Shown in pieces: positions 1 through 64,000 of a stretch of DNA of 64,000 nt. The stretch comes from a virus (taxonomy: Duplodnaviria > Caudoviricetes). The position numbers and the translations under genes are program-made. The notes under the pieces are model-generated. The model had not been told where the DNA came from. It saw nothing but the letters and a program-made list of their open reading frames with translations, and made no database searches. The stretch covers positions 1-64,000 of IMG/VR virus record IMGVR_UViG_3300032218_004357. One strand, given 5' to 3'. The first letter of the stretch is position 1. Every line of letters starts with the position of its first letter.

Positions 1-285
1 CTCGCCGATACGAGCGAGGGCGACGCGTGCGCCACCGAGTTCGCAGTCGGTACCGAGTTTGTCGGTCCACTTTCCTGCGCGTCGCGTGCCGGGTGGGCAG
101 CGGAAGTGCGGAAGTTTGTCGCCATCGAAAAAGAACTCGACCGGCGCCACCTTCACCGACAGCCCGATCGCCGCCGTCTGGTTCCACGTCTTCATCTGCA
201 GCGTCGCAAAATCAATGTTGCCGCGCGATTGTCCAATCATCGGCTTTGCCGATGAGGCAGCAACATCAACGCTTGACATATCCAT
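1..285 (-). CDS. Partial head-module protein running off the left end (MDMSSVDV...FRCPPGTRRAGKWTDKLGTDC...)
   Basis: Translated by hand: ATG at 285, no stop to position 1; follows the stop of 296-628; shares a CPxG...C motif with the 625-2745 protein. Not in the ORF track because it lacks a stop. Confidence 0.7.
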   Translation of the reverse strand, partial: MDMSSVDVAASSAKPMIGQSRGNIDFATLQMKTWNQTAAIGLSVKVAPVEFFFDGDKLPHFRCPPGTRRAGKWTDKLGTDCELGGARVALARIGE

Positions 286-295
286 CACAGACCGA

Positions 296-628
296 TCACG
301 ACGTGCTGTAGAAATCGTATTGCTTTTTGCGAATGTTGCCCACCATAACATCTGCAGGGTTCGGTTCGTTAGCCGCCGCCAACTCGTCAAACTCCTGCTT
401 CAACGCCGGAGTCAACGTCTTTGGCCCGTCAACGACCAGATGCCCTCCGAGAGACGACGTCAACTGCTCGATCTTTCGACGGTCAGCCGCAGGCAGAGCA
501 TCCGCCCACTTCTCCCACTCCTTGCCCTGACGGCTCACACCGATCGTGTCGACACCATCGGCATGCTCAATCAGAACGGCGAACCGTTGCGTCGAATCGA
601 AATGGGTGACGATCGCGTACTTGTTCAC
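296..628 (-). CDS. Hypothetical protein, head operon (110 aa)
   Basis: Start overlaps the stop of the upstream gene; normal composition. Confidence 0.65.
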   Translation of the reverse strand: MNKYAIVTHFDSTQRFAVLIEHADGVDTIGVSRQGKEWEKWADALPAADRRKIEQLTSSLGGHLVVDGPKTLTPALKQEFDELAAANEPNPADVMVGNIRKKQYDFYSTS

Positions 629-2745
629 GACTGCTCCATCGCCCCAATGATCCGCAACAACGTCGTCTTGCTGTTTCGCAGTTGATCAACCTGTGACTTC
701 ACCAAGTCGCGCATGATCTCAAGGTGCCGCTTTTCAACGTCCGACAACCCACCGTCCAAACCGAGACGCGTGACGTAGTTGTCCCAATCGAACTCGCTCG
801 CATCCTTCAGTAGCGTGTCGTACATGATGGCGATCGACTTACGCACGTTCCGATCGGGCGTCTCGGTGAATGCCCGAACCCACCCGTTCTTCTGCGGGTT
901 GCTGAACACCTTCTCCGGATCACGGATCACCGCAGCGATGGCCTTCGCGTCCTTGGGGACCGTCCCCGACCCGGGCGACGGCACCACCGTGAGGGAGTGC
1001 CCATCCTGCACGATCGCCAACCCAGCCGGGTTCCGATCAGACACCCCGAACATGAAGTCCACCAACGACGTCCGCAGCAGGTCGGCCGTCGGCACGTCAG
1101 TCAAACCGCGATCGGCCGCCAACTTCCCGTCCTCGACCGCTGCCGTCGCCGCCTGCGAGACTACCGCCTGCGTGGACGTGCCGTCACCCGCAAGGCGCGT
1201 GAGCGGAGCGTCAATACCCATGCCGCGCTGAAAGTCCGCCAGCATCTTCTCGCTCAACGCTGCCGTACCCGACCGCTCGATGCGAACGTACTGCTCCCCG
1301 TTCTTGCGAGTGATCAACGTCCGCCCGCCACCAAGGTCGATGTTGTCGACCGTCGGCGACTTCTTGAGCGCCGCATCGAGGAACCGACCCGGAACGCGAT
1401 CGAGGGGCTCCCCGTCCTGCACGGCCTTGCGGGCTGCCGCCAGCGAGGTGACGGCATCGTTTGCCGCAGCATCGGGTGCCTGCGCGACCGTGGCGATCTC
1501 TTTCCACCCCTGCGCCGAGTCCATCCGACCGGGCGCCGCATCCGCGTAGTACGCGAGGTACACCCAGCGCGGCACCGTCCGCTTCTCGTCGTTACGCGCG
1601 ATCTGCACCAACTCGTTCGGCCGATCGATGTTGTTGAACACCTCGGAGTACTGCAACTTGCCCTTCGACGCCTCGACGAGACGCTGAATGGCCCCTGCGC
1701 CCTCCTCGGTGTTCGGCGCCCGGCGGATCGTGCCCCACGTGCGACCGATCTGCGACAACTCGCCCTTCGGGTTCCCAACGTAATCGAGCCGGAATTCGTG
1801 ACCACCCGGAGCGACCAGTCGCACCGACGAGACGCCCGCCCGGAACAACCCGACCTCGTTGAACCCCACCTGCTTCGGGCTGCCGATCTTGGCCACGATC
1901 GTGCCGCCAGCCATGTCGACGTTCCGCACCTGCGATGCCAGTCGTTCCACGTTGACGCGCGCATCAAGGGCAACGCCGTCACGCCGGATCAGGCGCACGA
2001 AATCGCCACGAGCCGCTCCAGCCGCCGTGATCGCCGACGTGACGGCGGCCTCCACCTTGCGCGGGCTGGCCGCACCCACGTGAGGGACGTTCGCCATGCG
2101 CGTCAACGTCGCGCTGATCTTCGGGCCCTGAGCGCTCCCGATGCGTCCGGCTTCGATGAGTTGCGCAGTTCGACCAGCCGTCCGCTTCGGCACAACGCCG
2201 ATCGTGCGCGTCACCCTCACGGCTTGCTGCACTGCCCGACTGCCCGGCGCCTCAGCCCCCGGCACATCGAACAACTGCTGACCGCAGTTGTTGAGGAGCC
2301 GATTCGAGAAGCGACCACCGTACTGGTACCCGGTCGGGCATCGCATGATCTGCTCGGCCCCACGACCGATCGCCGAACCGAGTCCGCCTCCGCCGCCGAT
2401 CCGCATCGCACCGCCACCGCCACCGGGCGTCGCCGCCCGGTACACGGTCGATCGGCCCGGGCTCCGCACGCGCGCCAAGTCGCCGGGCGTCGTGTACGAC
2501 ACGCCACTCTCGACGATTCGCACCAACGGGTCGTTCGACGACACCAACCCGCTCTTGATGTGGTCGGATCGCCACTCCTCGACGATCGCGCAGAGTACGA
2601 ACGTCTTCGCCGTGATCTCATCCGGATCCCCGTCGTACGGGCGCGTGAGGATCTCCGTCAACGACGAAGTCGGCGCAACGAAGTACGTCCTCACTGGCTC
2701 GTCAGTTGTAGCGTTGTCGTCGGGGACTCCGAGCGAAGACGCCAT
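625..2745 (-). CDS. Large head-module protein (706 aa) with a possible degenerate HipA/PI3K-like kinase domain at the C-terminus
   Basis: Co-oriented in the head operon; SEKMLADFQRGMGIDAP and LVDFMFGVSDRNP resemble HipA/PI3-4K motifs, but the downstream N and DxG residues are not evident. Confidence 0.6.
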   Translation of the reverse strand: MASSLGVPDDNATTDEPVRTYFVAPTSSLTEILTRPYDGDPDEITAKTFVLCAIVEEWRSDHIKSGLVSSNDPLVRIVESGVSYTTPGDLARVRSPGRSTVYRAATPGGGGGAMRIGGGGGLGSAIGRGAEQIMRCPTGYQYGGRFSNRLLNNCGQQLFDVPGAEAPGSRAVQQAVRVTRTIGVVPKRTAGRTAQLIEAGRIGSAQGPKISATLTRMANVPHVGAASPRKVEAAVTSAITAAGAARGDFVRLIRRDGVALDARVNVERLASQVRNVDMAGGTIVAKIGSPKQVGFNEVGLFRAGVSSVRLVAPGGHEFRLDYVGNPKGELSQIGRTWGTIRRAPNTEEGAGAIQRLVEASKGKLQYSEVFNNIDRPNELVQIARNDEKRTVPRWVYLAYYADAAPGRMDSAQGWKEIATVAQAPDAAANDAVTSLAAARKAVQDGEPLDRVPGRFLDAALKKSPTVDNIDLGGGRTLITRKNGEQYVRIERSGTAALSEKMLADFQRGMGIDAPLTRLAGDGTSTQAVVSQAATAAVEDGKLAADRGLTDVPTADLLRTSLVDFMFGVSDRNPAGLAIVQDGHSLTVVPSPGSGTVPKDAKAIAAVIRDPEKVFSNPQKNGWVRAFTETPDRNVRKSIAIMYDTLLKDASEFDWDNYVTRLGLDGGLSDVEKRHLEIMRDLVKSQVDQLRNSKTTLLRIIGAMEQS

Positions 2746-2763
2746 CGAGTGCTCCCCGGGGTG

Positions 2764-3957
2764 CTACTGCTCGTCGGTGACGGTGGTGTCCTGCTCGGCC
2801 TCGAGGAGTTGGAACTCCATGAGCGCCGCCTCGAACGCCGAGTCCTCGGCCGACTTCGCGTGGACGCCCTCGAGCGCCTCCATCTCGTCGGCGGAGATCT
2901 CGTACATGTCGTGACCGAGCACGGTGCCGCTCGACGGGTCGACGTACACGTCGTACGAGTTACCGTCGATGCCCTTGACCTCGATCGAGTACACGTCGTA
3001 CCCCTCATAGGAGGCCGCACCGACGGCGAGCGCCTTGCCCTCGACGATGCTGGTCGCGGCGTCGGTCGCCTCCTCGGCAGTGATGACCGGACCGTCTGCG
3101 ATCATGTCCTCGTCGACGCGTACGAGCCCTTGGAACTGGCCGTCGCCGCTGTAGTGAACCTCGAAGAGGCCGTCCTTGCGCTCGCAGGTGACGAGGAACC
3201 GGTCGGCGACCTCGCTGTACCCGGAGTCGACGACGGTGCCCCAGACCTTGGCGGTCACGGCCTCCATCGCTGCGAGGTCGAGGAGGCCCTTCGAGCCGAT
3301 GCAGCCGCCCGTGCAGTCGGCGCACGGACCGGTCTCACCGGAGAACACCTCTTGCTCGACCATGCAGACGAACGCGCCGCCGTCGATGTCGGCCGATTTC
3401 GTGCCGATCTCCTCGAGGTACACGCGTCGCACGGCGTCGATCTCGTGCTCGTCGACGATGTCGAGACGGCCGATCTCGCCAGCGACGAGCCCGTCCTCGA
3501 ACTCGAAGACCTCGTCAGCGTCGTCGCCCTTCGTCTGCACGGCCATCGCTCCGCACTTCACGCAGACCTTGCCGCCCGGCTTGTAGCCGCAGTCGCCGGT
3601 CGCTAGGCCCTTGGCGCACTTCGTGACCTCACCGTCGCCGGAGATCTTCACGATCCCCTTGGCGCCCATCGGCTCCTTGTCGGCGGCGGGCTGGGCGGCC
3701 TCGTTGTCGTCGACGTTCTTCGTACCCCACGTCTGCGGGATCATGTCCTCGGCGTCGAGTTCGGTCGCCCGCTTGATGATGTGATCCTTGGCGGCCTCGG
3801 GATCCTTGGCGCGCCCAAACGCCGCGATGGCGTTCTTGAGGTCGTCGACGTTTTTGATCGGGAACGACCCGTCGGGGAGAGCGTCGCCGCTGTCCGCCAA
3901 CTTGCGTCGGTCACTGGCCGAGTACATGCGCTTGGCTTCGATGTTGTCCGGGCCCAT
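2764..3957 (-). CDS. Acidic head-module protein (397 aa) with a C-terminal PepSY-like domain
   Basis: ITAEEATDAA...VYSIEVKGIDGNSYDVYVDPSSGTVL matches the PepSY pattern; several CxxC pairs; SD-like GAGAGG upstream. Confidence 0.7.
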   Translation of the reverse strand: MGPDNIEAKRMYSASDRRKLADSGDALPDGSFPIKNVDDLKNAIAAFGRAKDPEAAKDHIIKRATELDAEDMIPQTWGTKNVDDNEAAQPAADKEPMGAKGIVKISGDGEVTKCAKGLATGDCGYKPGGKVCVKCGAMAVQTKGDDADEVFEFEDGLVAGEIGRLDIVDEHEIDAVRRVYLEEIGTKSADIDGGAFVCMVEQEVFSGETGPCADCTGGCIGSKGLLDLAAMEAVTAKVWGTVVDSGYSEVADRFLVTCERKDGLFEVHYSGDGQFQGLVRVDEDMIADGPVITAEEATDAATSIVEGKALAVGAASYEGYDVYSIEVKGIDGNSYDVYVDPSSGTVLGHDMYEISADEMEALEGVHAKSAEDSAFEAALMEFQLLEAEQDTTVTDEQ

Positions 3958-3987
3958 GACTACCTCTCTGATGGTGGGCGATCGAAT

Positions 3988-4016
3988 AACGATAACACTT
4001 GATTAGTGTTTTCGTT
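3988..4016. repeat. Intergenic inverted repeat AACGATAACACT-TGATT-AGTGTTTTCGTT (operator or hairpin)
   Basis: 12-bp arms with 1 mismatch, in an AT-rich gap between two minus-strand genes. Confidence 0.7.
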
Positions 4017-4029
4017 GATTGTTCTGGTG

Positions 4030-5253
4030 TTAGAGCATTTCGTCGTCGTACAAGGCGAGGACGTTGTCGAGGGCGATCCACGCGTCGGGATCGGCGTACC
4101 CAAGCCCCTTTACGAGGATGCCTTCCTCGTCGATTTCGCTGTCGAGGCCGTGGTACTCGAGGACCGGATCGACGAGGCTCTTGATCTCGAACAACTCGTC
4201 GACCGTCGCCGGAATGAAGAGCGAGTCCTCATCCCAGAGGTCGTCCTCGTCGTAGTACGCCTTCTGCTGCAACTCGGCGTTGCCGGTCTCGTCGAGGAGC
4301 GCCGTCAAGGCTTCGATCGCATCCTTGATCCGCTTGATCGATCGAGCGGACAGCGGCTTGCCGACCTTCACCTCGATGTCGAGGTCGTCGAGCAGATCCT
4401 TCATGCCGCTGCACGTGCCCCCGCAACCACATCCGCAGTCGCCGCCCATCGAGGCATCGCCGCCGCACGCACCGCCACACCCGCAGCCTCCCTCACCGGG
4501 CGGAGCCCACTCCGGAATCGGGTGCGCCGCGTACTGGCCCGCCTCGTCGAACCCGACGTGCTCCCAGTTCTTGTGGTCCTGAATGTGGTTGATCCAGTTC
4601 GGCTCCTCGGCCATGAACCCCTTGAGCGCCCAGACGCACGACTTCTGCAACTCGTCGTCGTCCATCTGCTCGGCGGCCCACTCCTCAGGGTGCATGCCGT
4701 CCACGTGGTCCTCGGCGGGAAGATCCTCCATCCCCGCTGGACCGTGCGACGTGTGCCCCTCCGGGTCGACCTCCATCAGGCCCTTCTTGCCGGGGAGGCC
4801 GGGCAACTTGCCGCCGGGCGCACGCATGTCGATCCTGCCAGTTCGCACCGACTCGAGACGCTTCGCCCATTCAGAGTCAGTCCAGATCGAACCGTTGACG
4901 ATCCCCTTCAACTTCTTCCGGCAGTTCTTCATGCCCGGGTGGTGGCAGCCCTCGTTCGGCCACAGACCCGTCGTCTCGTGGTGCAACCACGCGCAGAGCG
5001 GCTCGAGCGGGTACAACTCCGGGTGATCGGCGAGGATGACACGGCACCGACGGAACCCGCCCTCGCGCCGCATGATCGGACGCCAGTAGCGGAGCAACTT
5101 CTCGAGGTTGCCACGTCGCGGTCCGTACCCGTGGAGGATGTCGCCCGTAACGCGTTCCTGCGGGAGGACGTCGGGGACCTCGTTCGACGGGTTGAGCGGG
5201 ATCTCGGTCGGCGAAAGTGACGCCTTGATGTCCAGATCGTCAAACTCGGTCAT
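4030..5253 (-). CDS. Head-module protein (407 aa) with Cys/His motif and Cys-Gly-rich segment
   Basis: GGFRRC...LCAWLHHETTGLWPNEGCHH and GCGCGGACGG...DCGCGCGGTC; start overlaps the protease stop. Confidence 0.75.
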   Translation of the reverse strand: MTEFDDLDIKASLSPTEIPLNPSNEVPDVLPQERVTGDILHGYGPRRGNLEKLLRYWRPIMRREGGFRRCRVILADHPELYPLEPLCAWLHHETTGLWPNEGCHHPGMKNCRKKLKGIVNGSIWTDSEWAKRLESVRTGRIDMRAPGGKLPGLPGKKGLMEVDPEGHTSHGPAGMEDLPAEDHVDGMHPEEWAAEQMDDDELQKSCVWALKGFMAEEPNWINHIQDHKNWEHVGFDEAGQYAAHPIPEWAPPGEGGCGCGGACGGDASMGGDCGCGCGGTCSGMKDLLDDLDIEVKVGKPLSARSIKRIKDAIEALTALLDETGNAELQQKAYYDEDDLWDEDSLFIPATVDELFEIKSLVDPVLEYHGLDSEIDEEGILVKGLGYADPDAWIALDNVLALYDDEML

Positions 5254-8200
5254 TGTTCGTCCTTGCTTTCGAGTTCGGCGACCTCGTCGAAGGTCAACGC
5301 CGGATCGTCGTACGACTTGTGCGGCGTGCGTACGTTGCTGCTGCCACTTCGCACCATTTGGCCCCTACGGGCGACGGGAGCATCCGCCGCACCGGGAGCC
5401 CAGCGAGTGTTCTCGCCTTCCGCTGCACGCGTCGCCGGAGAGAACTGGCTCCCGGGCTTCACACTCACCGCTCCACGATGGTTGCGCGGCCCGACCGGGC
5501 CCATCGCGCCGCGTCGACCCGCAGCGGGTCGAAGACCGCGCCCGTCGCTGGTGGGCTCCCACCCGCGAATCTGCTCGCGCGCAACCGCACGATCGAGACG
5601 CTCATTCCGCTGGTTCGCTTGCGTGCTCTTCGGACCAGAGTCGGTATCGCGCGAGGCCAGATAGTCACGACGCGCCTGCAACCGTTGGTTGTGTTTGTCG
5701 GCGCGTCGCTGCCACGACGTGTTCTGGTTATCGGCGCCACTCTTCTTGGGGGCGGGCATCTCGTACTTCGTACCATCGAAGATGCGACCGTTGTTGTTAC
5801 CGTCGCGCATCTGAGTCACGTCGCGACCGGCCGGACCGGCACCTCCGCCCGTCGTACCGGACTCGCGCGAGTTGACGGTACCCATCTGATTACCGATGGT
5901 CTTCTCGTCGATCTCGTCCCAATCGATCGCGTTCCACGCATCGAGTAGTTCGTCGAACGATTTCACGCGTCCGTTGCGGTCGTACACGATCGTCGTGCCG
6001 TTTCGATCGCGACGCGACTGGAGCGGTCCTCGGCCCGAACGCGGGCCAGCCGGACCGGCTGCGCGTCGAGCCACTTGCTGCTCGCGCACTCGCTGGTTCT
6101 GCTCTGCGGCACCGAGGTAGCGGCCGACTTGCCGCATCTCTTCGCCCGCTCGCCGCTCGCCGCTCGGCGTCGACCCACGTTGGTTGATCTCGGCGCGTCG
6201 AGCGTTGAGTCGGTTGACCGCACGCTGTTGACGCTGCTGCGAGCGCATGCGAGCAACGGTCGGGCTGGGCTCCGGTCCACGCGGTCCGGCGGGCGTACCG
6301 TTACGAGCACGGTCGTTCATCTCTGCTGCGCGCAGGTATCGGCCGATGTCTTGCATTTCGCGTCCGGCGGCACGCTCTCCTTGTGGTGAGGATCCGCGCT
6401 GGTTGATTTGGCGACGGCGTTCCTGCAACTGACGGATGGCGGCATCCGCTTCTGGGCTGCGACCGCCCGGCCCGCGCGGGCCCGACGGTCCTTCTCCGTC
6501 GCGTCCACGTCCGGGAATCATCGCGCCATTGTCGTAGGGGATGCCGTTGCGACGCTTCGGACCCTGCGGGCCAGCCGGACCCGCCGGACCCTGCCCCCGA
6601 CGGAACACCTGCGCACCACGCTTGCCGTTGCCGTCCACACGGTACGTCGCGCCACCATCGGTGACGTAGCGGCGCATCTGCTGGTTCGGCTTCTTCTCGT
6701 CCTGCGCACGCTGCCGCTTTGGCGCGGGCATCTCGTACTTCGTGCCGTCGAAGATGCGACCGTTGTTGTTACCGTCACGAATCTTCGTGACGTCGCGACC
6801 CGCCGGACCACCGGACCCGCTGCCCGCCGGACCTGCCGGACCCTGCGGGCCCGCCGGACTCGGCTTGCGCGAGTCGACGGTACCCATCTGGTTGCCGATG
6901 GTCTTCTCTTCGACCCACGCGATCTCGTCGTACGTTGCAGCCGGATCGAGGAGCACTTTCATGGCCGTGTCGATCGATGACGCCCAGTAGCCGTCGTCTT
7001 CGTCGTCGTCCATCTTGTCGTCGTCGAACCGCACGACGGTCTCCACGTCGACTTCCATCGGGTCGCCGAACATGTAACGCGTCCCATCGAAGTGGTACGG
7101 CACGAACATCGTGTCGATGCCGTCAGCGTCCCCATCGTCGGAACGCTTGTCGAACACGGCGAAGTTGTCGGTCGCAAGGCGCAGCGTGATCGGCCCCCCG
7201 ACAAGATCGACGAGGGCGCTCGGCAGTCCGGCGCGCTCGTCGTCGTACACCGACGAGTTGTCGTGACCGCTCCCGTGCGCGGCGCTGAACGCCTCGAGGG
7301 GCAGGTAGTGATGGTTCTGGCCGTCGGCGATACGCACCATGTCCGCGTTGTCGAGGCTCATCAGCACTCGACGGCGCAGCGGCCCGTAGGACATGTTGTG
7401 GTCCTCGCGGCTCATGTCCGGACCCCAGCACTTCGTTTTGGCGCTCGTCACCGCGTCGTTGACGACCTTCTTCATGTGGCCTTCGCCGCGCGTACCGATC
7501 GCCAGCCACTTGATTTGAGCGACGACGCCCGGCAACAAGAAGTCGCCCTTGTGGCGAGCAATCCACGCCTCGCGCAGTTCGAGGGCCTTGATCTGGTCCT
7601 CGGTGCGGGCCTTGCCGCCCTGCGCTGCGATCTTCGTGAGGATCTCGTACTGATCGTCGCCTTTGATATTGCCGCCCTTGTCCCAAATGTCGGGATGCTG
7701 GGACTTGATGCGCTCGGCGAAAGCCCGGTCGAACATCGGCCACTCGGACTTGTCGAACGAGTCGATTCGATCGCCACCTTCGGCGGCCTTGATCGAGATA
7801 GTGCCGGTCAACTGGTTGGCGCCGTGGAGGACGGGCGACACTTCGAAGAGTTCGACCTCCTGCAGGACGTTCGCTTGCCGGTCTGGGTCGTAGGTCGCCT
7901 TGATCGTCTTGTAGCCAATCGACCACTCTTGATCCTCGCCGAAAAACGCAACGGAGTGGAATGCCTCGCGACCGCGCTCGCTCTTGAGGTTGAACTGGAC
8001 CCGGGCGAGCAGTCCTCCGACGCCTGCGGCCTTCATCTTGGCGGGGAGTCGGGGGTCGTTGGTCGACACCTCGTCGATGGCGAGGACTTTGCCGATGGGT
8101 TGGTTCCAGTCGTGGCCCCAGACGACGCGTGGCTTGCGGCGTCGGAGGCTGCCGTCGAACGCACCGGGGGCAACGATGTCGCCGACGGAGTCCTTGTTGC

Positions 8201-8318
8201 CGACAGCGGCGACGAAGCACTCGACGATGCCCTGCGCTTCGTCGACGTTCAGTTGCCCGGAGATGGCTTTGAAGTCGAGGTCTCCGGATCCAAGAACGTC
8301 GTCGTAGAATTCTGTCAT
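5250..8318 (-). CDS. HK97-type prohead (capsid maturation) protease with a long low-complexity C-terminal extension (1022 aa)
   Basis: N-terminal GNKDSVGDIV, VWGHDWNQPIGK, WSIGY and LFEVSPVLHGAN are typical of the caudoviral prohead protease; gene lies directly after the portal. Confidence 0.85.
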   Translation of the reverse strand: MTEFYDDVLGSGDLDFKAISGQLNVDEAQGIVECFVAAVGNKDSVGDIVAPGAFDGSLRRRKPRVVWGHDWNQPIGKVLAIDEVSTNDPRLPAKMKAAGVGGLLARVQFNLKSERGREAFHSVAFFGEDQEWSIGYKTIKATYDPDRQANVLQEVELFEVSPVLHGANQLTGTISIKAAEGGDRIDSFDKSEWPMFDRAFAERIKSQHPDIWDKGGNIKGDDQYEILTKIAAQGGKARTEDQIKALELREAWIARHKGDFLLPGVVAQIKWLAIGTRGEGHMKKVVNDAVTSAKTKCWGPDMSREDHNMSYGPLRRRVLMSLDNADMVRIADGQNHHYLPLEAFSAAHGSGHDNSSVYDDERAGLPSALVDLVGGPITLRLATDNFAVFDKRSDDGDADGIDTMFVPYHFDGTRYMFGDPMEVDVETVVRFDDDKMDDDEDDGYWASSIDTAMKVLLDPAATYDEIAWVEEKTIGNQMGTVDSRKPSPAGPQGPAGPAGSGSGGPAGRDVTKIRDGNNNGRIFDGTKYEMPAPKRQRAQDEKKPNQQMRRYVTDGGATYRVDGNGKRGAQVFRRGQGPAGPAGPQGPKRRNGIPYDNGAMIPGRGRDGEGPSGPRGPGGRSPEADAAIRQLQERRRQINQRGSSPQGERAAGREMQDIGRYLRAAEMNDRARNGTPAGPRGPEPSPTVARMRSQQRQQRAVNRLNARRAEINQRGSTPSGERRAGEEMRQVGRYLGAAEQNQRVREQQVARRAAGPAGPRSGRGPLQSRRDRNGTTIVYDRNGRVKSFDELLDAWNAIDWDEIDEKTIGNQMGTVNSRESGTTGGGAGPAGRDVTQMRDGNNNGRIFDGTKYEMPAPKKSGADNQNTSWQRRADKHNQRLQARRDYLASRDTDSGPKSTQANQRNERLDRAVAREQIRGWEPTSDGRGLRPAAGRRGAMGPVGPRNHRGAVSVKPGSQFSPATRAAEGENTRWAPGAADAPVARRGQMVRSGSSNVRTPHKSYDDPALTFDEVAELESKDEQ
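5745..5906 (-). repeat. Copy 2 of an intragenic duplication (EKTIGNQMGTV...RDGNNNGRIFDGTKYEMPAPK)
   Basis: Near-identical peptide and DNA to 6718-6908. Confidence 0.9.
6718..6908 (-). repeat. Copy 1 of an intragenic duplication (EKTIGNQMGTV...RDGNNNGRIFDGTKYEMPAPK)
   Basis: Near-identical peptide and DNA to 5745-5906. Confidence 0.9.
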
Positions 8319-8324
8319 ACCGTG

Positions 8325-8330
8325 AAGTTA
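8325..8330 (-). promoter_or_regulatory. Putative -10 element TAACTT, 6 nt before the protease ATG (leaderless-type)
   Basis: TAnnnT hexamer in an AT-rich gap; no SD before the ATG. Confidence 0.4.
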
Positions 8331-8357
8331 CAGTATTTTTCGATGGATCAGGGGAAG

Positions 8358-8388
8358 GTTTACAACAAGTAAGTTGCTTGTTGTAAAC
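8358..8388. repeat. 31-bp near-perfect palindrome GTTTACAACAAGTAA-G-TTGCTTGTTGTAAAC between portal and protease
   Basis: 15-bp arms with 1 mismatch, read directly. Confidence 0.85.
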
Positions 8389-10631
8389 TACTTCTTCTCC
8401 CAGCGCAAGCGGCAACGGCAGTTAATGGTCAACTCGGGAGGTGCCAGCGGGTCGCCCGGGAACCGCAACATCTGCTTGCCAACGACAAAGCCCTCGTCAA
8501 ACTGAACAGTATTGCCGTCAAGTATGCGGTGAGCACTTCGAACGCGCGAGTCATTCATCGACACCCACGTTTTGGTTAGCGTGCCGTTGCCGCTGCCGTC
8601 CATGCGCTGGTGCGCCTGTTCGGCCGAGATGTAGGTCCCCGCGTTGTAGGCAGTCTGTGCCTCGTGCTCTGCGATGGTCCGACGGCGCGAGTTGAGGAGG
8701 TGGAGGAACGTAGCGACAACGGCCGCTTTGAGAAGCAGGTGCCGATCCTCATCGGTACCTGCACTAAACGCCTGTGCCGTCTGGATAGCCGTCGCAATCT
8801 CGGCACGGGTCGTCTCGTTGGTCTTCTGAACTCGAGCGACCTGATCGTCAAGATATTGCTGCACCGCAGGGTCGTTGAGATCCACCGATTCGCCGGTCTG
8901 CTCGGCGGCGAGGTTGGCCGCTTCCGTCACGATTCCGGCGATCACCGGTCGGACGTCCTCGTCCATCTGCTTATTCCAGACGTCGAGGTCGAACACCGCT
9001 GCAGCCGTCAGCGTCCCCGCCGCCAAGGCCTTGCGCGACTTCGCACCCAACGCCTTCTCGGTGACGACCCGCTGCTGCCGCTCGAACAGTCGCTCCAGCG
9101 ATCGGTCGAGGATCTCGGTCCAGCGGTCGGTCGTCGCCTCAGCCTTGACGTCCCACTCGTCGGGCTCCTTGGTCTGGATGCCGAACACGGCGTCCTTGAA
9201 CTGCATCGCTCCCGTCGGAGCCGACGCCTGTTGAGCGGGTCCGGGTTCCGCCGGAGGTGCCCCCGCATCGGCGGCAGCGGGCGCAGGACCGGTTGCAGAG
9301 GGTGCAGCGTTGTCCCCGGCGGGCGGTGCCCCATCTGCGGGCGGAGCCTCGGGCGGCACGGGCGGCGCTCCGGGTGCTGCGTTCGCGTCCGGTGGCGTCG
9401 GAACTTCCAGTTTCTTCTTCGTGTTGCCGATCGGCGTGAGGTTCGGGTTCGCAAGCATCGAGTCAGCCAACTCGGACTCGACCGTCTTGCGGCCAGCCGC
9501 CTCCCGGTACTCGTTGGCGGTGGCGAGACCCTGCTGAAACTCATTCATCACGTACTGGATGCGTTCCTGCTTCGCCATGATCAGGACCGGCACCGAACTC
9601 GTGTCGAACTCGAAGTACAGGTTGTCGTCGAGGGCGTCCATGCCGCGCGCAAGCATCTCGAGGTGCGGCGGGATCGTCTCGAGCCAGAAGACCCGCAGTT
9701 CCTCGGATGCGTTGGCGTAGGTGCGCCCGGCGGCGTTGCCGACGACCGACTCGGGGACGCCGAATGCTGCGAGGATCTCCTCTTTGGTGATCTGCCGCAT
9801 CTCCGTGTAGGAGGCGTCGCGCGGGCTGGCCGAGGTGTCGACGAAGTCGACGCCCGCCTCGGATGCGATCACGGAGACTGCGCCAGCCCGGTTGATGCCG
9901 CCACGGAACCGGGAGCGCAACTCGTCCTTGTCGTCGTTGTCGATCTCGCCGCGCACGACGACGAGCCCGCCCGGGCGGCCGTCGTTGAGGAGGAAGTTGC
10001 GGTTGTAGTACTTCGCGAGGTTCTCGATTTCGATTGCGACGCCCGCAGCCTCCATCGGCGTCATCGAGAGGTACGGGTCAAGGGGATGCGGATGCTTGAA
10101 CCAGAGGACCTCGCTGGGCTTGAGGATCTGCTTCGGCTGGCCCGGCAGGATGACCTCGAATCCGGCGACGTAGTTCTTCGGATCGGGGATCGGCGCCGTG
10201 TACTGCGGGGGCAGGAGGTGGAGCGCCACCGGCTGGCCGCCCTTCCCTCGGATGATCTCCACGAAGGCTCCCCGGCTGCTCGTCAGCAACTGGGCTGAGA
10301 GGCGGTACCGGAACGCGAACGAGTCCTCGCCCGGGTTGGAGCGTCGGTTCAGGAGATCGAGCACGTCGGCCTTGACGTCGAGTTCTCCCGACGGAAGGTT
10401 GTCTTTCCGGCCGACGACGGGGAGGCGGGCCACGTTCCCGGCAATGGCATCAATGCACCGGTAGACCCACGTGATCTTCTTGACGCCGTCGCGGTAGGCG
10501 CGATCGATGTCCCACGAGTCTTTGTAGCCGCGATTGAGCGAGCCCGGGTTGGTCGAGATGGGGGCGCCGAGGGGTACGGACTTTACTCCCTCGTTATCAA
10601 GCCGTTTTGTATCGCGACTATTCCACGCCAC
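8388..10631 (-). CDS. Portal protein (HK97-like) fused to a MuF / SPP1 gp7-like head morphogenesis domain (747 aa)
   Basis: WVYRCIDAIAGNVARLP, NFLLNDGRPGG and EEILAAFGVP are portal motifs; P/A-rich linker; C-terminal KTW...DSRVRSAH...FPGDP...INCRC is the MuF signature. Confidence 0.9.
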   Translation of the reverse strand: MAWNSRDTKRLDNEGVKSVPLGAPISTNPGSLNRGYKDSWDIDRAYRDGVKKITWVYRCIDAIAGNVARLPVVGRKDNLPSGELDVKADVLDLLNRRSNPGEDSFAFRYRLSAQLLTSSRGAFVEIIRGKGGQPVALHLLPPQYTAPIPDPKNYVAGFEVILPGQPKQILKPSEVLWFKHPHPLDPYLSMTPMEAAGVAIEIENLAKYYNRNFLLNDGRPGGLVVVRGEIDNDDKDELRSRFRGGINRAGAVSVIASEAGVDFVDTSASPRDASYTEMRQITKEEILAAFGVPESVVGNAAGRTYANASEELRVFWLETIPPHLEMLARGMDALDDNLYFEFDTSSVPVLIMAKQERIQYVMNEFQQGLATANEYREAAGRKTVESELADSMLANPNLTPIGNTKKKLEVPTPPDANAAPGAPPVPPEAPPADGAPPAGDNAAPSATGPAPAAADAGAPPAEPGPAQQASAPTGAMQFKDAVFGIQTKEPDEWDVKAEATTDRWTEILDRSLERLFERQQRVVTEKALGAKSRKALAAGTLTAAAVFDLDVWNKQMDEDVRPVIAGIVTEAANLAAEQTGESVDLNDPAVQQYLDDQVARVQKTNETTRAEIATAIQTAQAFSAGTDEDRHLLLKAAVVATFLHLLNSRRRTIAEHEAQTAYNAGTYISAEQAHQRMDGSGNGTLTKTWVSMNDSRVRSAHRILDGNTVQFDEGFVVGKQMLRFPGDPLAPPELTINCRCRLRWEKK

Positions 10632-10822
10632 TATTCAGCCCCAAGGATGTATCCGACAATGCCTGACAGCAGTCCAGCGGCAATCCAACCGGCGGGCGGA
10701 TAAATCATAAACGCTCCGATGGTTGGGAAGACAACGAACGCAATCATTAGAATATTAGCGCTCCAGTGGCGCCAATCCATCTCCATGCGCAGATACGACA
10801 ATACTCGCCGTATGAAGTTCAC
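10631..10822 (-). CDS. Small membrane protein (63 aa, two hydrophobic segments)
   Basis: Hydrophobic helices; stop abuts the portal start; SD-like AAGGTGG upstream. Confidence 0.65.
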   Translation of the reverse strand: MNFIRRVLSYLRMEMDWRHWSANILMIAFVVFPTIGAFMIYPPAGWIAAGLLSGIVGYILGAE

Positions 10823-10837
10823 GAAACCACCTTGCGC

Positions 10838-10846
10838 TGCTAGCGT
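10838..10846 (+). promoter_or_regulatory. Putative extended -10 promoter TGCTAGCGT upstream of terL
   Basis: TGnTAnnnT pattern; the same TGCTA core recurs at 24292, 26634 and 63756. Confidence 0.45.
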
Positions 10847-10887
10847 TCAGTTTTGCCGGGAGGCTACATCGAAGAGGGGCACAACGC

Positions 10888-12195
10888 GTGACCGACTGGG
10901 ATGAAATCCTTCGGTACCTCCGACCGCGCGAGGTGCCGTATTGTCCAGAGAAACCGAGTATCCCACAACAGGTGTTCCTGCGGACGAACGCTATCGAAGC
11001 GCTGTTCGGAGGCGCGGCCGGTGGTGGTAAGTCGTCCGCTCTCCTGATGGCGGCGATGCAGTACATCGACGTTCCCAACTACTCGGCGATGTTGTTTCGT
11101 CGCACGCTCGCTGACCTCACCCTTCCCGGCGCGCTCATGGACCGGTTCCGGGATTGGACTGCCCACTACGAGGAAATCCGGTTCAATCAAAACACCTACA
11201 CGGCGGTGTTTCCCTCCGGAGCCCGCATCACGTTCGGATACCTCAACAACAAGGACGACTACCTCCGCTACAAGGGTGTGGAAGCCCAGTTCGTCGGCAT
11301 GGACGAGGTCACCGAAATTCGGGAATCCGATTACCGGTACTTGTTCTCCCGCCTCCGCCGTCCGGCCAGCGGCCCACTCGCTCAGGTGCCGCTGCGCATG
11401 CGCTGCGCCTCGAACCCGGCGCCCAACTGGGTTCGGCAACGGTTCCTCGTCGAGGGTCCGTCGAAGGGGCGGATCTTCGTGCCGTCGCGCCTCACCGACA
11501 ACCCGGGCGTCGACGCCAACTCCTACCGTCGAGCCCTCCAAGAGTTGGACCCGATCGAGCGGGCCCGGCTCGAGATGGGTGACTGGTGGGCGACCAGCCT
11601 TGGTTCGCTGTTCGAACGAACCAACTTCGTGCAGATCGATCCCACCGACGTTCCGGACCTTGTGGACCCGCCGCCGCGCGCCGTGCGGTTCTGGGACCTT
11701 GCGGCCACCGAGGTGTCCGAACGCAACCCGGACCCGGACTGGACCGTTGGCACCCTGATGATGGTTCATAACGGCATCTATTACGTCCTCGACGTCAAGC
11801 GCATTCGCGACCGTGGGGACAAGGTCGAAGCCCTCATCGCTCAGACCGCCGCCGAAGACGGCATCGGAGTGGCGATTCGCGTCGAGCAGGAGCCCGGTTC
11901 AGCGGGTAAGGCCCTCATCGATCAATACGCCCGGTACATCGTGCCCGGGTACGACTTTATGGGCGAGCGCGCCACGGGCGACAAGGTGAGCCGATCCCGC
12001 CCGTTCGCGTCGGCGGTCGCCAACGGGAACGTACGGGTGCTGCGCGCGTCGTGGCTCACCGACTGGCTCGACGAACTCGCCTCCTTCCCCGAAGCGGCGG
12101 CGCACGACGACCAAGTCGACTCGGCGGTCGGAGCATTCTCGTTCCTGTCCGGTCTTGGACACGGACGGCGAGCCCGTGCTAGCCTCATCGTCTGA
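10888..12195 (+). CDS. terL: Terminase large subunit
   Basis: Walker A GGAAGGGKS, Walker B GMDEV, coupling motif ASNP, nuclease motifs FWDLAAT and HDDQVDS. Confidence 0.93.
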   Translation: MTDWDEILRYLRPREVPYCPEKPSIPQQVFLRTNAIEALFGGAAGGGKSSALLMAAMQYIDVPNYSAMLFRRTLADLTLPGALMDRFRDWTAHYEEIRFNQNTYTAVFPSGARITFGYLNNKDDYLRYKGVEAQFVGMDEVTEIRESDYRYLFSRLRRPASGPLAQVPLRMRCASNPAPNWVRQRFLVEGPSKGRIFVPSRLTDNPGVDANSYRRALQELDPIERARLEMGDWWATSLGSLFERTNFVQIDPTDVPDLVDPPPRAVRFWDLAATEVSERNPDPDWTVGTLMMVHNGIYYVLDVKRIRDRGDKVEALIAQTAAEDGIGVAIRVEQEPGSAGKALIDQYARYIVPGYDFMGERATGDKVSRSRPFASAVANGNVRVLRASWLTDWLDELASFPEAAAHDDQVDSAVGAFSFLSGLGHGRRARASLIV

Positions 12196-12227
12196 CCTAG
12201 TAAGCGTTGCGTACTGAAGAGGAGCGG

Positions 12228-12719
12228 ATGAGCACCGTAAACCCCCTTATTGCTGACGCACAGCGCATCTTCCGTGATCTGCTGGCGAACCTCGACAACG
12301 TACCTTCCGGTTCGCTCGATGATCTTGCTGAAACCGTGTTGGCGCTCGACGACCTGCGCGTCAACCTCGCAGCCGTACGCGACGCATATGAGCAGCGGCT
12401 TGTCGGCGAGATGGACGACCTCCCCGAGATCACGGTCGAGGGTGCCATCCTCCAGAAGCGTCGGTCCGACAGCCGCAAGGCGTGGGACCACAAAGTGCTC
12501 GCCACCGACCTCGCCGAGCGCCTCGTCCAGATGTCGTTCGACATGGAGACCGGCGAGGTCCTCAAGTCTCCCGAAGAACTCATCCGTGAAGTCCTCGACT
12601 ACGCGGGCGTGTCCTACTGGAAGGTGAAAGCGCTCAGTGGCGTGGGCATCGTCGCCGACGACTACTGCGAAGTCACCGAAGGCCCCCTCAAGATCCGCAT
12701 CCAGCGTCTCGACGCCTGA
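12228..12719 (+). CDS. Hypothetical protein
   Basis: SD GAGGAG before the ATG at 12228; coding-like composition. Confidence 0.75.
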   Translation: MSTVNPLIADAQRIFRDLLANLDNVPSGSLDDLAETVLALDDLRVNLAAVRDAYEQRLVGEMDDLPEITVEGAILQKRRSDSRKAWDHKVLATDLAERLVQMSFDMETGEVLKSPEELIREVLDYAGVSYWKVKALSGVGIVADDYCEVTEGPLKIRIQRLDA

Positions 12720-12738
12720 CCTACCGGAGTATCGAACC

Positions 12739-13527
12739 ATGCCCCCCGCCAAGAAGCCCGCCACCTCCATCGAGCCGCTCGTCGAGGACCTTCCGATCGA
12801 ACAGCCCTACGACGACATCCTCGACGCGCGTGACGCTGAACGCGCCCGCATCGTTGTCGAGAAGCAGACCGCCCTCGCCGAGCCGTTCCCCAAGGAGATG
12901 CTCCGGTTCCATCAGGGCAAGAAGTTGACCTACATTCCGGTTGCCGAGGTTATCGCCCGCATGAACCGGGTGCTCGGCGTCGACGGCTGGTCGAGCGAGG
13001 TCGTGCGCATCTGGCGCGAGGACGACCAGCCCGACTGGGTCCTCGCCCACGTGCGCGTCACCGCCATGATCGACTACAAGCAGATCGTCCACGACGGCGT
13101 CGGCGGCCAGCAGGTCAAGAAGTTGCGCTCCGGCAACGGCGTCGTCGACCTCGGCGACGAGTACAAGGGCGCCATGTCCGACGCGTTCAAGAAGGCCTGC
13201 CAAGGTTTCGGCGTCGGCATCGACCTCGCCCGCACGGACGACGCCCTCGCCGTCGAGGAGTCGTACGCGACGCCGCCGATCACCGAGCAGCCCGCGTCCA
13301 CGCAGAACGCGATGGCCGATGCCGTGAGCGCCGAGACGTGGAACACGTTCGTCGCCACGATGAAGGCTTGCACGGACGACGAGAAAGCCGCCGTGCGCGA
13401 GTGGTGGCAGGCCAACTACGGCGACTACGGCAACCCGAACGCCGACACCTCCACCGAGGACCAGATCGTCGCCCTCAACGCGACCATCGCCATCATCCGC
13501 CTCGGCGCCGAACCGGTCAACGAGTGA
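12739..13527 (+). CDS. Rad52/Rad22-family single-strand annealing protein
   Basis: GKKLTYIPVAEVIARMNRVLGVDGWS and KGAMSDAFKKAC...GVG; SD GGAG. Confidence 0.85.
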   Translation: MPPAKKPATSIEPLVEDLPIEQPYDDILDARDAERARIVVEKQTALAEPFPKEMLRFHQGKKLTYIPVAEVIARMNRVLGVDGWSSEVVRIWREDDQPDWVLAHVRVTAMIDYKQIVHDGVGGQQVKKLRSGNGVVDLGDEYKGAMSDAFKKACQGFGVGIDLARTDDALAVEESYATPPITEQPASTQNAMADAVSAETWNTFVATMKACTDDEKAAVREWWQANYGDYGNPNADTSTEDQIVALNATIAIIRLGAEPVNE

Positions 13528-14339
13528 CCCGCAAACCGAACGTGCTGGTCGTTCAGACCGAACCGGTCGCCGACGACAAGCGACCGAAGTACCTGTCGCC
13601 GTCGTCGGTGTCGACGTTTGAGCAGTGTCCGCTCCGGTATCGGTACAGCCGGATCGACCGCTTGCCCGAACCGGCCACGGAAGCACAGGCGCTCGGCTCG
13701 TTCGCGCACGAAGTCCTCGAATCCCTCATGTTGCTCGCCCACGAAGAACGAACGCTGGGACGCGCCCGGCAACTTCTGCTCGACGGCTGGGACGCGAAGT
13801 GGAACGCTGAAACGCACGACCTGCGGCTCAGCGACTACGAACGGCACGTGTTTCGGTGGAACGTGTGGCGGTGCATCGAGAACTACTTCGCGCTCGAAGA
13901 TCCGGCCACCGTGACGCTCGAAGGCGTCGAAGCGCGACTCGAGGGCACGATCGAGGGGGTACCGGTCCTTGGGATCCTCGACCGGTGGCAGTTCGCCCCC
14001 GACGGTACCGCCGTGATCAGCGACTACAAGACCGGCAAGGTCGCACGAAAGCCGTATGACGCCGAGAAGCGTCTGCAGTTGATGGTCTACGTCACGCTGC
14101 ACGAGATGCTGCATGACGTCACGGTCGGCACCGCCGAATTGATCTATCTCAAGGGCAAGGGCACGCGCGTGGCGTACGAACCGACGCCGGAAGCGCGCGC
14201 TGAGATGGTGAGCACCGTTACCACCGTGTGGGATGGCGTAGATTCATCCTGCGCTTCCGGTGAGTTCGAAGCGCGCAAGAGCCGCTTGTGTGACTGGTGC
14301 TCTTTCAAAAGTATTTGTCCAGCGTGGGAGAGAAAGTAA
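13524..14339 (+). CDS. PD-(D/E)XK RecB-like exonuclease with Cys cluster
   Basis: LSPSS...QCP, GILDR, ISDYKTG, QLMVY and terminal LCDWCSFKSIC; paired with the annealase. Confidence 0.88.
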   Translation: MTRKPNVLVVQTEPVADDKRPKYLSPSSVSTFEQCPLRYRYSRIDRLPEPATEAQALGSFAHEVLESLMLLAHEERTLGRARQLLLDGWDAKWNAETHDLRLSDYERHVFRWNVWRCIENYFALEDPATVTLEGVEARLEGTIEGVPVLGILDRWQFAPDGTAVISDYKTGKVARKPYDAEKRLQLMVYVTLHEMLHDVTVGTAELIYLKGKGTRVAYEPTPEARAEMVSTVTTVWDGVDSSCASGEFEARKSRLCDWCSFKSICPAWERK

Positions 14340-14343
14340 CACC

Positions 14344-14874
14344 ATGATGACCGACGACGCTTTTGCCCGGCTCGTTGCCGAAGAAGTCAAAAATCGCGTT
14401 ACCGACGAGCAGCGCGAGTACCTCAATCTTCCGGAGAACAGGGAACGGTGGCAGCGAGGCCTATCGGCCCTGATCGAGAACCTCGACAGTCAGATCGCCG
14501 AACTCGACGATCGCGAGCAGCGAGAGGGCGAACGCTACCGGTCACTCGGTAGCGACGGCCTCAAGTTGCTCGCCGAGATGCTCGCCGATGTCGAGTACCG
14601 GAAGAAGAAGGTCGTGCGATTCCGGCATCACGTCGAGCGCCGTCTCGACGCCGTCCGACGCCTCGCCGAAGGCCAGTCGGAGGTCGTGGAAGAACGCGCG
14701 CGACTCGTCGAGTTCCTGCGCAACGCGATCCAACAGCACAAGACCTACATGACGATCGCCGACCTCAACGCCACGCCGATCGATACGGCGTTGTGGGCAG
14801 CGCTTGACGGTCGCTGGGAGTTCGACCAGATCGACCCGCACGCTTTGCCAGATTCCGACGAAGACGACGAGTAA
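14344..14874 (+). CDS. Hypothetical coiled-coil protein
   Basis: Helical charged sequence in a tightly packed operon. Confidence 0.75.
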   Translation: MMTDDAFARLVAEEVKNRVTDEQREYLNLPENRERWQRGLSALIENLDSQIAELDDREQREGERYRSLGSDGLKLLAEMLADVEYRKKKVVRFRHHVERRLDAVRRLAEGQSEVVEERARLVEFLRNAIQQHKTYMTIADLNATPIDTALWAALDGRWEFDQIDPHALPDSDEDDE

Positions 14875-14876
14875 CC

Positions 14877-15983
14877 GTGCTCCGTTCGACGGTCAAGGTT
14901 GGCGCCGCCACCACCGACTGGTCGCACACCGTCCTCGATGAACGGCACTACCCGGCGATGGGTGGTGCGGGATGGGCTCGCATCGGGCAGGTCAAGGCGG
15001 CAAGCCGCAACCACTGGGTTGCCGGACGACTCCTGCCGATTCACGGGCGAAGCGGTGCGGCACGCGACCTGCGCCTTGCCGTCACCACATGGGATCGCGT
15101 CACGCACGCCGACTGTCCGGTCATCGTCTTGCAGCGGTACATGGACGACGACGTCGTCGCGCTCGTACGTACGGCGCGAGCCAACGGGCAGATCGTCATC
15201 AACGATCTCGACGACTGGTTCTGGGGGCTGCACCCCGAGAATCGGGCATACCGAGATACGTCCCCAGACCTGAACGAACGCTCCAACATCGAGCACTACC
15301 GGCACACTCTGCTGGCTTCATCAGCGGTCGTCACGTCCACCCGCTTTCTTGCGGATCGCGTCAACGAGTGGAATCCACGATTGCGAGTCGAGTGCATTCC
15401 GAACGGCATTGCCGTCGACCGGTTCCCGACTCGTCGGCACCGGGCTGGACCCACGACGATCGGATGGGTCGGTTCGACAGCGCATCGATCCGGCGATCTT
15501 GCGTTGTTGCGGAAACCGTTTGCTGGGCTCGACAAGAAAGTGGGGTTCCACCACACCGGGCATCACCACGATTTCCCGTCGTTCGCTCAGCAGGCAGGTG
15601 TATCGGCAGAGCGCGTGTCAACAACGCCGATGCTCGCGCCTTACGAGTACCCGTACGGGTTCTTGTTCGACGTAGGGGTCGTCCCCCTCGTCGACATTCC
15701 GTTCAATCACGCCAAGTCGAACATCAAAGGGCTCGAGTATGCCGCAGCCGGGATCCCGTTCGTGGCCTCACCATTGCCCGAGTACGTCATCCTCGCCGAA
15801 GAGTACGGCGTAGGACGGCTAGCAAAGACTGCGCGCGACTGGCAACGTCACCTCAAAGCCCTGCTCGATTACGAAGTACGACGCGACGAATCTCGTCGCC
15901 AACGCCACATCGTGGCGGAACATTTCACTGTCCGCAAACAGGCTCAAGCGTGGGACAATCTGATGTGGGATCTCATCGGATGA
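14877..15983 (+). CDS. Glycosyltransferase (GT-B / GT4-like)
   Basis: DLDDWFW, IPNGI, IGWVGST and KSNIKGLEYAAAGIPFVASP (GT4-type KxLEY motif). Confidence 0.85.
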   Translation: MLRSTVKVGAATTDWSHTVLDERHYPAMGGAGWARIGQVKAASRNHWVAGRLLPIHGRSGAARDLRLAVTTWDRVTHADCPVIVLQRYMDDDVVALVRTARANGQIVINDLDDWFWGLHPENRAYRDTSPDLNERSNIEHYRHTLLASSAVVTSTRFLADRVNEWNPRLRVECIPNGIAVDRFPTRRHRAGPTTIGWVGSTAHRSGDLALLRKPFAGLDKKVGFHHTGHHHDFPSFAQQAGVSAERVSTTPMLAPYEYPYGFLFDVGVVPLVDIPFNHAKSNIKGLEYAAAGIPFVASPLPEYVILAEEYGVGRLAKTARDWQRHLKALLDYEVRRDESRRQRHIVAEHFTVRKQAQAWDNLMWDLIG

Positions 15984-16288
15984 GGCGACGCTCACCGAAA
16001 CGCGAAGCGGACTACGAGATTCGGCGTCCGCTCGTCCGACGGCTCCTTGAAGAACGGCCGTGGTGTGAGGCGTGCCCCATCTTCGCTGCGCACGATGCGA
16101 AGATCACCTACGTCCGGCAGCGAAGCGTCGACATTCACGAGGTGCTCACGCGCGGTCGCGGAGGATCCATCTTGGATGAACCCAACCTGCTCGCCGTGTG
16201 TCGTCCGTGCCATCGACGGATTGGCAACTACCCGACGCTGTCCAATCAACTGGGGTTGACTCGAGCAAGTTGGGACACGGGCTTGTAG
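15980..16288 (+). CDS. Small HNH endonuclease
   Basis: CEAC...DIHEVLTRGRGG...NLLAVCRPCH; ATG overlaps the GT stop. Confidence 0.8.
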   Translation: MRRRSPKREADYEIRRPLVRRLLEERPWCEACPIFAAHDAKITYVRQRSVDIHEVLTRGRGGSILDEPNLLAVCRPCHRRIGNYPTLSNQLGLTRASWDTGL

Positions 16289-16290
16289 GG

Positions 16291-16899
16291 CTACTCCATC
16301 GGCGGCATCGTCACCGACTGCTCGCGCAGCCGTTGCGATCCAGACCATGCAGCGGCTAGTTGCTGGCCGTCACCAGTAAGTTCCTCGCCACCGTACAGGT
16401 ACCCGCCCCATCCAGCCGCTTCGTTGATGATGTCGGCGGTATGAATCATTTTGATTGACATGCGGCGCCGTCGGAAGGCGGGCGCAGTGTAGATCTGCTC
16501 CAACTTGGGGTCGCCTTTACCCCACCGGATCGCACCAGCCTGCGGTCGTGATGCTCCAACCTCGGCTCGATATTGATCTGTCGTGAGGACAGTGCCGTCA
16601 GGATACCGAGCATCGGCGTACACAATGAGTGAAATCGTTGGCACAAGCCCGTGATGTTCTTCCACGAGCACCCACCAGAGCGGCGGAGCATCCGGCAGAT
16701 GGTCGTGGATCATTCCGACGACAAGATGACCGGCCGTATCAACGGTTGTCCACGAGAAGGCTGGTGCCGCCGAGGGACGGTCGCCGCCGATGATCGTGGT
16801 CGACTTGGGATGCTCGTCCGTCTCGAACGACTCGACGCGCGCCCAGCGATCGTCCAGCAGACCATCCCGCCAGTACCACAGTTGCGCGAACTTGGACAT
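16291..16899 (-). CDS. Hypothetical protein with a GNAT-like acetyl-CoA-binding segment
   Basis: LEQIYTAPAFRRRRMSIKMI resembles GNAT motif A; start taken at MSKF. Confidence 0.5.
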   Translation of the reverse strand: MSKFAQLWYWRDGLLDDRWARVESFETDEHPKSTTIIGGDRPSAAPAFSWTTVDTAGHLVVGMIHDHLPDAPPLWWVLVEEHHGLVPTISLIVYADARYPDGTVLTTDQYRAEVGASRPQAGAIRWGKGDPKLEQIYTAPAFRRRRMSIKMIHTADIINEAAGWGGYLYGGEELTGDGQQLAAAWSGSQRLREQSVTMPPME

Positions 16900-16901
16900 T
16901 G

Positions 16902-17402
16902 TCAGTCGAGATTCGTTGCACCCGTGTAAGCGATAGAGATGGTCGCCGTCGTGGCTGACCAATCAAAGTCCCCGGGGAAGTCGCCATCATCGGGGAATAC
17001 CCACACGGTGAGGTACTCATCGGTGTCCATCTGAGCGACGTCAGCCGTGTACGCGTCGCCGAAGGTGTACCACTCGTACTCGTCCACGGGCGTGCAGATG
17101 CTGCTGCGCCACAGGGTCTCGGAGCAGATGACCTGCGGCTTCTCGGCGTCGCCGAAGAACGGCACGATGTCCTCGGCCCAGTTCGGGGATTCGGCCTTGG
17201 CGCGACGGCCCTTCACGACGGCCAGCCGATACACGCGACCGTCTTCCGCCATGTCGCCCACGGCGGACGCGTCCACGGTGAACGACACGGCGGTCACCTT
17301 GACGCGAGTCGGGAACGAGATGATCCGGTACGGGGCAGGCCACCCGTTCTCCGTGATCGGGGTGCTGACCGTGATGATCGAATCGGGAATAACGCCGGAC
17401 AT
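16902..17402 (-). CDS. Hypothetical beta-rich protein (166 aa)
   Basis: SD GGAGG upstream; alternating beta-strand pattern. Confidence 0.65.
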   Translation of the reverse strand: MSGVIPDSIITVSTPITENGWPAPYRIISFPTRVKVTAVSFTVDASAVGDMAEDGRVYRLAVVKGRRAKAESPNWAEDIVPFFGDAEKPQVICSETLWRSSICTPVDEYEWYTFGDAYTADVAQMDTDEYLTVWVFPDDGDFPGDFDWSATTATISIAYTGATNLD

Positions 17403-17571
17403 TCATGCCTCCTCGGGACACAACACGATACCAGAAACGAATCGTATTTCGAAATACTACTGCAACGAATAATCCTCACCAGTCCGGTCGCCCGAACGGT
17501 GGGGAAGATTCGTGATCCAGTATACGTTCGGTCCTTGCGGTCCAGTCGCAACCTCGCTACGCTCGGCAGCC

Positions 17572-18138
17572 ATGCTGCCGTACGAACCTGTAGGACTCGA
17601 TCTATCGCTGACGTCTACCGGCATCGCTCTCGGTGACGCGACGTGGACGATCGAAGGCAAGAACCTACGACAGGTGCGACGACTCGTCTACATCCGTGAC
17701 CAGATCCTCGAAGCCCTTGCGAACCACGGGCAACCCGTCGGACCCGACACACCGCCCCTCGTTGCCGTCATCGAAGGGTACTCGTTCTCCTCGCGGAACA
17801 GCCATGCTCACGCGCTCGGCGAACTCGGCGGGGTTGTACGGGTGGCGCTGCACGAGATCGCCGTGCCGGTCATCGAGGTACCGCCGACGTGTCGCGCCAA
17901 GTTCGCGACCGGTCGCGGGAACGCGTCGAAGAGCGAAGTCGTCTCGGCCATCAGCGCTCGCACCGGGATCCTCTGGGATGGGAGCGGTAACGAGGACCGC
18001 TGCGACGCGTGGATCCTGCAGGAAATGGCACGAACCTACATGGGGCACCCTCGCTACGAGTGGCCCGCTACGCATCGTGCGGCGCTCGACAAGATCGACT
18101 GGGACCTCATGCCCCTCGGCACCGAAGGAGCCGCATGA
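17572..18138 (+). CDS. ruvC: RuvC-like Holliday junction resolvase
   Basis: GLDLSLTSTG, VIEG, KFATGRGNASK and NEDRCDA catalytic motifs. Confidence 0.88.
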   Translation: MLPYEPVGLDLSLTSTGIALGDATWTIEGKNLRQVRRLVYIRDQILEALANHGQPVGPDTPPLVAVIEGYSFSSRNSHAHALGELGGVVRVALHEIAVPVIEVPPTCRAKFATGRGNASKSEVVSAISARTGILWDGSGNEDRCDAWILQEMARTYMGHPRYEWPATHRAALDKIDWDLMPLGTEGAA

Positions 18139-18494
18139 CCATCGCATCCTCTCGCCGCAACGGCCCGATCTCACAGGTCGATATCGAAGAGGAGATCCTC
18201 CGCCTGCTCACGATGCTCGAGGATGAGACCGAGGCGTTCGAGCGGCTCGCCGAGGATGGAGCGAAGAAGGAAGCCGCCTACAAGGCGGAGTGGGCGAAGG
18301 CGTACCTATCTGCGCAAGGTTCCATCAAGGAACGCGAATCGTGGGCGGACTACCAACTTGCCGACCACGCGATGCAGTACAAGATCGCCGAGAGCCTTGT
18401 TAAGGCAAAGCGTGAGAAACTGTCGTCGTTGCGGACATCGCTCGATTCGCTTCGCACGCTTGCGGCAAACGTCCGAGTGCAGGTCGGCCCATGA
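18135..18494 (+). CDS. Hypothetical coiled-coil protein
   Basis: ATGA overlaps at both ends; SD GAAGGAG. Confidence 0.75.
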   Translation: MTIASSRRNGPISQVDIEEEILRLLTMLEDETEAFERLAEDGAKKEAAYKAEWAKAYLSAQGSIKERESWADYQLADHAMQYKIAESLVKAKREKLSSLRTSLDSLRTLAANVRVQVGP

Positions 18495-19036
18495 TGCCGA
18501 TGCTGCCAGCCGAAGAGCGTTCCGCAATGGCGATTGCGTATCACGCTGCTGCGCTGTCGCCGGATCCGTCGACACAGAACGGCGCGTACGTCATCAACAT
18601 GATGGACGGTTCGCTGCGTGGCGCCATCGGTCGCAACATGCCCCTACGCGGCAATGCGGTGGACTGGACCAGCGACGCCAAAAATCATACGATCCATCAC
18701 GCCGAGGAAGCCGCAATCCTTGCAGCGGCAGCGCACGGGATTCCGACGTTCGGCGCAACCCTGTTTAGTCCGTGGATCGCCTGCACCCGATGCGCTCGAG
18801 CGATCGTGGGGGCTCGTATCGGGCGCGTTGTTGGACATCGAGATCTTGTTCGACAGGCTGCGCTGATCAATCCCAAGTGGACGCCAGAGATCGCGCGAGG
18901 TCTGGAAATGATCGTAAACGCCAACATTGAGATTTCATGGCTTCACGGCAGCATCAACGGATCTACCATTCGTCACGCTGGAAATCGATGGAATCCGATG
19001 TTGTTGAAACTGAACGAGGAAAACTATCGTGACTGA
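18491..19036 (+). CDS. dCMP deaminase family protein
   Basis: SPDPSTQNGA, HAEEAAI and PWIACTRCARAI zinc-binding motifs. Confidence 0.85.
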   Translation: MMPMLPAEERSAMAIAYHAAALSPDPSTQNGAYVINMMDGSLRGAIGRNMPLRGNAVDWTSDAKNHTIHHAEEAAILAAAAHGIPTFGATLFSPWIACTRCARAIVGARIGRVVGHRDLVRQAALINPKWTPEIARGLEMIVNANIEISWLHGSINGSTIRHAGNRWNPMLLKLNEENYRD

Positions 19037-19835
19037 CAAGATCCACGAATCACTGCGCGATCTTGCGTTGCCGCTCGACGCACTCCAGCCGCTACCCGGG
19101 AACCCACGCATCGGCAACGTCGACGCCATCGCCGCGTCGTACGACGAGTTCGGACAGTTGAAGCCCGTCGTCGTTCGGCCCAACGGCGACGGCACCTACG
19201 TCATCATCGCCGGAAACCATCAGGTCGAAGCCTGTAAGCGCCTCGGATGGACGCACATCGCTGCGGTCCAGATGACCGACGACAACGAACGCAGCGTCGC
19301 GTTCGCTCTGGTCGACAACCGAGTCAGCGACCTTGGGCGTACCGATCAGGCGTTGCTTTACGACATGCTGAACGACGTCGTCGAGGTGTACCCGATGCTC
19401 TTCGATGCCGTCGGGTGGGATGACTTTGAAATGTCGTCGTTCGACGCGCAGATGGAATCCGTCACTGAGGTGTCGAAGGGGACGGCAGCCGGGTACGTGC
19501 CGCCTGTGCTGGTGTCGCGTCCGGGCGACCCGATGCCTGCGGCTCCGGCATTGCCGCCGGTCGAGATCGACGAAGACGCCGATGAGGATCAGAAGGCGCG
19601 GTTTGTGGCTCCGGCACAGATTGATCAGCGGGCGGCTGCGGTGGGGGGCGCATCGGTGACTGGGCAGGTGGCGACGCAGCGCACCTCCTTCCAGTACACG
19701 ATCGTGTTCGACGACGCGGATCAGATGAAGCAGTGGTGGGATTTCCTGCGGTGGTTGCGTGGTGATGTAGGGTATGAGGGCGAGACGATCGCCGCCAAGT
19801 TGACGGCATTCATTGACGCTCATAGCAACGTCTAG
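19029..19835 (+). CDS. ParB/Srx N-terminal domain protein
   Basis: LQPLPGNPR...IAASYDEFGQLKPVVV...IIAGNH...LVDNR. Confidence 0.85.
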   Translation: MTDKIHESLRDLALPLDALQPLPGNPRIGNVDAIAASYDEFGQLKPVVVRPNGDGTYVIIAGNHQVEACKRLGWTHIAAVQMTDDNERSVAFALVDNRVSDLGRTDQALLYDMLNDVVEVYPMLFDAVGWDDFEMSSFDAQMESVTEVSKGTAAGYVPPVLVSRPGDPMPAAPALPPVEIDEDADEDQKARFVAPAQIDQRAAAVGGASVTGQVATQRTSFQYTIVFDDADQMKQWWDFLRWLRGDVGYEGETIAAKLTAFIDAHSNV

Positions 19836-19841
19836 TTATTT

Positions 19842-20282
19842 ATGTACGCAGAGAAATGGATTGGCGTGGATTACGCATACGAAACTATGTCGCTTAGTGC
19901 GTTCATCGAGCGGTTGTACGACTACTCGATCGGTAAGGCAGAGCCGCGTCGGATCGCGCACGTGGCGGCGGAGCATCTTGTTGCGCAGCGTGCGGAGATT
20001 GAGCGGCTCACCGCTGAGATCGAGCGACTGACCGAAGAACGCGACTACTTGCGGCACGAACTCAATAACGAAACCGACCGATACATGGCGATGAAGGAAA
20101 CCAATAGCGTCCACATTGCCGAGATTGAGCGGTTGCGTGCTCTCATCACCGAATGGGCAGAAGCCGACAACGGTGTGACCGCCGCTGCCGATGCCCGCCC
20201 GTTCGTTCGCGAACCGTACGACGTAGCCATTGAGCGGTGCGACAGGGCATACGACGAGTTGCGTAAGGAGGCAGGACGATGA
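19842..20282 (+). CDS. Hypothetical coiled-coil protein with three AEIERL repeats
   Basis: Repeats visible in protein and DNA; 5' part has lower GC. Confidence 0.6.
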   Translation: MYAEKWIGVDYAYETMSLSAFIERLYDYSIGKAEPRRIAHVAAEHLVAQRAEIERLTAEIERLTEERDYLRHELNNETDRYMAMKETNSVHIAEIERLRALITEWAEADNGVTAAADARPFVREPYDVAIERCDRAYDELRKEAGR

Positions 20283-21454
20283 CCCGCCAACGCATGTTCC
20301 TCGACATGTCCTGCGTCGATGCCGCCCGTGAACGCATCCGCCACGTCTACGACACGTTCGACACCGTCTGCGTCCAGTTCTCCGGCGGCAAGGACAGCAC
20401 CGCTGCGCTCTACCTCGCCAAAGAGATCCACGAGGAACGCGGCCTTGGGCCCGTCAAGGCCATCTTCCGTGACGAGGAGATGGTCTCTCCCCTCGTCATC
20501 AAGTTTCTCGAAGAAGTCCGACAGTACGACTGGGTCGACATGGAGTGGTACTGCCTCCCCCAAGGATCCAACATCTGGGTGCTCGGGCGGCGCGAGTACG
20601 TGCTCATGTGGTCGCCGCAACGCGCCGCCGAAGGGCGGCTCGTGCGCGAGATGCCCGACTGGGCGTATCGCGCTGAACACTTTGGCCTACCTCCCGACCA
20701 GTCGCTTCCCGAGTCCATCGACTACTACACGATGCAGGGCAAGCAGGGTCGGGTCGCGTTCATCACGGGCGTGCGCGCCAACGAGTCCATGATTCGCTAC
20801 CGATCGTGCGTGCAGAAACTCCACGAGAACTACATCGTCACCCCGTTCCGGATGAAGAAATCCATTCCGTTGAAGTTCGCGAAGATCATCTACGACTGGA
20901 CCAGTGGCGACGTGATGAAGTACCTCGTCGAGGAGCACAACGCGCCCTACTGCGAGTACTACGACTTGGCTGCGATCTCCGGGTCCAACACGCGCGTCGG
21001 GATTCCCCTTCACTCCGTTGCGATCCGCCGCATCGGCGACGTTCTTGCTACCGAGCCGGAGTTCTACGACCGCCTTTACGAGTGCTTCCCCCAAATCGAC
21101 GCGCAGCGTCACCTGTGGTCGCAGGTCGACGTCGATCGGCTCATCGATCAGTACGCAACCGACTGGGATGGGGTTCGTGATTTCATCGACGAGCACATCC
21201 TGACGCCGGGTCTCCACCTCAACGCAATGAAGTTTGCGAACGAGTACCGCAAGAAGTGGGCGAAAGACGAGTTCTCGTACCCGATCGAATGGCTCGTTCG
21301 CCAACTGCTGCTCGGGGAGTTCGCGGTCACGTCGGCGACGCCGGTCGGTCCGAAGACTCGAGCCCACACGCGCCGTCTTGCAGCGCAAGCCGTGCTGGAC
21401 GAGCAAGCCCAGATGGACGCCAGCAACCTCGACGCACAGGATGATTTCCGATGA
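20279..21454 (+). CDS. ibrA: PAPS-reductase-like PP-loop protein (IbrA/YbdN family)
   Basis: N-terminus DAARERIRHVYDTFD, PP-loop FSGGKDS, TGVRANES, IYDW...DV and RVG-PLH. Confidence 0.8.
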   Translation: MTRQRMFLDMSCVDAARERIRHVYDTFDTVCVQFSGGKDSTAALYLAKEIHEERGLGPVKAIFRDEEMVSPLVIKFLEEVRQYDWVDMEWYCLPQGSNIWVLGRREYVLMWSPQRAAEGRLVREMPDWAYRAEHFGLPPDQSLPESIDYYTMQGKQGRVAFITGVRANESMIRYRSCVQKLHENYIVTPFRMKKSIPLKFAKIIYDWTSGDVMKYLVEEHNAPYCEYYDLAAISGSNTRVGIPLHSVAIRRIGDVLATEPEFYDRLYECFPQIDAQRHLWSQVDVDRLIDQYATDWDGVRDFIDEHILTPGLHLNAMKFANEYRKKWAKDEFSYPIEWLVRQLLLGEFAVTSATPVGPKTRAHTRRLAAQAVLDEQAQMDASNLDAQDDFR

Positions 21455-22041
21455 TCACGAACGCCAACATCGTCACCGTTCCTTACGAGGCGCTTCGTCC
21501 GGCGCCGTGGCGCAGCACCTACACGTTTCGCCCAGAGGTGCGGTTGTTGACGCAGTCGCTGCGTGACCTCGGTTGGATCGTGCCGATTGTTGCTCGCGAG
21601 GGGACGGGCGAGATTATCGACGGGTTCACCCGGTGGGTGGTGGCGCAGAACGACAAGGCGATCGCGAAGCGCGATGAGCGGCTCTGTCCGGTCGTGTTCG
21701 TGGCCTGCGACGAGGTCGACGCCATGATCCACCATGTTCGATTGAACCGGGCACGGGGGCAGATGCTTGCCTATCCGTTGTCCAAGTTGGTGTCCCTCGC
21801 CATCGGCAGCGGCAAGTACAGCGACGACACGCTTCAGAGCGCGCTGGGCATGACGCGCGACGAGTTCGAAGTGCTGCAAATGCGAGAAATCCTTGTCAAC
21901 AAGACCGTCAAGGAGCACACGTACTCCAAGGCGTGGGTGCCCATCGAGGCCCCTCCAGTCGGCACCATCATCGACGGCAGCACCGTCAGCGAGATCGCTC
22001 ACGACATCAACTTCGAGAAGCCGCCCAACGCCGACCGCTAA
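21451..22041 (+). CDS. ibrB: ParB-like protein (IbrB/YbdM family)
   Basis: GWIVPIV, EIIDGF and VRLNRARG; translationally coupled to the IbrA-like gene. Confidence 0.75.
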   Translation: MITNANIVTVPYEALRPAPWRSTYTFRPEVRLLTQSLRDLGWIVPIVAREGTGEIIDGFTRWVVAQNDKAIAKRDERLCPVVFVACDEVDAMIHHVRLNRARGQMLAYPLSKLVSLAIGSGKYSDDTLQSALGMTRDEFEVLQMREILVNKTVKEHTYSKAWVPIEAPPVGTIIDGSTVSEIAHDINFEKPPNADR

Positions 22042-22117
22042 GTCCCTGCTGCTGGCGAGATACGGAAAGTGGTAAAGTCAAGCGTAATTCCGTTCCCGCC
22101 TCCAGAGGATCCTCGTC

Positions 22118-22480
22118 ATGGGACAAACTCAAGTTGGTCGCGACACCGAGTTGACGTCGTCGCTCCGTCCGCCGCGACCGCGACGCCCTCGTCCTCGCGT
22201 GCCCAACGAGAGCACGCTTCCCAGCGCAGTCGAGCCGTCCCTCACCCCGCGTACGCCGGGTCCGGCGCCGCGCGTCCCTCGTCCTCGCCCTCGTCCCCGT
22301 CCTCGCCCGAGCACGCCGAGCGTGCCCGGCGGTGGCTCCGGTGGGGGCGGCGGGTCCTCGACGAGCAGTTCTGAGGGCGGTCGGGTCGGGTTCCTCCGGC
22401 GCGTGGCCGCTCGCGCGCTGCGTGCGGGGGCCGGTGCCGTCCGCAAGCGTCGTGAGCGTCGAGCCGCTCGCGGCCGCTAG
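22118..22480 (+). CDS. Very basic Arg/Pro-rich small protein (120 aa)
   Basis: SD AGAGGA; fills the gap before the neck genes; RPRPRPRPRP tract. Confidence 0.55.
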   Translation: MGQTQVGRDTELTSSLRPPRPRRPRPRVPNESTLPSAVEPSLTPRTPGPAPRVPRPRPRPRPRPSTPSVPGGGSGGGGGSSTSSSEGGRVGFLRRVAARALRAGAGAVRKRRERRAARGR

Positions 22481-22508
22481 CCCGACCGTCGCTGACCGGG
22501 GGTGAGCC

Positions 22509-23129
22509 GTGATCGTCACGGCGGAAGAACTCGCCATCTACATGGACATTCAACGGTTCACGAACCGTCAAGAGGATGTCGCCAACCTTGTGCTGGCCGG
22601 ACTTCAGTCCGAGATCGAGACGATCCTCCGGCGTCCGGTCACTATCGACGAATACGTCGAGACCTACACGGTTGACGAGACCTACCTCAACGGGCGAGCG
22701 TCGTTCTTCCCCATGTCGAACAACGACCTCACCTACCCGATGCCCCCTTACCCGCTGACGCTTCGCAACTCGCCGGTCGTCGCGATCGGGCAGATCCGTA
22801 CCCGGAACTACCCCGGGTACGGGATCGGCTGGGTCACCCAGACGCCCGGCGTCGACTACACGGTGCGCCGCTGGGGCGTCGACCTCTACAAGGTCAACGC
22901 TAACGACGAGGTTGAGGTCACCTACACCGCTGGGCTTGACGGTGCCAGCATCCCCTTCATCAAGATCTCGATCCTGCGTGCGGCAGCACGCGAACTCATC
23001 AACCAGATCGACGACGTCGTCGGCATCAAGGACCTGCAGACGCGCGACATCCCGCGCAAGGAGACTGGATTCACCGTCGACGAGATTGAAGTCTTCCAGC
23101 GCTGGAAGCGTCACCAGATCATTAGTTGA
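22509..23129 (+). CDS. Head-to-tail adaptor/connector protein
   Basis: LRNSPVVAI...VEVTYTAG pattern; position at the start of the neck/tail module. Confidence 0.7.
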   Translation: MIVTAEELAIYMDIQRFTNRQEDVANLVLAGLQSEIETILRRPVTIDEYVETYTVDETYLNGRASFFPMSNNDLTYPMPPYPLTLRNSPVVAIGQIRTRNYPGYGIGWVTQTPGVDYTVRRWGVDLYKVNANDEVEVTYTAGLDGASIPFIKISILRAAARELINQIDDVVGIKDLQTRDIPRKETGFTVDEIEVFQRWKRHQIIS

Positions 23130-23620
23130 TGAGCCCGCAGGTCACCGTCTCCGTTGACGCCTCCGAGGCGCGAGAACTGTTCGCCAAGACGGCCGATCGC
23201 GCGTCGAGTTTCCGCCTCGTGTTCGAGGAGGCACGCGCGTTCATGTCCGCAGCGAACGCCGAAAACTTCGGCACGGGCGGCCTCCCTGTCGGGGGATGGG
23301 CACCACTCCAGCCGGAAACCGCAGCGTGGAAACTGCGTCACGGCGAGCCGCCTACACCGTTGATCGGTGACGGCACCCTCTTCCGCTCGCTTGTTGATCT
23401 GCACGGACCGCCCAACGACGTCAACGCCACGTCGGCGACGTTCGGTACGGACGTCGAGTACGCCCAGTTCCATCAGTACGGTGCGCCGCGCGCTCACCTG
23501 CCGGTTCGGCGCGTCGTGTTCGAACCGCCCGGGTTCACGAGGATGCTCGAGGAAGCGATCGTGCAGCACTTGGAGCCGGGTCCAGCCACGATGTCTGATT
23601 TGAAGGCGTTGTTCCGATGA
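23126..23620 (+). CDS. Virion morphogenesis protein (Mu gpG / P2 gpS-like)
   Basis: WAPL...LIGDGTLFRSL...FGTDVEYAQFHQYG. Confidence 0.8.
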   Translation: MMSPQVTVSVDASEARELFAKTADRASSFRLVFEEARAFMSAANAENFGTGGLPVGGWAPLQPETAAWKLRHGEPPTPLIGDGTLFRSLVDLHGPPNDVNATSATFGTDVEYAQFHQYGAPRAHLPVRRVVFEPPGFTRMLEEAIVQHLEPGPATMSDLKALFR

Positions 23621-24264
23621 CGTATCGATTCACGGAAGGTGCGGCGACCGCCAAGGCGCTCGTCAACGACTACCTCAAGTGGGACATCCCGACGCGCATC
23701 ATGGCGTTCCGTTCTCACTGGGGGCTCGACGACAGTCGCCTTCCCACGCCCGAGCACTTCCACATGTACGAACCGCCTGCGATCGATCACTGGCCGATGC
23801 TCATCACGGTGCAGTTCGGCACGTCACGCATCGAACGTATCGACTACTTTGATGGGATTAATCCGGTCTTTCGTTGCACCTATAACATGCGCACGTATCT
23901 GTGGGTCAAGCAGGACACGCCGGAGGAAGCCACGGAGACGCGCGACCGCCTCACCGCCGTGCTGCGGAGTGCCTTCCTCGACACTCCCTCATTCCATCGG
24001 TTTACCGATAACGCCGAGCGCGGCATCTACGGGGTGCTCCTCGATGAGAACACCTTGCGCGAGGAGTACTCGGACGTCACCTACGTCAAAGGTAATCGTG
24101 TGGTTTCCGGAGCGTACCTTGGGTACAGCCTCATGCTTGACGAAGCCGTCATGCGTACTCCTGCCAGTCAAAACCTTGAGGAAATTGTTGTCTCCTATGA
24201 CGCTGGTGGAGCGCCTCTTGCGGATATTTCCAAGAACGTCTTTACTCAACATGTAGACGGGTAA
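23617..24264 (+). CDS. Probable tail completion/terminator protein
   Basis: Position immediately before the sheath; size and composition fit. Confidence 0.55.
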   Translation: MTYRFTEGAATAKALVNDYLKWDIPTRIMAFRSHWGLDDSRLPTPEHFHMYEPPAIDHWPMLITVQFGTSRIERIDYFDGINPVFRCTYNMRTYLWVKQDTPEEATETRDRLTAVLRSAFLDTPSFHRFTDNAERGIYGVLLDENTLREEYSDVTYVKGNRVVSGAYLGYSLMLDEAVMRTPASQNLEEIVVSYDAGGAPLADISKNVFTQHVDG

Positions 24265-24291
24265 GCCGTTCCGCCGCAATAGCAACATCCG

Positions 24292-24300
24292 TGCTACTGT
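24292..24300 (+). promoter_or_regulatory. Putative extended -10 promoter TGCTACTGT upstream of the sheath gene
   Basis: TGnTAnnnT in the intergenic gap. Confidence 0.45.
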
Positions 24301-24389
24301 GGTCGCGCAGACGCGTAACCGCTGCCAACAACCAGCAACGGTTAGCGCCAAGAATCACTGGCAAGTCGTTCGAAACCCGAGGAGGGCTG

Positions 24390-25913
24390 ATGCCCGGTCT
24401 GGTCGTCACAACCGGCGTGCGAATCGGTGCCACCGGCACCACCGACGCGCCCAGCAGTTCGCTGTTCATCGTCGGTACGGCGGAGCGCGGCCCGGTGGGC
24501 GAGTACCGCCTCATCGAGTCGATGGCGCAGGCGGAGGCGACCTACGGCGGCTACGTGGCCGACTGCACCCTCTACCAGCACCTCGAGGTCTTCTTCGAGG
24601 AGGGCGGCACCCGGGCGTACGTCGTGCGCGTCTGCGGCGAGGATGGCTCGACGGCCTCGAGCACGGTCTTCGGCACGAACTCGCTCATCCTCGAGCCGGT
24701 CGGTCAGGGCACGTGGGCCAACGGCGGCAACGGCGGTGCGATCGGCCTTACCGCCGAGATCCTCGACGGCGTGACGCCCCTCACCCGCCGGATCCGGGTT
24801 CGCTACAACAACGAGATCCTCTTCACCTCCGGCGACTGCGGTTCGAACCGTGCGCTCGCCGAGGCGGTGAACGCCAACGTCGGCACCTACTTCTCGGCGA
24901 CCTACGACACGACCGACGCGCTCGTGTCGGTCGCTGGCGCTGACTGGGGTACCGACGGCGTTGACGCCAACGGCATCTTCAATGACGGCGGCCCGGCCGA
25001 CAGCGTGCTCGTCGGTGCGCTCGGATCCTTCGTGCCCGAACTCGGTGCGGGCGTCGTCGCCATCCCCGAGTACTACGGCCCGACGATCTGGGACGGCATC
25101 CGTCAGCACTGCCTCGACAACAGCCGCATCGGGTTCTGCTCGTTCGCGTCGGACATCACCGCGATCGACGGTACCGGCGGTGCGATCGACGTCCTCAACT
25201 CGGGCGACACCGAGGAGGAGCCCTACTGGGGCACCAACGACGACACCAAGACGAAGGCGTCGGTCCTCGCGTTCTACTGGCCGTTCGTGACCGCCCCCAA
25301 CGGTACGGGCGGCACCCGGACGCTCTCCCCGGAGACGTTCGCGGCGGCGGCTCGCTGCCGGGCGCACCTCCAGACCGGCCCGTGGCGTCCGAACGCGGGC
25401 ATCATCTCGGCCAGCAAGTTCGTCAACGGGCTCTCCCAGTCCGTCGACTCGGCGACGTCCGACAAGGCCAACGCTGCCCGCATCAACCCGCTTCGCGTCA
25501 TCGACGGTGGGGTCCGGGTCTACGGTGCCCGCTCGATCTCGGCTGACGAGACGAACTGGCGGTACATCACCTACCGCGACACCCTCAACTACATCGTCGT
25601 GGTGGCCGAGAAGCGGCTCGAGCCGTTCATCTTCAACGTCATCGACTCCCGTCGGGTCGTGTTCTCCGACATCAGCGCCACCCTCGTGAACCTGCTCGAG
25701 CCGCTCCGTGCGGCCGGTGGTCTCTACGAGGGCAAGGACGCCTCCGGGAACACCACCGACCGGGGTTACGTCGTGGAGGTCTCTGACGCTCTCAACCCGC
25801 AGGCGCAACTTGCTTCGGGCACCATCGCGGCCAAGGTCGGGGTCCGCGTGTCGAGCGTCGGCGAGACGATCAACCTCCTCATCACGAAGTCCAACCTGAC
25901 CACGGCAATCTGA
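24390..25913 (+). CDS. Contractile tail sheath protein
   Basis: MPGLVV, AERGPV, FFEEGG, AFYWPFV, INPLR...GARSI and WRYI motifs; SD GAGGAG. Confidence 0.92.
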   Translation: MPGLVVTTGVRIGATGTTDAPSSSLFIVGTAERGPVGEYRLIESMAQAEATYGGYVADCTLYQHLEVFFEEGGTRAYVVRVCGEDGSTASSTVFGTNSLILEPVGQGTWANGGNGGAIGLTAEILDGVTPLTRRIRVRYNNEILFTSGDCGSNRALAEAVNANVGTYFSATYDTTDALVSVAGADWGTDGVDANGIFNDGGPADSVLVGALGSFVPELGAGVVAIPEYYGPTIWDGIRQHCLDNSRIGFCSFASDITAIDGTGGAIDVLNSGDTEEEPYWGTNDDTKTKASVLAFYWPFVTAPNGTGGTRTLSPETFAAAARCRAHLQTGPWRPNAGIISASKFVNGLSQSVDSATSDKANAARINPLRVIDGGVRVYGARSISADETNWRYITYRDTLNYIVVVAEKRLEPFIFNVIDSRRVVFSDISATLVNLLEPLRAAGGLYEGKDASGNTTDRGYVVEVSDALNPQAQLASGTIAAKVGVRVSSVGETINLLITKSNLTTAI

Positions 25914-25929
25914 GCAAGGAGTACGCAGG

Positions 25930-26424
25930 ATGGCAAAACTCTCCCAGCGGCAGGTCGTTGCCAAGGTCGTGGCTCACCGCGACGGCAACGGTGTTGCCAC
26001 GGAGCCGTTCGACTGGGACACCGGTCTCACGGCCGATGGTCTCCAGCGGCAGTACTTCGCTCAGGTGACCGGCGGTGCCGTGCAGGCCTCGGTGCAGAAG
26101 GTCTACGACGGCGGTTCGACGTTCCCCGAGGTGCTCCCGGCGCCGCTCGAGGTCGGTGACCTCACGGTGACTCGCCACTACGACCCGGACTCCGACGGTG
26201 CTCAGTTGGAGTACTACCGGAACCGGGTGGGCAAGGCGCGCTTCGACATCAACGTCTACACGCTCGACGCGGATCACCAGCCGATCGGGAAGACCCGGCT
26301 CTATCCGAACGCGCTTCTCGTGAACCTCACCGATCCGGACGGCGATGCCGCGGGTGGCGGTCCGGCGACGTTCTCGCTGACCTTCGCCATCTCGACGGTG
26401 GCGACGTCGGCGGCGAGCGCCTAG
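25930..26424 (+). CDS. Tail tube protein
   Basis: Follows the sheath; SD AAGGAG; FAQVTGG...DLTVTRHYD pattern. Confidence 0.75.
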   Translation: MAKLSQRQVVAKVVAHRDGNGVATEPFDWDTGLTADGLQRQYFAQVTGGAVQASVQKVYDGGSTFPEVLPAPLEVGDLTVTRHYDPDSDGAQLEYYRNRVGKARFDINVYTLDADHQPIGKTRLYPNALLVNLTDPDGDAAGGGPATFSLTFAISTVATSAASA

Positions 26425-26428
26425 TCCG

Positions 26429-26596
26429 ATGCCGCGAAACCCGGTTCCCGGTCGGGCGAAGCCCGCTGCTGCTCCGGCTGAGGCGGCGACCCCGCCGAAG
26501 CGGGTGGTGCGCGCGCCGAAGGTGGACGAGACGATCGAGGTGGTGCCCGCTGCCGAGGTGGCGGACACGCCCGCTGAGGACGCTCCGGCCTCCTGA
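26429..26596 (+). CDS. Small Ala/Pro-rich protein (55 aa, MPRNPVPGRAKPAAAP...)
   Basis: Translated by hand; open frame that fills the gap exactly; below the track length cutoff. Confidence 0.5.
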   Translation: MPRNPVPGRAKPAAAPAEAATPPKRVVRAPKVDETIEVVPAAEVADTPAEDAPAS

Positions 26597-26633
26597 AATC
26601 TGGCGGGTAACGCTGGCGTTAGCGATGCGCTGC

Positions 26634-26642
26634 TGCTATGGT
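26634..26642 (+). promoter_or_regulatory. Putative extended -10 promoter TGCTATGGT, 7 nt before ATG 26650 (leaderless)
   Basis: Motif and spacing; short palindrome TAACGC-TG-GCGTTA just upstream. Confidence 0.55.
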
Positions 26643-26649
26643 GGCGCCC

Positions 26650-27186
26650 ATGACTGACGCTGAAGACATCATCACTACTCCGACGCCGTCGCGGGCTGGC
26701 AAGGCTCCGGCATCACACAACGATGTTCGAGATGTCGGGGAAACCCCGAAGATCCTCGACCAGTTGCGGTCGGAGTTGAAGAAGAAGGTTCGTCGGCCCG
26801 ACGTCTACCTTGAGGTGCCGGAGCGGCCGAGCATGGCGGTCCGGTTCTCGCCGAACATCACGCAGCACCAGATCAGTGCGTGGCGCCGAAACTCGGGCGA
26901 GAACTCGAAGGCGGGTCTCGACTCGGTGAAGTTCGCCTGCTACGTGCTGGCGAACACCTGCACCGGGCTGCTCCTCGACAACGAGATGGTCCTCGACGAG
27001 GACGGGGTCGAGGTGACGTTCAGCAGTGAGCACGTCATCGAGATGCTCGACGTGACGACGGTGTCGGATGCGATCCGGGCGGTGTTCGTGGTCGAGCCGC
27101 ACGTCGAGGCGGCTGCGCTCGCCGTGATGGAGGCTGCCGGGTACAACGACTCGGTCGAGCAGGTGGACCCTACCAAGACGCCGTAG
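26650..27186 (+). CDS. Tail assembly chaperone (G-like)
   Basis: Between tube and tape measure; ends VDPTKTP. Confidence 0.75.
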   Translation: MTDAEDIITTPTPSRAGKAPASHNDVRDVGETPKILDQLRSELKKKVRRPDVYLEVPERPSMAVRFSPNITQHQISAWRRNSGENSKAGLDSVKFACYVLANTCTGLLLDNEMVLDEDGVEVTFSSEHVIEMLDVTTVSDAIRAVFVVEPHVEAAALAVMEAAGYNDSVEQVDPTKTP

Positions 27187-27362
27187 ACGAGTTGTCGCGC
27201 GATTCTCGCGTGATTTCTGCTGCACGGCTGTCGCAGGCGTTCCATACGAACCCATTAACCCTCATGGATTTGCCAGAGGATCTCTGGTTGATTCTTCATG
27301 CTTGTGGTAATGTGGTTCAACGCGATCAAGAGGCTGCCCTGAAAAAATCGCAATCAGGGTAG
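27168..27362 (+). CDS. -1 frame extension of the tail assembly chaperone (GT-like): PYQDAVDELSRDSRVISAARLSQAFHTNP...KKSQSG
   Basis: Open -1 frame overlapping the chaperone end and stopping before the tape measure gene; no SD-linked ATG near its 5' end. Confidence 0.65.
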   Translation, partial: PYQDAVDELSRDSRVISAARLSQAFHTNPLTLMDLPEDLWLILHACGNVVQRDQEAALKKSQSG

Positions 27363-27408
27363 CCTTGTCGTGTTGGATAGCGGTCTACCGGTTTGAGGGG
27401 TTTCTTCG

Positions 27409-30400
27409 GTGCCTGACGCACGGATCTACGTCAAGATTGACGTCGATAATGCGGCAGCGATTGCCAAGATCCGGGCGACCGAAGCATCCATTGCGTCGAT
27501 CATCAAGAAAAACGATGACCTGACGAAGCGTGTTGACGCCCTTGCTAAAGCGCACTTCACCGAGGTCAAAGCCCTCGAGCAGAAGGGCAAGCAACTCGAC
27601 AAACACTCCAAGGCTGTCCTGAACGCCACAAAAGCCAGCCATATGTTGGAACGTGCGGGCGGCGCGTTGATGAAAGTCATCAAGTACGGTGCGATGGAGT
27701 TCGGCGCGATGACCGCCGTCCTCGGCGGCCTCAAGGTCGCGCTCCTCGCAGGCCAGTACGTGATGAAGGGTTTCCACGTCGGCATGCTCGCCCTCGGTGC
27801 GGCGGCAGGCGTCGCGATCGGCGCGATTTCCGGCGTCCTCGGTGCGATCCGCGAGTTGCAGACCGCCAAGTTGTCGGGCGACTTCAAGGCCGTATACGGG
27901 CTGACGCCACCCGGATCCGGACCCGAGGCGACCCGCTACCGGTCGTCGCGTGGTCTCATCAACCGGACGATGGGTGACTCACGCTTCGGAATGATTTCCG
28001 ATGCCGGGTTGACGATGGCGATGCAGCAGCAACTCCAGCACGGCCAGCAGGTGGGTGGTGCGTTCCGGAACCAGTTTGCTCGCCTCGGCGATCTTACGGG
28101 TGGCGACGAGAAGAAGATGCTCGCCTTGAACAAGGCGATGGCGCAGGGCGCTGAGGCAGGAAAGATCACGCAGAGCGTCTATGACGCGTTGGTCAAGACC
28201 TCTCCGGCGCTGGGTAAAGCGTTTGAGGAGATGACGGGTGGTCCGAAGCAGGCGGCGGATGCTGCGGCTAAGGGCTCGATCACGTTCGAGCAGTTCAACA
28301 AGGTCCTCATGGAGGGCAACCTCAAGGCCCTCCAACCGTACAACGGCGCGTTGAATGAAATCAACAATACCGTCATGGGCAAGTTCAAGGGCGCTGTTCG
28401 TTCCATCAAGGAGCAGTTGACCGGGATCTCGGAAACGTCGGCAAACGCGTTGTACGGATCGGGCACCAACATGTCGATCATGGACGCGATCAAGAAGCCG
28501 ATCGACGAGATCCTCGTGTCCGTGAAGGCAACGATCAACGCGATCACACCACTAATCCAGCAGATGGTTCCCGGACTCTTTGGGAACGCTGGCGATCTGA
28601 CGCATCACCTCACCGACTCCATCACCACCGGCATCGCTCGCGGTATGGAGTGGATGAAAGGTTTTAGCGCGCGCGTCAACTCGTGGATCGGCACGATTCG
28701 CTCGTTCTTCGGGCAGGTCGCCGATTACCTGACGAAAGCCAGCGCGCCGTTCGACACGCTGTGGAAGACCATCCTCGTGCCGCTTGGCGAGTTTCTTGCG
28801 GGCACCCTCAATACGGCGATCCAATCGTTCGGCAACAACGTCACCGCGAACGCGTCGTCAATTGCCACGTGGGGTGATGCGCTCAAGGGTGCCGTCGCGT
28901 TTACGAAGGCGTTCTTTGAGGGATTGAGTACGCTCAAGGCGGTTATGACGCCAATCATTACGCTGTTTGCAAACGTGTTGAAGCCGATTGAGGCGCTCGT
29001 CAACACCAAGATTGGCGGGTTCTTTGCCAAGTTTGCTGTTGTGTTTGGCGCATTGTTCATGCTGCTGCGCAAGGTGGTTAGTGGTTTCGTCAAGTGGAAA
29101 GCATCGATGGCCGAAGCGTTCGGCACGATGAAAAAGACGGAGAGCGAATACGCAGCCATCACCGCATCGGTTGAGCGACTGACGGCGGCACTACGCGAGA
29201 ACCTCATCGTTCAACGTCAAATGACTATGCAAACGCCAAATGGCGGCTTTCGCGATCCGAATACTGGCCGTTTCATCAGTTCAACTCAAGCGCGTCGTAT
29301 CGCAGAGGGTCAAGTTGGCGGCGGCACTGGTCAACCGAGCGTATTGCCGTCTGGGGCTCCCGCAGGCGGTACGGGCGGCAGCGCACCGGCAACAGAGGGG
29401 ACCGGCTCCGCATCCATCTACCATCAGGGTGGGGTGAGCGGCTGGTGGGCGCGCAGAAAGGCGGCGTTCGGTTACGGCAACACGGGATACACGCGGTACT
29501 TGTCCGGTACGACGCCCATGTCTCGTCGTGAAATGCGCGCCGACGCATGGGAGAATTTGTCGGACGAAGAGCAGTTCAATCGCGTTCAACAAAATCGTGC
29601 GAAAATGGCCGGAGCCGCCGCAATGACAGCAATGGTTGCTGGCGGAATGCTTGCTCAAAGTAAAAGTAAACAAGCGCAATTTGCTGGAAACGCCATTAGC
29701 GGTATCGGCATGGGCGCAATGATCGGCAACATGTTGCCAGAGGGTAAAATGAGTGGCGCTGCTGTAGGCGCTGGCGCTATGGGTGCCGTCCTCGGCGGTC
29801 AGGCCATCATGCAGCAGAACAAGGCAGGGATGGCTCAAGGAGTTCTTGGTGGCGCGTTGATGGGCGCTGGAACCGGCGCAATGGTCGGCTCGTTCTTTGG
29901 TGGTCCGGGTGGACCGGGCACCTTCATTGGCGCGGGTATCGGTGCTGTGGCTGGCGGCATTTACGGCGGCGTGCAAGCCCACAACAAAAAAATCAAAGAC
30001 GCTCGAGACGCCGAACGAGCCGCTGCTAGTCGTTACGCAGATCAGTCGCTGAACACCATCGACGCTCTCAAGGAAGCGCAAGCGAGCAACAAAAAAGCCA
30101 AAAAAGATGTTGCTGACGCAGGAAAACGCCTCAATGAACTTGGTAGAGACTCCTCAACTTTCCATAAGGGTGGATCAGGTCTTATTGGCAAAATTGAGCA
30201 AAAAGCAGAAAATGCAGAGGGCGATAAAAAGAAACGACTGCAACGTCAACTTGCTGAGTTGCGGCAAGAACGATCTGATCTTCAGCAGTGGGCAACTAAC
30301 TATGAAGAGCAGGTAGCGGGCTACGAAAAAGCCACAAAACAACTCAATAAAGCCGGGAAACGAATCATATCCAACATCAAAGTTGGCGAATTCTTTGGCT

Positions 30401-31899
30401 TCAACGCGTCCGATATTGCTGGCTACGCCGATCGTCACAACATCAAACTCAACAAGATCCAGTTGGGTGTGAAGGCGATGGTCGACATGACCGGCTACAG
30501 CATGAAAGCCGCCGACGCCATGTCGAACCTCGCGCTCTCGGCGAAGCGCACGTACGAGTGGCTGACCGACACGTACAAGGCGGCTCGCGAGTCAGCGCAA
30601 GCCTCCATCGATTCCCGCAAGCAGGTCGCCGATTTCCTCGCAACCTCGAACCAGCCGATGGACAAGGACTCACGCTTCCTCGCGGGAACCGATGCGATGA
30701 CGTCGCTCGCGTCGCAAGGCACAGCGTTCTTGGCTGCGGGGGGCTACGGGCGCGGCAAGGACGCGTTCACAAAGTTCCGCACGGACCAGACCGCCAAGAT
30801 CTACCGGCTCATCCAAGAGGTGAGCGCTCGTCCGGGCGTACAGACGGACATGGTCCAGATGATGCAGATGCTCGGTGGCGAGGCCATCAACAAGATCAAC
30901 AGTGGTTTCAAGTTCAGCGATGCGGCGCAGATGGATCCGAGCATCAGCGAGAACCTCAAGGGTTTGGCTACCGGCGCTGCTACGTCGATCATTCAGCAAG
31001 GGAAGAACGCTCAAGCCTCAGGCAAGAGCAAGAAAGAACTTGTGGACTTGCAGCAAGCGGGCATCAAAGAACGAGCCCTTGCGATGGCGCAGTGGGCGAA
31101 GAACGAATACCACTTGAGCGACAACGTCAACGATCTGGCCGCTGAAATGTCGAAACTCATCGGCGGCACCATTCAGGAAGAGGGGGGCACCCTCTACGAC
31201 AAAACCGTCCAGAGTTTCGCGACGGGTGGTGCGCTTGCTGCGCAGCAGATGACAAACGCGTTCACGGCGATGCGGCTCGTGGCCGATGCCGACGGCAAGG
31301 GGTTCCACTGGGAGAAGGGCAAGGGGCAGGTGGGGACGAACCTCACGAAGGAGCAGCAAAGACTCGTTGCGAGCGGCACGCAAAGTTACGGTGCCGAAAC
31401 GCAGATCACCCCGGATCTGCTGAACTCTTATGGAATCACCGGCAACGGCGACCTAAACGGCGACGGGATCCCCGGCGACACGTCGTCGAGCCGCTTCGCT
31501 CGCACGCTCGTCGCCCACTCCATGTTCAACTCGATGGTCCCCGGCCGACGCCTAATGACCAGCGGCCTCCGCAACTACAACCTCGGATCCCTCTCCAGCG
31601 ACCACCGCATCGGAGCCGCCTACGACCTCACGGGCGACAACCTCGGCGCGTACGCCAAACTCGTCAACGCCAACGGCGGATTCGCCGAATTCCATGGTGC
31701 CGCCGGATCCCGCCACCTCCACGTCGTCCCCCCGCACGGCGACAGCGCCAGCCCGGCGATGGTCGGCGGATACGGTGCCGTCCACAACCACTCGTACTCG
31801 ATCGTCGTCAACGGTGGCGACGCGTCGGCAGCAGCGATTGCTGACGAGGTGTTGGCTAGGATCCAACGAATCCAACGGAACGCGGTGGAGCGGTACTGA
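27409..31899 (+). CDS. Tape measure protein with a C-terminal M15-like zinc peptidase domain (1496 aa)
   Basis: Long helical Ala/Gly-rich protein with hydrophobic segments after the chaperones; TSGLR...SSDHRIGAAYD...HLHV at the C-terminus. Confidence 0.9.
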   Translation: MPDARIYVKIDVDNAAAIAKIRATEASIASIIKKNDDLTKRVDALAKAHFTEVKALEQKGKQLDKHSKAVLNATKASHMLERAGGALMKVIKYGAMEFGAMTAVLGGLKVALLAGQYVMKGFHVGMLALGAAAGVAIGAISGVLGAIRELQTAKLSGDFKAVYGLTPPGSGPEATRYRSSRGLINRTMGDSRFGMISDAGLTMAMQQQLQHGQQVGGAFRNQFARLGDLTGGDEKKMLALNKAMAQGAEAGKITQSVYDALVKTSPALGKAFEEMTGGPKQAADAAAKGSITFEQFNKVLMEGNLKALQPYNGALNEINNTVMGKFKGAVRSIKEQLTGISETSANALYGSGTNMSIMDAIKKPIDEILVSVKATINAITPLIQQMVPGLFGNAGDLTHHLTDSITTGIARGMEWMKGFSARVNSWIGTIRSFFGQVADYLTKASAPFDTLWKTILVPLGEFLAGTLNTAIQSFGNNVTANASSIATWGDALKGAVAFTKAFFEGLSTLKAVMTPIITLFANVLKPIEALVNTKIGGFFAKFAVVFGALFMLLRKVVSGFVKWKASMAEAFGTMKKTESEYAAITASVERLTAALRENLIVQRQMTMQTPNGGFRDPNTGRFISSTQARRIAEGQVGGGTGQPSVLPSGAPAGGTGGSAPATEGTGSASIYHQGGVSGWWARRKAAFGYGNTGYTRYLSGTTPMSRREMRADAWENLSDEEQFNRVQQNRAKMAGAAAMTAMVAGGMLAQSKSKQAQFAGNAISGIGMGAMIGNMLPEGKMSGAAVGAGAMGAVLGGQAIMQQNKAGMAQGVLGGALMGAGTGAMVGSFFGGPGGPGTFIGAGIGAVAGGIYGGVQAHNKKIKDARDAERAAASRYADQSLNTIDALKEAQASNKKAKKDVADAGKRLNELGRDSSTFHKGGSGLIGKIEQKAENAEGDKKKRLQRQLAELRQERSDLQQWATNYEEQVAGYEKATKQLNKAGKRIISNIKVGEFFGFNASDIAGYADRHNIKLNKIQLGVKAMVDMTGYSMKAADAMSNLALSAKRTYEWLTDTYKAARESAQASIDSRKQVADFLATSNQPMDKDSRFLAGTDAMTSLASQGTAFLAAGGYGRGKDAFTKFRTDQTAKIYRLIQEVSARPGVQTDMVQMMQMLGGEAINKINSGFKFSDAAQMDPSISENLKGLATGAATSIIQQGKNAQASGKSKKELVDLQQAGIKERALAMAQWAKNEYHLSDNVNDLAAEMSKLIGGTIQEEGGTLYDKTVQSFATGGALAAQQMTNAFTAMRLVADADGKGFHWEKGKGQVGTNLTKEQQRLVASGTQSYGAETQITPDLLNSYGITGNGDLNGDGIPGDTSSSRFARTLVAHSMFNSMVPGRRLMTSGLRNYNLGSLSSDHRIGAAYDLTGDNLGAYAKLVNANGGFAEFHGAAGSRHLHVVPPHGDSASPAMVGGYGAVHNHSYSIVVNGGDASAAAIADEVLARIQRIQRNAVERY

Positions 31900-32567
31900 T
31901 GCCGACGGTCACGATCAACGGAATCGCCTACAACTCGGAACACTCGATCACACCGCGCGCGGCCAGCAAGACGCGTGCCGTGCTGCGGATGGCCGACTCG
32001 ATCACCCTGCCGGTCGCAGGCGCCACCCCGTTTCAAATCAACATGACGTTGCCGTTCGCGCCCGTTGCCACCCGGCACTCCAACCTCGCGGGCGCCTACT
32101 CGCAGGTCGACCGGCCCGGACGCGCCCCCCTCAACGTCTGGAACAGTCCCCAGTTGGAGCAACTCTCCTTCGAGTTCATCATCGCCAACGACTGGGCGCC
32201 CGGCTACGCCGACTGCGAAGACAAGATCACGACGCTTCGCCTCCTTGCCGCTCTCCCGACCGACGTCGTGTTCGCGTACGGCAACATGACGAACGGCAAA
32301 CGCTGGAAGATCACCGACTTCTCGTACGAGACGACAATGCGGGATCCGGCCAACGACTACGTCCTGCAGGCCACCGGCCAGATGACCCTCACCGAGAGCG
32401 TACAGATCGCAACGCAGATCGTGCCCGGCATCCAGCAGATCAAGGACACCAAACCGAACCAAGTGAACCGGACCGGCGGCGCCGGAGGCGGCGGTCGTCC
32501 CCCGACGACGACTCCCGACGACTACGACGCCGACGCGGCCTCGCGACGCGTGTTCGGCGTTGCGTGA
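31899..32567 (+). CDS. Tail tube initiator / gpU-like baseplate protein
   Basis: Position after the tape measure gene; RPGRAP...LSFEF...WKITDFSY pattern. Confidence 0.55.
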   Translation: MPTVTINGIAYNSEHSITPRAASKTRAVLRMADSITLPVAGATPFQINMTLPFAPVATRHSNLAGAYSQVDRPGRAPLNVWNSPQLEQLSFEFIIANDWAPGYADCEDKITTLRLLAALPTDVVFAYGNMTNGKRWKITDFSYETTMRDPANDYVLQATGQMTLTESVQIATQIVPGIQQIKDTKPNQVNRTGGAGGGGRPPTTTPDDYDADAASRRVFGVA

Positions 32568-32579
32568 TGAGGAGGATGA

Positions 32580-33842
32580 ATGGCCTCCCCGCTGTCGCCG
32601 ATTTATGTCGCCAATAACCCCAACGCCGACATCGCCGAATGGGTTACCGGCTTTGACGTCAACCTGACTCTCGATCAGGAATCGCAGTTTTCGATCACTG
32701 TCCTCGATCGCGGTCTGCGCATGCTGCGATCGAACTACTTCCAAGCCCGCCAGTCGATCAACTATCTCGGCATGAAGTACGAGATCTCCGTGATCGAGGT
32801 CTCGCAAGGATCCGGTGGACCCGAGGTGCGACTCGACTGTCGCCCAGAAGCGATCCAAGCCCTCAAACGGTGGAAGACCGGCGAGGTCGTGAACGCAGGA
32901 AGCGCCAGCGGCTACGTCGCTCAGAAAGCCCGTGACGTCGGCCTCGCCGCGTTCGTTCAAACCGCACCGCAACGGTCCAACGTCAGCCAAGCCTCGAGCA
33001 CCAACTCCGACGAATCCGTCTGGGACGTCATGCGACGCCTCGCCAACGACGTCGGCTTCGTCCTGTTCGAAACCGACAATCGGTTGTTCTTCTGTTCCGA
33101 GCCGTTCCTTCTCGGCAAGTTCGCACTCGCAGGGTACGGTGCCTCGAACGGGTTCCTCCAGATCCCCGTACGCTGGGACTCCGAACCGATGAACACAACC
33201 GCGATGCGTCGGTTCGCTCCGGCCCTTCCGAGCCCGCCCGACCGGCCGCCGCTCGCTCGCGGGAGCACTGGCGTCGAGGTCGCGTACCTCCAGACCGTTC
33301 TCCAGCAACGCGCTGGGTTCTACATCTCCGATCCGAGCGGCACGTTCGGTCTGTCCACGGAAACGGCCGTCAGCCAGTTGCAGGCGTTCCTCAACATCAC
33401 GGGGAACCCGGGCAAGGTCGGCAACATGACGTGGAGCCTCATCGACTTCCTCGCGCTCGGCGTCGACAAGGCAGCACCTGCGTACGGCACGTACTACCTC
33501 ACGCCCCTCGGCGTACCGAACATGCGTCTATCCGACAACGCGTACGAAGCCGCGACCGCCTCGTTCAACGTCGAACGCGAGTACGGACGGCACCTCCGTC
33601 CGGGCATGACAGTCGCGTTGGAGAACGTGCCCGGCTTCGAGGGGGCGTACCTCATCACCGAAGTGTCGTGGCGTGAAGGCACCAACGATCCGGTGTCCGT
33701 CAACACGCGCACGCTCGTCGAGCCGAAGCCCAACGCGCAGAACAACAACGAAGAACTCAACATCTACCGGACATCTCTCAGCCTTACCGGCGGTGGTCTC
33801 GCCGACTCGCAGACGGTCGCCGTGTTGGGGAACAACCAATGA
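32580..33842 (+). CDS. Baseplate hub (gpD-like) with an inserted peptidoglycan-binding domain
   Basis: Position; LARGSTGVEVAYLQTVL...GTFGLSTETAVSQLQ...GKVGNMTW matches PG_binding_1. Confidence 0.7.
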   Translation: MASPLSPIYVANNPNADIAEWVTGFDVNLTLDQESQFSITVLDRGLRMLRSNYFQARQSINYLGMKYEISVIEVSQGSGGPEVRLDCRPEAIQALKRWKTGEVVNAGSASGYVAQKARDVGLAAFVQTAPQRSNVSQASSTNSDESVWDVMRRLANDVGFVLFETDNRLFFCSEPFLLGKFALAGYGASNGFLQIPVRWDSEPMNTTAMRRFAPALPSPPDRPPLARGSTGVEVAYLQTVLQQRAGFYISDPSGTFGLSTETAVSQLQAFLNITGNPGKVGNMTWSLIDFLALGVDKAAPAYGTYYLTPLGVPNMRLSDNAYEAATASFNVEREYGRHLRPGMTVALENVPGFEGAYLITEVSWREGTNDPVSVNTRTLVEPKPNAQNNNEELNIYRTSLSLTGGGLADSQTVAVLGNNQ

Positions 33843-34789
33843 CGTTCTACACGCCGACTTCGCACATCAACATTCGCAAAGCGGCGTCCACACCGTTCGT
33901 ACCGCTCGGTGCATGGCGCGCCGAAGTCGTCAACGTCCACGACGACGCGACCGTCGACGTCATCGTGCCGCGCATGACCGGCGCCGAGCAGGTGTTCACA
34001 CGCGTCGACGTGCTCGGCTACGGGAACACGCCGATGTATGCGATCGGCGACAAGGTGTACGTGGCGTTCATCGAGGGACGGTGCGACGACCTCCTCGTTC
34101 TCGGGCCGGTTCGGAACGCCCTCACCCCCGAGAACATCACCGGTATTCCCGGGGGCGGAGGTGTCGACGCGATCGTCTTCTCGTGGCCCGGAGAGACCAT
34201 CCCGACGTCGGAAACCGGTCGCGCACCGATGCCGCGCGACGGCGTGACCCGAGAGATCCAGTTCACGTTCAACGACGCCGGTACGACCGAGACCACGGTA
34301 GACGTCCTCGTCAACGCCGAGATGATCATCACGGTGACGATCCCGGCGGGCCTGTCCTCGTATACCTACGAGTGGCAGTACGCGCTCACCGACGTCGACG
34401 TTGTCTCCATGCAGGTGACTAGCGTGGGCGACGGTGCGCTGGGCCTCCTCGCCGAACTCCGGTACGACAGCACCGTCACGGTTGATGGGCTCGTGTTCTC
34501 GTGGCCGGGATCCGGCCTCTCCTTGCGGGAGACGGGCTACTACCCGATGCCGCGCGTGTCGACAACGCTCGACATCCGGTTCACGTTGCGAACGTCGGGC
34601 TCGACGGACACCATCGTCGAGGTCTTCGTCAACGGCACCCTCACCGAGACCGTGAACATCCCAGCGGGGGCGACGGCCTACACCTACCCGTGGGTGCTGC
34701 CGTTGGGGGTCGGTGACGTCGTCTCGATGCAAATCACTACTGCCGGAGATGGGGCGGCGGATCTGGTGGCGCAGGTTCGGTACGACTGA
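33839..34789 (+). CDS. gpV-like spike N-terminal domain plus two tandem 106-aa domains
   Basis: AEVVNV...VDVIVP...IGDKVYVAFIEG...VLG OB-fold pattern; 318-nt internal duplication. Confidence 0.65.
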   Translation: MTFYTPTSHINIRKAASTPFVPLGAWRAEVVNVHDDATVDVIVPRMTGAEQVFTRVDVLGYGNTPMYAIGDKVYVAFIEGRCDDLLVLGPVRNALTPENITGIPGGGGVDAIVFSWPGETIPTSETGRAPMPRDGVTREIQFTFNDAGTTETTVDVLVNAEMIITVTIPAGLSSYTYEWQYALTDVDVVSMQVTSVGDGALGLLAELRYDSTVTVDGLVFSWPGSGLSLRETGYYPMPRVSTTLDIRFTLRTSGSTDTIVEVFVNGTLTETVNIPAGATAYTYPWVLPLGVGDVVSMQITTAGDGAADLVAQVRYD

Positions 34790-36000
34790 TGGGCTTGTTG
34801 TGGACGCGACTGGCGGACCTGCCGTCGGACGCGTTGACCGTCTCTTCGGGCACGTGGGGACTGCGGCATCGGCCGGTCGCAGGAATGATCAGCAGCAAGA
34901 TTTACCTGTCCGGTGGATACTCGCAGGGCGATACCGAAACGGCGCGAAGCGAGACGTACGAGTACAACCCGACCACCGATGCGTGGGTGCTCGTGCGCGA
35001 CGGCTCGAGCAACTTGGTGCTGTGCCCACACAAGCATGTGTCCGGTAGTGGTGCAGTCGTCAACGGGAAGTTGGCGCTGTTCGGGGGCAGCGGGTACGCG
35101 CCCGATTACTCGAACCAGTACTCGTACCTTGATCTCTACGATCCGACGACGAAGACGTGGACGACGGACGACCTGCCGTCCATCATCAGTTCGACGTGGC
35201 AAAACGTCGGCAATAATGCGTGTTGTTCGTACAACAATAAGTTGTACTCATTTGGCGGTATTGCCGGTCGATACAGCGACACGCAACAACGAGCATACGT
35301 GTGGGACCCAGCCCAGTCGTCGGGTTCCCGATGGAGCGCCACCGCGTCGTGGGCCAGCCTCGATATCGACGGGCTGTTCCAGCAGGCCGTCGCCGTCTAC
35401 GGCACGAAGGCCTACCTCTTCGGAGGAATGCGCCTCGCCGCTGGTACCCCAGCCCAGTCGTACACCCTGATCTACGACTTCGTCGCCGATTCGTGGACGC
35501 GCGGCGCCGACATGCCCATCACCACCGAGTCGGGTGCGGCCGGTGTCATCGGGTCGACGATCTACTACACCCGCAACGGCACGACCTACGCGTACGACCC
35601 GGCGACCGACGCGTGGGACACCCTGACGAGTGTCGTCACCGTGACGAGCAGCGCTACCGAACCGGCCTACCTGTCCACCGGCACCAAGATGTATCTCGTC
35701 GGCGGCGACGGCACCGTGGGCACCGACACGTGGGCGGGGAACCGCGTCACGCAAGTGCTCGGACCCACCGTCTACTCGCACACTGCCACCTGCGACGGCA
35801 CCGCCACTCTTGACACCACCGCCATCCTCATCAACGTAGCCAGTGCCACGCTGACCGGCGACGGAACGGCCACGGCCACGTCGGCGACGATCAACGTCGT
35901 GCCCGCCGACGCGACGCTCGCCGGTACGGGCACGCTCGTCGGTACGACTAACGTCGCATACAATCCCTACCTTGGTGCTGTCGTCAACCTAGGCGAATAA
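34789..36000 (+). CDS. Kelch-repeat beta-propeller virion protein with a T/A-rich repeat tail
   Basis: Repeated IYLSGG...YEYNPTTDAW, LYSFGG...VWDP and AYLFGG...YDFVADSW. Confidence 0.85.
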   Translation: MGLLWTRLADLPSDALTVSSGTWGLRHRPVAGMISSKIYLSGGYSQGDTETARSETYEYNPTTDAWVLVRDGSSNLVLCPHKHVSGSGAVVNGKLALFGGSGYAPDYSNQYSYLDLYDPTTKTWTTDDLPSIISSTWQNVGNNACCSYNNKLYSFGGIAGRYSDTQQRAYVWDPAQSSGSRWSATASWASLDIDGLFQQAVAVYGTKAYLFGGMRLAAGTPAQSYTLIYDFVADSWTRGADMPITTESGAAGVIGSTIYYTRNGTTYAYDPATDAWDTLTSVVTVTSSATEPAYLSTGTKMYLVGGDGTVGTDTWAGNRVTQVLGPTVYSHTATCDGTATLDTTAILINVASATLTGDGTATATSATINVVPADATLAGTGTLVGTTNVAYNPYLGAVVNLGE

Positions 36001-36004
36001 CTCG

Positions 36005-39000
36005 ATGCCCATCTACACGGTTCCCACCAAGATTCAAGACAGGCAGAACAACTGGGTGTATCTGCCCGGGCATTTCCTGTATCAGCCGTACCCGCGCGGC
36101 CACGAGAAGCAGGGCCAGTACCCGGACATCGGCGACGCGCTCCTGTTCTGGCTCACCCGCCTCGAGGACACCACCGGCAAACTCACAATCACCGTGCCGG
36201 TCGGCGACAACGACCCCAACTGGGGACTCGTGCCGCGCTGCTGGAACAACTCCCCAACGGACCCGACGGTCATCCGGTTCCGCCGGTACATGGCGGACGG
36301 CGTGACCCCTGCGGTCTACTGCATCGAGTACGGCTTGCCGATTGGTCGAGCAGTGCGACTCAATGGCACCGAGTACCCGGAAACTCAGTTCGGCATGCCT
36401 GATTACGATGACGATTGGGTATTCGTGGTGCCGCACTACTGGAAGAACACTGTGTTCGACCTCAACGGTGCCCGGTTCGTTCAGTACGACACCGCAAACA
36501 CAACGATCACGTATCAGAACTTTTACGCCGATATGGTTGGCAACATTCGCGGGTCGTGGCGCAAGACTGACGCATGGGTCACGGACCTCCAGAAGTCGAC
36601 GCTCGACGGCGTTGCCGGTACCGACCCTCTTACTCCCGATTCGTCGTGGATCGGTCTCATTGTTGACCCGAAGTCGCCTACTGGTGCGACCGTCTATCCG
36701 GCGAACACGACCATCGTCGAGATCGATGCTGCGAACCGCCGGTTCCGCACGAGCAACACTCCGTACTCCTCATCGTTCCCCACAGGGGTCACGGAAGTCG
36801 TGAACGCTCAGTACAGCGTGCAGTTTCGTACGTTGCGGAACGTCGAGTTCTACAACCCTGTGGCACCAGACGGCACGACTCCCGCCGAGATGGACCCGTT
36901 CACCGACAAGACCGACCCCACGGTGCTCGTCAACCTCGACCAGTTTGCCGACTGCACGATCACCGCGTCAACGACCGGCACGTCGGTCAAGGCCAAGTAC
37001 GGCTACGACGGGAACTGGGTGTCCGATATTACGACGAATGTTGCAAAACCCGTTGCAAAGGTTGTCAACGAAAACTGGTTTCAAACGTCAGTTGCCGCGT
37101 CGAAGACCAGTGAAGGCGCTGCTCTGTACCCGAGCGGCACGACGATCGTCGACATCGACTTTGCGAACAACCGATTCAAGACGTCCAATCCGCCGAATAC
37201 GGATCCGGCAACCGGTGAACCGTACAAGGCCGTTGCTGGCGTGGTGTCGATTGCGGCGGGAGCGATCATCAGTGGCGGGAAGAAGGTATTGACTGGGACC
37301 GGCGCAATCGTCCTCGAGTACGACGGTGACGAGACGATCGGTGAGGCGAATCGGTACACGATGTACACGACGCAATCGCGCGCGGTGAACGCCAACTTCA
37401 CTCGATACCGCTACAAAGGTCAGATCAAGTTTACGACCACGAATCTCCGTAAGAAGAACGGGATGAACATGATCTCGTTCAACAGCCCGTTCAATCGTCC
37501 AAAACGGTTTCACGCCACATGGACCGCAGGATCAAACCTGTTGACTGCAGCGGAGGACATTTTTGAACCCACGGACGTGGGCTGGATGCTGGGCGACAGC
37601 ACGGCGGGTGCCACGAAGTGGCCGACGCGCGGCGTCGTCCTCGAGTACATCAACGCCCGCACCGTACGGTTGAGCATTTCGTCGTACACAGCGCAGAACA
37701 ACGCGACGCCGATGGCGATCTGGAAAATCCGTGGAGCGGTCACCGAGAACATCACGGTTCTGGGGCGCACGAACACCTCGATTCCGCGTGCGACCCTCGA
37801 GATGAGTAACTACTTGAACGCCGACGCCGTTCCCGCGGACAAAGAGCCGTGGCACTCCATGATGTTTCGGGCGTGTCAGAACATCAACGTCTCGGAAATC
37901 AACCACCGATACACGTGGGCTGATATCTACAACTTCGGAACTATCAACGTACAGGGAGTTGACTGGATTCAGAACGCCGAAGACGTCACCATCACTAACT
38001 GCACCGCTCAGGGTGCTGGTCGACACTTCATCACTGCGCAGGGCAACAATGGACTGACGATTCGTAACTGCAAGTTCTACGGATCCAAGCACTGGTCAAT
38101 CGACACGGAGTCTCTGAGCCCGCAAGCCCGCATGACGTTCATGGAGTTCGATAGGGTCACGTGGGGCGGCCAGACGCTCGGCTTCTACCAGATCAAAACG
38201 AGCCCGAACAACTACATCGAAATGCCGATCAAGGTGCGAGCATCCGGCGTCGCCGGAAGCACCACCCTCACCCTCTCTGACCCGCTCCACTCACGCTGGC
38301 TGACCGCAAAACTCCGTCACGACGCCCTCGACGATTACACCGTGATCCGTCAAATCGACAACCCATTGACGATCACGCTCAACAAACCGCTGTTGAGCAA
38401 CATCGTCAACGAGGACGTGCTCGTGTACGACCCGATGCTTTACGCATTCGTCGACATCCACGACTGCACGTTTGGCGGCATTCGCCCTCCGGCTATCGCC
38501 AGCCCGGATGACGTCTCCGGCACACAGGTCTGGGGCTGGTCGCGCCAGTACTTCCTCGCCGATACCGTTCAGGGCGACTATCGACTGCGGAACGTCCGCC
38601 TCTGCGACGCCAACGGCGTGACGCTGACCGACAACCAGCGTCTCGACGGGAAGAAGTGGCCCCTCTCCCGGAAGGACATCTGGGTGCGGACGCCGCTCAT
38701 CTATCCGAGTGGCTGGCTCGCAGCCAACCGCAATAGCGTCTACATCGACATCCTCGGCTCACGCACCACGGTTCCCACCACCGCCGGATCGAAGGTCGGC
38801 GACGCGTACATCGTGATGGGGCGCGTCTGGGTATGGAGCGGCACGGCGTGGACGGACTTTGGACCACAGATTCCGACCGGACGCCTGACCGTATCGTTGC
38901 AGCGAGGAACGCTGTATCCATCGCTGTACGAACAAGCCCCACGCGTCGTCGATACCAACGGCTCCAATCAACTATCCGTCAACATCGCTGCGCTGGAAAC

Positions 39001-40642
39001 TCGCACCAACGTACTGTTTTCTGCCTCCATCGCTCCCCTGTGGTGGTGGGGTTTTCGGTTTTCCAATAATCGCATTGCGGGTGACAATTCATGGGTTGGC
39101 GAACATTCCGGTTACACCGGACGGTCAACCATGATTGCCCTTCACTCTCGCTGGGATCTGGTAGAGATCACCAACAATGTTGCGAAAGCCGATCGCGACG
39201 GTAGCAATCAACAGATCCACTACATGGTCGGGCAGTGGCAAAACAACAAGTGGTGGACGTGGGGTGCCCCCAGCGCAACAACCACGAACACGACCTACCT
39301 GCGTTCGCTCGACGGCAACAACGAGACCTTCACTGGCCCGAGCGCAACCGAAGGCAACTATCAATCATGGAACATCAGTAACAACTACTGGATTGACGCT
39401 CTCGACAATCAGTTCACGCCATCCAACGTCGTGACCCCATCGGTCACATCGATCACGAGTCCGATCCGAGGACGCCGATACACGGTCAACGCACGTCTGA
39501 CCTCCACCTCCTCCGGCAACACGGCCGAGGTCGTCGATGAACCCATTGCTCTGTATATCGTCGATGACGAACTCGCTGGCGACGTCACGCTCGTTGGACG
39601 TCTCAACACCACGACCGCAATCAACGCCACGAACCCACGCTGGATCTCGGCCGGACCAATCAAAACCACCGCAGATGGCGTAACCGGCTCGTTCATCACC
39701 ACGAACTACTTCCGAACAGGACCGACAACCGCTTCGGTGTATGCGGTCTACCCGGGCAGCCTCACTGCGCAGTACGCACGGTCGTCGGCGTTGCCGGTCT
39801 CGCGATCCGTCGCGACTTCCGAGCACGTGACGGAAACGACCGTTCAGTTGTGGACGCCGTTCTCTGCCCCCGGACAGACGGTCGAGATCACGGTCTCGGT
39901 CGTCAACAAGACGCCAGTCACTGAGGTGGCGGGCGGTTCGAACAATCCGCCGCCGACGGGAACAGTTACGCTTTACGGGTTCGGAGGAACGGTCCTCGCG
40001 ACAGGCACCCTCGCGGCTGGAGCGTACGATTCCGCTACCGGCGTGTATGCACCGTCGACAGTGCTGCTGACGCGAGCGTTTGCTGCTGGCCTGTATCCGG
40101 TCTACGCAACGTACACGCCGAGCGGGTCGACGTTCTTGACGTCAACATCTGACGTCGTGTATCAATGGGCTACTAATACTCCATCGGAAACCACGACGGC
40201 AATTGTTGAAGCAGATGCATCACTTACTGCTGCAATAAATATAATAACCAGTACGTTGATTACTTCTTCTTTTCAAACAGTTTCTGTATATGGTGAGTTG
40301 AGCGGAATTGGCAACGCGTCAGCATTGTGTGTAGTCCAAATTGACAACAGTGCGTCATTTGCGGGCAACGGCGTTATGGTTGCATCAGTAGATGGACGTA
40401 TTGAAAACGCTGTAACGCTAACTGCAAGTGGAGATTTGAGCACAATTTTTGGCAGTCCGATTGCAGTAATCAATGAAGCAATTGTGTTGTCAGGCGTTTC
40501 TGATATAAACGCTTTGGAGATTCGCACTACCTTAGATGCTCCTCTTGCTCTTGCTGGTCAAGGATTGTTGACCTTGGCTGCACAAGCACTGCGGCCCAAC
40601 GCTGCTGGACCGTTCTCTGGATGGATCACGAATCCGGGGTAA
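36005..40642 (+). CDS. Large tail fibre/spike protein (1545 aa): beta-helix-like repeats, Ig-like domain, repeat tail
   Basis: DVTITNCTAQGAGRHFITAQGNNGLTIRNCKF (parallel beta-helix pattern); PTGTVTL...ATYTPSG (Ig-like); internal repeats. Confidence 0.7.
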   Translation: MPIYTVPTKIQDRQNNWVYLPGHFLYQPYPRGHEKQGQYPDIGDALLFWLTRLEDTTGKLTITVPVGDNDPNWGLVPRCWNNSPTDPTVIRFRRYMADGVTPAVYCIEYGLPIGRAVRLNGTEYPETQFGMPDYDDDWVFVVPHYWKNTVFDLNGARFVQYDTANTTITYQNFYADMVGNIRGSWRKTDAWVTDLQKSTLDGVAGTDPLTPDSSWIGLIVDPKSPTGATVYPANTTIVEIDAANRRFRTSNTPYSSSFPTGVTEVVNAQYSVQFRTLRNVEFYNPVAPDGTTPAEMDPFTDKTDPTVLVNLDQFADCTITASTTGTSVKAKYGYDGNWVSDITTNVAKPVAKVVNENWFQTSVAASKTSEGAALYPSGTTIVDIDFANNRFKTSNPPNTDPATGEPYKAVAGVVSIAAGAIISGGKKVLTGTGAIVLEYDGDETIGEANRYTMYTTQSRAVNANFTRYRYKGQIKFTTTNLRKKNGMNMISFNSPFNRPKRFHATWTAGSNLLTAAEDIFEPTDVGWMLGDSTAGATKWPTRGVVLEYINARTVRLSISSYTAQNNATPMAIWKIRGAVTENITVLGRTNTSIPRATLEMSNYLNADAVPADKEPWHSMMFRACQNINVSEINHRYTWADIYNFGTINVQGVDWIQNAEDVTITNCTAQGAGRHFITAQGNNGLTIRNCKFYGSKHWSIDTESLSPQARMTFMEFDRVTWGGQTLGFYQIKTSPNNYIEMPIKVRASGVAGSTTLTLSDPLHSRWLTAKLRHDALDDYTVIRQIDNPLTITLNKPLLSNIVNEDVLVYDPMLYAFVDIHDCTFGGIRPPAIASPDDVSGTQVWGWSRQYFLADTVQGDYRLRNVRLCDANGVTLTDNQRLDGKKWPLSRKDIWVRTPLIYPSGWLAANRNSVYIDILGSRTTVPTTAGSKVGDAYIVMGRVWVWSGTAWTDFGPQIPTGRLTVSLQRGTLYPSLYEQAPRVVDTNGSNQLSVNIAALETRTNVLFSASIAPLWWWGFRFSNNRIAGDNSWVGEHSGYTGRSTMIALHSRWDLVEITNNVAKADRDGSNQQIHYMVGQWQNNKWWTWGAPSATTTNTTYLRSLDGNNETFTGPSATEGNYQSWNISNNYWIDALDNQFTPSNVVTPSVTSITSPIRGRRYTVNARLTSTSSGNTAEVVDEPIALYIVDDELAGDVTLVGRLNTTTAINATNPRWISAGPIKTTADGVTGSFITTNYFRTGPTTASVYAVYPGSLTAQYARSSALPVSRSVATSEHVTETTVQLWTPFSAPGQTVEITVSVVNKTPVTEVAGGSNNPPPTGTVTLYGFGGTVLATGTLAAGAYDSATGVYAPSTVLLTRAFAAGLYPVYATYTPSGSTFLTSTSDVVYQWATNTPSETTTAIVEADASLTAAINIITSTLITSSFQTVSVYGELSGIGNASALCVVQIDNSASFAGNGVMVASVDGRIENAVTLTASGDLSTIFGSPIAVINEAIVLSGVSDINALEIRTTLDAPLALAGQGLLTLAAQALRPNAAGPFSGWITNPG

Positions 40643-40676
40643 TCTTGACGCGCTCGAAGTGTGGCAGAATCAGGTG

Positions 40677-41039
40677 ATGGACGTCCTGTCGTATCCGTTT
40701 CGATTCACCGCTACCGGTCGCGCAGCGACGGTGGTCCAGAACTCGGCCGACCACTACGCCCAGCAGATCGGTCAGTTTGTTCAAACTCGACTGGGTGAGT
40801 TGGCGATTGCCCCCGGATACGGCATCCCCGATCCGGTCTTCAACACGCTGCACCCGACCGACATTGCCGCCGGACTCGCCGTTTATCACCCATCGATTCG
40901 CATCAAAGACATTCGCAGCCGGTTTACCGCCGAAGGCGTGCAAGCAATTGATGTATCATTTGACGAGCAGTCTGCCGTTAGCGTGGGCAGCCCTACCGCA
41001 TTCCCCGCACTCGATGGGCTGGTGACCTTCGATGCCTAG
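40677..41039 (+). CDS. Baseplate wedge protein (gp25/gpW-like)
   Basis: SYPFRF...QTRLGELAIAPGYGIPDP; lies before the baseplate J gene. Confidence 0.8.
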   Translation: MDVLSYPFRFTATGRAATVVQNSADHYAQQIGQFVQTRLGELAIAPGYGIPDPVFNTLHPTDIAAGLAVYHPSIRIKDIRSRFTAEGVQAIDVSFDEQSAVSVGSPTAFPALDGLVTFDA

Positions 41040-42729
41040 TCCTGACGCATCTCAGTACATCGATCTCACGCTGTTCGATCTCAGTACGCAACAGATCTTC
41101 CTCGACGCCCTCCGCTACGCCCGAATCGCGCTCCCTGAGTTCCAGCCCGTCGAGGGTGCGATCGAGACCGTCCTCCTCGAAGCGATGGCGATCGAAGTTC
41201 AAGACCTCGTCACTGCGATCAACCGCTTGCCCGACGGCATGCTCCAAGCCCTCCTTGGGCTCATCGGTCTGCCGCGTCGCGACGCTATTCCGGCGACCGG
41301 TCTCGTCAAGATCACGAGCAGCCGGACCACCGAGAGCGACGTGCCTGTCGGCATCCGGTTCTACGCTCGTCTCTCGGGTGCCTCCGAACCGCAGGTCCTC
41401 GTCTCCACGAGTACCGCCACCCTCTCTCGCAGCCAGTCGATCAGCACGCTCGCTCGCACCTCGAACGTCGTCACGGTCACGACGAAGACGCACCACGGGC
41501 TCGTTACCGGGCAGGTCGTCGAGATCGCCGTCGACGAGAACCTCGCGAACGGCTCCGGATTCGTCGATGCCTCGACCACCGTAACCGTGGTCGACGAGAC
41601 GACGTTCACCTACGTGAACTCCGGTGCCAACGTGAGCGTCGACGCGTCGAGCAGCGCGACGTACGTCATCGTCGACGCGAGCATCGATCCGTACGCGTTC
41701 GTGCCAGTCTCCGCTGCCATTCCCGGCTACCTGTACCTCGCCTCCGGCACGTCGCTCAACCTGCTGTCGTCCGTGCCGCAGATCAGCACGTCCGTCCTCG
41801 CCACGGACGTTGACGGCGGCTACGACGCGGAAACCGACGCCGAGTTCTTTCAACGCACCTCGTCGGCGCTCAATCGGATGACGTCGGCGCTCGTCACCGC
41901 ACGGCAGATCACGGAGTACATCGCCAGCGAACCGGCGTTCGGGTACGCGTATCGCGTTCACACCGTCGACAACTGCGACGACAACCGGCTGACCCCGTCG
42001 CCCGGCTACGCGCTCACGCTCGTCGCTCGAATCGACGCGACGCCGTCGCTTCAAATCGATAGCGACCGGCTGCAAGAAATTCAAGACAACGTCTCGCTCT
42101 ACACGCCACCGACCGTCACGGTCGCCGTCCAGAACGCAGCGCTTTGCAAAGTGAGTGTGGACGCAACCGTGAAGGGTGTATCCGGATACTCGTCGGCGCA
42201 GGTCGAGTCGGCCGTCACGTCGGCGATCACCTCGTACCTGAATCCGAACACGTGGGACTGGTCGACGACGATTCGTGTCAACGAGGTCGAGTATGCGATT
42301 CGTAACGCCACGTACGAGGGAGTACCCGTCGTGGCGTACGTAGAATCGGTGGAGATCACTCCGGTCGATTCGAACTACGACGACATTACCCCGGCGACGG
42401 TGAACGCGTTCTCCGGCACGTGGGCGAGCGGCACCCTCACCGTCACGGTTCCGGCACCAGTCGAACTGCCCGAGTTCGACGAGACGTTCACGAGTTACGT
42501 TGCGATCAAAGAGACGAGCGGCGTGTACGCGATCTACGAAGTGGTCAGTGTCGACACAGGTGAGTTCACGGTGAGTGGCACGCACACCAACGGCAGCGTC
42601 AGTGGATTCTGGGCGCCGTTCGGGCAGGTCTACAACGACGGCGTCGGCGGCAAGAAGGACTTCGTCACGAACGATCCGGCCCCCCTCGTGCTCTGCGATG
42701 CGGCGAGCGTGTCGGTCACGGTGAACTAG
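41032..42729 (+). CDS. Baseplate J-like protein with an inserted beta domain
   Basis: LLGLIGLPRR...ATG, GGYDAETDAEFFQR and SAITSYLNP patterns. Confidence 0.85.
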   Translation: MPSPDASQYIDLTLFDLSTQQIFLDALRYARIALPEFQPVEGAIETVLLEAMAIEVQDLVTAINRLPDGMLQALLGLIGLPRRDAIPATGLVKITSSRTTESDVPVGIRFYARLSGASEPQVLVSTSTATLSRSQSISTLARTSNVVTVTTKTHHGLVTGQVVEIAVDENLANGSGFVDASTTVTVVDETTFTYVNSGANVSVDASSSATYVIVDASIDPYAFVPVSAAIPGYLYLASGTSLNLLSSVPQISTSVLATDVDGGYDAETDAEFFQRTSSALNRMTSALVTARQITEYIASEPAFGYAYRVHTVDNCDDNRLTPSPGYALTLVARIDATPSLQIDSDRLQEIQDNVSLYTPPTVTVAVQNAALCKVSVDATVKGVSGYSSAQVESAVTSAITSYLNPNTWDWSTTIRVNEVEYAIRNATYEGVPVVAYVESVEITPVDSNYDDITPATVNAFSGTWASGTLTVTVPAPVELPEFDETFTSYVAIKETSGVYAIYEVVSVDTGEFTVSGTHTNGSVSGFWAPFGQVYNDGVGGKKDFVTNDPAPLVLCDAASVSVTVN

Positions 42730-42737
42730 GAGACAGT

Positions 42738-43427
42738 ATGGTGACGATCAACGATGGACTCGCGTGGGGCAAGACGCAGGTCGGCAAGCCGTACTGCACG
42801 GACTGGAACACTCGGTTCGGGCCCAACTGCTACGACTGCTCTGGGCTCGTGTCGCAGGTGCTCTGGCACTCCGGCATGCCCACGACGGCGTTGCCCACCA
42901 ACTCGGCGGACATCACGCGCTGGCTCCTCGCTCACCCCTCGTACCGTATCGACAAGCAACGCGCTCGCGATACGCCCGGTGCGGTCCTCTTGCTTGGAGG
43001 GCCGAATGGCTACGGCCCGCAGGGTCATATCGGTCTGTCGCTGGGGGGCGGCAAGACCCTCGAGAGCCGTGGTTCGAAGCACGGAGTCGGTATCTACAAC
43101 CTGTCCGACATCGCGTGGGACGACTTCATGCTTGCTCCCAGCGTCGTCTACGGCGGAGCGCCGACTCCGCCCGCACCCAGCCCGCAGTACCCGATCACTC
43201 CACAGGAGACAGAGATGAAGTTGATGCGCGGGGACAAGACCCCTCACGTCTGGATCGTCAACGGTCCGTGGAAGACCCACGTGACCTCCGAGGCCTACCC
43301 CGGCTGGCTGTTCATCTGCAACAGCGTGCCCGGCGCCGTCGACCCGACGACGAAGAAAGAGTGGGTCGTGCCGCAGGTGATGATCGACATCATCACCGAC
43401 ACTGCGTCTATCGCCACGAAGGGCTGA
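42738..43427 (+). CDS. Endolysin, NlpC/P60-type peptidase with C-terminal domain
   Basis: GKPY...YDCSGLV and GHIG catalytic motifs; Pro-rich linker. Confidence 0.8.
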   Translation: MVTINDGLAWGKTQVGKPYCTDWNTRFGPNCYDCSGLVSQVLWHSGMPTTALPTNSADITRWLLAHPSYRIDKQRARDTPGAVLLLGGPNGYGPQGHIGLSLGGGKTLESRGSKHGVGIYNLSDIAWDDFMLAPSVVYGGAPTPPAPSPQYPITPQETEMKLMRGDKTPHVWIVNGPWKTHVTSEAYPGWLFICNSVPGAVDPTTKKEWVVPQVMIDIITDTASIATKG

Positions 43428-43452
43428 TCGCGCTCACGCGCGCTTGCACGCC

Positions 43453-45279
43453 ATGACGACGGTAGGGAGTACGCCGGGTACGGGTCGGACGCCGACTCCT
43501 CCCGTCGCGCTCACCACCAACCTGCCGCCGCCTGCGATCCTGCCGATCCGATACAACATCGAGAACCGTCTCTCGACGGAGCAGCAGTCAATCACCGGTC
43601 CAGTCGTGTCGACTGCGTCTGTCTCAGGCTGGATCGTCGGGGAGAACTGCAACCTCGAGCGCTCGACGGTCTACTCGAAGTACACGCCCGCCAGTCTTGA
43701 GGTGACGGTCACTGATGCGGGCACGGCGTGGCTGTACTCCGACGATTACGTCGACCCGATCACGCCCGGCGCGACGTACCGTGCTTTTGCGTGGGTTCGT
43801 ACGAACGCGCTACGTCGTGCGGTGCGCATTGGCATCGAGTGGTTCACTCGCAACAACACGTCCCAGTGGGACGCGACGACGCAGTCAACCGTCACCACCG
43901 TCGGGTCGGCGGACGGTTGGAAACTCGTGTCGTTCGTTGGTGCCGCACCGGACACAGCATCGTTCAGTACGGCGAAGGCACGCGTGCGCATTCTTCTGCC
44001 AGATGCTGGAGACATTTCCGATCCGCCGGAAACGCATCAACAGATCTGGGTTGACGATGTGGTGTTCGTGGAGCGGTCGCGCTACCTAAGCCCGTTCACC
44101 CGCATGACGTACCGGTGGTTGCCGGAATACATGCGCCTCATGGATGCTGAGCAGGACAATCCCGATCGGCCCATCGGCCGATTCCTCGACCTCATGGGGG
44201 TCACGGCGAGTCGCATCCTCTCGGCGATGGTCGCGTTCGACTACGTGCCGATGGGTGAGGATCCCCCGGGTTTCGCTCGTTCGACGCTCGTCGATCCGCA
44301 CTTCTATCCGCGTGTAGACATCGCTGAGGAGCGATGGCTGCGGTGGCTGGCGTTCATCACCGGCACGACGGTTCTCGGCTCGGCGTCGCTGGTGAGTGGG
44401 CTCCGGACTCCGTGGTACGCGATCGAGGACCTGTCGCCGCCGACGACGACGTGGAACGACATCGAGGCGTTCGGGTCGGCACCGCCGACGTGGGATGAAC
44501 TCGAGGACTACCTGCCGACGCCGCAGAACTCGGTCGTGCCCCTGCAGGAGGCAATCCGATTGCGCGGCACCGGCACGCTCGCGGGGACGATGACGGGCAT
44601 CAAGCGTGCGGCGCGTCTCGTGCTCACGAGTGATGATGCGATGGATCTCCCGGCGGTCGTCACCCGCCTCGACAACGTGGTGACGGCGACGTTTGAGGAC
44701 ACGACCGCCCTGCAGGCTGGGGATGTCATCGACGTCTACGACTCCGGCGTCCTCGATCTCGATGGTGAGACGACGGTGGTGAGCGTCGCGAACGATGGTC
44801 GTACGATCACGTTTGCCAGCACGGGTGCGAATCTGCCGCTGGCGCGTCGAGCGTGGATCACGAACAAGTACGTGGCCGTTATCCCTCGACAGTGGACGTT
44901 CCGAGCGACGATCGTCGGATCGAACTCGCCGACGCCGCACCTGCGGGTGAGCCCGAGTGACAGCACGATGCCGGTCTACGAGCCGTGGACAGATGGGGCG
45001 ACCGTCACGATTTCGGCGAGCACGAACTTCGCCGGGTCGTACGTGCTCGGCGACGATGCGACGGCGACCCTCGATGGCGCGGACATGCTGCTCGACTTTG
45101 CCTCGTCAGTTGCTGCAGCCACGGACCTGCAGGCATTGGTTGTCGTTAGCCCAGCCAAACCGGTGTACGTTACAATTGAAACCCTCGAATCGCAGACGCC
45201 CGACCCTGATCTGGTTCTCGGTGCCATCCGGTACTCGCGACCCGTCGGCTGCTGGGTGACCCACCGCTACGCAACCTGA
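43453..45279 (+). CDS. Baseplate wedge/tail protein (gpI-like) with a carbohydrate-binding-module-like N-terminal region
   Basis: WLPEYMR...D...RFL, WLRWLAFITG and GTLAGT...IKRAA; IWVDDVVF ends a CBM-like sandwich. Confidence 0.6.
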   Translation: MTTVGSTPGTGRTPTPPVALTTNLPPPAILPIRYNIENRLSTEQQSITGPVVSTASVSGWIVGENCNLERSTVYSKYTPASLEVTVTDAGTAWLYSDDYVDPITPGATYRAFAWVRTNALRRAVRIGIEWFTRNNTSQWDATTQSTVTTVGSADGWKLVSFVGAAPDTASFSTAKARVRILLPDAGDISDPPETHQQIWVDDVVFVERSRYLSPFTRMTYRWLPEYMRLMDAEQDNPDRPIGRFLDLMGVTASRILSAMVAFDYVPMGEDPPGFARSTLVDPHFYPRVDIAEERWLRWLAFITGTTVLGSASLVSGLRTPWYAIEDLSPPTTTWNDIEAFGSAPPTWDELEDYLPTPQNSVVPLQEAIRLRGTGTLAGTMTGIKRAARLVLTSDDAMDLPAVVTRLDNVVTATFEDTTALQAGDVIDVYDSGVLDLDGETTVVSVANDGRTITFASTGANLPLARRAWITNKYVAVIPRQWTFRATIVGSNSPTPHLRVSPSDSTMPVYEPWTDGATVTISASTNFAGSYVLGDDATATLDGADMLLDFASSVAAATDLQALVVVSPAKPVYVTIETLESQTPDPDLVLGAIRYSRPVGCWVTHRYAT

Positions 45280-45296
45280 CCCGAGAAGGACTTCTC

Positions 45297-46544
45297 ATGG
45301 CGACCGAAACCTCGCGCTTCCACTTCCCCATCTGGAATGGTACCGACCCGTTCCAGCGCGCCGACTTCAACGACATTCACCAGCAGATCGAGGATCTCGC
45401 TGCGATGGTGTACGTCGAGAACCAGTCGCCCGATGCGGCAAACGCCGCGGCGACCGCCGACGAGTACATGGGGGCGTTCTGGTACGACCAGTCCGCCAAC
45501 CGTCTCTACTTCTCCGACGGCGTGGCGTGGCGAGCGACGATCGTCTACAATAGCACGAACGGCAACATCGTGCCCGTGGCGATCAGCGACACGTCGTTGG
45601 CCGGGTCCTCAGAGATCTCAGCGCGCGCCGATCACCGGCATGCGGGGCCGGGGTTCGGCACGCCCGTCTCGGTCGGTACGGCCAACGCCGACGGGTCGGC
45701 GACGACGGTCGCGAAATCTGACCACGTTCACGCTCTCGGCTCGAACGCCGTCACGACGGCCTCGATCGCAGCGAACTCGGTGACGGCAGCGAAACTCAAC
45801 AACGACGTCGCTGGATCCGGGATTGGACGCGACGTTGATGGCTCACTCAAGGTCAACGTGGGTTCTGGCAGTCTCCACCAGAGCCTCGACTACACGGGTG
45901 ACACCGTCATCGTGAAAGAGGAGGGTCTCACCCAGCGGCACGGTGCGACGAGCGTCGGCACCGCCAAGCACCGGTTCATTCGAACCGGCAGCCAGCCGAC
46001 GACCTCGAGCCTCGCTGACATCACGACCGGGGACATCTGGGTAGACGCCCAGACGAACCTCACGACTCGTACGGGGGGCGACGAGTGGCTGCGACCGCGC
46101 AACCTGCCGTGGGGCATCGTTGCGAAGACCGAGATCTTGACGACCGGTACCCAGACGATCGCCGGAGGTGACCCGGCCAGCCCGACGGCGGTAACCATCG
46201 CAAGCACGGCGCTCAGCGTCACGGCCACGCTCCGCACGGATCGGCTTTACCGCATCCGTGGGTTCATCCCGTCGGTGGCGCACGACGTCTCGTCGCTGCG
46301 AACCATCATCATGTACCTGCGGGGGAACGGCGCGACGTACCAGCGGTCGTTGCTGCGGTTCGAGCAGTCGGGCCTCGGGCAGTCGATGGGGGTCGAGCGG
46401 ATCATCGCCGGGCTGAACACGGGCAGCCAGACGTGGTCGGTGGCGTTGTCGTTCGATGCGACGCAGTTCGGCAACATCACGGCGAGCGTGTACTCGCTCC
46501 TCGACGCAGCGACGATCACGATCGAGGACGTCGGCCCGGCGTAG
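45297..46544 (+). CDS. Tail fibre protein
   Basis: Fibre-type ARADHRH and AKSDHVH repeats; SD AGAAGGA. Confidence 0.65.
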   Translation: MATETSRFHFPIWNGTDPFQRADFNDIHQQIEDLAAMVYVENQSPDAANAAATADEYMGAFWYDQSANRLYFSDGVAWRATIVYNSTNGNIVPVAISDTSLAGSSEISARADHRHAGPGFGTPVSVGTANADGSATTVAKSDHVHALGSNAVTTASIAANSVTAAKLNNDVAGSGIGRDVDGSLKVNVGSGSLHQSLDYTGDTVIVKEEGLTQRHGATSVGTAKHRFIRTGSQPTTSSLADITTGDIWVDAQTNLTTRTGGDEWLRPRNLPWGIVAKTEILTTGTQTIAGGDPASPTAVTIASTALSVTATLRTDRLYRIRGFIPSVAHDVSSLRTIIMYLRGNGATYQRSLLRFEQSGLGQSMGVERIIAGLNTGSQTWSVALSFDATQFGNITASVYSLLDAATITIEDVGPA

Positions 46545-46634
46545 CCCTTCGTCTAGGGGTTATCATCATTTTGACCCGGTATCCTCTTGGGGAGTCCTAA
46601 CGCCGTTAGGACCGTACCGGGGAGCGGGTTTTCC

Positions 46635-46895
46635 GTGGCCGAGCACGACGACGCCATCGAGCGGCTCCTCAAGGAGTCCATGCCGGACTCCATCATCACC
46701 AACTACATCGCAATCGTCGAAGTGCTCGACGACGAGGGTCGCAAGTTGCGGCTCTCGATGTCGGAGGGAATGACGCCGTGGCTTGCGCTCGGGATGTTCC
46801 AAGGCGGCAGCCGGATCATCGAGGCATTCGACGACGCCGAGGAACTCCTCGGGTACTGCGACGGCGATGACGACGACGAGGAGTACGACGAATGA
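46635..46895 (+). CDS. Hypothetical protein with acidic tail
   Basis: GTG start after GGGAG; stop overlaps the holin ATG. Confidence 0.6.
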   Translation: MAEHDDAIERLLKESMPDSIITNYIAIVEVLDDEGRKLRLSMSEGMTPWLALGMFQGGSRIIEAFDDAEELLGYCDGDDDDEEYDE

Positions 46896-47107
46896 GCGTT
46901 TTTGTCAAGCGGTTGCTGGAGCGATCGGTGCGAGCGTTCGTCGCGGCGGCCACTGCCGCGGTGGCGGCGGGCATCGCGTCGAGCAACCTCTCGATGCCGA
47001 GCATCAAGGCGGTCCTCATCGGTGCGGGCGCTGCGGGCGTCTCGGCCGTGATGACGGTTCTCTCGCAGTACACGGGCGACCCGAAGAGCGGTTCGTTCGT
47101 CGAGTAG
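46892..47107 (+). CDS. Holin (actinophage r1t-like, two hydrophobic segments)
   Basis: RLLERSVRAFVAAATA...AGAAGVSAVMTV...GDPKSGSFV. Confidence 0.8.
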   Translation: MSVFVKRLLERSVRAFVAAATAAVAAGIASSNLSMPSIKAVLIGAGAAGVSAVMTVLSQYTGDPKSGSFVE

Positions 47108-47155
47108 TCCGAGGTGGCGGTCCGGGGGTGCGCGACATGAAACGCCGCCCTCGGA
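47108..47155 (+). terminator. GC-rich stem-loop immediately after the holin gene (possible terminator)
   Basis: TCCGAGG/CCTCGGA plus TGGCG/CGCCG pairing, followed by a short TTT run. Confidence 0.4.
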
Positions 47156-47291
47156 TTTGCCTACTTGAACTGTTCAACAACCCCTGAACACCTACGTCAT
47201 GCGCTAGTATCTACAGGGATCGTTACCTCGGTAACGTCATTTCGCAGTACCATTCGAACACACATTCACCCCGTCGAGGGAGCGCTGCCTC

Positions 47292-47687
47292 ATGTCCATC
47301 TCGAACTACCTCGAGGCGAAGATCCTCGACCACGTTCTCCGCAACACCTCGTACACGCCCGCCAGCACCGTGTACCTCGCTCTCCACACCACGGACCCCG
47401 GCGAGACGGGCACGGGTGCTGAGGTGACCGGCGGTTCGGGCCCCTACGCCCGGAAGTCGATCACCTTCGCCGCGGCCTCGGGTGGCTCGATCGCGATGGA
47501 CACGGTCTCGGCCCACCCGTCGGGCATCGACTTCTCCGGCATGCCGGGCTGCACGGTCACCCACGTCGCCCTCTGGGACGCCCTGTCGAGCGGCAACTGC
47601 CTGTGGTCCGGCGCGCTCACCTCGAGCCGCACGGTCACCGCCGGAGACACGCTGCGCATCACCAGCCTCACCGTCACGCTGGACTGA
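47292..47687 (+). CDS. Virion structural protein of the SNYLE...YAR type
   Basis: SNYLEAKILDHVLR...LALHTTDP...YARKSI...VTHVALWDA pattern; SD GAGGGAG. Confidence 0.7.
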   Translation: MSISNYLEAKILDHVLRNTSYTPASTVYLALHTTDPGETGTGAEVTGGSGPYARKSITFAAASGGSIAMDTVSAHPSGIDFSGMPGCTVTHVALWDALSSGNCLWSGALTSSRTVTAGDTLRITSLTVTLD

Positions 47688-47691
47688 TCCC

Positions 47692-48417
47692 ATGCCGCTC
47701 TTCAGCGGATACCTGCCGTGGACGGGGTTCGGTACGAGCGAGTTCCCGTACCAGAACTACCCGCTCCAGATCGCGTTGCAAGCGCGCGCCAACATGGTGC
47801 TCAACGGGTACTCGTGCTTCGACGCCACGACGGGCGTCCTCATTGCCGATCGCCCGGCGATCGACACTCGCTGGAACGAGATATTCAACGGGTGTACGCG
47901 GCTCGTCGAGGTCGGATCTGGCGTGCTCTGCGAGTTCTCCATGTCGCAGGAGACCTACGACTACCTCGCCTCATCCTTCGTCGGGTACGGAGGACAGGAC
48001 ACGTCGAAGCGATCGTGGCGCTGTGAAGGATCGCTCGACGCATACCTCGCGTACATCGTCAGCGAACGACACGCGTACGTCGAGCGATTCCGTGAGGCCT
48101 ACCCGCTGCTGAACTGGACGGGCAATGCCGTCGGCTCGGCGTTCGAAGTCCTCGATGAACTGCGACTCGGCGACACCATCGAGCAAGACCTCTGGGCTTA
48201 CTACCGACAGGTCTTCACTCCGGCGCTCCCAACCGACGAGCAACCGGCGCTCCTCTTCGAGCGCGATGGCATTCGCGCCGTCGCTGCGAAGATCGATCGG
48301 TGCCTCGAGTTCGCAACCGCTTCCGACGACCTGACGAATCCGATTCGTCGGTCGGAACTCTGCTACTGGCTCATCGTCTACACGGAGTGTCTGAACGCAA
48401 CCGGCTTCGAACTGTAG
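47692..48417 (+). CDS. Hypothetical protein (241 aa)
   Basis: ATG 4 nt after the upstream stop; normal composition. Confidence 0.7.
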   Translation: MPLFSGYLPWTGFGTSEFPYQNYPLQIALQARANMVLNGYSCFDATTGVLIADRPAIDTRWNEIFNGCTRLVEVGSGVLCEFSMSQETYDYLASSFVGYGGQDTSKRSWRCEGSLDAYLAYIVSERHAYVERFREAYPLLNWTGNAVGSAFEVLDELRLGDTIEQDLWAYYRQVFTPALPTDEQPALLFERDGIRAVAAKIDRCLEFATASDDLTNPIRRSELCYWLIVYTECLNATGFEL

Positions 48418-48423
48418 GGCCTG

Positions 48424-51378
48424 ATGACAAAACGCACCGCGTCATTCACCGGCTCCGATGGGGCCACGTGGCCTGCAGTCACCAAAGCAAGCGGTGGCAC
48501 CGATTCTTGGACCGCATCGTATTGGGGTTCGACGCCAGCATTGAGCGTCGTTGAAAGCCTCGTCACGGCGATCAGCACGAACCGCACCGCGTTCGGACTC
48601 GGCATCAACACGATTCCGTCCGTCTATGGCAACGGCGTGTTCGACTCGGGTACCGACGCGGCGACGTTCAACGTGCCGACGGCCGCTGGTGCGACGTTGC
48701 CGAACTACCTCACGGTACCCATCGGACCAGCGATTCTCTTCGTGATGAGCGCGCACATCGCGCAGCACTACCATGAAATCGACATCGTCAACTGTACGAA
48801 CCAGTTTCGATACCCCTATTCGGGGAAGACGCTGACGTACACGCGTTTTGCCGACTACGGATGGACAGCGACAATCAGCACCGTCTTGACGTACTTTCGT
48901 ATGACGGCATGGATCGTCTCGAACGGCGATACGACTCGAGCGGCCGGACGCGTGCGCGTGAACGCGTGTTCGTCGCCGGGCCGCAGCGCGTACACGACAA
49001 CAAGCGGCAATGCAGGCGCCACGACCACGGCGCCGCTGAACTCGACGCTCACCGTTCAAACGTGGCACGGGCACGTCGTGGGCATCTACGGCGCCGACGA
49101 TGGAGGGACTGGAAACTGGGAAGCCGGTATCCGTACCGCCAATATGGCGACCACCACCGATACCACGGCGACAGCCACTGTGACGTTGCCGTCGACGCTC
49201 ACCAAGTCGAACAACCGGGTACTCGGTTTCTTTGGTCGCGCCGCCAGCACGACAAGCGTCGTCGCAGCCGCCGGACCAACGGGCGGCAACTCCACCGTAC
49301 TCTCCATCGCGAACAATTCGAGCCCGAACTCCACCAGTGCGGCCGTACTCGGCGCTATCGGATCAACGACTGATGGCACGGCGCGAAAAGCGCAGAAGTC
49401 CGCTGCCGTCACCATTGGCTCGTCTGGCACGCAGTTCTACGGATTCGGCGTTGAGATCGTTGACTCATCAACGGCGCAGGGCGATACGTTTCCTAGTAAC
49501 GCCAACTCTTACATTGCGCTTGGTCTTCTGCCAGCAAACAACGCAACGCATAGCGACGGCACGACGTCGCGCAACGTCGAGGTAACCGTCACTGCCTCAT
49601 CGGCATCAGCGTATCGATACGGGCTCGTTACTCGATACTGCACGCATATCGACGGCAAGAAGTACGGCATCCATTTCTCGAACCTCGACGCCTCGGGTAC
49701 TTCTGGATCCGGGCACTACGCGCTGCGTGCGTCCTACCTGATCGACGGTGCGGGCGAGACGACGATGGCGTACTACGACATCGGCACCGTTGCTCCCGGT
49801 ACGTTCCGCAACATTGCGTGTCGCGCCGTCCAGTCGGCTGGCGGCGGGATCTGGTTGACGATGAAGGCGTGGATCGACGGTGTTTCGGAACCGGCGTGGC
49901 CCACCTCCGAGTCGACGGTTAGTTCGAAAGATACGAGTAACAGCGCGGCTCAGTGGGCGATCCTCAACGCGGTCGACAACGGATCGGTCGCCCAGATCAT
50001 CGCCGGGTACGCCGGACAGGTCGGCATCTGGGGCACCGTCACGCCCGCAGATTCGTTGAACACACCCGTTGTGACCGGCGCGCAGTCCATCAACGCGATG
50101 ACTGACCTGTCGATCGCAACCGGCAGCGCGACGATCACCGGATCCGGCGGCGCATCGGTGCCGACCGACAAGATCTACGGGATCCTGCGCGAGTCGGTGA
50201 CGCTCTCAAGCACAACGAGCGAGATCGCCGTCGGCGTCATCGTGCGCGAAGTCGCGTCGGTCACCCTCGACTCGAGCGCAGGCACGCTCACCGCTGCGTC
50301 GACACCAGTGCTCGTGGCGTCGCCCACGATCACGGCATCGAGCACGCTCACCGCTGGCACCCTCATCGTCGGGCGGACGACGAGCACGCTCACGGGCACC
50401 GCCGACCTCGAGGCGTCAGCGATCGTCGTTGCACCTGCTGTCGGCACGTTGAGCGGATCGTCGACGTTCGAGAACGTGGCCTCGATCGGCGTGCTGCCGA
50501 CGACGGCAAGCCTGTCGGGTAGCACGAACGATGATGGCGTCGTAGCGGTCGAGGTTCTTCCGGCGACGGCGAGCCTGTCGGGGGCGAGCGACCTGACGGC
50601 GGAGTCGATCATCGCGAGCCTGCAGGTCGCCCTATCGGCGACGAGCACCCTGTCGGCCAGTGGGCGCACGCTGATCGTTGTGTCGGCCGGGTTGGCGGCA
50701 ACGTCGAGTTTGTCGGCGATCGGAGAGACGGGATCGACAACCACCCTTTCGGGGGCAACCGGCGCGTTGACGGCGACGGCTGATCGGGTGCTCGTGGCGA
50801 CGGCGAGCCTGTCGGGGTCGAGCAGCGCGACGGTAGCGACGGACAGCGTGCTCGTGACCGAGGCAACGGCGAACGGTACGAGTGGCGGGAGTAGCGCGTC
50901 GCTCCACCTGAACGTGGTGACGGCCTCGAGCACAGGTGCCGGTGTGCTGGTCGGCGATGCGACGCACATCAACGTCACGCAGGGTGCGGCGACCGGTGCC
51001 GGATCGTTGACCTGCGATGCCACGCACATCAACGTGGTGCAGGTCACGTGCGCCGGACAGGGGAACGTCGACGTCAACGTGACCGTGGAGATGTTCGCTG
51101 AGTCTGTACTGCAGGGAGTCTCGACGCTCGCGATTGCTACGCAGGGAGTGCTCTACGAGACGCCGTCGCTTGCGGCGATCGGGCAGATGGTCGTCGAAGG
51201 CCGGTGGGTTCACTTCATTCCGGACACGCTGCGGGAGACGTACAGCCTGAAGATCGGGAACTCGGTGGCGTCGACGACGATCCCGCCACTTCAGCGAGCG
51301 CAACGCAACGTGGAGATGTACGTGTCCACCCGCAAAGCGATTGTCGGTAGTTACACTACAATTGCTCTTGACGAGTAG
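48424..51378 (+). CDS. Large T/S/A/G-rich virion protein with C-terminal repeats (984 aa)
   Basis: Beta-rich N-terminal domains, then many ASLSG...L-A repeats. Confidence 0.7.
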   Translation: MTKRTASFTGSDGATWPAVTKASGGTDSWTASYWGSTPALSVVESLVTAISTNRTAFGLGINTIPSVYGNGVFDSGTDAATFNVPTAAGATLPNYLTVPIGPAILFVMSAHIAQHYHEIDIVNCTNQFRYPYSGKTLTYTRFADYGWTATISTVLTYFRMTAWIVSNGDTTRAAGRVRVNACSSPGRSAYTTTSGNAGATTTAPLNSTLTVQTWHGHVVGIYGADDGGTGNWEAGIRTANMATTTDTTATATVTLPSTLTKSNNRVLGFFGRAASTTSVVAAAGPTGGNSTVLSIANNSSPNSTSAAVLGAIGSTTDGTARKAQKSAAVTIGSSGTQFYGFGVEIVDSSTAQGDTFPSNANSYIALGLLPANNATHSDGTTSRNVEVTVTASSASAYRYGLVTRYCTHIDGKKYGIHFSNLDASGTSGSGHYALRASYLIDGAGETTMAYYDIGTVAPGTFRNIACRAVQSAGGGIWLTMKAWIDGVSEPAWPTSESTVSSKDTSNSAAQWAILNAVDNGSVAQIIAGYAGQVGIWGTVTPADSLNTPVVTGAQSINAMTDLSIATGSATITGSGGASVPTDKIYGILRESVTLSSTTSEIAVGVIVREVASVTLDSSAGTLTAASTPVLVASPTITASSTLTAGTLIVGRTTSTLTGTADLEASAIVVAPAVGTLSGSSTFENVASIGVLPTTASLSGSTNDDGVVAVEVLPATASLSGASDLTAESIIASLQVALSATSTLSASGRTLIVVSAGLAATSSLSAIGETGSTTTLSGATGALTATADRVLVATASLSGSSSATVATDSVLVTEATANGTSGGSSASLHLNVVTASSTGAGVLVGDATHINVTQGAATGAGSLTCDATHINVVQVTCAGQGNVDVNVTVEMFAESVLQGVSTLAIATQGVLYETPSLAAIGQMVVEGRWVHFIPDTLRETYSLKIGNSVASTTIPPLQRAQRNVEMYVSTRKAIVGSYTTIALDE

Positions 51379-51401
51379 TTGGTGCGTGGAGGCGCCTCGG
51401 T

Positions 51402-51749
51402 ATGGCTGGAACTAAATGGTATGCCAAGCAGGGCGACCAGTACGGGTACATCACCGAGCAGTTGCTCGACGAGAACCTCGACCCCGTCGACCTCACCGCG
51501 GTGATGTCCGTGACGTTCGAGATGCAGACGCCCGGCTCAAGCCTGCCGACGGTCTCTGACAGCCAGAACTGCGAAGTGCTCGGCGATCCCCTCAACGGGA
51601 TCGTGCGGTACCAGTGGCAACCGGGGGACCTCGACGCCCACGGCCAGTACTTCTTCGAGTGGCGGGTCTGGTTCTCGACCGATCGGGTCCAGACGTTCCC
51701 ATCGAACGGCTACAACTTCATCGAAGTGCTCCGTAAACTCAACGATTGA
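51402..51749 (+). CDS. BppU N-terminal-like (baseplate upper) domain protein
   Basis: VDLT...VTFEM...GIVRYQW...DL...GQY..EW.V...QTFPSNGY; SD GGAGG. Confidence 0.7.
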   Translation: MAGTKWYAKQGDQYGYITEQLLDENLDPVDLTAVMSVTFEMQTPGSSLPTVSDSQNCEVLGDPLNGIVRYQWQPGDLDAHGQYFFEWRVWFSTDRVQTFPSNGYNFIEVLRKLND

Positions 51750-51790
51750 CCACTGCCGAACTAGGCTGCCATCCCAAGGAGGGATATCGC

Positions 51791-52009
51791 ATGAAATGGT
51801 TGGATCGATTCCGTAGCCCCCAGCGGGTTGAGGTGTACGAGGATGCCGAAGGCCGCTGGCGTTGGCGTGCTATCGCCCGGAACAGTCGGGTGGTCGGCGC
51901 CGCCGAGCAGGGCTACGCGTCCAAGTACTACGCGTCGACGAAGGCCAAGCAGTACGCCGAGGTGCTCGGCTGCGAGGTCGTCGTGATCCAGTCCACGGAC
52001 GAGGCGTAG
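51791..52009 (+). CDS. DUF1508/YegP-like small protein
   Basis: EVYEDAEGRWRWRAIARNSRVVG..EQGY. Confidence 0.75.
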   Translation: MKWLDRFRSPQRVEVYEDAEGRWRWRAIARNSRVVGAAEQGYASKYYASTKAKQYAEVLGCEVVVIQSTDEA

Positions 52010-52031
52010 TGCGCCGCCCGGGAGGGCGGTC

Positions 52032-52379
52032 GTGAACGCTGGGGACCAGCAGCCGGACGCGCTGCGCTGGCACGATGACGAGCATCGGCTCTGGCTCCAA
52101 CTCGTCCGGTCGGACCTCGTCATCGCCACGACCCTGTGCCCCCACAACGGGGATCCCGAGGCTCCGTGCCGGAGCCGTCAGGCGGCGTGCATCGTCCAGC
52201 ACTTCATCGAGCGGTTCGGCCTCGACTGCAACGTCGGAGTCTGCGCGCCCGCCGAGTACCTCGATATCGCTTGGGCGGTGGTCGGCGACAAGGACGACCT
52301 CGACCTTGCGCAGGTCTGGGTCATTCCGACGTCCGACGACGTATTCGCCGCGTGGCGGGCTACGCAGGATTCTGCGTGA
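52032..52379 (+). CDS. Hypothetical protein with several Cys
   Basis: SD GGAGG before GTG. Confidence 0.65.
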   Translation: MNAGDQQPDALRWHDDEHRLWLQLVRSDLVIATTLCPHNGDPEAPCRSRQAACIVQHFIERFGLDCNVGVCAPAEYLDIAWAVVGDKDDLDLAQVWVIPTSDDVFAAWRATQDSA

Positions 52380-52632
52380 GTTCCGCTGCGGTCCGGTGAA
52401 GCAGGATCATCAACTCGGTCTGAGTCTGTACGCCAACCTTGACGTACATGAATGAGAGCCGGTTTCGGATGGTGCCCCTTGCGAGGTACAGCGCTTCGGC
52501 CATCGTGGCGACCCGGTGGCCGGTGGCGAGCATGTGGAGCATCTCGATTTCGGTCTCGATGAGTTCGTAGCGGCTGCCGATGATGTCGGCGGCCTCGCAC
52601 GTGTTGCGTGCGACGTCGATGACGTTCGTCAT
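52360..52632 (-). CDS. LuxR-type HTH transcriptional regulator
   Basis: ETEIEMLHMLATGHRVATMAEALYLARGTIRNRLSFMYVKVGV. Confidence 0.85.
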   Translation of the reverse strand: MTNVIDVARNTCEAADIIGSRYELIETEIEMLHMLATGHRVATMAEALYLARGTIRNRLSFMYVKVGVQTQTELMILLHRTAAELTQNPA

Positions 52633-52715
52633 GGCTTGAGTCCTCCCGTTGTTGAGCGCAAGTGCGCTCTGCCCGGTGCGTTCACTGCCGAACGTGTCAA
52701 GGATATCGCGAGTTC

Positions 52716-53108
52716 CTAGTGGGCGGCAAGAGCCAAAGCCCGAAGAAACGCAACGCTATCGCGATGTGAGAGGACTCGCTGAAGGTCAAACGTGTAGGTG
52801 TTTTGACGCCCAACACGTGTCCTTACCCCCCATTCTGCCCCTACCAGACGCGTCATTGCGTGTCCGACGTTCGCAGAAGTCAGCCCCAGCCGGTCCGCCG
52901 CCTGCTGGAGGCTCGTGTCCGGGTGGGTCATCAGGTCGACGAGCACTCGTCCGTTGAGCGTCAGGAGCGACGGCTCGGGAGCACGCTCCTCGCGAGCGTT
53001 GAGCGCCGCGATGACCTGATCGGCGAGTGCCTCTGTGTCCGCATCGTTGACGACCGTCGCGAGCGCTGCTGCAATCGCAGGGCGAAGTTCCGCATCGCTG
53101 ATCCTCAT
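52716..53108 (-). CDS. Winged-HTH (MarR-like) protein
   Basis: SLQQAADRLGLTSANVGHAMTRLV...GRQNTY; SD GGAGG. Confidence 0.7.
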   Translation of the reverse strand: MRISDAELRPAIAAALATVVNDADTEALADQVIAALNAREERAPEPSLLTLNGRVLVDLMTHPDTSLQQAADRLGLTSANVGHAMTRLVGAEWGVRTRVGRQNTYTFDLQRVLSHRDSVAFLRALALAAH

Positions 53109-53211
53109 GTTTCCTCCATTGCTGTCGTCAGTTGCTCGACGCGAGTGCTCTGATGAGGCAAACTGTATGGACGTCATTCGGTAAGAGCAAGCGTTCGACA
53201 ATGGAGGCAAC

Positions 53212-53433
53212 GTGACGTCTCGACGTGAAGTCGCCTCTCTCATTGCCGGACCCGTCGTTCTCCTCGTGGTGACGATCGGTTACAACACCGTCGCAACGAA
53301 AAAGAAAGTGCCAACAATCTCCACTGGTATTCGGTGGGCAGCACGTGATCCATTCGGAGCGTGGGTTGCCGGTGGCGTCATCGGTGGGCTACTCGCCCAC
53401 TGGTTCCTCACACAGGAGAGCGAGAGTACGTGA
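53212..53433 (+). CDS. Small membrane protein
   Basis: Two hydrophobic segments; SD GGAGG. Confidence 0.6.
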   Translation: MTSRREVASLIAGPVVLLVVTIGYNTVATKKKVPTISTGIRWAARDPFGAWVAGGVIGGLLAHWFLTQESEST

Positions 53434-53681
53434 GTTTCTCGGACCGCCTAGCGGAATCTCAAAGCCTGCGGGAAAACACCCGAGGTTGCCCAATGGCTCG
53501 CATCCTCGAGAGCATGGATGAGGCCGACCGCACCGCTTGCGAGGCTGCGCTCGCCGACCACAAGTTCTCGATCCTCCAGATCGTCGGAGTCCTGCGCGCC
53601 GAAGGGTACCGGATCAGCCGGACGAGCGTCTCCGACCATCGCGCTGATCGCTGCCTCTGCAAGGTCGAGGCCGAGCAGTGA
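53430..53681 (+). CDS. Small Cys-containing protein (HRADRCLC)
   Basis: Overlap-coupled on both sides. Confidence 0.65.
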   Translation: MSFSDRLAESQSLRENTRGCPMARILESMDEADRTACEAALADHKFSILQIVGVLRAEGYRISRTSVSDHRADRCLCKVEAEQ

Positions 53682-54895
53682 GCATCGAGGAACGGCTCCT
53701 CGGCCTCCAGTCGGACACCACCGAGGACTACCGGACCTCTGAGCCGCCGAAAGGCTGGCAGCCGGGCGTCATCTGGGATGGCACGACCGGCACGATCACG
53801 ACCGGCACCCTCACCGAACCGCCGACCGACTGGAGTCCGCTCCTCAAGGCTCGCGGCATGGACCCCGACGTCTACGAAGTCGTGGGCGACACGATCAAGT
53901 GGTGCTCGTACGACGGGTGGAAGCGCGACAACCCTGACGAGGCGGCGTACTCGTCGGTGTGCTACTCGTACCGGGCTGAACTCCGGCTGAAGCGCCCGGA
54001 TGCTCCGGACCTCGAGGCCCTCCACGCTGAAGTCCGTAAGATCAAACCGCCGAAGAAGGATCCGGTCGGGAGCGTCGACCAGCACCTCGTCGTTCTCCTC
54101 TCCGACTGGCAGGTCGGCAACGGCGACGCCGGAGGAGCCCGAGCGCAACTCGAGAAGATCGCAGCACTTCCCGACCAACTCGTTGCCCACATCAAGGGAC
54201 TCCGCAAGGGCGGTCGCGATATCGGTCACGTTGTCATCGCTGGGATGGGCGACCTCGTCGAGAACACCTGCGGGTTCTACCCGTCGCAGCCGTTCCTCAC
54301 CGAACTCGACCGGCGAGAACAAGCCCGCGTCGTACGTCGCGGCGTCCTCGACATCCTGCGCGCTATCGCTCCCCACGTTCCCCGGATCACCGTCACCGCC
54401 ATCGCCGGGAACCACGGCGAGAACCGGCAGAACGGAAAGCGGATCACCGGGTTCGGCGACAACGACGACGTCGCCGCATTCGAACAGGTCATGGAGATCT
54501 GCCAAGAGAACCCCGACGTGTTCGGACACATCGGATGGCGGCTCCCCACCGACCGGATCGCCACGAGCATCGACCTGTCCGGGCACATCGTCGCGTTCAC
54601 CCACGGGCACCTCGCCAAGCCCGCCGGGAACCCGGCCAACACGCTCTGGAACTGGTGGGAGAAACAAGCGATGGGCCGCGAGTATCCGGGCGTCGCCGAC
54701 GCCGGGATCCTCTGCTCCGGGCACTACCACCACCTCAACGTCCGAGCCCAGTCGAACCGGGTGCTGTTCATCGCCCCCAGCCTCACGAAGGTCGGAGACT
54801 GGTGGGCCAATGCGACAGGAATGCGAACCGACCCGGGCACCCTCACGTTCTGTGTTGACCCCGCAGGCTGGAGCGCACTGGAGATCCTCCGATGA
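53678..54895 (+). CDS. Calcineurin-like metallophosphoesterase
   Basis: SDWQVG, GDLVE, GNHG, THGH and GHYH motifs. Confidence 0.88.
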   Translation: MSIEERLLGLQSDTTEDYRTSEPPKGWQPGVIWDGTTGTITTGTLTEPPTDWSPLLKARGMDPDVYEVVGDTIKWCSYDGWKRDNPDEAAYSSVCYSYRAELRLKRPDAPDLEALHAEVRKIKPPKKDPVGSVDQHLVVLLSDWQVGNGDAGGARAQLEKIAALPDQLVAHIKGLRKGGRDIGHVVIAGMGDLVENTCGFYPSQPFLTELDRREQARVVRRGVLDILRAIAPHVPRITVTAIAGNHGENRQNGKRITGFGDNDDVAAFEQVMEICQENPDVFGHIGWRLPTDRIATSIDLSGHIVAFTHGHLAKPAGNPANTLWNWWEKQAMGREYPGVADAGILCSGHYHHLNVRAQSNRVLFIAPSLTKVGDWWANATGMRTDPGTLTFCVDPAGWSALEILR

Positions 54896-55188
54896 ACCCC
54901 TTCCGACGCCGATCAAACAAAACAGAGCAGATCGAAGACAAAGCGATCAGCCACCTCGTAGCCCGCCACCCACGCGACTACGTCACCCAATGCGCCACCA
55001 GCATCCAAGCGATCCCCAATGGCGGGTCCATTATCCCGTGGCGCTACCGTCGCCAACTCAACGTCGCCCTCGCCACCGCAGAAAACCAATTCGTCGCAAC
55101 CCACATCGACGAATACATCGAAATCGTCAGCATGCTCGCCGCCGCCGAAGACCTCGCCCACCTCACCCCCGAGGACTTCCACCCATGA
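54892..55188 (+). CDS. Hypothetical protein
   Basis: ATGA overlap with the upstream gene. Confidence 0.6.
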   Translation: MNPFRRRSNKTEQIEDKAISHLVARHPRDYVTQCATSIQAIPNGGSIIPWRYRRQLNVALATAENQFVATHIDEYIEIVSMLAAAEDLAHLTPEDFHP

Positions 55189-55337
55189 GCCCCTGCCGAA
55201 CCCTCCACAACCTCACCCGCATCGGGCACGCCCTCACCACGTTCACCCACCACCTCGCCCGGCAATGGGTCACCGACCACACCACCCTCCTCCACCACCA
55301 ACCCCCCTCGTTCCTCGGAGGCCGGACATGGCGGTAA
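55185..55337 (+). CDS. Possible 50-aa protein (MSPCRTLHNL...)
   Basis: ATGA overlap; fills the gap. Confidence 0.35.
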   Translation: MSPCRTLHNLTRIGHALTTFTHHLARQWVTDHTTLLHHQPPSFLGGRTWR

Positions 55338-55738
55338 ACCCCACCACCAAGCGCGGACACTCCTCCCAACGAACCAACCCCACCAGCACAGACCGTCTTA
55401 CGAAGACGGAACGCCTAGGGATGGTGAAAGAACCCGTAGAGGACAGAACACACCCCGAACATCCCTACACACCTCACCAGATCCTCTGGGACCGCTGGAC
55501 CAACACCCACCACATTCCGATCCTCGAAATCCACTGGCTCGACGCCATCAGCACCGGAGACGACTGGATCACCGAACACCACATCGACACCCGCCCAGCC
55601 CCCAGCATCGCCCTCGGCTACCTCACCGCCCAAACCGAACACACCATCACCATCACCGCACTCATCAACGAAGAACACTACGCAAACGGCATCACCATCC
55701 CCAAAGGCTGCATCATCCACACCCGGACCATCAACTAA
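55328..55738 (+). CDS. Hypothetical phage protein (start may be 55421)
   Basis: LEIHWLDA...W...ALGYL...ITIPKGCI pattern; stop overlaps the WhiB start. Confidence 0.6.
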   Translation: MAVNPTTKRGHSSQRTNPTSTDRLTKTERLGMVKEPVEDRTHPEHPYTPHQILWDRWTNTHHIPILEIHWLDAISTGDDWITEHHIDTRPAPSIALGYLTAQTEHTITITALINEEHYANGITIPKGCIIHTRTIN

Positions 55739-56055
55739 TGCCCAACACAGACCACACCCCCAACACCGATACGCAAGCCAACAACTGGATGCAACACGCC
55801 AACTGCAAAAACCAAACCCACCACATGTTCCCCCAACACCACAAAGACGCCAACTACATCGAACACGCCCGACACCTCTGCAACAACTGCCCAGTCAACG
55901 AACCCTGCCTCAACTACGCCCTCGAATTCCCACCCGCCGACATGCACGGCGTCTGGGCAGGACTCACCCCCCGCCAGTTAGCAGCCGAACAACGAGCCCG
56001 CGGCATCCGAGCCATCCGACCGACCTTGGCCGCAATGTGGGGCGACAACCAGTAG
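55738..56055 (+). CDS. whiB: WhiB-family transcription factor
   Basis: Four Cys (ANC...LCNNCP...C) and GVWAG. Confidence 0.88.
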   Translation: MPNTDHTPNTDTQANNWMQHANCKNQTHHMFPQHHKDANYIEHARHLCNNCPVNEPCLNYALEFPPADMHGVWAGLTPRQLAAEQRARGIRAIRPTLAAMWGDNQ

Positions 56056-56072
56056 ACGACCTTGCGGCCGAA

Positions 56073-56522
56073 ATGGAAGTGGCTCGCAAGGTGGCGATGG
56101 GTCAAGCGAAACGGTGGGGACTTTACGGGCATGCCCTTGACGATTTGTTGGGTGATGCGTATCTCGCTGCGGTGATCTTGTGTCGGGAGTGGGATTCCGG
56201 GAAGGGTGTGCCGAGGGTTGTGTATGTGGGGAAGTATTGCGAGCGGCGGACCATTGACCTTCATCGGGAACGGTACGGTCGGAAGCCGGGTCCTGTTGAG
56301 GTGCCGTTTGATGAGGAATGGGACTCGCCGGATGTGGGGGCGGAACTGTCTGAGTTTGCGGTGGTGATGGCTCGTATCCCTGAGGGCCGGGAACGGTATG
56401 TGGTGTGCCGGTTGTTGGAGGGGGCGTTTCAGCGTGAGATTGCTGTGGAGTTGGGAATCTCGAAGACCAGAGTGAGACAGTTGATTGAACGGGTCGGGAA
56501 GTGGTGTGAGGTGGAGTTCTGA
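56073..56522 (+). CDS. Sigma-70-like (ECF-type) factor
   Basis: Region-2-like DDLLGDAYLA...WDSGKG and region-4 HTH QREIAVELGISKTRVRQL. Confidence 0.7.
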   Translation: MEVARKVAMGQAKRWGLYGHALDDLLGDAYLAAVILCREWDSGKGVPRVVYVGKYCERRTIDLHRERYGRKPGPVEVPFDEEWDSPDVGAELSEFAVVMARIPEGRERYVVCRLLEGAFQREIAVELGISKTRVRQLIERVGKWCEVEF

Positions 56523-56899
56523 TGGTGCAGCAGGACATGGGGATGAATGCTGGGGCGTCGAGTATTAGGGCGGGGAGTACGGTTCGGGTGGATCGGAGTG
56601 TGCCGTGGGATGGGCCGGGGGAGTGGGCGTCTCGACGGATTGCGCATCTTGAGGGTGCGTTGAGGTTGTTGGATCGTTTGGTGTGGGGGGATGTGATGGT
56701 GGAGCGGGATGATTTGAGCGCGGAGGAGCGGGTGGCGTTGTTGCGTGCGTGGTCGGCTCGGATGATTGGGCCGATCGGGGTGGCGGCTGGGCCGTGTTCG
56801 CCGGATGCGTTGCGGATGCTCGGCGAGTTGTTGGTGGCGCAGGGCCGGTGGTCAGCCGAGGCGGATGCCGCACTCGTGGCACCAGAGGAGCCCGTGTAG
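56522..56899 (+). CDS. Hypothetical protein
   Basis: Start abuts the upstream stop; G/T-rich codons. Confidence 0.5.
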   Translation: MVQQDMGMNAGASSIRAGSTVRVDRSVPWDGPGEWASRRIAHLEGALRLLDRLVWGDVMVERDDLSAEERVALLRAWSARMIGPIGVAAGPCSPDALRMLGELLVAQGRWSAEADAALVAPEEPV

Positions 56900-57190
56900 G
56901 GCTTCTGGGGGGTCTGTGAGGCCCGGGCAGGTGCCGGTGGCTCCGCAGGGTGTGGTGAGCGGGGCGTCCGTCAGGTAGGCGTGTAGGGCGTCTGCGGGGC
57001 TGGCGAGGGGTGCTGCTGCGGGTGGCGGGGCTGGGATGCCGTCCTCGAGCCGGGCTTGGAGGCGGAGGGCGTTCGCTGCCCATGCGTTGAGGGAGAGTCC
57101 GGCGTTCTGGGCTGCGGTCTGAAGTTGTTCCTTCAGGTGGGCGGGAACTCGCAGGTAGACGACGGTTTCTCGGTCAGGGTTGGGCGGCAT
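56852..57190 (-). CDS. Ribbon-helix-helix (Arc/HicB-like) protein with C-terminal Cys
   Basis: VVYLRVPAHLKEQLQTAAQNAGLSLNAW; terminal CHEC. Confidence 0.75.
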   Translation of the reverse strand: MPPNPDRETVVYLRVPAHLKEQLQTAAQNAGLSLNAWAANALRLQARLEDGIPAPPPAAAPLASPADALHAYLTDAPLTTPCGATGTCPGLTDPPEALHGLLWCHECGIRLG

Positions 57191-57362
57191 CTCGGGTGGC
57201 GAGCAGCGTGATGTAGTCGGCGATGCTCATGTCGTAGCCGTCGGCCATGTCGATCAAGAGGTTCTTGGTTTCGGCGGGGACTCGGATGGTGATGGTCGTG
57301 TTCGTGCCGGTTTCGGCGCGGCGGGGCGGTCGGCCGGTGCGGCGGGCGATGTTGGTGAGCAT
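57174..57362 (-). CDS. Ribbon-helix-helix protein
   Basis: RRTGRPP followed by TITIRVPAETKNLL...MSIADYI. Confidence 0.75.
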   Translation of the reverse strand: MLTNIARRTGRPPRRAETGTNTTITIRVPAETKNLLIDMADGYDMSIADYITLLATRDAAQP

Positions 57363-57383
57363 GCGTGGATCGTACCCGAAAAC

Positions 57384-57412
57384 TTGACTTGCTGTAAACC
57401 GATGTGTACGAT
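57384..57412 (+). promoter_or_regulatory. Housekeeping-sigma promoter TTGACT-17 bp-TACGAT
   Basis: Consensus-like hexamers with 17-bp spacing; ATG at 57422. Confidence 0.65.
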
Positions 57413-57421
57413 GCGCCCACT

Positions 57422-57601
57422 ATGTGGGACTACTACCAAGCCCTCATCGACCACGAAGCCCGCCTCGAAGAATACGGGCGGCCACTCACCAACACCGAGG
57501 CCCTCGAACTATTCGAGGCGACCCGTGGCGTATTCGAACCAGACGACCCGCCCGTCTACTGGGAAGCCGCCGACCCCGAGGAGGAACACCCCCATGACTG
57601 A
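57422..57601 (+). CDS. Small acidic hypothetical protein
   Basis: Follows the promoter; overlaps the second WhiB start. Confidence 0.55.
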   Translation: MWDYYQALIDHEARLEEYGRPLTNTEALELFEATRGVFEPDDPPVYWEAADPEEEHPHD

Positions 57602-57845
57602 AGCATGGCGCAACGACGCCGCCTGCCGCGGCCGAGACTCAAACGTCTGGTACCCCGACAACCGCATCGGCCTCCGAGATGCCATGCGCATCTGCGCCGT
57701 CTGCACCGTCAAAGACGAATGCCTCGAGTTCGCCCTCGAAGCCGAAGAAATCCACGGTGTCTGGGGCGGCAAAACCGAAACCGAACGCCGTCTCCTGCTC
57801 CGTCGACGTCGGAAGGATGCCCGGCGGCTTACCGTCGCGTCCTGA
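57594..57845 (+). CDS. whiB: WhiB-family transcription factor (second copy)
   Basis: WRNDAACRG...ICAVCTVKDECLEFAL...GVWGG; SD GAGGAGG. Confidence 0.92.
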   Translation: MTEAWRNDAACRGRDSNVWYPDNRIGLRDAMRICAVCTVKDECLEFALEAEEIHGVWGGKTETERRLLLRRRRKDARRLTVAS

Positions 57846-58160
57846 TCACGGCTTCCGGTACGACAGTTTGTACCCACAACGGTGGCAGAAATGCCCCCAT
57901 TGATTGAATCGGATCTCGCTCTGGGGGTGCGTGCAGTCGAGGATCTCCGCCGCCCGCGCATCACAGAGTTGCCGGACGTACTCGGCGAGACTGATCCCGA
58001 GACGTTCCGCCGTGTCCTTCCACCGTTGGTGACTTGACCGGGGAGCCCGGATCAACACCTGCTGGAGCGGATCTTCGTCCGTTGCGCCCGTCGAACGCCG
58101 CACCGTCGGTTTGATCGAATCGGCGACTTGCTGCATGGCGGCCTCGAGGTTGTCACTCAC
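57846..58160 (-). CDS. RHH-like protein with C-terminal Cys/His motif
   Basis: QVLIRAP...WKDTAERLGISLAEYVR; CTH...CHRC. Confidence 0.65.
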   Translation of the reverse strand: MSDNLEAAMQQVADSIKPTVRRSTGATDEDPLQQVLIRAPRSSHQRWKDTAERLGISLAEYVRQLCDARAAEILDCTHPQSEIRFNQWGHFCHRCGYKLSYRKP

Positions 58161-58798
58161 TCGACGATCTCCGCATCCCGAATGACCTCAATCCCCTGCT
58201 CGTCTTCCGGAATGTCCCGCACCGCACCCTCGATCTCGGGGACGTCCCGGCCCAACATGCCCATCACCGTATCCCGTGGGAGCACCCCGGACTGGCCCAT
58301 CAGTTCCAAGAGTTGACGGGCTTCGGTCTCCGGATCGAACGCATCCGCCGCAGCGGCACCATCTGCACCAGCGAGCACGGCCCGTTGAGGGGCCTGCTCT
58401 CCGCTGTCGACAGCGACGTTGATGTTCACGGCTTCCATGCCGAGGAGTTTCGAACGCCGATCCATGATCGACAAGACCTGCTGAATTGCTCGGAGATCCG
58501 GTTCGATGACGAGTTCGCTGCCGTCCGGGGCTGTGACCTTCCGGTGCTGGGTGAGGGGCCAGATCGCCTGCTGGAGCGCGTCGAGGCGCTCCAGTTCGAG
58601 CCGGAGCACCTCCGGGTAGGCGAGGAGGGCTTCTCGGTTCAGGGACTGGAGTTGCCGGGTGACCGCGGCGTGGACGGCTCGCGTCGAGATACCGAACCGT
58701 TTGGCGATCTCCCCGGTCGGTACGCCGGTCTTGCGCATCTGGAAGATGCGGGCATCCCGCTCGGCGAGGAACTCTCTCGTGAGACCGTCGCTACTCAT
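58157..58798 (-). CDS. HTH protein, probable terminase small subunit
   Basis: N-terminal HTH then ELERLDAL...W...AIQQVLSIMDRRSKLLG, a pattern typical of putative TerS proteins. Confidence 0.6.
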   Translation of the reverse strand: MSSDGLTREFLAERDARIFQMRKTGVPTGEIAKRFGISTRAVHAAVTRQLQSLNREALLAYPEVLRLELERLDALQQAIWPLTQHRKVTAPDGSELVIEPDLRAIQQVLSIMDRRSKLLGMEAVNINVAVDSGEQAPQRAVLAGADGAAAADAFDPETEARQLLELMGQSGVLPRDTVMGMLGRDVPEIEGAVRDIPEDEQGIEVIRDAEIVE

Positions 58799-60527
58799 TG
58801 GACCCTTGCTTCGAGAACTCGATCACTTCGAACGGAAACAGCGTACTCCGTTTCATTCGAACCGGCCATTGGCGGAGGTCTCGAGGCCCACGCCACTGCT
58901 TCACCTCGTACACCGGGTCACCGACCGCCGTCGGATCTGGTGCCAGCGCGTACCCGAACTCCGGCCACCGCATCCACACCGCCGAACCCATCGGCCGCAA
59001 GTCCCGGGCCGACAGCGAATTACCGAGCGGAGCGTGATGCTCGAGCCACAACGCACACCCGTAGGTGGTACGGATCTCGTCGAGGATCAACGCCACCTCG
59101 ATCGCCGTTGCTTCAGCCGTCCGGTTCCCCGGATCAATGAACGCCTTGTAGAGGGGACCAAGCACCAACAGTTCCGGTTGAATCTTTTCGATCTGTTCCT
59201 CGAGGAGGAGCCGGTCCGTCGGCTTCAGCAAGTTGATACCGTCCGGCTTCACCCACAAGTGCGCTTCAGGATCCGCCGTCGACTCGTACGCACGATGCAA
59301 CGCACCGAGGATCTTCCGTGACGTGCGCCGGATGATCCGTTCCGGGTTCTCGAGATCCACGAACAGGGTCTTCACCGGACGCATCCGCCCGAGCGTGAAC
59401 GGATGGACGCCAGCCCCGGACAGGATCGCAACCTGCCGAGCGAGCATCGTCTTGCCGACTCCCTCCGCCGCGACGATCATCACCCGCTCCTGCCGCTCGA
59501 GCATCCCGGGGATCAACCAGTCATACCCGTCGTCCTCGGTTTCGTTGATGAGCGTCGTCCACCGCACCAACCGGCCCGGGTTCTTGACGACCGACGGGTC
59601 TCCGGCAGCAGCGAGCAACCCTCGAGCACGAGCGATTTTCGCGTCGACATCCAAATCCCGAGTTGCGAGTTCCTCGAGAGCGACCAGAACTTGACGAAAC
59701 TCGTCAACTTCTTGCACGGTCTCCTCGAGCGGCACCTCGACCGACGCATCCAAATCAACGAGATCGCTGACCGTTCCCCCCACTCCGAGGAGATCAGCAA
59801 TGTCTTTGTGCGGAGCCGGAGGAACTTTTACCCGATGTTCGATACCGATGGCCGTCAAACTTGCAGCGACCGCACGGGCGTGCCGCCATCCGGGTTCGTC
59901 GTTGTCGCCGACGACCACCACTCGAGCGCCACGCAACCATTCCGAGTATTGCGGCAACCACTTCGACTGGTTTGGGCCGCCCGCCCCGCCCGGGTTCGTC
60001 GTCGCGACATACCCGGCGCGCTCGAGCGCATGGACGTCTTTCTCGCCCTCGCAGACCACGACGACACCACCGGCAGCCGCTGTCGCGAGAATGTCCGGCA
60101 AACGGTAGAGCGGCTTCTCGAGGCCAGAAGTTTTCCAGTCCCAACCACCGCGACCATCCGGTTGCCGTTGCCGGAACGTCTTCTTTCCGTCGGCATCTCG
60201 ATACCGGAGCACTTGGAATACGAGTCCACCGTCGGCATCGAGATACTCGTAGGTGTCCTCGAGGCGTCCGGGACCCACGACCCGGGGCTCCTCGGGCGGC
60301 GGGAACAGGTCGTTGATCGTCAACCCGAGCGCATCACAGATTTGGCCCGTGTCGCACCCATCACCACGATGGCAATGAATCAACGCACGACCGTCTGCTC
60401 CTTCACCAACCGACACCGACGGGTTGTTGTCGTCGGCACGACACGGACACGCCGCATCCCATTGGTTGCCGGTGCGACGAACCTTGTGGAGTCGTTTGAG
60501 GACGTTCTCAACCTGCGGGGACGACAT
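58791..60527 (-). CDS. Primase-helicase (Zn-binding, TOPRIM, RecA-type helicase)
   Basis: CPC...HC...C, VCEGEKDV, GDND and Walker A AAEGVGKT; start taken at MSSPQ. Confidence 0.9.
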   Translation of the reverse strand: MSSPQVENVLKRLHKVRRTGNQWDAACPCRADDNNPSVSVGEGADGRALIHCHRGDGCDTGQICDALGLTINDLFPPPEEPRVVGPGRLEDTYEYLDADGGLVFQVLRYRDADGKKTFRQRQPDGRGGWDWKTSGLEKPLYRLPDILATAAAGGVVVVCEGEKDVHALERAGYVATTNPGGAGGPNQSKWLPQYSEWLRGARVVVVGDNDEPGWRHARAVAASLTAIGIEHRVKVPPAPHKDIADLLGVGGTVSDLVDLDASVEVPLEETVQEVDEFRQVLVALEELATRDLDVDAKIARARGLLAAAGDPSVVKNPGRLVRWTTLINETEDDGYDWLIPGMLERQERVMIVAAEGVGKTMLARQVAILSGAGVHPFTLGRMRPVKTLFVDLENPERIIRRTSRKILGALHRAYESTADPEAHLWVKPDGINLLKPTDRLLLEEQIEKIQPELLVLGPLYKAFIDPGNRTAEATAIEVALILDEIRTTYGCALWLEHHAPLGNSLSARDLRPMGSAVWMRWPEFGYALAPDPTAVGDPVYEVKQWRGPRDLRQWPVRMKRSTLFPFEVIEFSKQGSNE

Positions 60528-60987
60528 CCGGTTCCTCTGTCGGTTGCACCGGAAGTCCGAGGGTTTCGAGTTCGAACTCCTCGATGACCCGTCGCCACGC
60601 ACGAGTGAACGCTTCGTGGTCGTCTCTCGAGGTGCCGTGAATCCCGGATTCAGCGAGGGCACGAGCGACGAGCGGGGCTACGTCGGTCCACGTGCCCTGC
60701 TGCACCGCCATGATCCGGTCCTTCGCTTGCACCCACGCCATCTCGACGGTGAGGACATCGCTGAGGAACTCAGCGAGCACCATCCGACGGACCGTCCCCA
60801 CCCGAGGAGCGAACGGTTTGTCGGCGAGAATCAACGCGTCGATGGCTGCCTGCACTTCCGTGTAGTTCAAATCGTTCAGGTACCGCCACCACATCTTGTA
60901 GAACGCCTTGCGACGATCACCACCGAGACTCAAGTTCCAGTTGGCGATGACGCAGTCCGCCACCGAGACGAGTTCTTCTCTGGTCAC
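60508..60987 (-). CDS. Possible helicase loader/inhibitor (SPP1 G39P-like)
   Basis: WWRYLNDLNYTEVQAAI...FAPRVG; lies between the rep-like gene and primase-helicase. Confidence 0.55.
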   Translation of the reverse strand: MTREELVSVADCVIANWNLSLGGDRRKAFYKMWWRYLNDLNYTEVQAAIDALILADKPFAPRVGTVRRMVLAEFLSDVLTVEMAWVQAKDRIMAVQQGTWTDVAPLVARALAESGIHGTSRDDHEAFTRAWRRVIEEFELETLGLPVQPTEEPDVVPAG

Positions 60988-61355
60988 CAGTCCACCTCCA
61001 CCGTCGGAGCATCGAAGTCTGTACGCAGCGTCGCCTCGAGCGCCATCCCCGCAAACCGTTCGATGTGCTGCGCGTCGCGAAAGATCAACTCGAGGTCGTT
61101 GTATTTCTTGTTCCGAGAGTTCTGCCCCATGTGAAAGTCCGAGAGAGCACACCCGTTGATCGCGGCGATGCACGTCTCAAACGAGTAGTCCCGAAGGGTT
61201 CGCTCGAGGAGCCGTCGGCGACGATCGGTCAGCACGGTCTGCGGGGCCCCTCGCACCGTCCGGTGAACCTGCACCCAGTAGTTGAATACATCGAGAACTC
61301 GATCCACGCGCGGGGGTAGTTCTTCGTCGGAGAAGAGAGAACCAGTTGCTTCCAC
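60984..61355 (-). CDS. Replication-initiator-C-terminal-like protein
   Basis: VFNYW...LTDRRRR...AINGC...FHMGQN...YNDLELIFR; SD AAGGAG. Confidence 0.55.
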   Translation of the reverse strand: MEATGSLFSDEELPPRVDRVLDVFNYWVQVHRTVRGAPQTVLTDRRRRLLERTLRDYSFETCIAAINGCALSDFHMGQNSRNKKYNDLELIFRDAQHIERFAGMALEATLRTDFDAPTVEVDW

Positions 61356-61660
61356 TATTACGACTCCTTACGGAATGCAGTTGGAACTAACAACATCCAC
61401 ATACTTCTATTCACCAACGTAAAAGAGAACTTGGTAAACAGAACTACGTGGAGGTTGTTCTCTACATTTACCCTCCCCCCTCATACCCCCCCTCCCGGAC
61501 GATCTGGGCCTCGAGCCGGAATGGGCGCGAGGAACCAGAGCCCCGGGTTGGGGACACGCGAGAGGTCAGGTCGGTTCGCTGGTATACAAGCCCGGAGGGC
61601 TTTAGGCCTACAGCGTCTTGCGGTGGAGCACTGTAGCCGCTTTCGCTTCGCCGATCAACA

Positions 61661-61707
61661 ACAAGATGTTGTGGTTCGAGATCGCGTTGACACAAGATGT
61701 TGTGGTT
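61661..61707 (+). repeat. Two 16-bp direct repeats ACAAGATGTTGTGGTT (61661-61676, 61692-61707)
   Basis: Exact match read directly; 31-bp period. Confidence 0.9.
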
Positions 61708-61708
61708 G

Positions 61709-61737
61709 TTGACCACATCGCTTCAGCGACGTACCGT
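61709..61737 (+). promoter_or_regulatory. Promoter TTGACC-17 bp-TACCGT, 7 nt before ATG 61745 (leaderless)
   Basis: Hexamers, spacing and lack of SD. Confidence 0.65.
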
Positions 61738-61744
61738 GTCGACC

Positions 61745-62227
61745 ATGCAGACCCGCCCTGAAGTCACCACTTGGAACGCCGCCGCCTGCGAAGCCGTACG
61801 CGAGATGGTTCAGCGAGACAGCCCCGCACAAGAACTCACGGCCCTTCGAACTTTCTACGATGAGATGTCCCGCCGTATTCAAGAACCGGACATCGACGAC
61901 GCCATCCTCGCTGCGATGTGGGGAGAGTTCGGAGCACGATGCCGAGCGAGCGCCGCCACCCTCGCCGGGCAGGGACTGCTCTGGACCACCGTCATCGACA
62001 CCGTTATCTCAAAGCAGCGAGACTACGGCAAGGAGAACATCCTTCGGTTCGGGCAGTTCGGCCTCGTCGTACGAACCCACGACAAGTTGGCCCGGCTGGA
62101 GCACCTCAAAGGAAGCGCCGCCACACCGAACCACGAATCGTTGCTCGACACCGTGCTCGACCTCGTCGGCTACTCGGTGATCGGGCTGATGCTCGTCCGT
62201 GGTTGGTTCGATTACCCGCTGGTGTAG
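61745..62227 (+). CDS. DUF1599 / nucleotide-modification-associated domain 1-like protein
   Basis: KQRDYG..NI...GLVVRTHDKLARL...ESLLDTVLDLVGY. Confidence 0.75.
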   Translation: MQTRPEVTTWNAAACEAVREMVQRDSPAQELTALRTFYDEMSRRIQEPDIDDAILAAMWGEFGARCRASAATLAGQGLLWTTVIDTVISKQRDYGKENILRFGQFGLVVRTHDKLARLEHLKGSAATPNHESLLDTVLDLVGYSVIGLMLVRGWFDYPLV

Positions 62228-62751
62228 CCGGACCAGCCGAGTAGCGCCGCCTGCCGAACGGCGAGCGCTGCCGTTGCCTGCGCATCCGGGAGCGCTCGAT
62301 GGGCGTTGGTGAGGGGGATGCCCCACGCTGCGCACGCATCGCCGAGCCGATGCCGACCCGGAGTCCGCCGGGAAGCCCGGTCTTGATCAAGCGTGTCGAT
62401 CACTCCAGCGATCTCCAGCCGGATACCGATGCGTTCGAGGGCCGTTCGCAGGAACGGTACGTCAAAGCCGTTGGCGTTGTGACCGACGACGACCTGTCCT
62501 CGTAACCGTTGGGCGACTACTTGGCCGATGCTCTTCCACGAAGGAGCGAGAGCGGCTTCGATCGCGGTGATGCCGTGGATCTTTGAGAGGGGATCCATCA
62601 GCAGCCCGCGTTCGTCGATGCGGATCGACCGGACCTTGCTCGTCCACTCGGACACGACGACACCGCCCTCGTTGATTTCTACGAGAGCGATGTCGACGAT
62701 GTGGTTGGTTGCTGGATCGAAGCCGGTGGTTTCGATGTCGATGACGATCAT
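62212..62751 (-). CDS. DnaQ-like DEDDh 3'-5' exonuclease
   Basis: IDIETTG, GHNANGFD and HRALPDA. Confidence 0.9.
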   Translation of the reverse strand: MIVIDIETTGFDPATNHIVDIALVEINEGGVVVSEWTSKVRSIRIDERGLLMDPLSKIHGITAIEAALAPSWKSIGQVVAQRLRGQVVVGHNANGFDVPFLRTALERIGIRLEIAGVIDTLDQDRASRRTPGRHRLGDACAAWGIPLTNAHRALPDAQATAALAVRQAALLGWSGYTSG

Positions 62752-63095
62752 CGGTCTGCCGGTTCTCGGATCTCGTAGCCGTTCTTCGTGAGGATCGCGA
62801 CGATGGCGTCGAGCGTGTCGGCGTCCCACATCACGCCGTCGAGAATGGCGTGGATCTGATCCAGCGCCTTCGAGTGATCGACGGCGAGGCCGATCAAGTG
62901 TGCTCCGGCGTCCCACTCGGTCTCGTCGGCGCGACCGACCCAGACCTCGTTGGTGACGTCCCAGACGTCCTGACCGTCGTAGCCGACGGACACGTCGGCG
63001 TCGATGTACGGGGTGCCGGTGCTGAGGATCGTGTTGTCGTCGTCGAGGACCATCTCGACGACCACCGGGTAGTGGATCTGGATCGTGCGGCTCAC
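62748..63095 (-). CDS. Hypothetical protein
   Basis: GTG start after GGAG; overlap-coupled. Confidence 0.65.
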   Translation of the reverse strand: MSRTIQIHYPVVVEMVLDDDNTILSTGTPYIDADVSVGYDGQDVWDVTNEVWVGRADETEWDAGAHLIGLAVDHSKALDQIHAILDGVMWDADTLDAIVAILTKNGYEIREPADR

Positions 63096-63721
63096 TTGGT
63101 CTCCTGTTCGGGGGTCTTGGGGTTGTCGAGGACGTGGACTTCGACGCAGCGGAGCGGTCGCTCGTTGTCGTCGAAGTCGCCACGCATCTGGTCCGACACC
63201 AGCCGAGCGACGCTCCGCTTGGTGAGGATTTCGGCGGCGTCGCCGCTGAGCGCGATCTTGATGATCCACTCGGTGCGCGGGGGGAGGATCAACTCGTTCA
63301 GCATCTCGAACGCCTCGTTGATCGCGTCGTCCAAGTCGTGGAACACGGAACCGAAGTCCTCGGAGTCGTCGGAGTCGAACACCTCGAACCACGCGTTGTT
63401 GTCCCAGACGAGACGATCCTCGGCGTCGAGCAACTTCTCGTCGTCGGTGATGCCCGCAGCGATGAGGCCGTCGGAGTCCCAGACGATGATGGGCTCGTCG
63501 CCGTCTTCACGCGACGGTTCGTCGCTGGGCCAGACGGCGAGGCGCATCTCGCCGACGCAGCGCACGGCGAGGGTGCGTCCAGCGTCGTTGGTGAGGATGG
63601 CGACCGGGTTGACGTATCCGACGTAGAACGCGGCGTCCTGTCGAGTGACTCGGTCGTTGTCGGTGGTCAGGGTGATCCTGACGTTGTTGGGGTTGTTCTG
63701 TTCGGGGTGGATGGTTTCCAC
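63092..63721 (-). CDS. Acidic hypothetical protein
   Basis: SD AAGGAG; overlap-coupled. Confidence 0.7.
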   Translation of the reverse strand: METIHPEQNNPNNVRITLTTDNDRVTRQDAAFYVGYVNPVAILTNDAGRTLAVRCVGEMRLAVWPSDEPSREDGDEPIIVWDSDGLIAAGITDDEKLLDAEDRLVWDNNAWFEVFDSDDSEDFGSVFHDLDDAINEAFEMLNELILPPRTEWIIKIALSGDAAEILTKRSVARLVSDQMRGDFDDNERPLRCVEVHVLDNPKTPEQETK

Positions 63722-63755
63722 GGTGTCTCCTTAGTAGCGGGGGTTGATACTAGGT

Positions 63756-63764
63756 AGTGTAGCA
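63756..63764 (-). promoter_or_regulatory. Putative extended -10 promoter TGCTACACT
   Basis: TGnTAnnnT upstream of the 63721 start. Confidence 0.45.
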
Positions 63765-63798
63765 GGGGGGTCGGACATAGTCCTCCCCCCCCCGCTGC

Positions 63799-64000
63799 TC
63801 ACTTGCCGGAGCGGATGTTGCCGTTGTCGTCGAACGTGTCGTTGTACGCGTTCTGGATCATCTCGCCACCTTCGCTGGCGAGGCATTCGCGAATGCCCTT
63901 GCGCCACTCCCAACTGTTGAGCATCGCTTCGACGTCAGCGTCGGTGACGTCACGTTCGACCTCATCGGCGGCGAACGCGTCGGTGATGTATTCGCGCACG
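63799..64000 (-). CDS. Hypothetical protein, probably starting beyond the right end
   Basis: Coding-like open frame to the window edge. Confidence 0.55.
   Translation of the reverse strand, partial: VREYITDAFAADEVERDVTDADVEAMLNSWEWRKGIRECLASEGGEMIQNAYNDTFDDNGNIRSGK

Follow-up and report, generated by a model that had tools for sequence, protein, structure and literature searches.

In phage HK97 the protease gp4 cleaves gp5 after Lys103, and in lambda (C/Nu3) and P2 (gpO), with fused or nested genes, the prohead protease carries an assembly domain on its C-terminal side and is freed by cutting itself. The prohead proteases of T4 and of phiKZ and SPN3US strip N-terminal propeptides from many head-internal proteins at a recurring motif, the leaders being short, about 10 aa (PMC10052503, PMC9024508). 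Giant multi-domain proteins encoded beside virion genes have moreover been predicted to be packaged and to be processed by an in-built peptidase, and assemblin-like (prohead) peptidases are among the in-built peptidases of these polyvalent proteins (Iyer et al, 2017; PMC5512222). The original prediction for the DNA described here, which presented its parts as lacking any described counterpart, was too strongly worded, because T4 CTS, phiKZ/SPN3US, the P1 Dar proteins and polyvalent proteins are all comparable.

The stretch that we analysed (the window, 64,000 nucleotides) opens a 72-kb phage contig from IMG/VR. On its minus strand lie the genes for head morphogenesis of a tailed phage that is large and uncultured. 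This module contains genes for a portal–MuF fusion, an S78 protease and proteins of 407, 397 and 706 aa, together with two more genes, and the portal gene lies directly upstream of the protease gene. It belongs to a large group of environmental phages, with 332 related loci known from IMG/VR besides 217 representatives that are more distant. Complete relatives have genomes of 110–145 kb, in which an HK97-like capsid gene lies 3′ of the protease gene on the same strand, separated from it by about 17 kb of genes. A PF05065 profile search of the window contig found no capsid gene, as the contig stops before its position, so that the link to HK97 rests on relatives of about 40–55% identity. Their capsid protein matches HK97 gp5 (E 2e-59), and its N-terminal part, a delta-like domain of about 97 aa, ends in SAK/SLGQ (here and below, the slash marks the candidate cut). 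Across the window and its relatives, Pfam detected only PepSY, MuF, S78 and DUF6321, plus sub-threshold PI3/4-kinase-like matches in relatives. From the comparisons below we consider it probable that the head proteins are modular polyproteins whose candidate Lys junctions are cut by the phage's own S78 prohead protease. The strongest evidence is that the candidate Lys sites are exactly the points at which modules have been fused, split or transferred from one ORF to another; the window itself has the protease gene split from that of the 407-aa protein, and portal and MuF fused.

The protease starts with a leader (residues 1–17, positions 8268..8318, minus strand) ending in DLDFK17/A, whose K17 is invariant in 52/52 sequences; close relatives preserve TEFY..DDLQFK/A, and the cultured actinophages DalanDe and Cantare have NLQYK/A or NLQYK/G in the same position. 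The following S78 (HK97 gp4-type) prohead serine protease core (residues 18–177, positions 7788..8267, minus strand) ends in ISIK177/AA. PF04586 matches residues 28–173 with 46.1 bits against a cut-off of 21, placing the protein in the S78 family, and the protease also matches phrog_80 (E 1e-32), while a PDB sequence search with the core returned no match at E ≤ 1. H69 (WGHDW) and S133 (WSIGY), which we take to be the catalytic pair from knowledge of the S78 family, are invariant among the 52 protease sequences, as is K177, and variable sequence sets in immediately past K177. Residues 178–442 (positions 6993..7787, minus strand) comprise a DUF6321-like region (PF19846 was detected in the relative L022) and a conserved domain of about 75 aa (362–442) that matches every fused relative, where this type of domain sits before the junction to a 407-aa-like domain; past residue 442 there is no match to them.

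The remaining 580 aa (residues 443–1022, positions 5250..6992, minus strand) form a lineage-specific basic tail in which acidic spacers (443–472, 787–806 and 1002–1022; pI about 4) alternate with basic Arg/Gly/Pro-rich blocks (473–786, net charge +33; 807–1001, net charge +16). The block borders are K472/T, K786/S, K806/T and K1001/S. Closer relatives keep K472 (4/4), K786 (4/5) and K806 (3/4); K1001 is a weaker site because only a similar phi-K/S plus acidic tail recurs, and the protease of the relative P0162 also terminates in a like acidic tail. There are two internal duplications in the tail. Both duplicated peptides had been thought to begin exactly after a Lys; the repeats themselves are real (the two TIGN repeats score 267, compared with 48.7 ± 9.4 for shuffled sequence), but the repeat unit opens 17 or more residues before the Lys.

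The start codon of the 407-aa protein (positions 4030..5253, minus strand) overlaps the protease stop codon (ATGA). The protein has a 10-aa leader (MTEFDDLDIK10/A), a Cys/His-rich N-domain (31–141) and a middle domain (185–254), followed by a Cys-rich linker with K285 and K296, a helix, a linker with K331 and a C-terminal alpha/beta domain (345–407). Pfam contains no family for it, a Foldseek comparison with PDB structures found nothing at E ≤ 0.001, a search for a cultured-phage match to the 407-aa domain found none, and the ESM Atlas yielded nothing beyond the same phage families. Homologues conserve its K-A junction to at least 90% and K331 to 94%, with K285 and K296 invariant throughout. 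All four lysines, K10, K285, K296 and K331, fall within or at the edge of AF2 linkers with low pLDDT (1–31, 142–184, 255–301 and 324–336). FEIK358/SL lies inside a confident AF2 helix.

In 77 of 79 relatives a single ORF spans the protease and the 407-aa domain, and the usual partner following the protease is the helical C-part, which opens with K296/(A or V)GR. The splits in the window and, independently, in L080 are both placed 10–13 residues upstream of a phi-K/A junction. Wherever the 407-aa N-domain opens a protein, in stand-alone forms as well as in giants, it is always preceded by a short leader of the form M-x(4-15)-phi-K/AP, and leaders of 6–20 aa with a terminal phi-K/A are conserved. 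The giants, proteins of 1.4–4.6 kaa, unite window-type modules in the gene order of the window, going on from the 407-aa N-domain to 706-aa-like modules and then to modules like the next window gene, with LEAK/A, IRVK/R and MDVK/AP at the joints. The original prediction had also stressed that the protease and the 407-aa protein start almost alike (MTEFYDD...DLDFK/AI and MTEFDDLDIK/AS). This similarity is real (local alignment score 26, compared with 14.6 ± 3.3 for shuffled sequence, p about 0.005) but modest, ranking 5th of 741 N-terminus pairs of the contig. A recent duplication as the origin of the shared MTEF start was rejected because the two DNA sequences disagree at almost all synonymous positions.

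The 397-aa protein (positions 2764..3957, minus strand; PepSY, PF03413, E 3e-7) consists of a leader up to IEAK9/RMY, an “ALPDGSFPI” module (10–80), a Cys-ribbon domain (100–144), a linker with K187/S, PepSY-containing beta domains (224–365), HAK368/S and an acidic helical tail. In relatives the ALPDGSFPI module occupies the C-terminus, after LALK/[RA]MY; in the window it has moved to the N-terminus with its phi-x-K/RMY border kept. K187 is invariant and K368 is conserved in 90%, while K143 is weak (56%). The AF2 model has low-pLDDT linkers at 1–33, 47–98, 145–174, 190–223 and 366–371, and K9, K143, K187 and K368 are within or at the edge of low-confidence linkers. We also considered the C-terminal “LMEFEML”-type tail as a general signal and rejected it, as it is confined to the 397-aa family and, loosely, the window protease.

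The 706-aa protein (positions 625..2745, minus strand) has a predicted N-terminal propeptide with ITAK47/T and HIK64/S, then an “RCPxGT...C” domain (motif at about residue 135) and a long C-terminal part. Only K47 (89%) and K64 (100%) of its 27 lysines are conserved, and in one clade about 170 inserted aa separate the two. RCPxGT modules follow phi-K sites in three paralogue families. The gene is translationally coupled to that of a 110-aa protein (positions 296..628, minus strand), whose small homologues in relatives precede large RCPxGT proteins or fuse to them. Beyond it, positions 1..285 (minus strand) hold the 5′ part of one more large head-protein gene, cut off by the end of the contig; its product has LQMK/T and LSVK/V before an RCPPGT domain and is homologous to a 2,154-aa protein of L080.

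At the other end of the module, positions 8388..10631 (minus strand) encode a 747-aa protein with a portal domain (55–379), a Pro/Ala-rich linker (about 410–475) and a MuF domain (647–742). PF04860 (E 4e-55) and PF04233 (E 5e-12) match in the same ORF, identifying a portal–MuF fusion, and phrog_2662 matches with E 5e-105. Its candidate junction WDVK496/AE (Lys codon at 9144–9146, minus strand) is 98% conserved at K496, with a small P1′ residue in 91% of homologues, whereas GVK17 is weakly conserved (63%). In most broader relatives the two domains are encoded separately: 57 ORFs have the portal alone and 61 have MuF alone, against 15 that have both, and some of the MuF ORFs start with MPTWEEK/T. 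A literature search on the processing of MuF/protease fusions and on T5 pb11 cleavage sites yielded nothing usable.

All peptides quoted in the original prediction are present in the translations, and the motif is enriched over background in the head proteins and not in the other proteins of the contig. The five head proteins contain 16 matches to [ILVMFY]K[AS] with 6.0 ± 2.4 expected (z 4.1), although this motif is loose and was defined post hoc from sites already seen, and several matches (K96, K112 and K140 of the protease) fall inside the protease fold. The corresponding numbers for the 33 other contig proteins are 22 and 20.1 (z 0.4). For the stricter [DE]x-phi-K[AS] we counted 5 matches with 0.9 expected, and the enrichment in nine relatives has the same direction as in the window. 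The expected conservation of the Lys sites in homologues holds for about 13 of the 17 sites listed, and three or four are not supported. Well conserved are K17, K177, K472, K786 and K806 of the protease, K10 and K296 of the 407-aa protein, the K9 equivalent, K187 and K368 of the 397-aa protein, K47 and K64 of the 706-aa protein and portal K496, while K143 of the 397-aa protein, portal K17 and K358 of the 407-aa protein are weak or doubtful. Ten candidate sites show 444 Lys and no Arg in homologues, a count that is partly circular because the sites were chosen by Lys conservation; P1′ is small in 90%, compared with 35% for other conserved basic columns. An unbiased scan for isolated conserved columns, with overly strict criteria, gave Lys in 4 of 23 (2 after removal of double counting). 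Most sites in the two folded proteins (407 and 397 aa) coincide with AF2 low-confidence linkers.

Could these be ordinary structural or interaction lysines, located in domain-edge strands or helix caps or contacting DNA or capsid? Processing would then be limited to the capsid protein and perhaps the protease itself, the modules would reflect linker domain shuffling, and the likeness of the N-termini would be coincidence. K17 and K177 could indeed be mere structural edges of the S78 domain, because distant actinophage S78 proteases keep both, in stand-alone and internal S78 domains alike. Likewise, K358 is conserved although buried in a helix, the N-terminal similarity is merely the fifth best pair, and the column scan, strict as it was, did not strongly single out Lys. 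However, this explanation leaves unaccounted for the phi-K leaders kept before a newly N-terminal module, the absence of Lys to Arg exchanges in disordered linkers and the K/RMY border retained by the transposed module, and we regard it as unlikely, though it is the most serious of the alternatives. A lower probability is given to phi-K-A/S being a short linear binding motif for capsid targeting or protease docking, recognized by the delta domain or the protease, or being cut by a trypsin-like protease of the host. In work by Duda from 2013, short terminal peptides are reportedly used for encapsidation of the HK97 protease. The literature on P1 and on T4 CTS has short terminal peptides directing encapsidation of T4 internal proteins. 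Similar acidic ends, following HK/S or HAK/S, also close the protease tail and the 397-aa protein. Against such a role, which we think improbable, modules have sites at either end and sites also occur within giant polyproteins, for which targeting is difficult to envisage, and a Lys site of the HK97 kind marks the delta/mature border of the relatives' major capsid protein.

Very improbable, finally, is that the split between protease and 407-aa protein is a frameshift of the metagenome assembly, the true gene being fused and the shared N-terminus an artefact. The fusion at 77/79 relative loci and the two window frames, one base apart at the ATGA overlap, would fit an error of this kind, but the overlap is a typical coupled stop–start, the acidic tail of the protease resembles that of P0162, which terminates there too, and L080, a stand-alone representative of 400 aa and six broader loci are split independently.

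If, as we favour, the junctions are cut by the phage's own protease, internal head proteins would be strings of modules whose neighbours are connected by flexible linkers bearing a Lys site, usually in the order acidic residues, hydrophobic residue and Lys, with Ala, Ser, Gly or Val next. Precursors would co-assemble into the procapsid with portal and protease. The S78 protease would then cut after lysines, freeing itself first (K17 and K177), separating modules and removing the N-terminal leaders (10 aa in the 407-aa, 9 in the 397-aa and 47–64 in the 706-aa protein), and in this phage the cuts would also part the Arg-rich basic blocks from the masking acidic spacers. The predicted Lys specificity is supported indirectly by the conserved Lys sites and by the SAK/SLGQ border of the relatives' capsid protein. 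Modules could be fused, split and moved at junctions because cleavage would make ORF borders irrelevant. We more tentatively suggest a wider “lysine junction code”, a reading that is possible but that we would not bet on: widespread uncultured 110–145-kb phages with HK97-like capsids may package modules flanked by acidic-x-hydrophobic-Lys/small sites and release them by the S78 protease, their cargo genes fusing, splitting and moving freely. Leaders of the form M-x(5-15)-phi-K/A may combine targeting and cleavage signals, and the Arg-rich blocks of this phage, masked by acidic spacers until released, may condense DNA as peptides, which would parallel, in a tailed phage, the maturation of adenovirus core proteins.

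Such a predicted route for loading and releasing proteins inside a capsid would, if true, provide a concrete cleavage and loading rule for an HK97-type protease acting on many substrates; many-substrate prohead proteases have so far been documented only for the unrelated gp21 type (T4 and giant phages). It would also account for the evolution by fusion and fission of the 15–20-kb “dark” head-gene block in environmental phages and make short leader peptides candidate tags to load foreign proteins into HK97-like capsids. As a practical warning, standard trypsin proteomics cannot reveal Lys-specific processing.

The window modules, partly split in the window, are joined in relatives as single proteins of 1.4–4.6 kaa with several unrelated domains in one polypeptide beside virion genes, as in polyvalent proteins. 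Pfam detected none of the effector domains (ART, MPTase, nucleases and others) described by Iyer et al (2017) in window and relatives, and that paper (PMC5512222) describes no junction motif such as the phi-K motif here. Giant “capsid maturation protease” fusions of actinophages have YK/A before the core and VK/S after it, and gp27 of Gordonia phage DalanDe (1,633 aa) embeds a protease of the same clade (37–40% identity) in a long ORF; these fusions differ in having other partner domains, no 407-aa domain and the capsid gene directly after. The helical C-part of the 407-aa protein that usually follows the protease resembles the protease–scaffold arrangement of lambda C/Nu3 and P2 gpO, which belong to other protease families and are without extra cargo modules. 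The processing in T4, phiKZ and SPN3US has been experimentally shown, whereas here it is predicted from sequence; their gp21-type protease cuts after Glu (x-x-E motifs), whereas here an S78 protease meets candidate Lys sites, and shuffling of modules across ORF borders, seen here, has not been described for them. The likeness to HK97 lies in the S78 family (PF04586) protease and in the relatives' capsid protein, close to gp5, with its delta-like domain ending in Lys/Ser-Leu-Gly. Unlike HK97, which has one substrate and a small protease, the phages studied here have many proteins with candidate sites, a protease that heads a polyprotein of 660–1,600 aa and about 17 kb of extra head genes before the capsid gene.

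The source contig (IMG/VR virus contig, linear, 72,079 bp, 63% G+C, about half a genome according to CheckV), whose bases 1–64,000 make up the window, carries a single minus-strand operon running from position 10631 to the contig start. It encodes, in this order, a 747-aa portal-MuF fusion (PF04860, E 4e-55; PF04233, E 5e-12), a 1022-aa S78 prohead protease protein (PF04586 at residues 28–173, 46.1 bits, cut-off 21), a 407-aa protein without known family, a PepSY-containing 397-aa protein and a 706-aa protein without known family, followed by a 110-aa gene (296–628, minus strand) that overlaps the 706-aa gene at GTGA and is coupled to it and, at the contig start, by the start of a further large minus-strand gene. 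The large terminase subunit (10888–12195) is divergent from this operon, and a capsid gene was not found on the whole contig. A perfect 12-bp inverted repeat (gtttacaacaag / cttgttgtaaac; 8350–8385) directly past the portal stop codon, separated from the protease start by an A/T-rich stretch, looks like a terminator or regulatory hairpin inside the operon. Elsewhere (19029–22041), a PAPS-reductase-like gene (phrog_2302, E 3e-79) lies between two ParB-like genes, with an exonuclease, a glycosyltransferase and a RuvC-like resolvase nearby.

All peptides quoted in the original prediction, which proposed head cargo polyproteins with shared N-termini and recurring Lys junctions, were found in the window. 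The five head proteins contain the pattern [ILVMFY]K[AS] 16 times, compared to 6.0 ± 2.4 expected (z 4.1), and the 33 other contig proteins contain it 22 times, compared to 20.1 expected (z 0.4). Nine relatives, which are not independent of one another, point in the same direction (operon z 0.9–3.3, flanks z −2.0 to 0.1). The likeness between the N-termini of the protease and the 407-aa protein (MTEFYDD..DLDFK↓AI and MTEFDDLDIK↓AS, the arrow marking a candidate cut after Lys) is real but modest, because its alignment score of 26 exceeds that of shuffled sequences (14.6 ± 3.3, p about 0.005) yet the pair ranks fifth among 741 N-terminus pairs on the contig. Almost all synonymous sites differ in the DNA, and a recent copy as the source was therefore rejected.

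Searches with the 407-aa protein gave 332 relatives in IMG/VR (~40% identity, contigs mostly 46–49% G+C) and none in 50,697 records of cultured phages. When de-duplicated homologues are aligned, Lys is present in 100% at protease K17 and K177, in at least 90% at the K-A junction of the 407-aa protein and in 94% at its K331, its K285 and K296 being invariant. K187 of the 397-aa protein is also invariant, K368 reaches 90% and portal K496 98%, and K47 and K64 of the 706-aa protein (89 and 100%) are the sole conserved ones among its 27 lysines. Conservation is weak at two proposed sites, K143 of the 397-aa protein (56%) and K17 of the portal (63%). Ten candidate sites show 444 Lys and no Arg in homologues, a count with some circularity, as Lys conservation was the criterion for choosing the sites; the following residue (P1') is Ala, Ser, Val, Thr or Gly in 90% compared to 35% at other conserved basic columns.

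Residues 443–1022 of the protease, which have no counterpart in 79 relatives, alternate acidic spacers (pI about 4) with Arg/Gly/Pro-rich blocks (pI about 11.5; net +33 and +16), and a similar basic region occurs in a 970-aa protein of a complete relative. The four predicted tail sites (K472, K786, K806 and K1001) coincide exactly with charge borders. They can be compared in five closer relatives only, where K472 is retained in four of four (acidic..K↓AIG), K786 in four of five (φ-K↓S-F/Y-D-D, φ being hydrophobic) and K806 in three of four; at the last site, PHK↓SYDDPALTF, the spacer found after K786 in these relatives recurs. The two internal duplications in the tail were confirmed (scores 267 and 160 compared to 49 ± 9 and 43 ± 8), but the first unit already begins 17 or more residues before the Lys, and the units therefore do not begin exactly after a Lys as proposed. 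Acidic helical tails end the protease (5250–5312) and the 397-aa protein (2767–2853) after HK↓S or HAK↓S, with D-E-Q as the last residues in both, and the tail-bearing protease of a closer relative has the same kind of end; these tails may be C-terminal encapsidation tags.

The strongest evidence for the predicted processing is fusion, fission and transposition at the Lys sites. The protease and the 407-aa domain share one ORF of 660–1190 aa in 77 of 79 relatives and are split only in the window and in one relative's locus (L080), both breaks lying 10–13 residues ahead of a φ-K↓A(P) junction. In L080, the 407-aa N-domain has shifted to the front of the 397-aa homologue while the C-part (..K↓VGR..) is still in the protease ORF; that the split in the window is an assembly frameshift seems to us highly improbable. 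In relatives, the ALPDGSFPI module of the 397-aa protein sits at the C-terminus and follows LALK↓[RA]MY; in the window it sits at the N-terminus and follows IEAK↓RMY. Among 1.84 billion representatives, a profile search returned 217 proteins, in which the 407-aa N-domain often begins giants of 1.4–4.6 kaa, always preceded by a leader M-x(4-15)-φ-K↓AP and followed by modules resembling the 706-aa protein and the next window gene, with joints LEAK↓A, IRVK↓R and MDVK↓AP and a module order that equals the gene order in the window. Portal and MuF are mostly separate in broader relatives (57 and 61 ORFs compared to 15 fused), and some MuF genes there begin MPTWEEK↓T, matching WDVK496↓A of the window. 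Lastly, the RCPxGT domain, which the 706-aa protein shares with the next window gene and with three paralogue families, always comes after one or two φ-K sites.

HK97 gp4 cleaves gp5 after Lys103, ahead of Ser-Leu-Gly-Ser. In complete relatives, one of them 128.6 kb with terminal repeats, the capsid gene is on the same strand as the protease gene and about 17 kb farther downstream, with roughly ten genes between. Its product (E 2e-59 to HK97 gp5) begins with a coiled-coil domain of some 97 aa that ends in SAK↓SLGQ, and homology to the solved chain 9lbm_F begins exactly at this border. The cultured actinophages DalanDe, with its protease inside a 1633-aa ORF, and Cantare, whose protease stands alone, carry YK↓A/G before the protease core and VK↓S/E behind it; a sequence search found no solved S78 relative of the protease. 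We consider it rather probable that, once the precursors are in the procapsid, the S78 protease cleaves them C-terminally of the junction lysines, which would release the protease itself, part the modules from one another, remove leaders and expose basic blocks. Were the capsid protein alone cleaved, the lysines would be structural or binding residues, and one proposed junction, FEIK358 of the 407-aa protein, did fall in a confident helix of the AF2 model, where K358 is probably structural. These models (mean pLDDT about 62) consist of confident domains with low-confidence stretches between them; K10, K285, K296 and K331 of the 407-aa protein lie within low-confidence segments (1–31, 255–301 and 324–336), and K9, K143, K187 and K368 of the 397-aa protein in or at the edge of such segments. 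That the lysines in general are structural or binding residues, with only the capsid protein cut, we hold to be unlikely. The motifs could also be targeting or docking peptides or substrates of a host protease, which we regard as quite improbable.

The 407-aa family (4351–4491 and relatives) has invariant C-G-C-G clusters 15–40 residues upstream of junction lysines, in fused relatives similar clusters (KPKxCxCGC) stand ahead of the junction between protease and 407-aa domain, and the 397-aa family has a four-Cys cluster after K187. The 407-aa N-domain (4831–5163), also seen as stand-alone proteins of 60–200 aa, has invariant Cys70, Cys87, His91/92, Cys103, His104/105 and Cys111, which look like a metal site. 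Many relatives have a thioredoxin-like gene (WCGPC motif) between portal and protease (L022:8245–8583, L007:8583–8903), which the window lacks, and a redox or metal link to the cargo linkers, rich in CxCGC clusters, is possible. Towards its C-terminus (625–1200) the 706-aa protein has a DRNPAG stretch, and this part is possibly a degenerate cargo domain of kinase-like type; two large relatives (L054:14197–16674, L080:13321–19782) gave sub-threshold PI3/PI4-kinase matches (E 6e-4 and 2e-3). In relatives, homologues of the 110-aa protein lie ahead of each large RCPxGT protein or are fused to the N-terminus of 907–984-aa paralogues, and a role as chaperone or adaptor is possible for it.

The window system, as predicted from sequence, works in the manner of the T4 CTS internal proteins and of the processed phiKZ/SPN3US head proteins (PMC10052503, PMC9024508), but its enzyme is of HK97 type and its candidate sites are lysines. 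The concept of the "polyvalent protein" (Iyer et al, PMC5512222) applies to it as well; there, assemblin-like peptidases are rare, "always at the C termini" and predicted to process their protein; in contrast, the window peptidase is N-terminal, the junction motif is readable, and a search of the window system for known effector domains found none. Because it resembles both groups but differs in enzyme, predicted cleavage site and peptidase position, we rate it as a variant of the already known processed or polyvalent head proteins.
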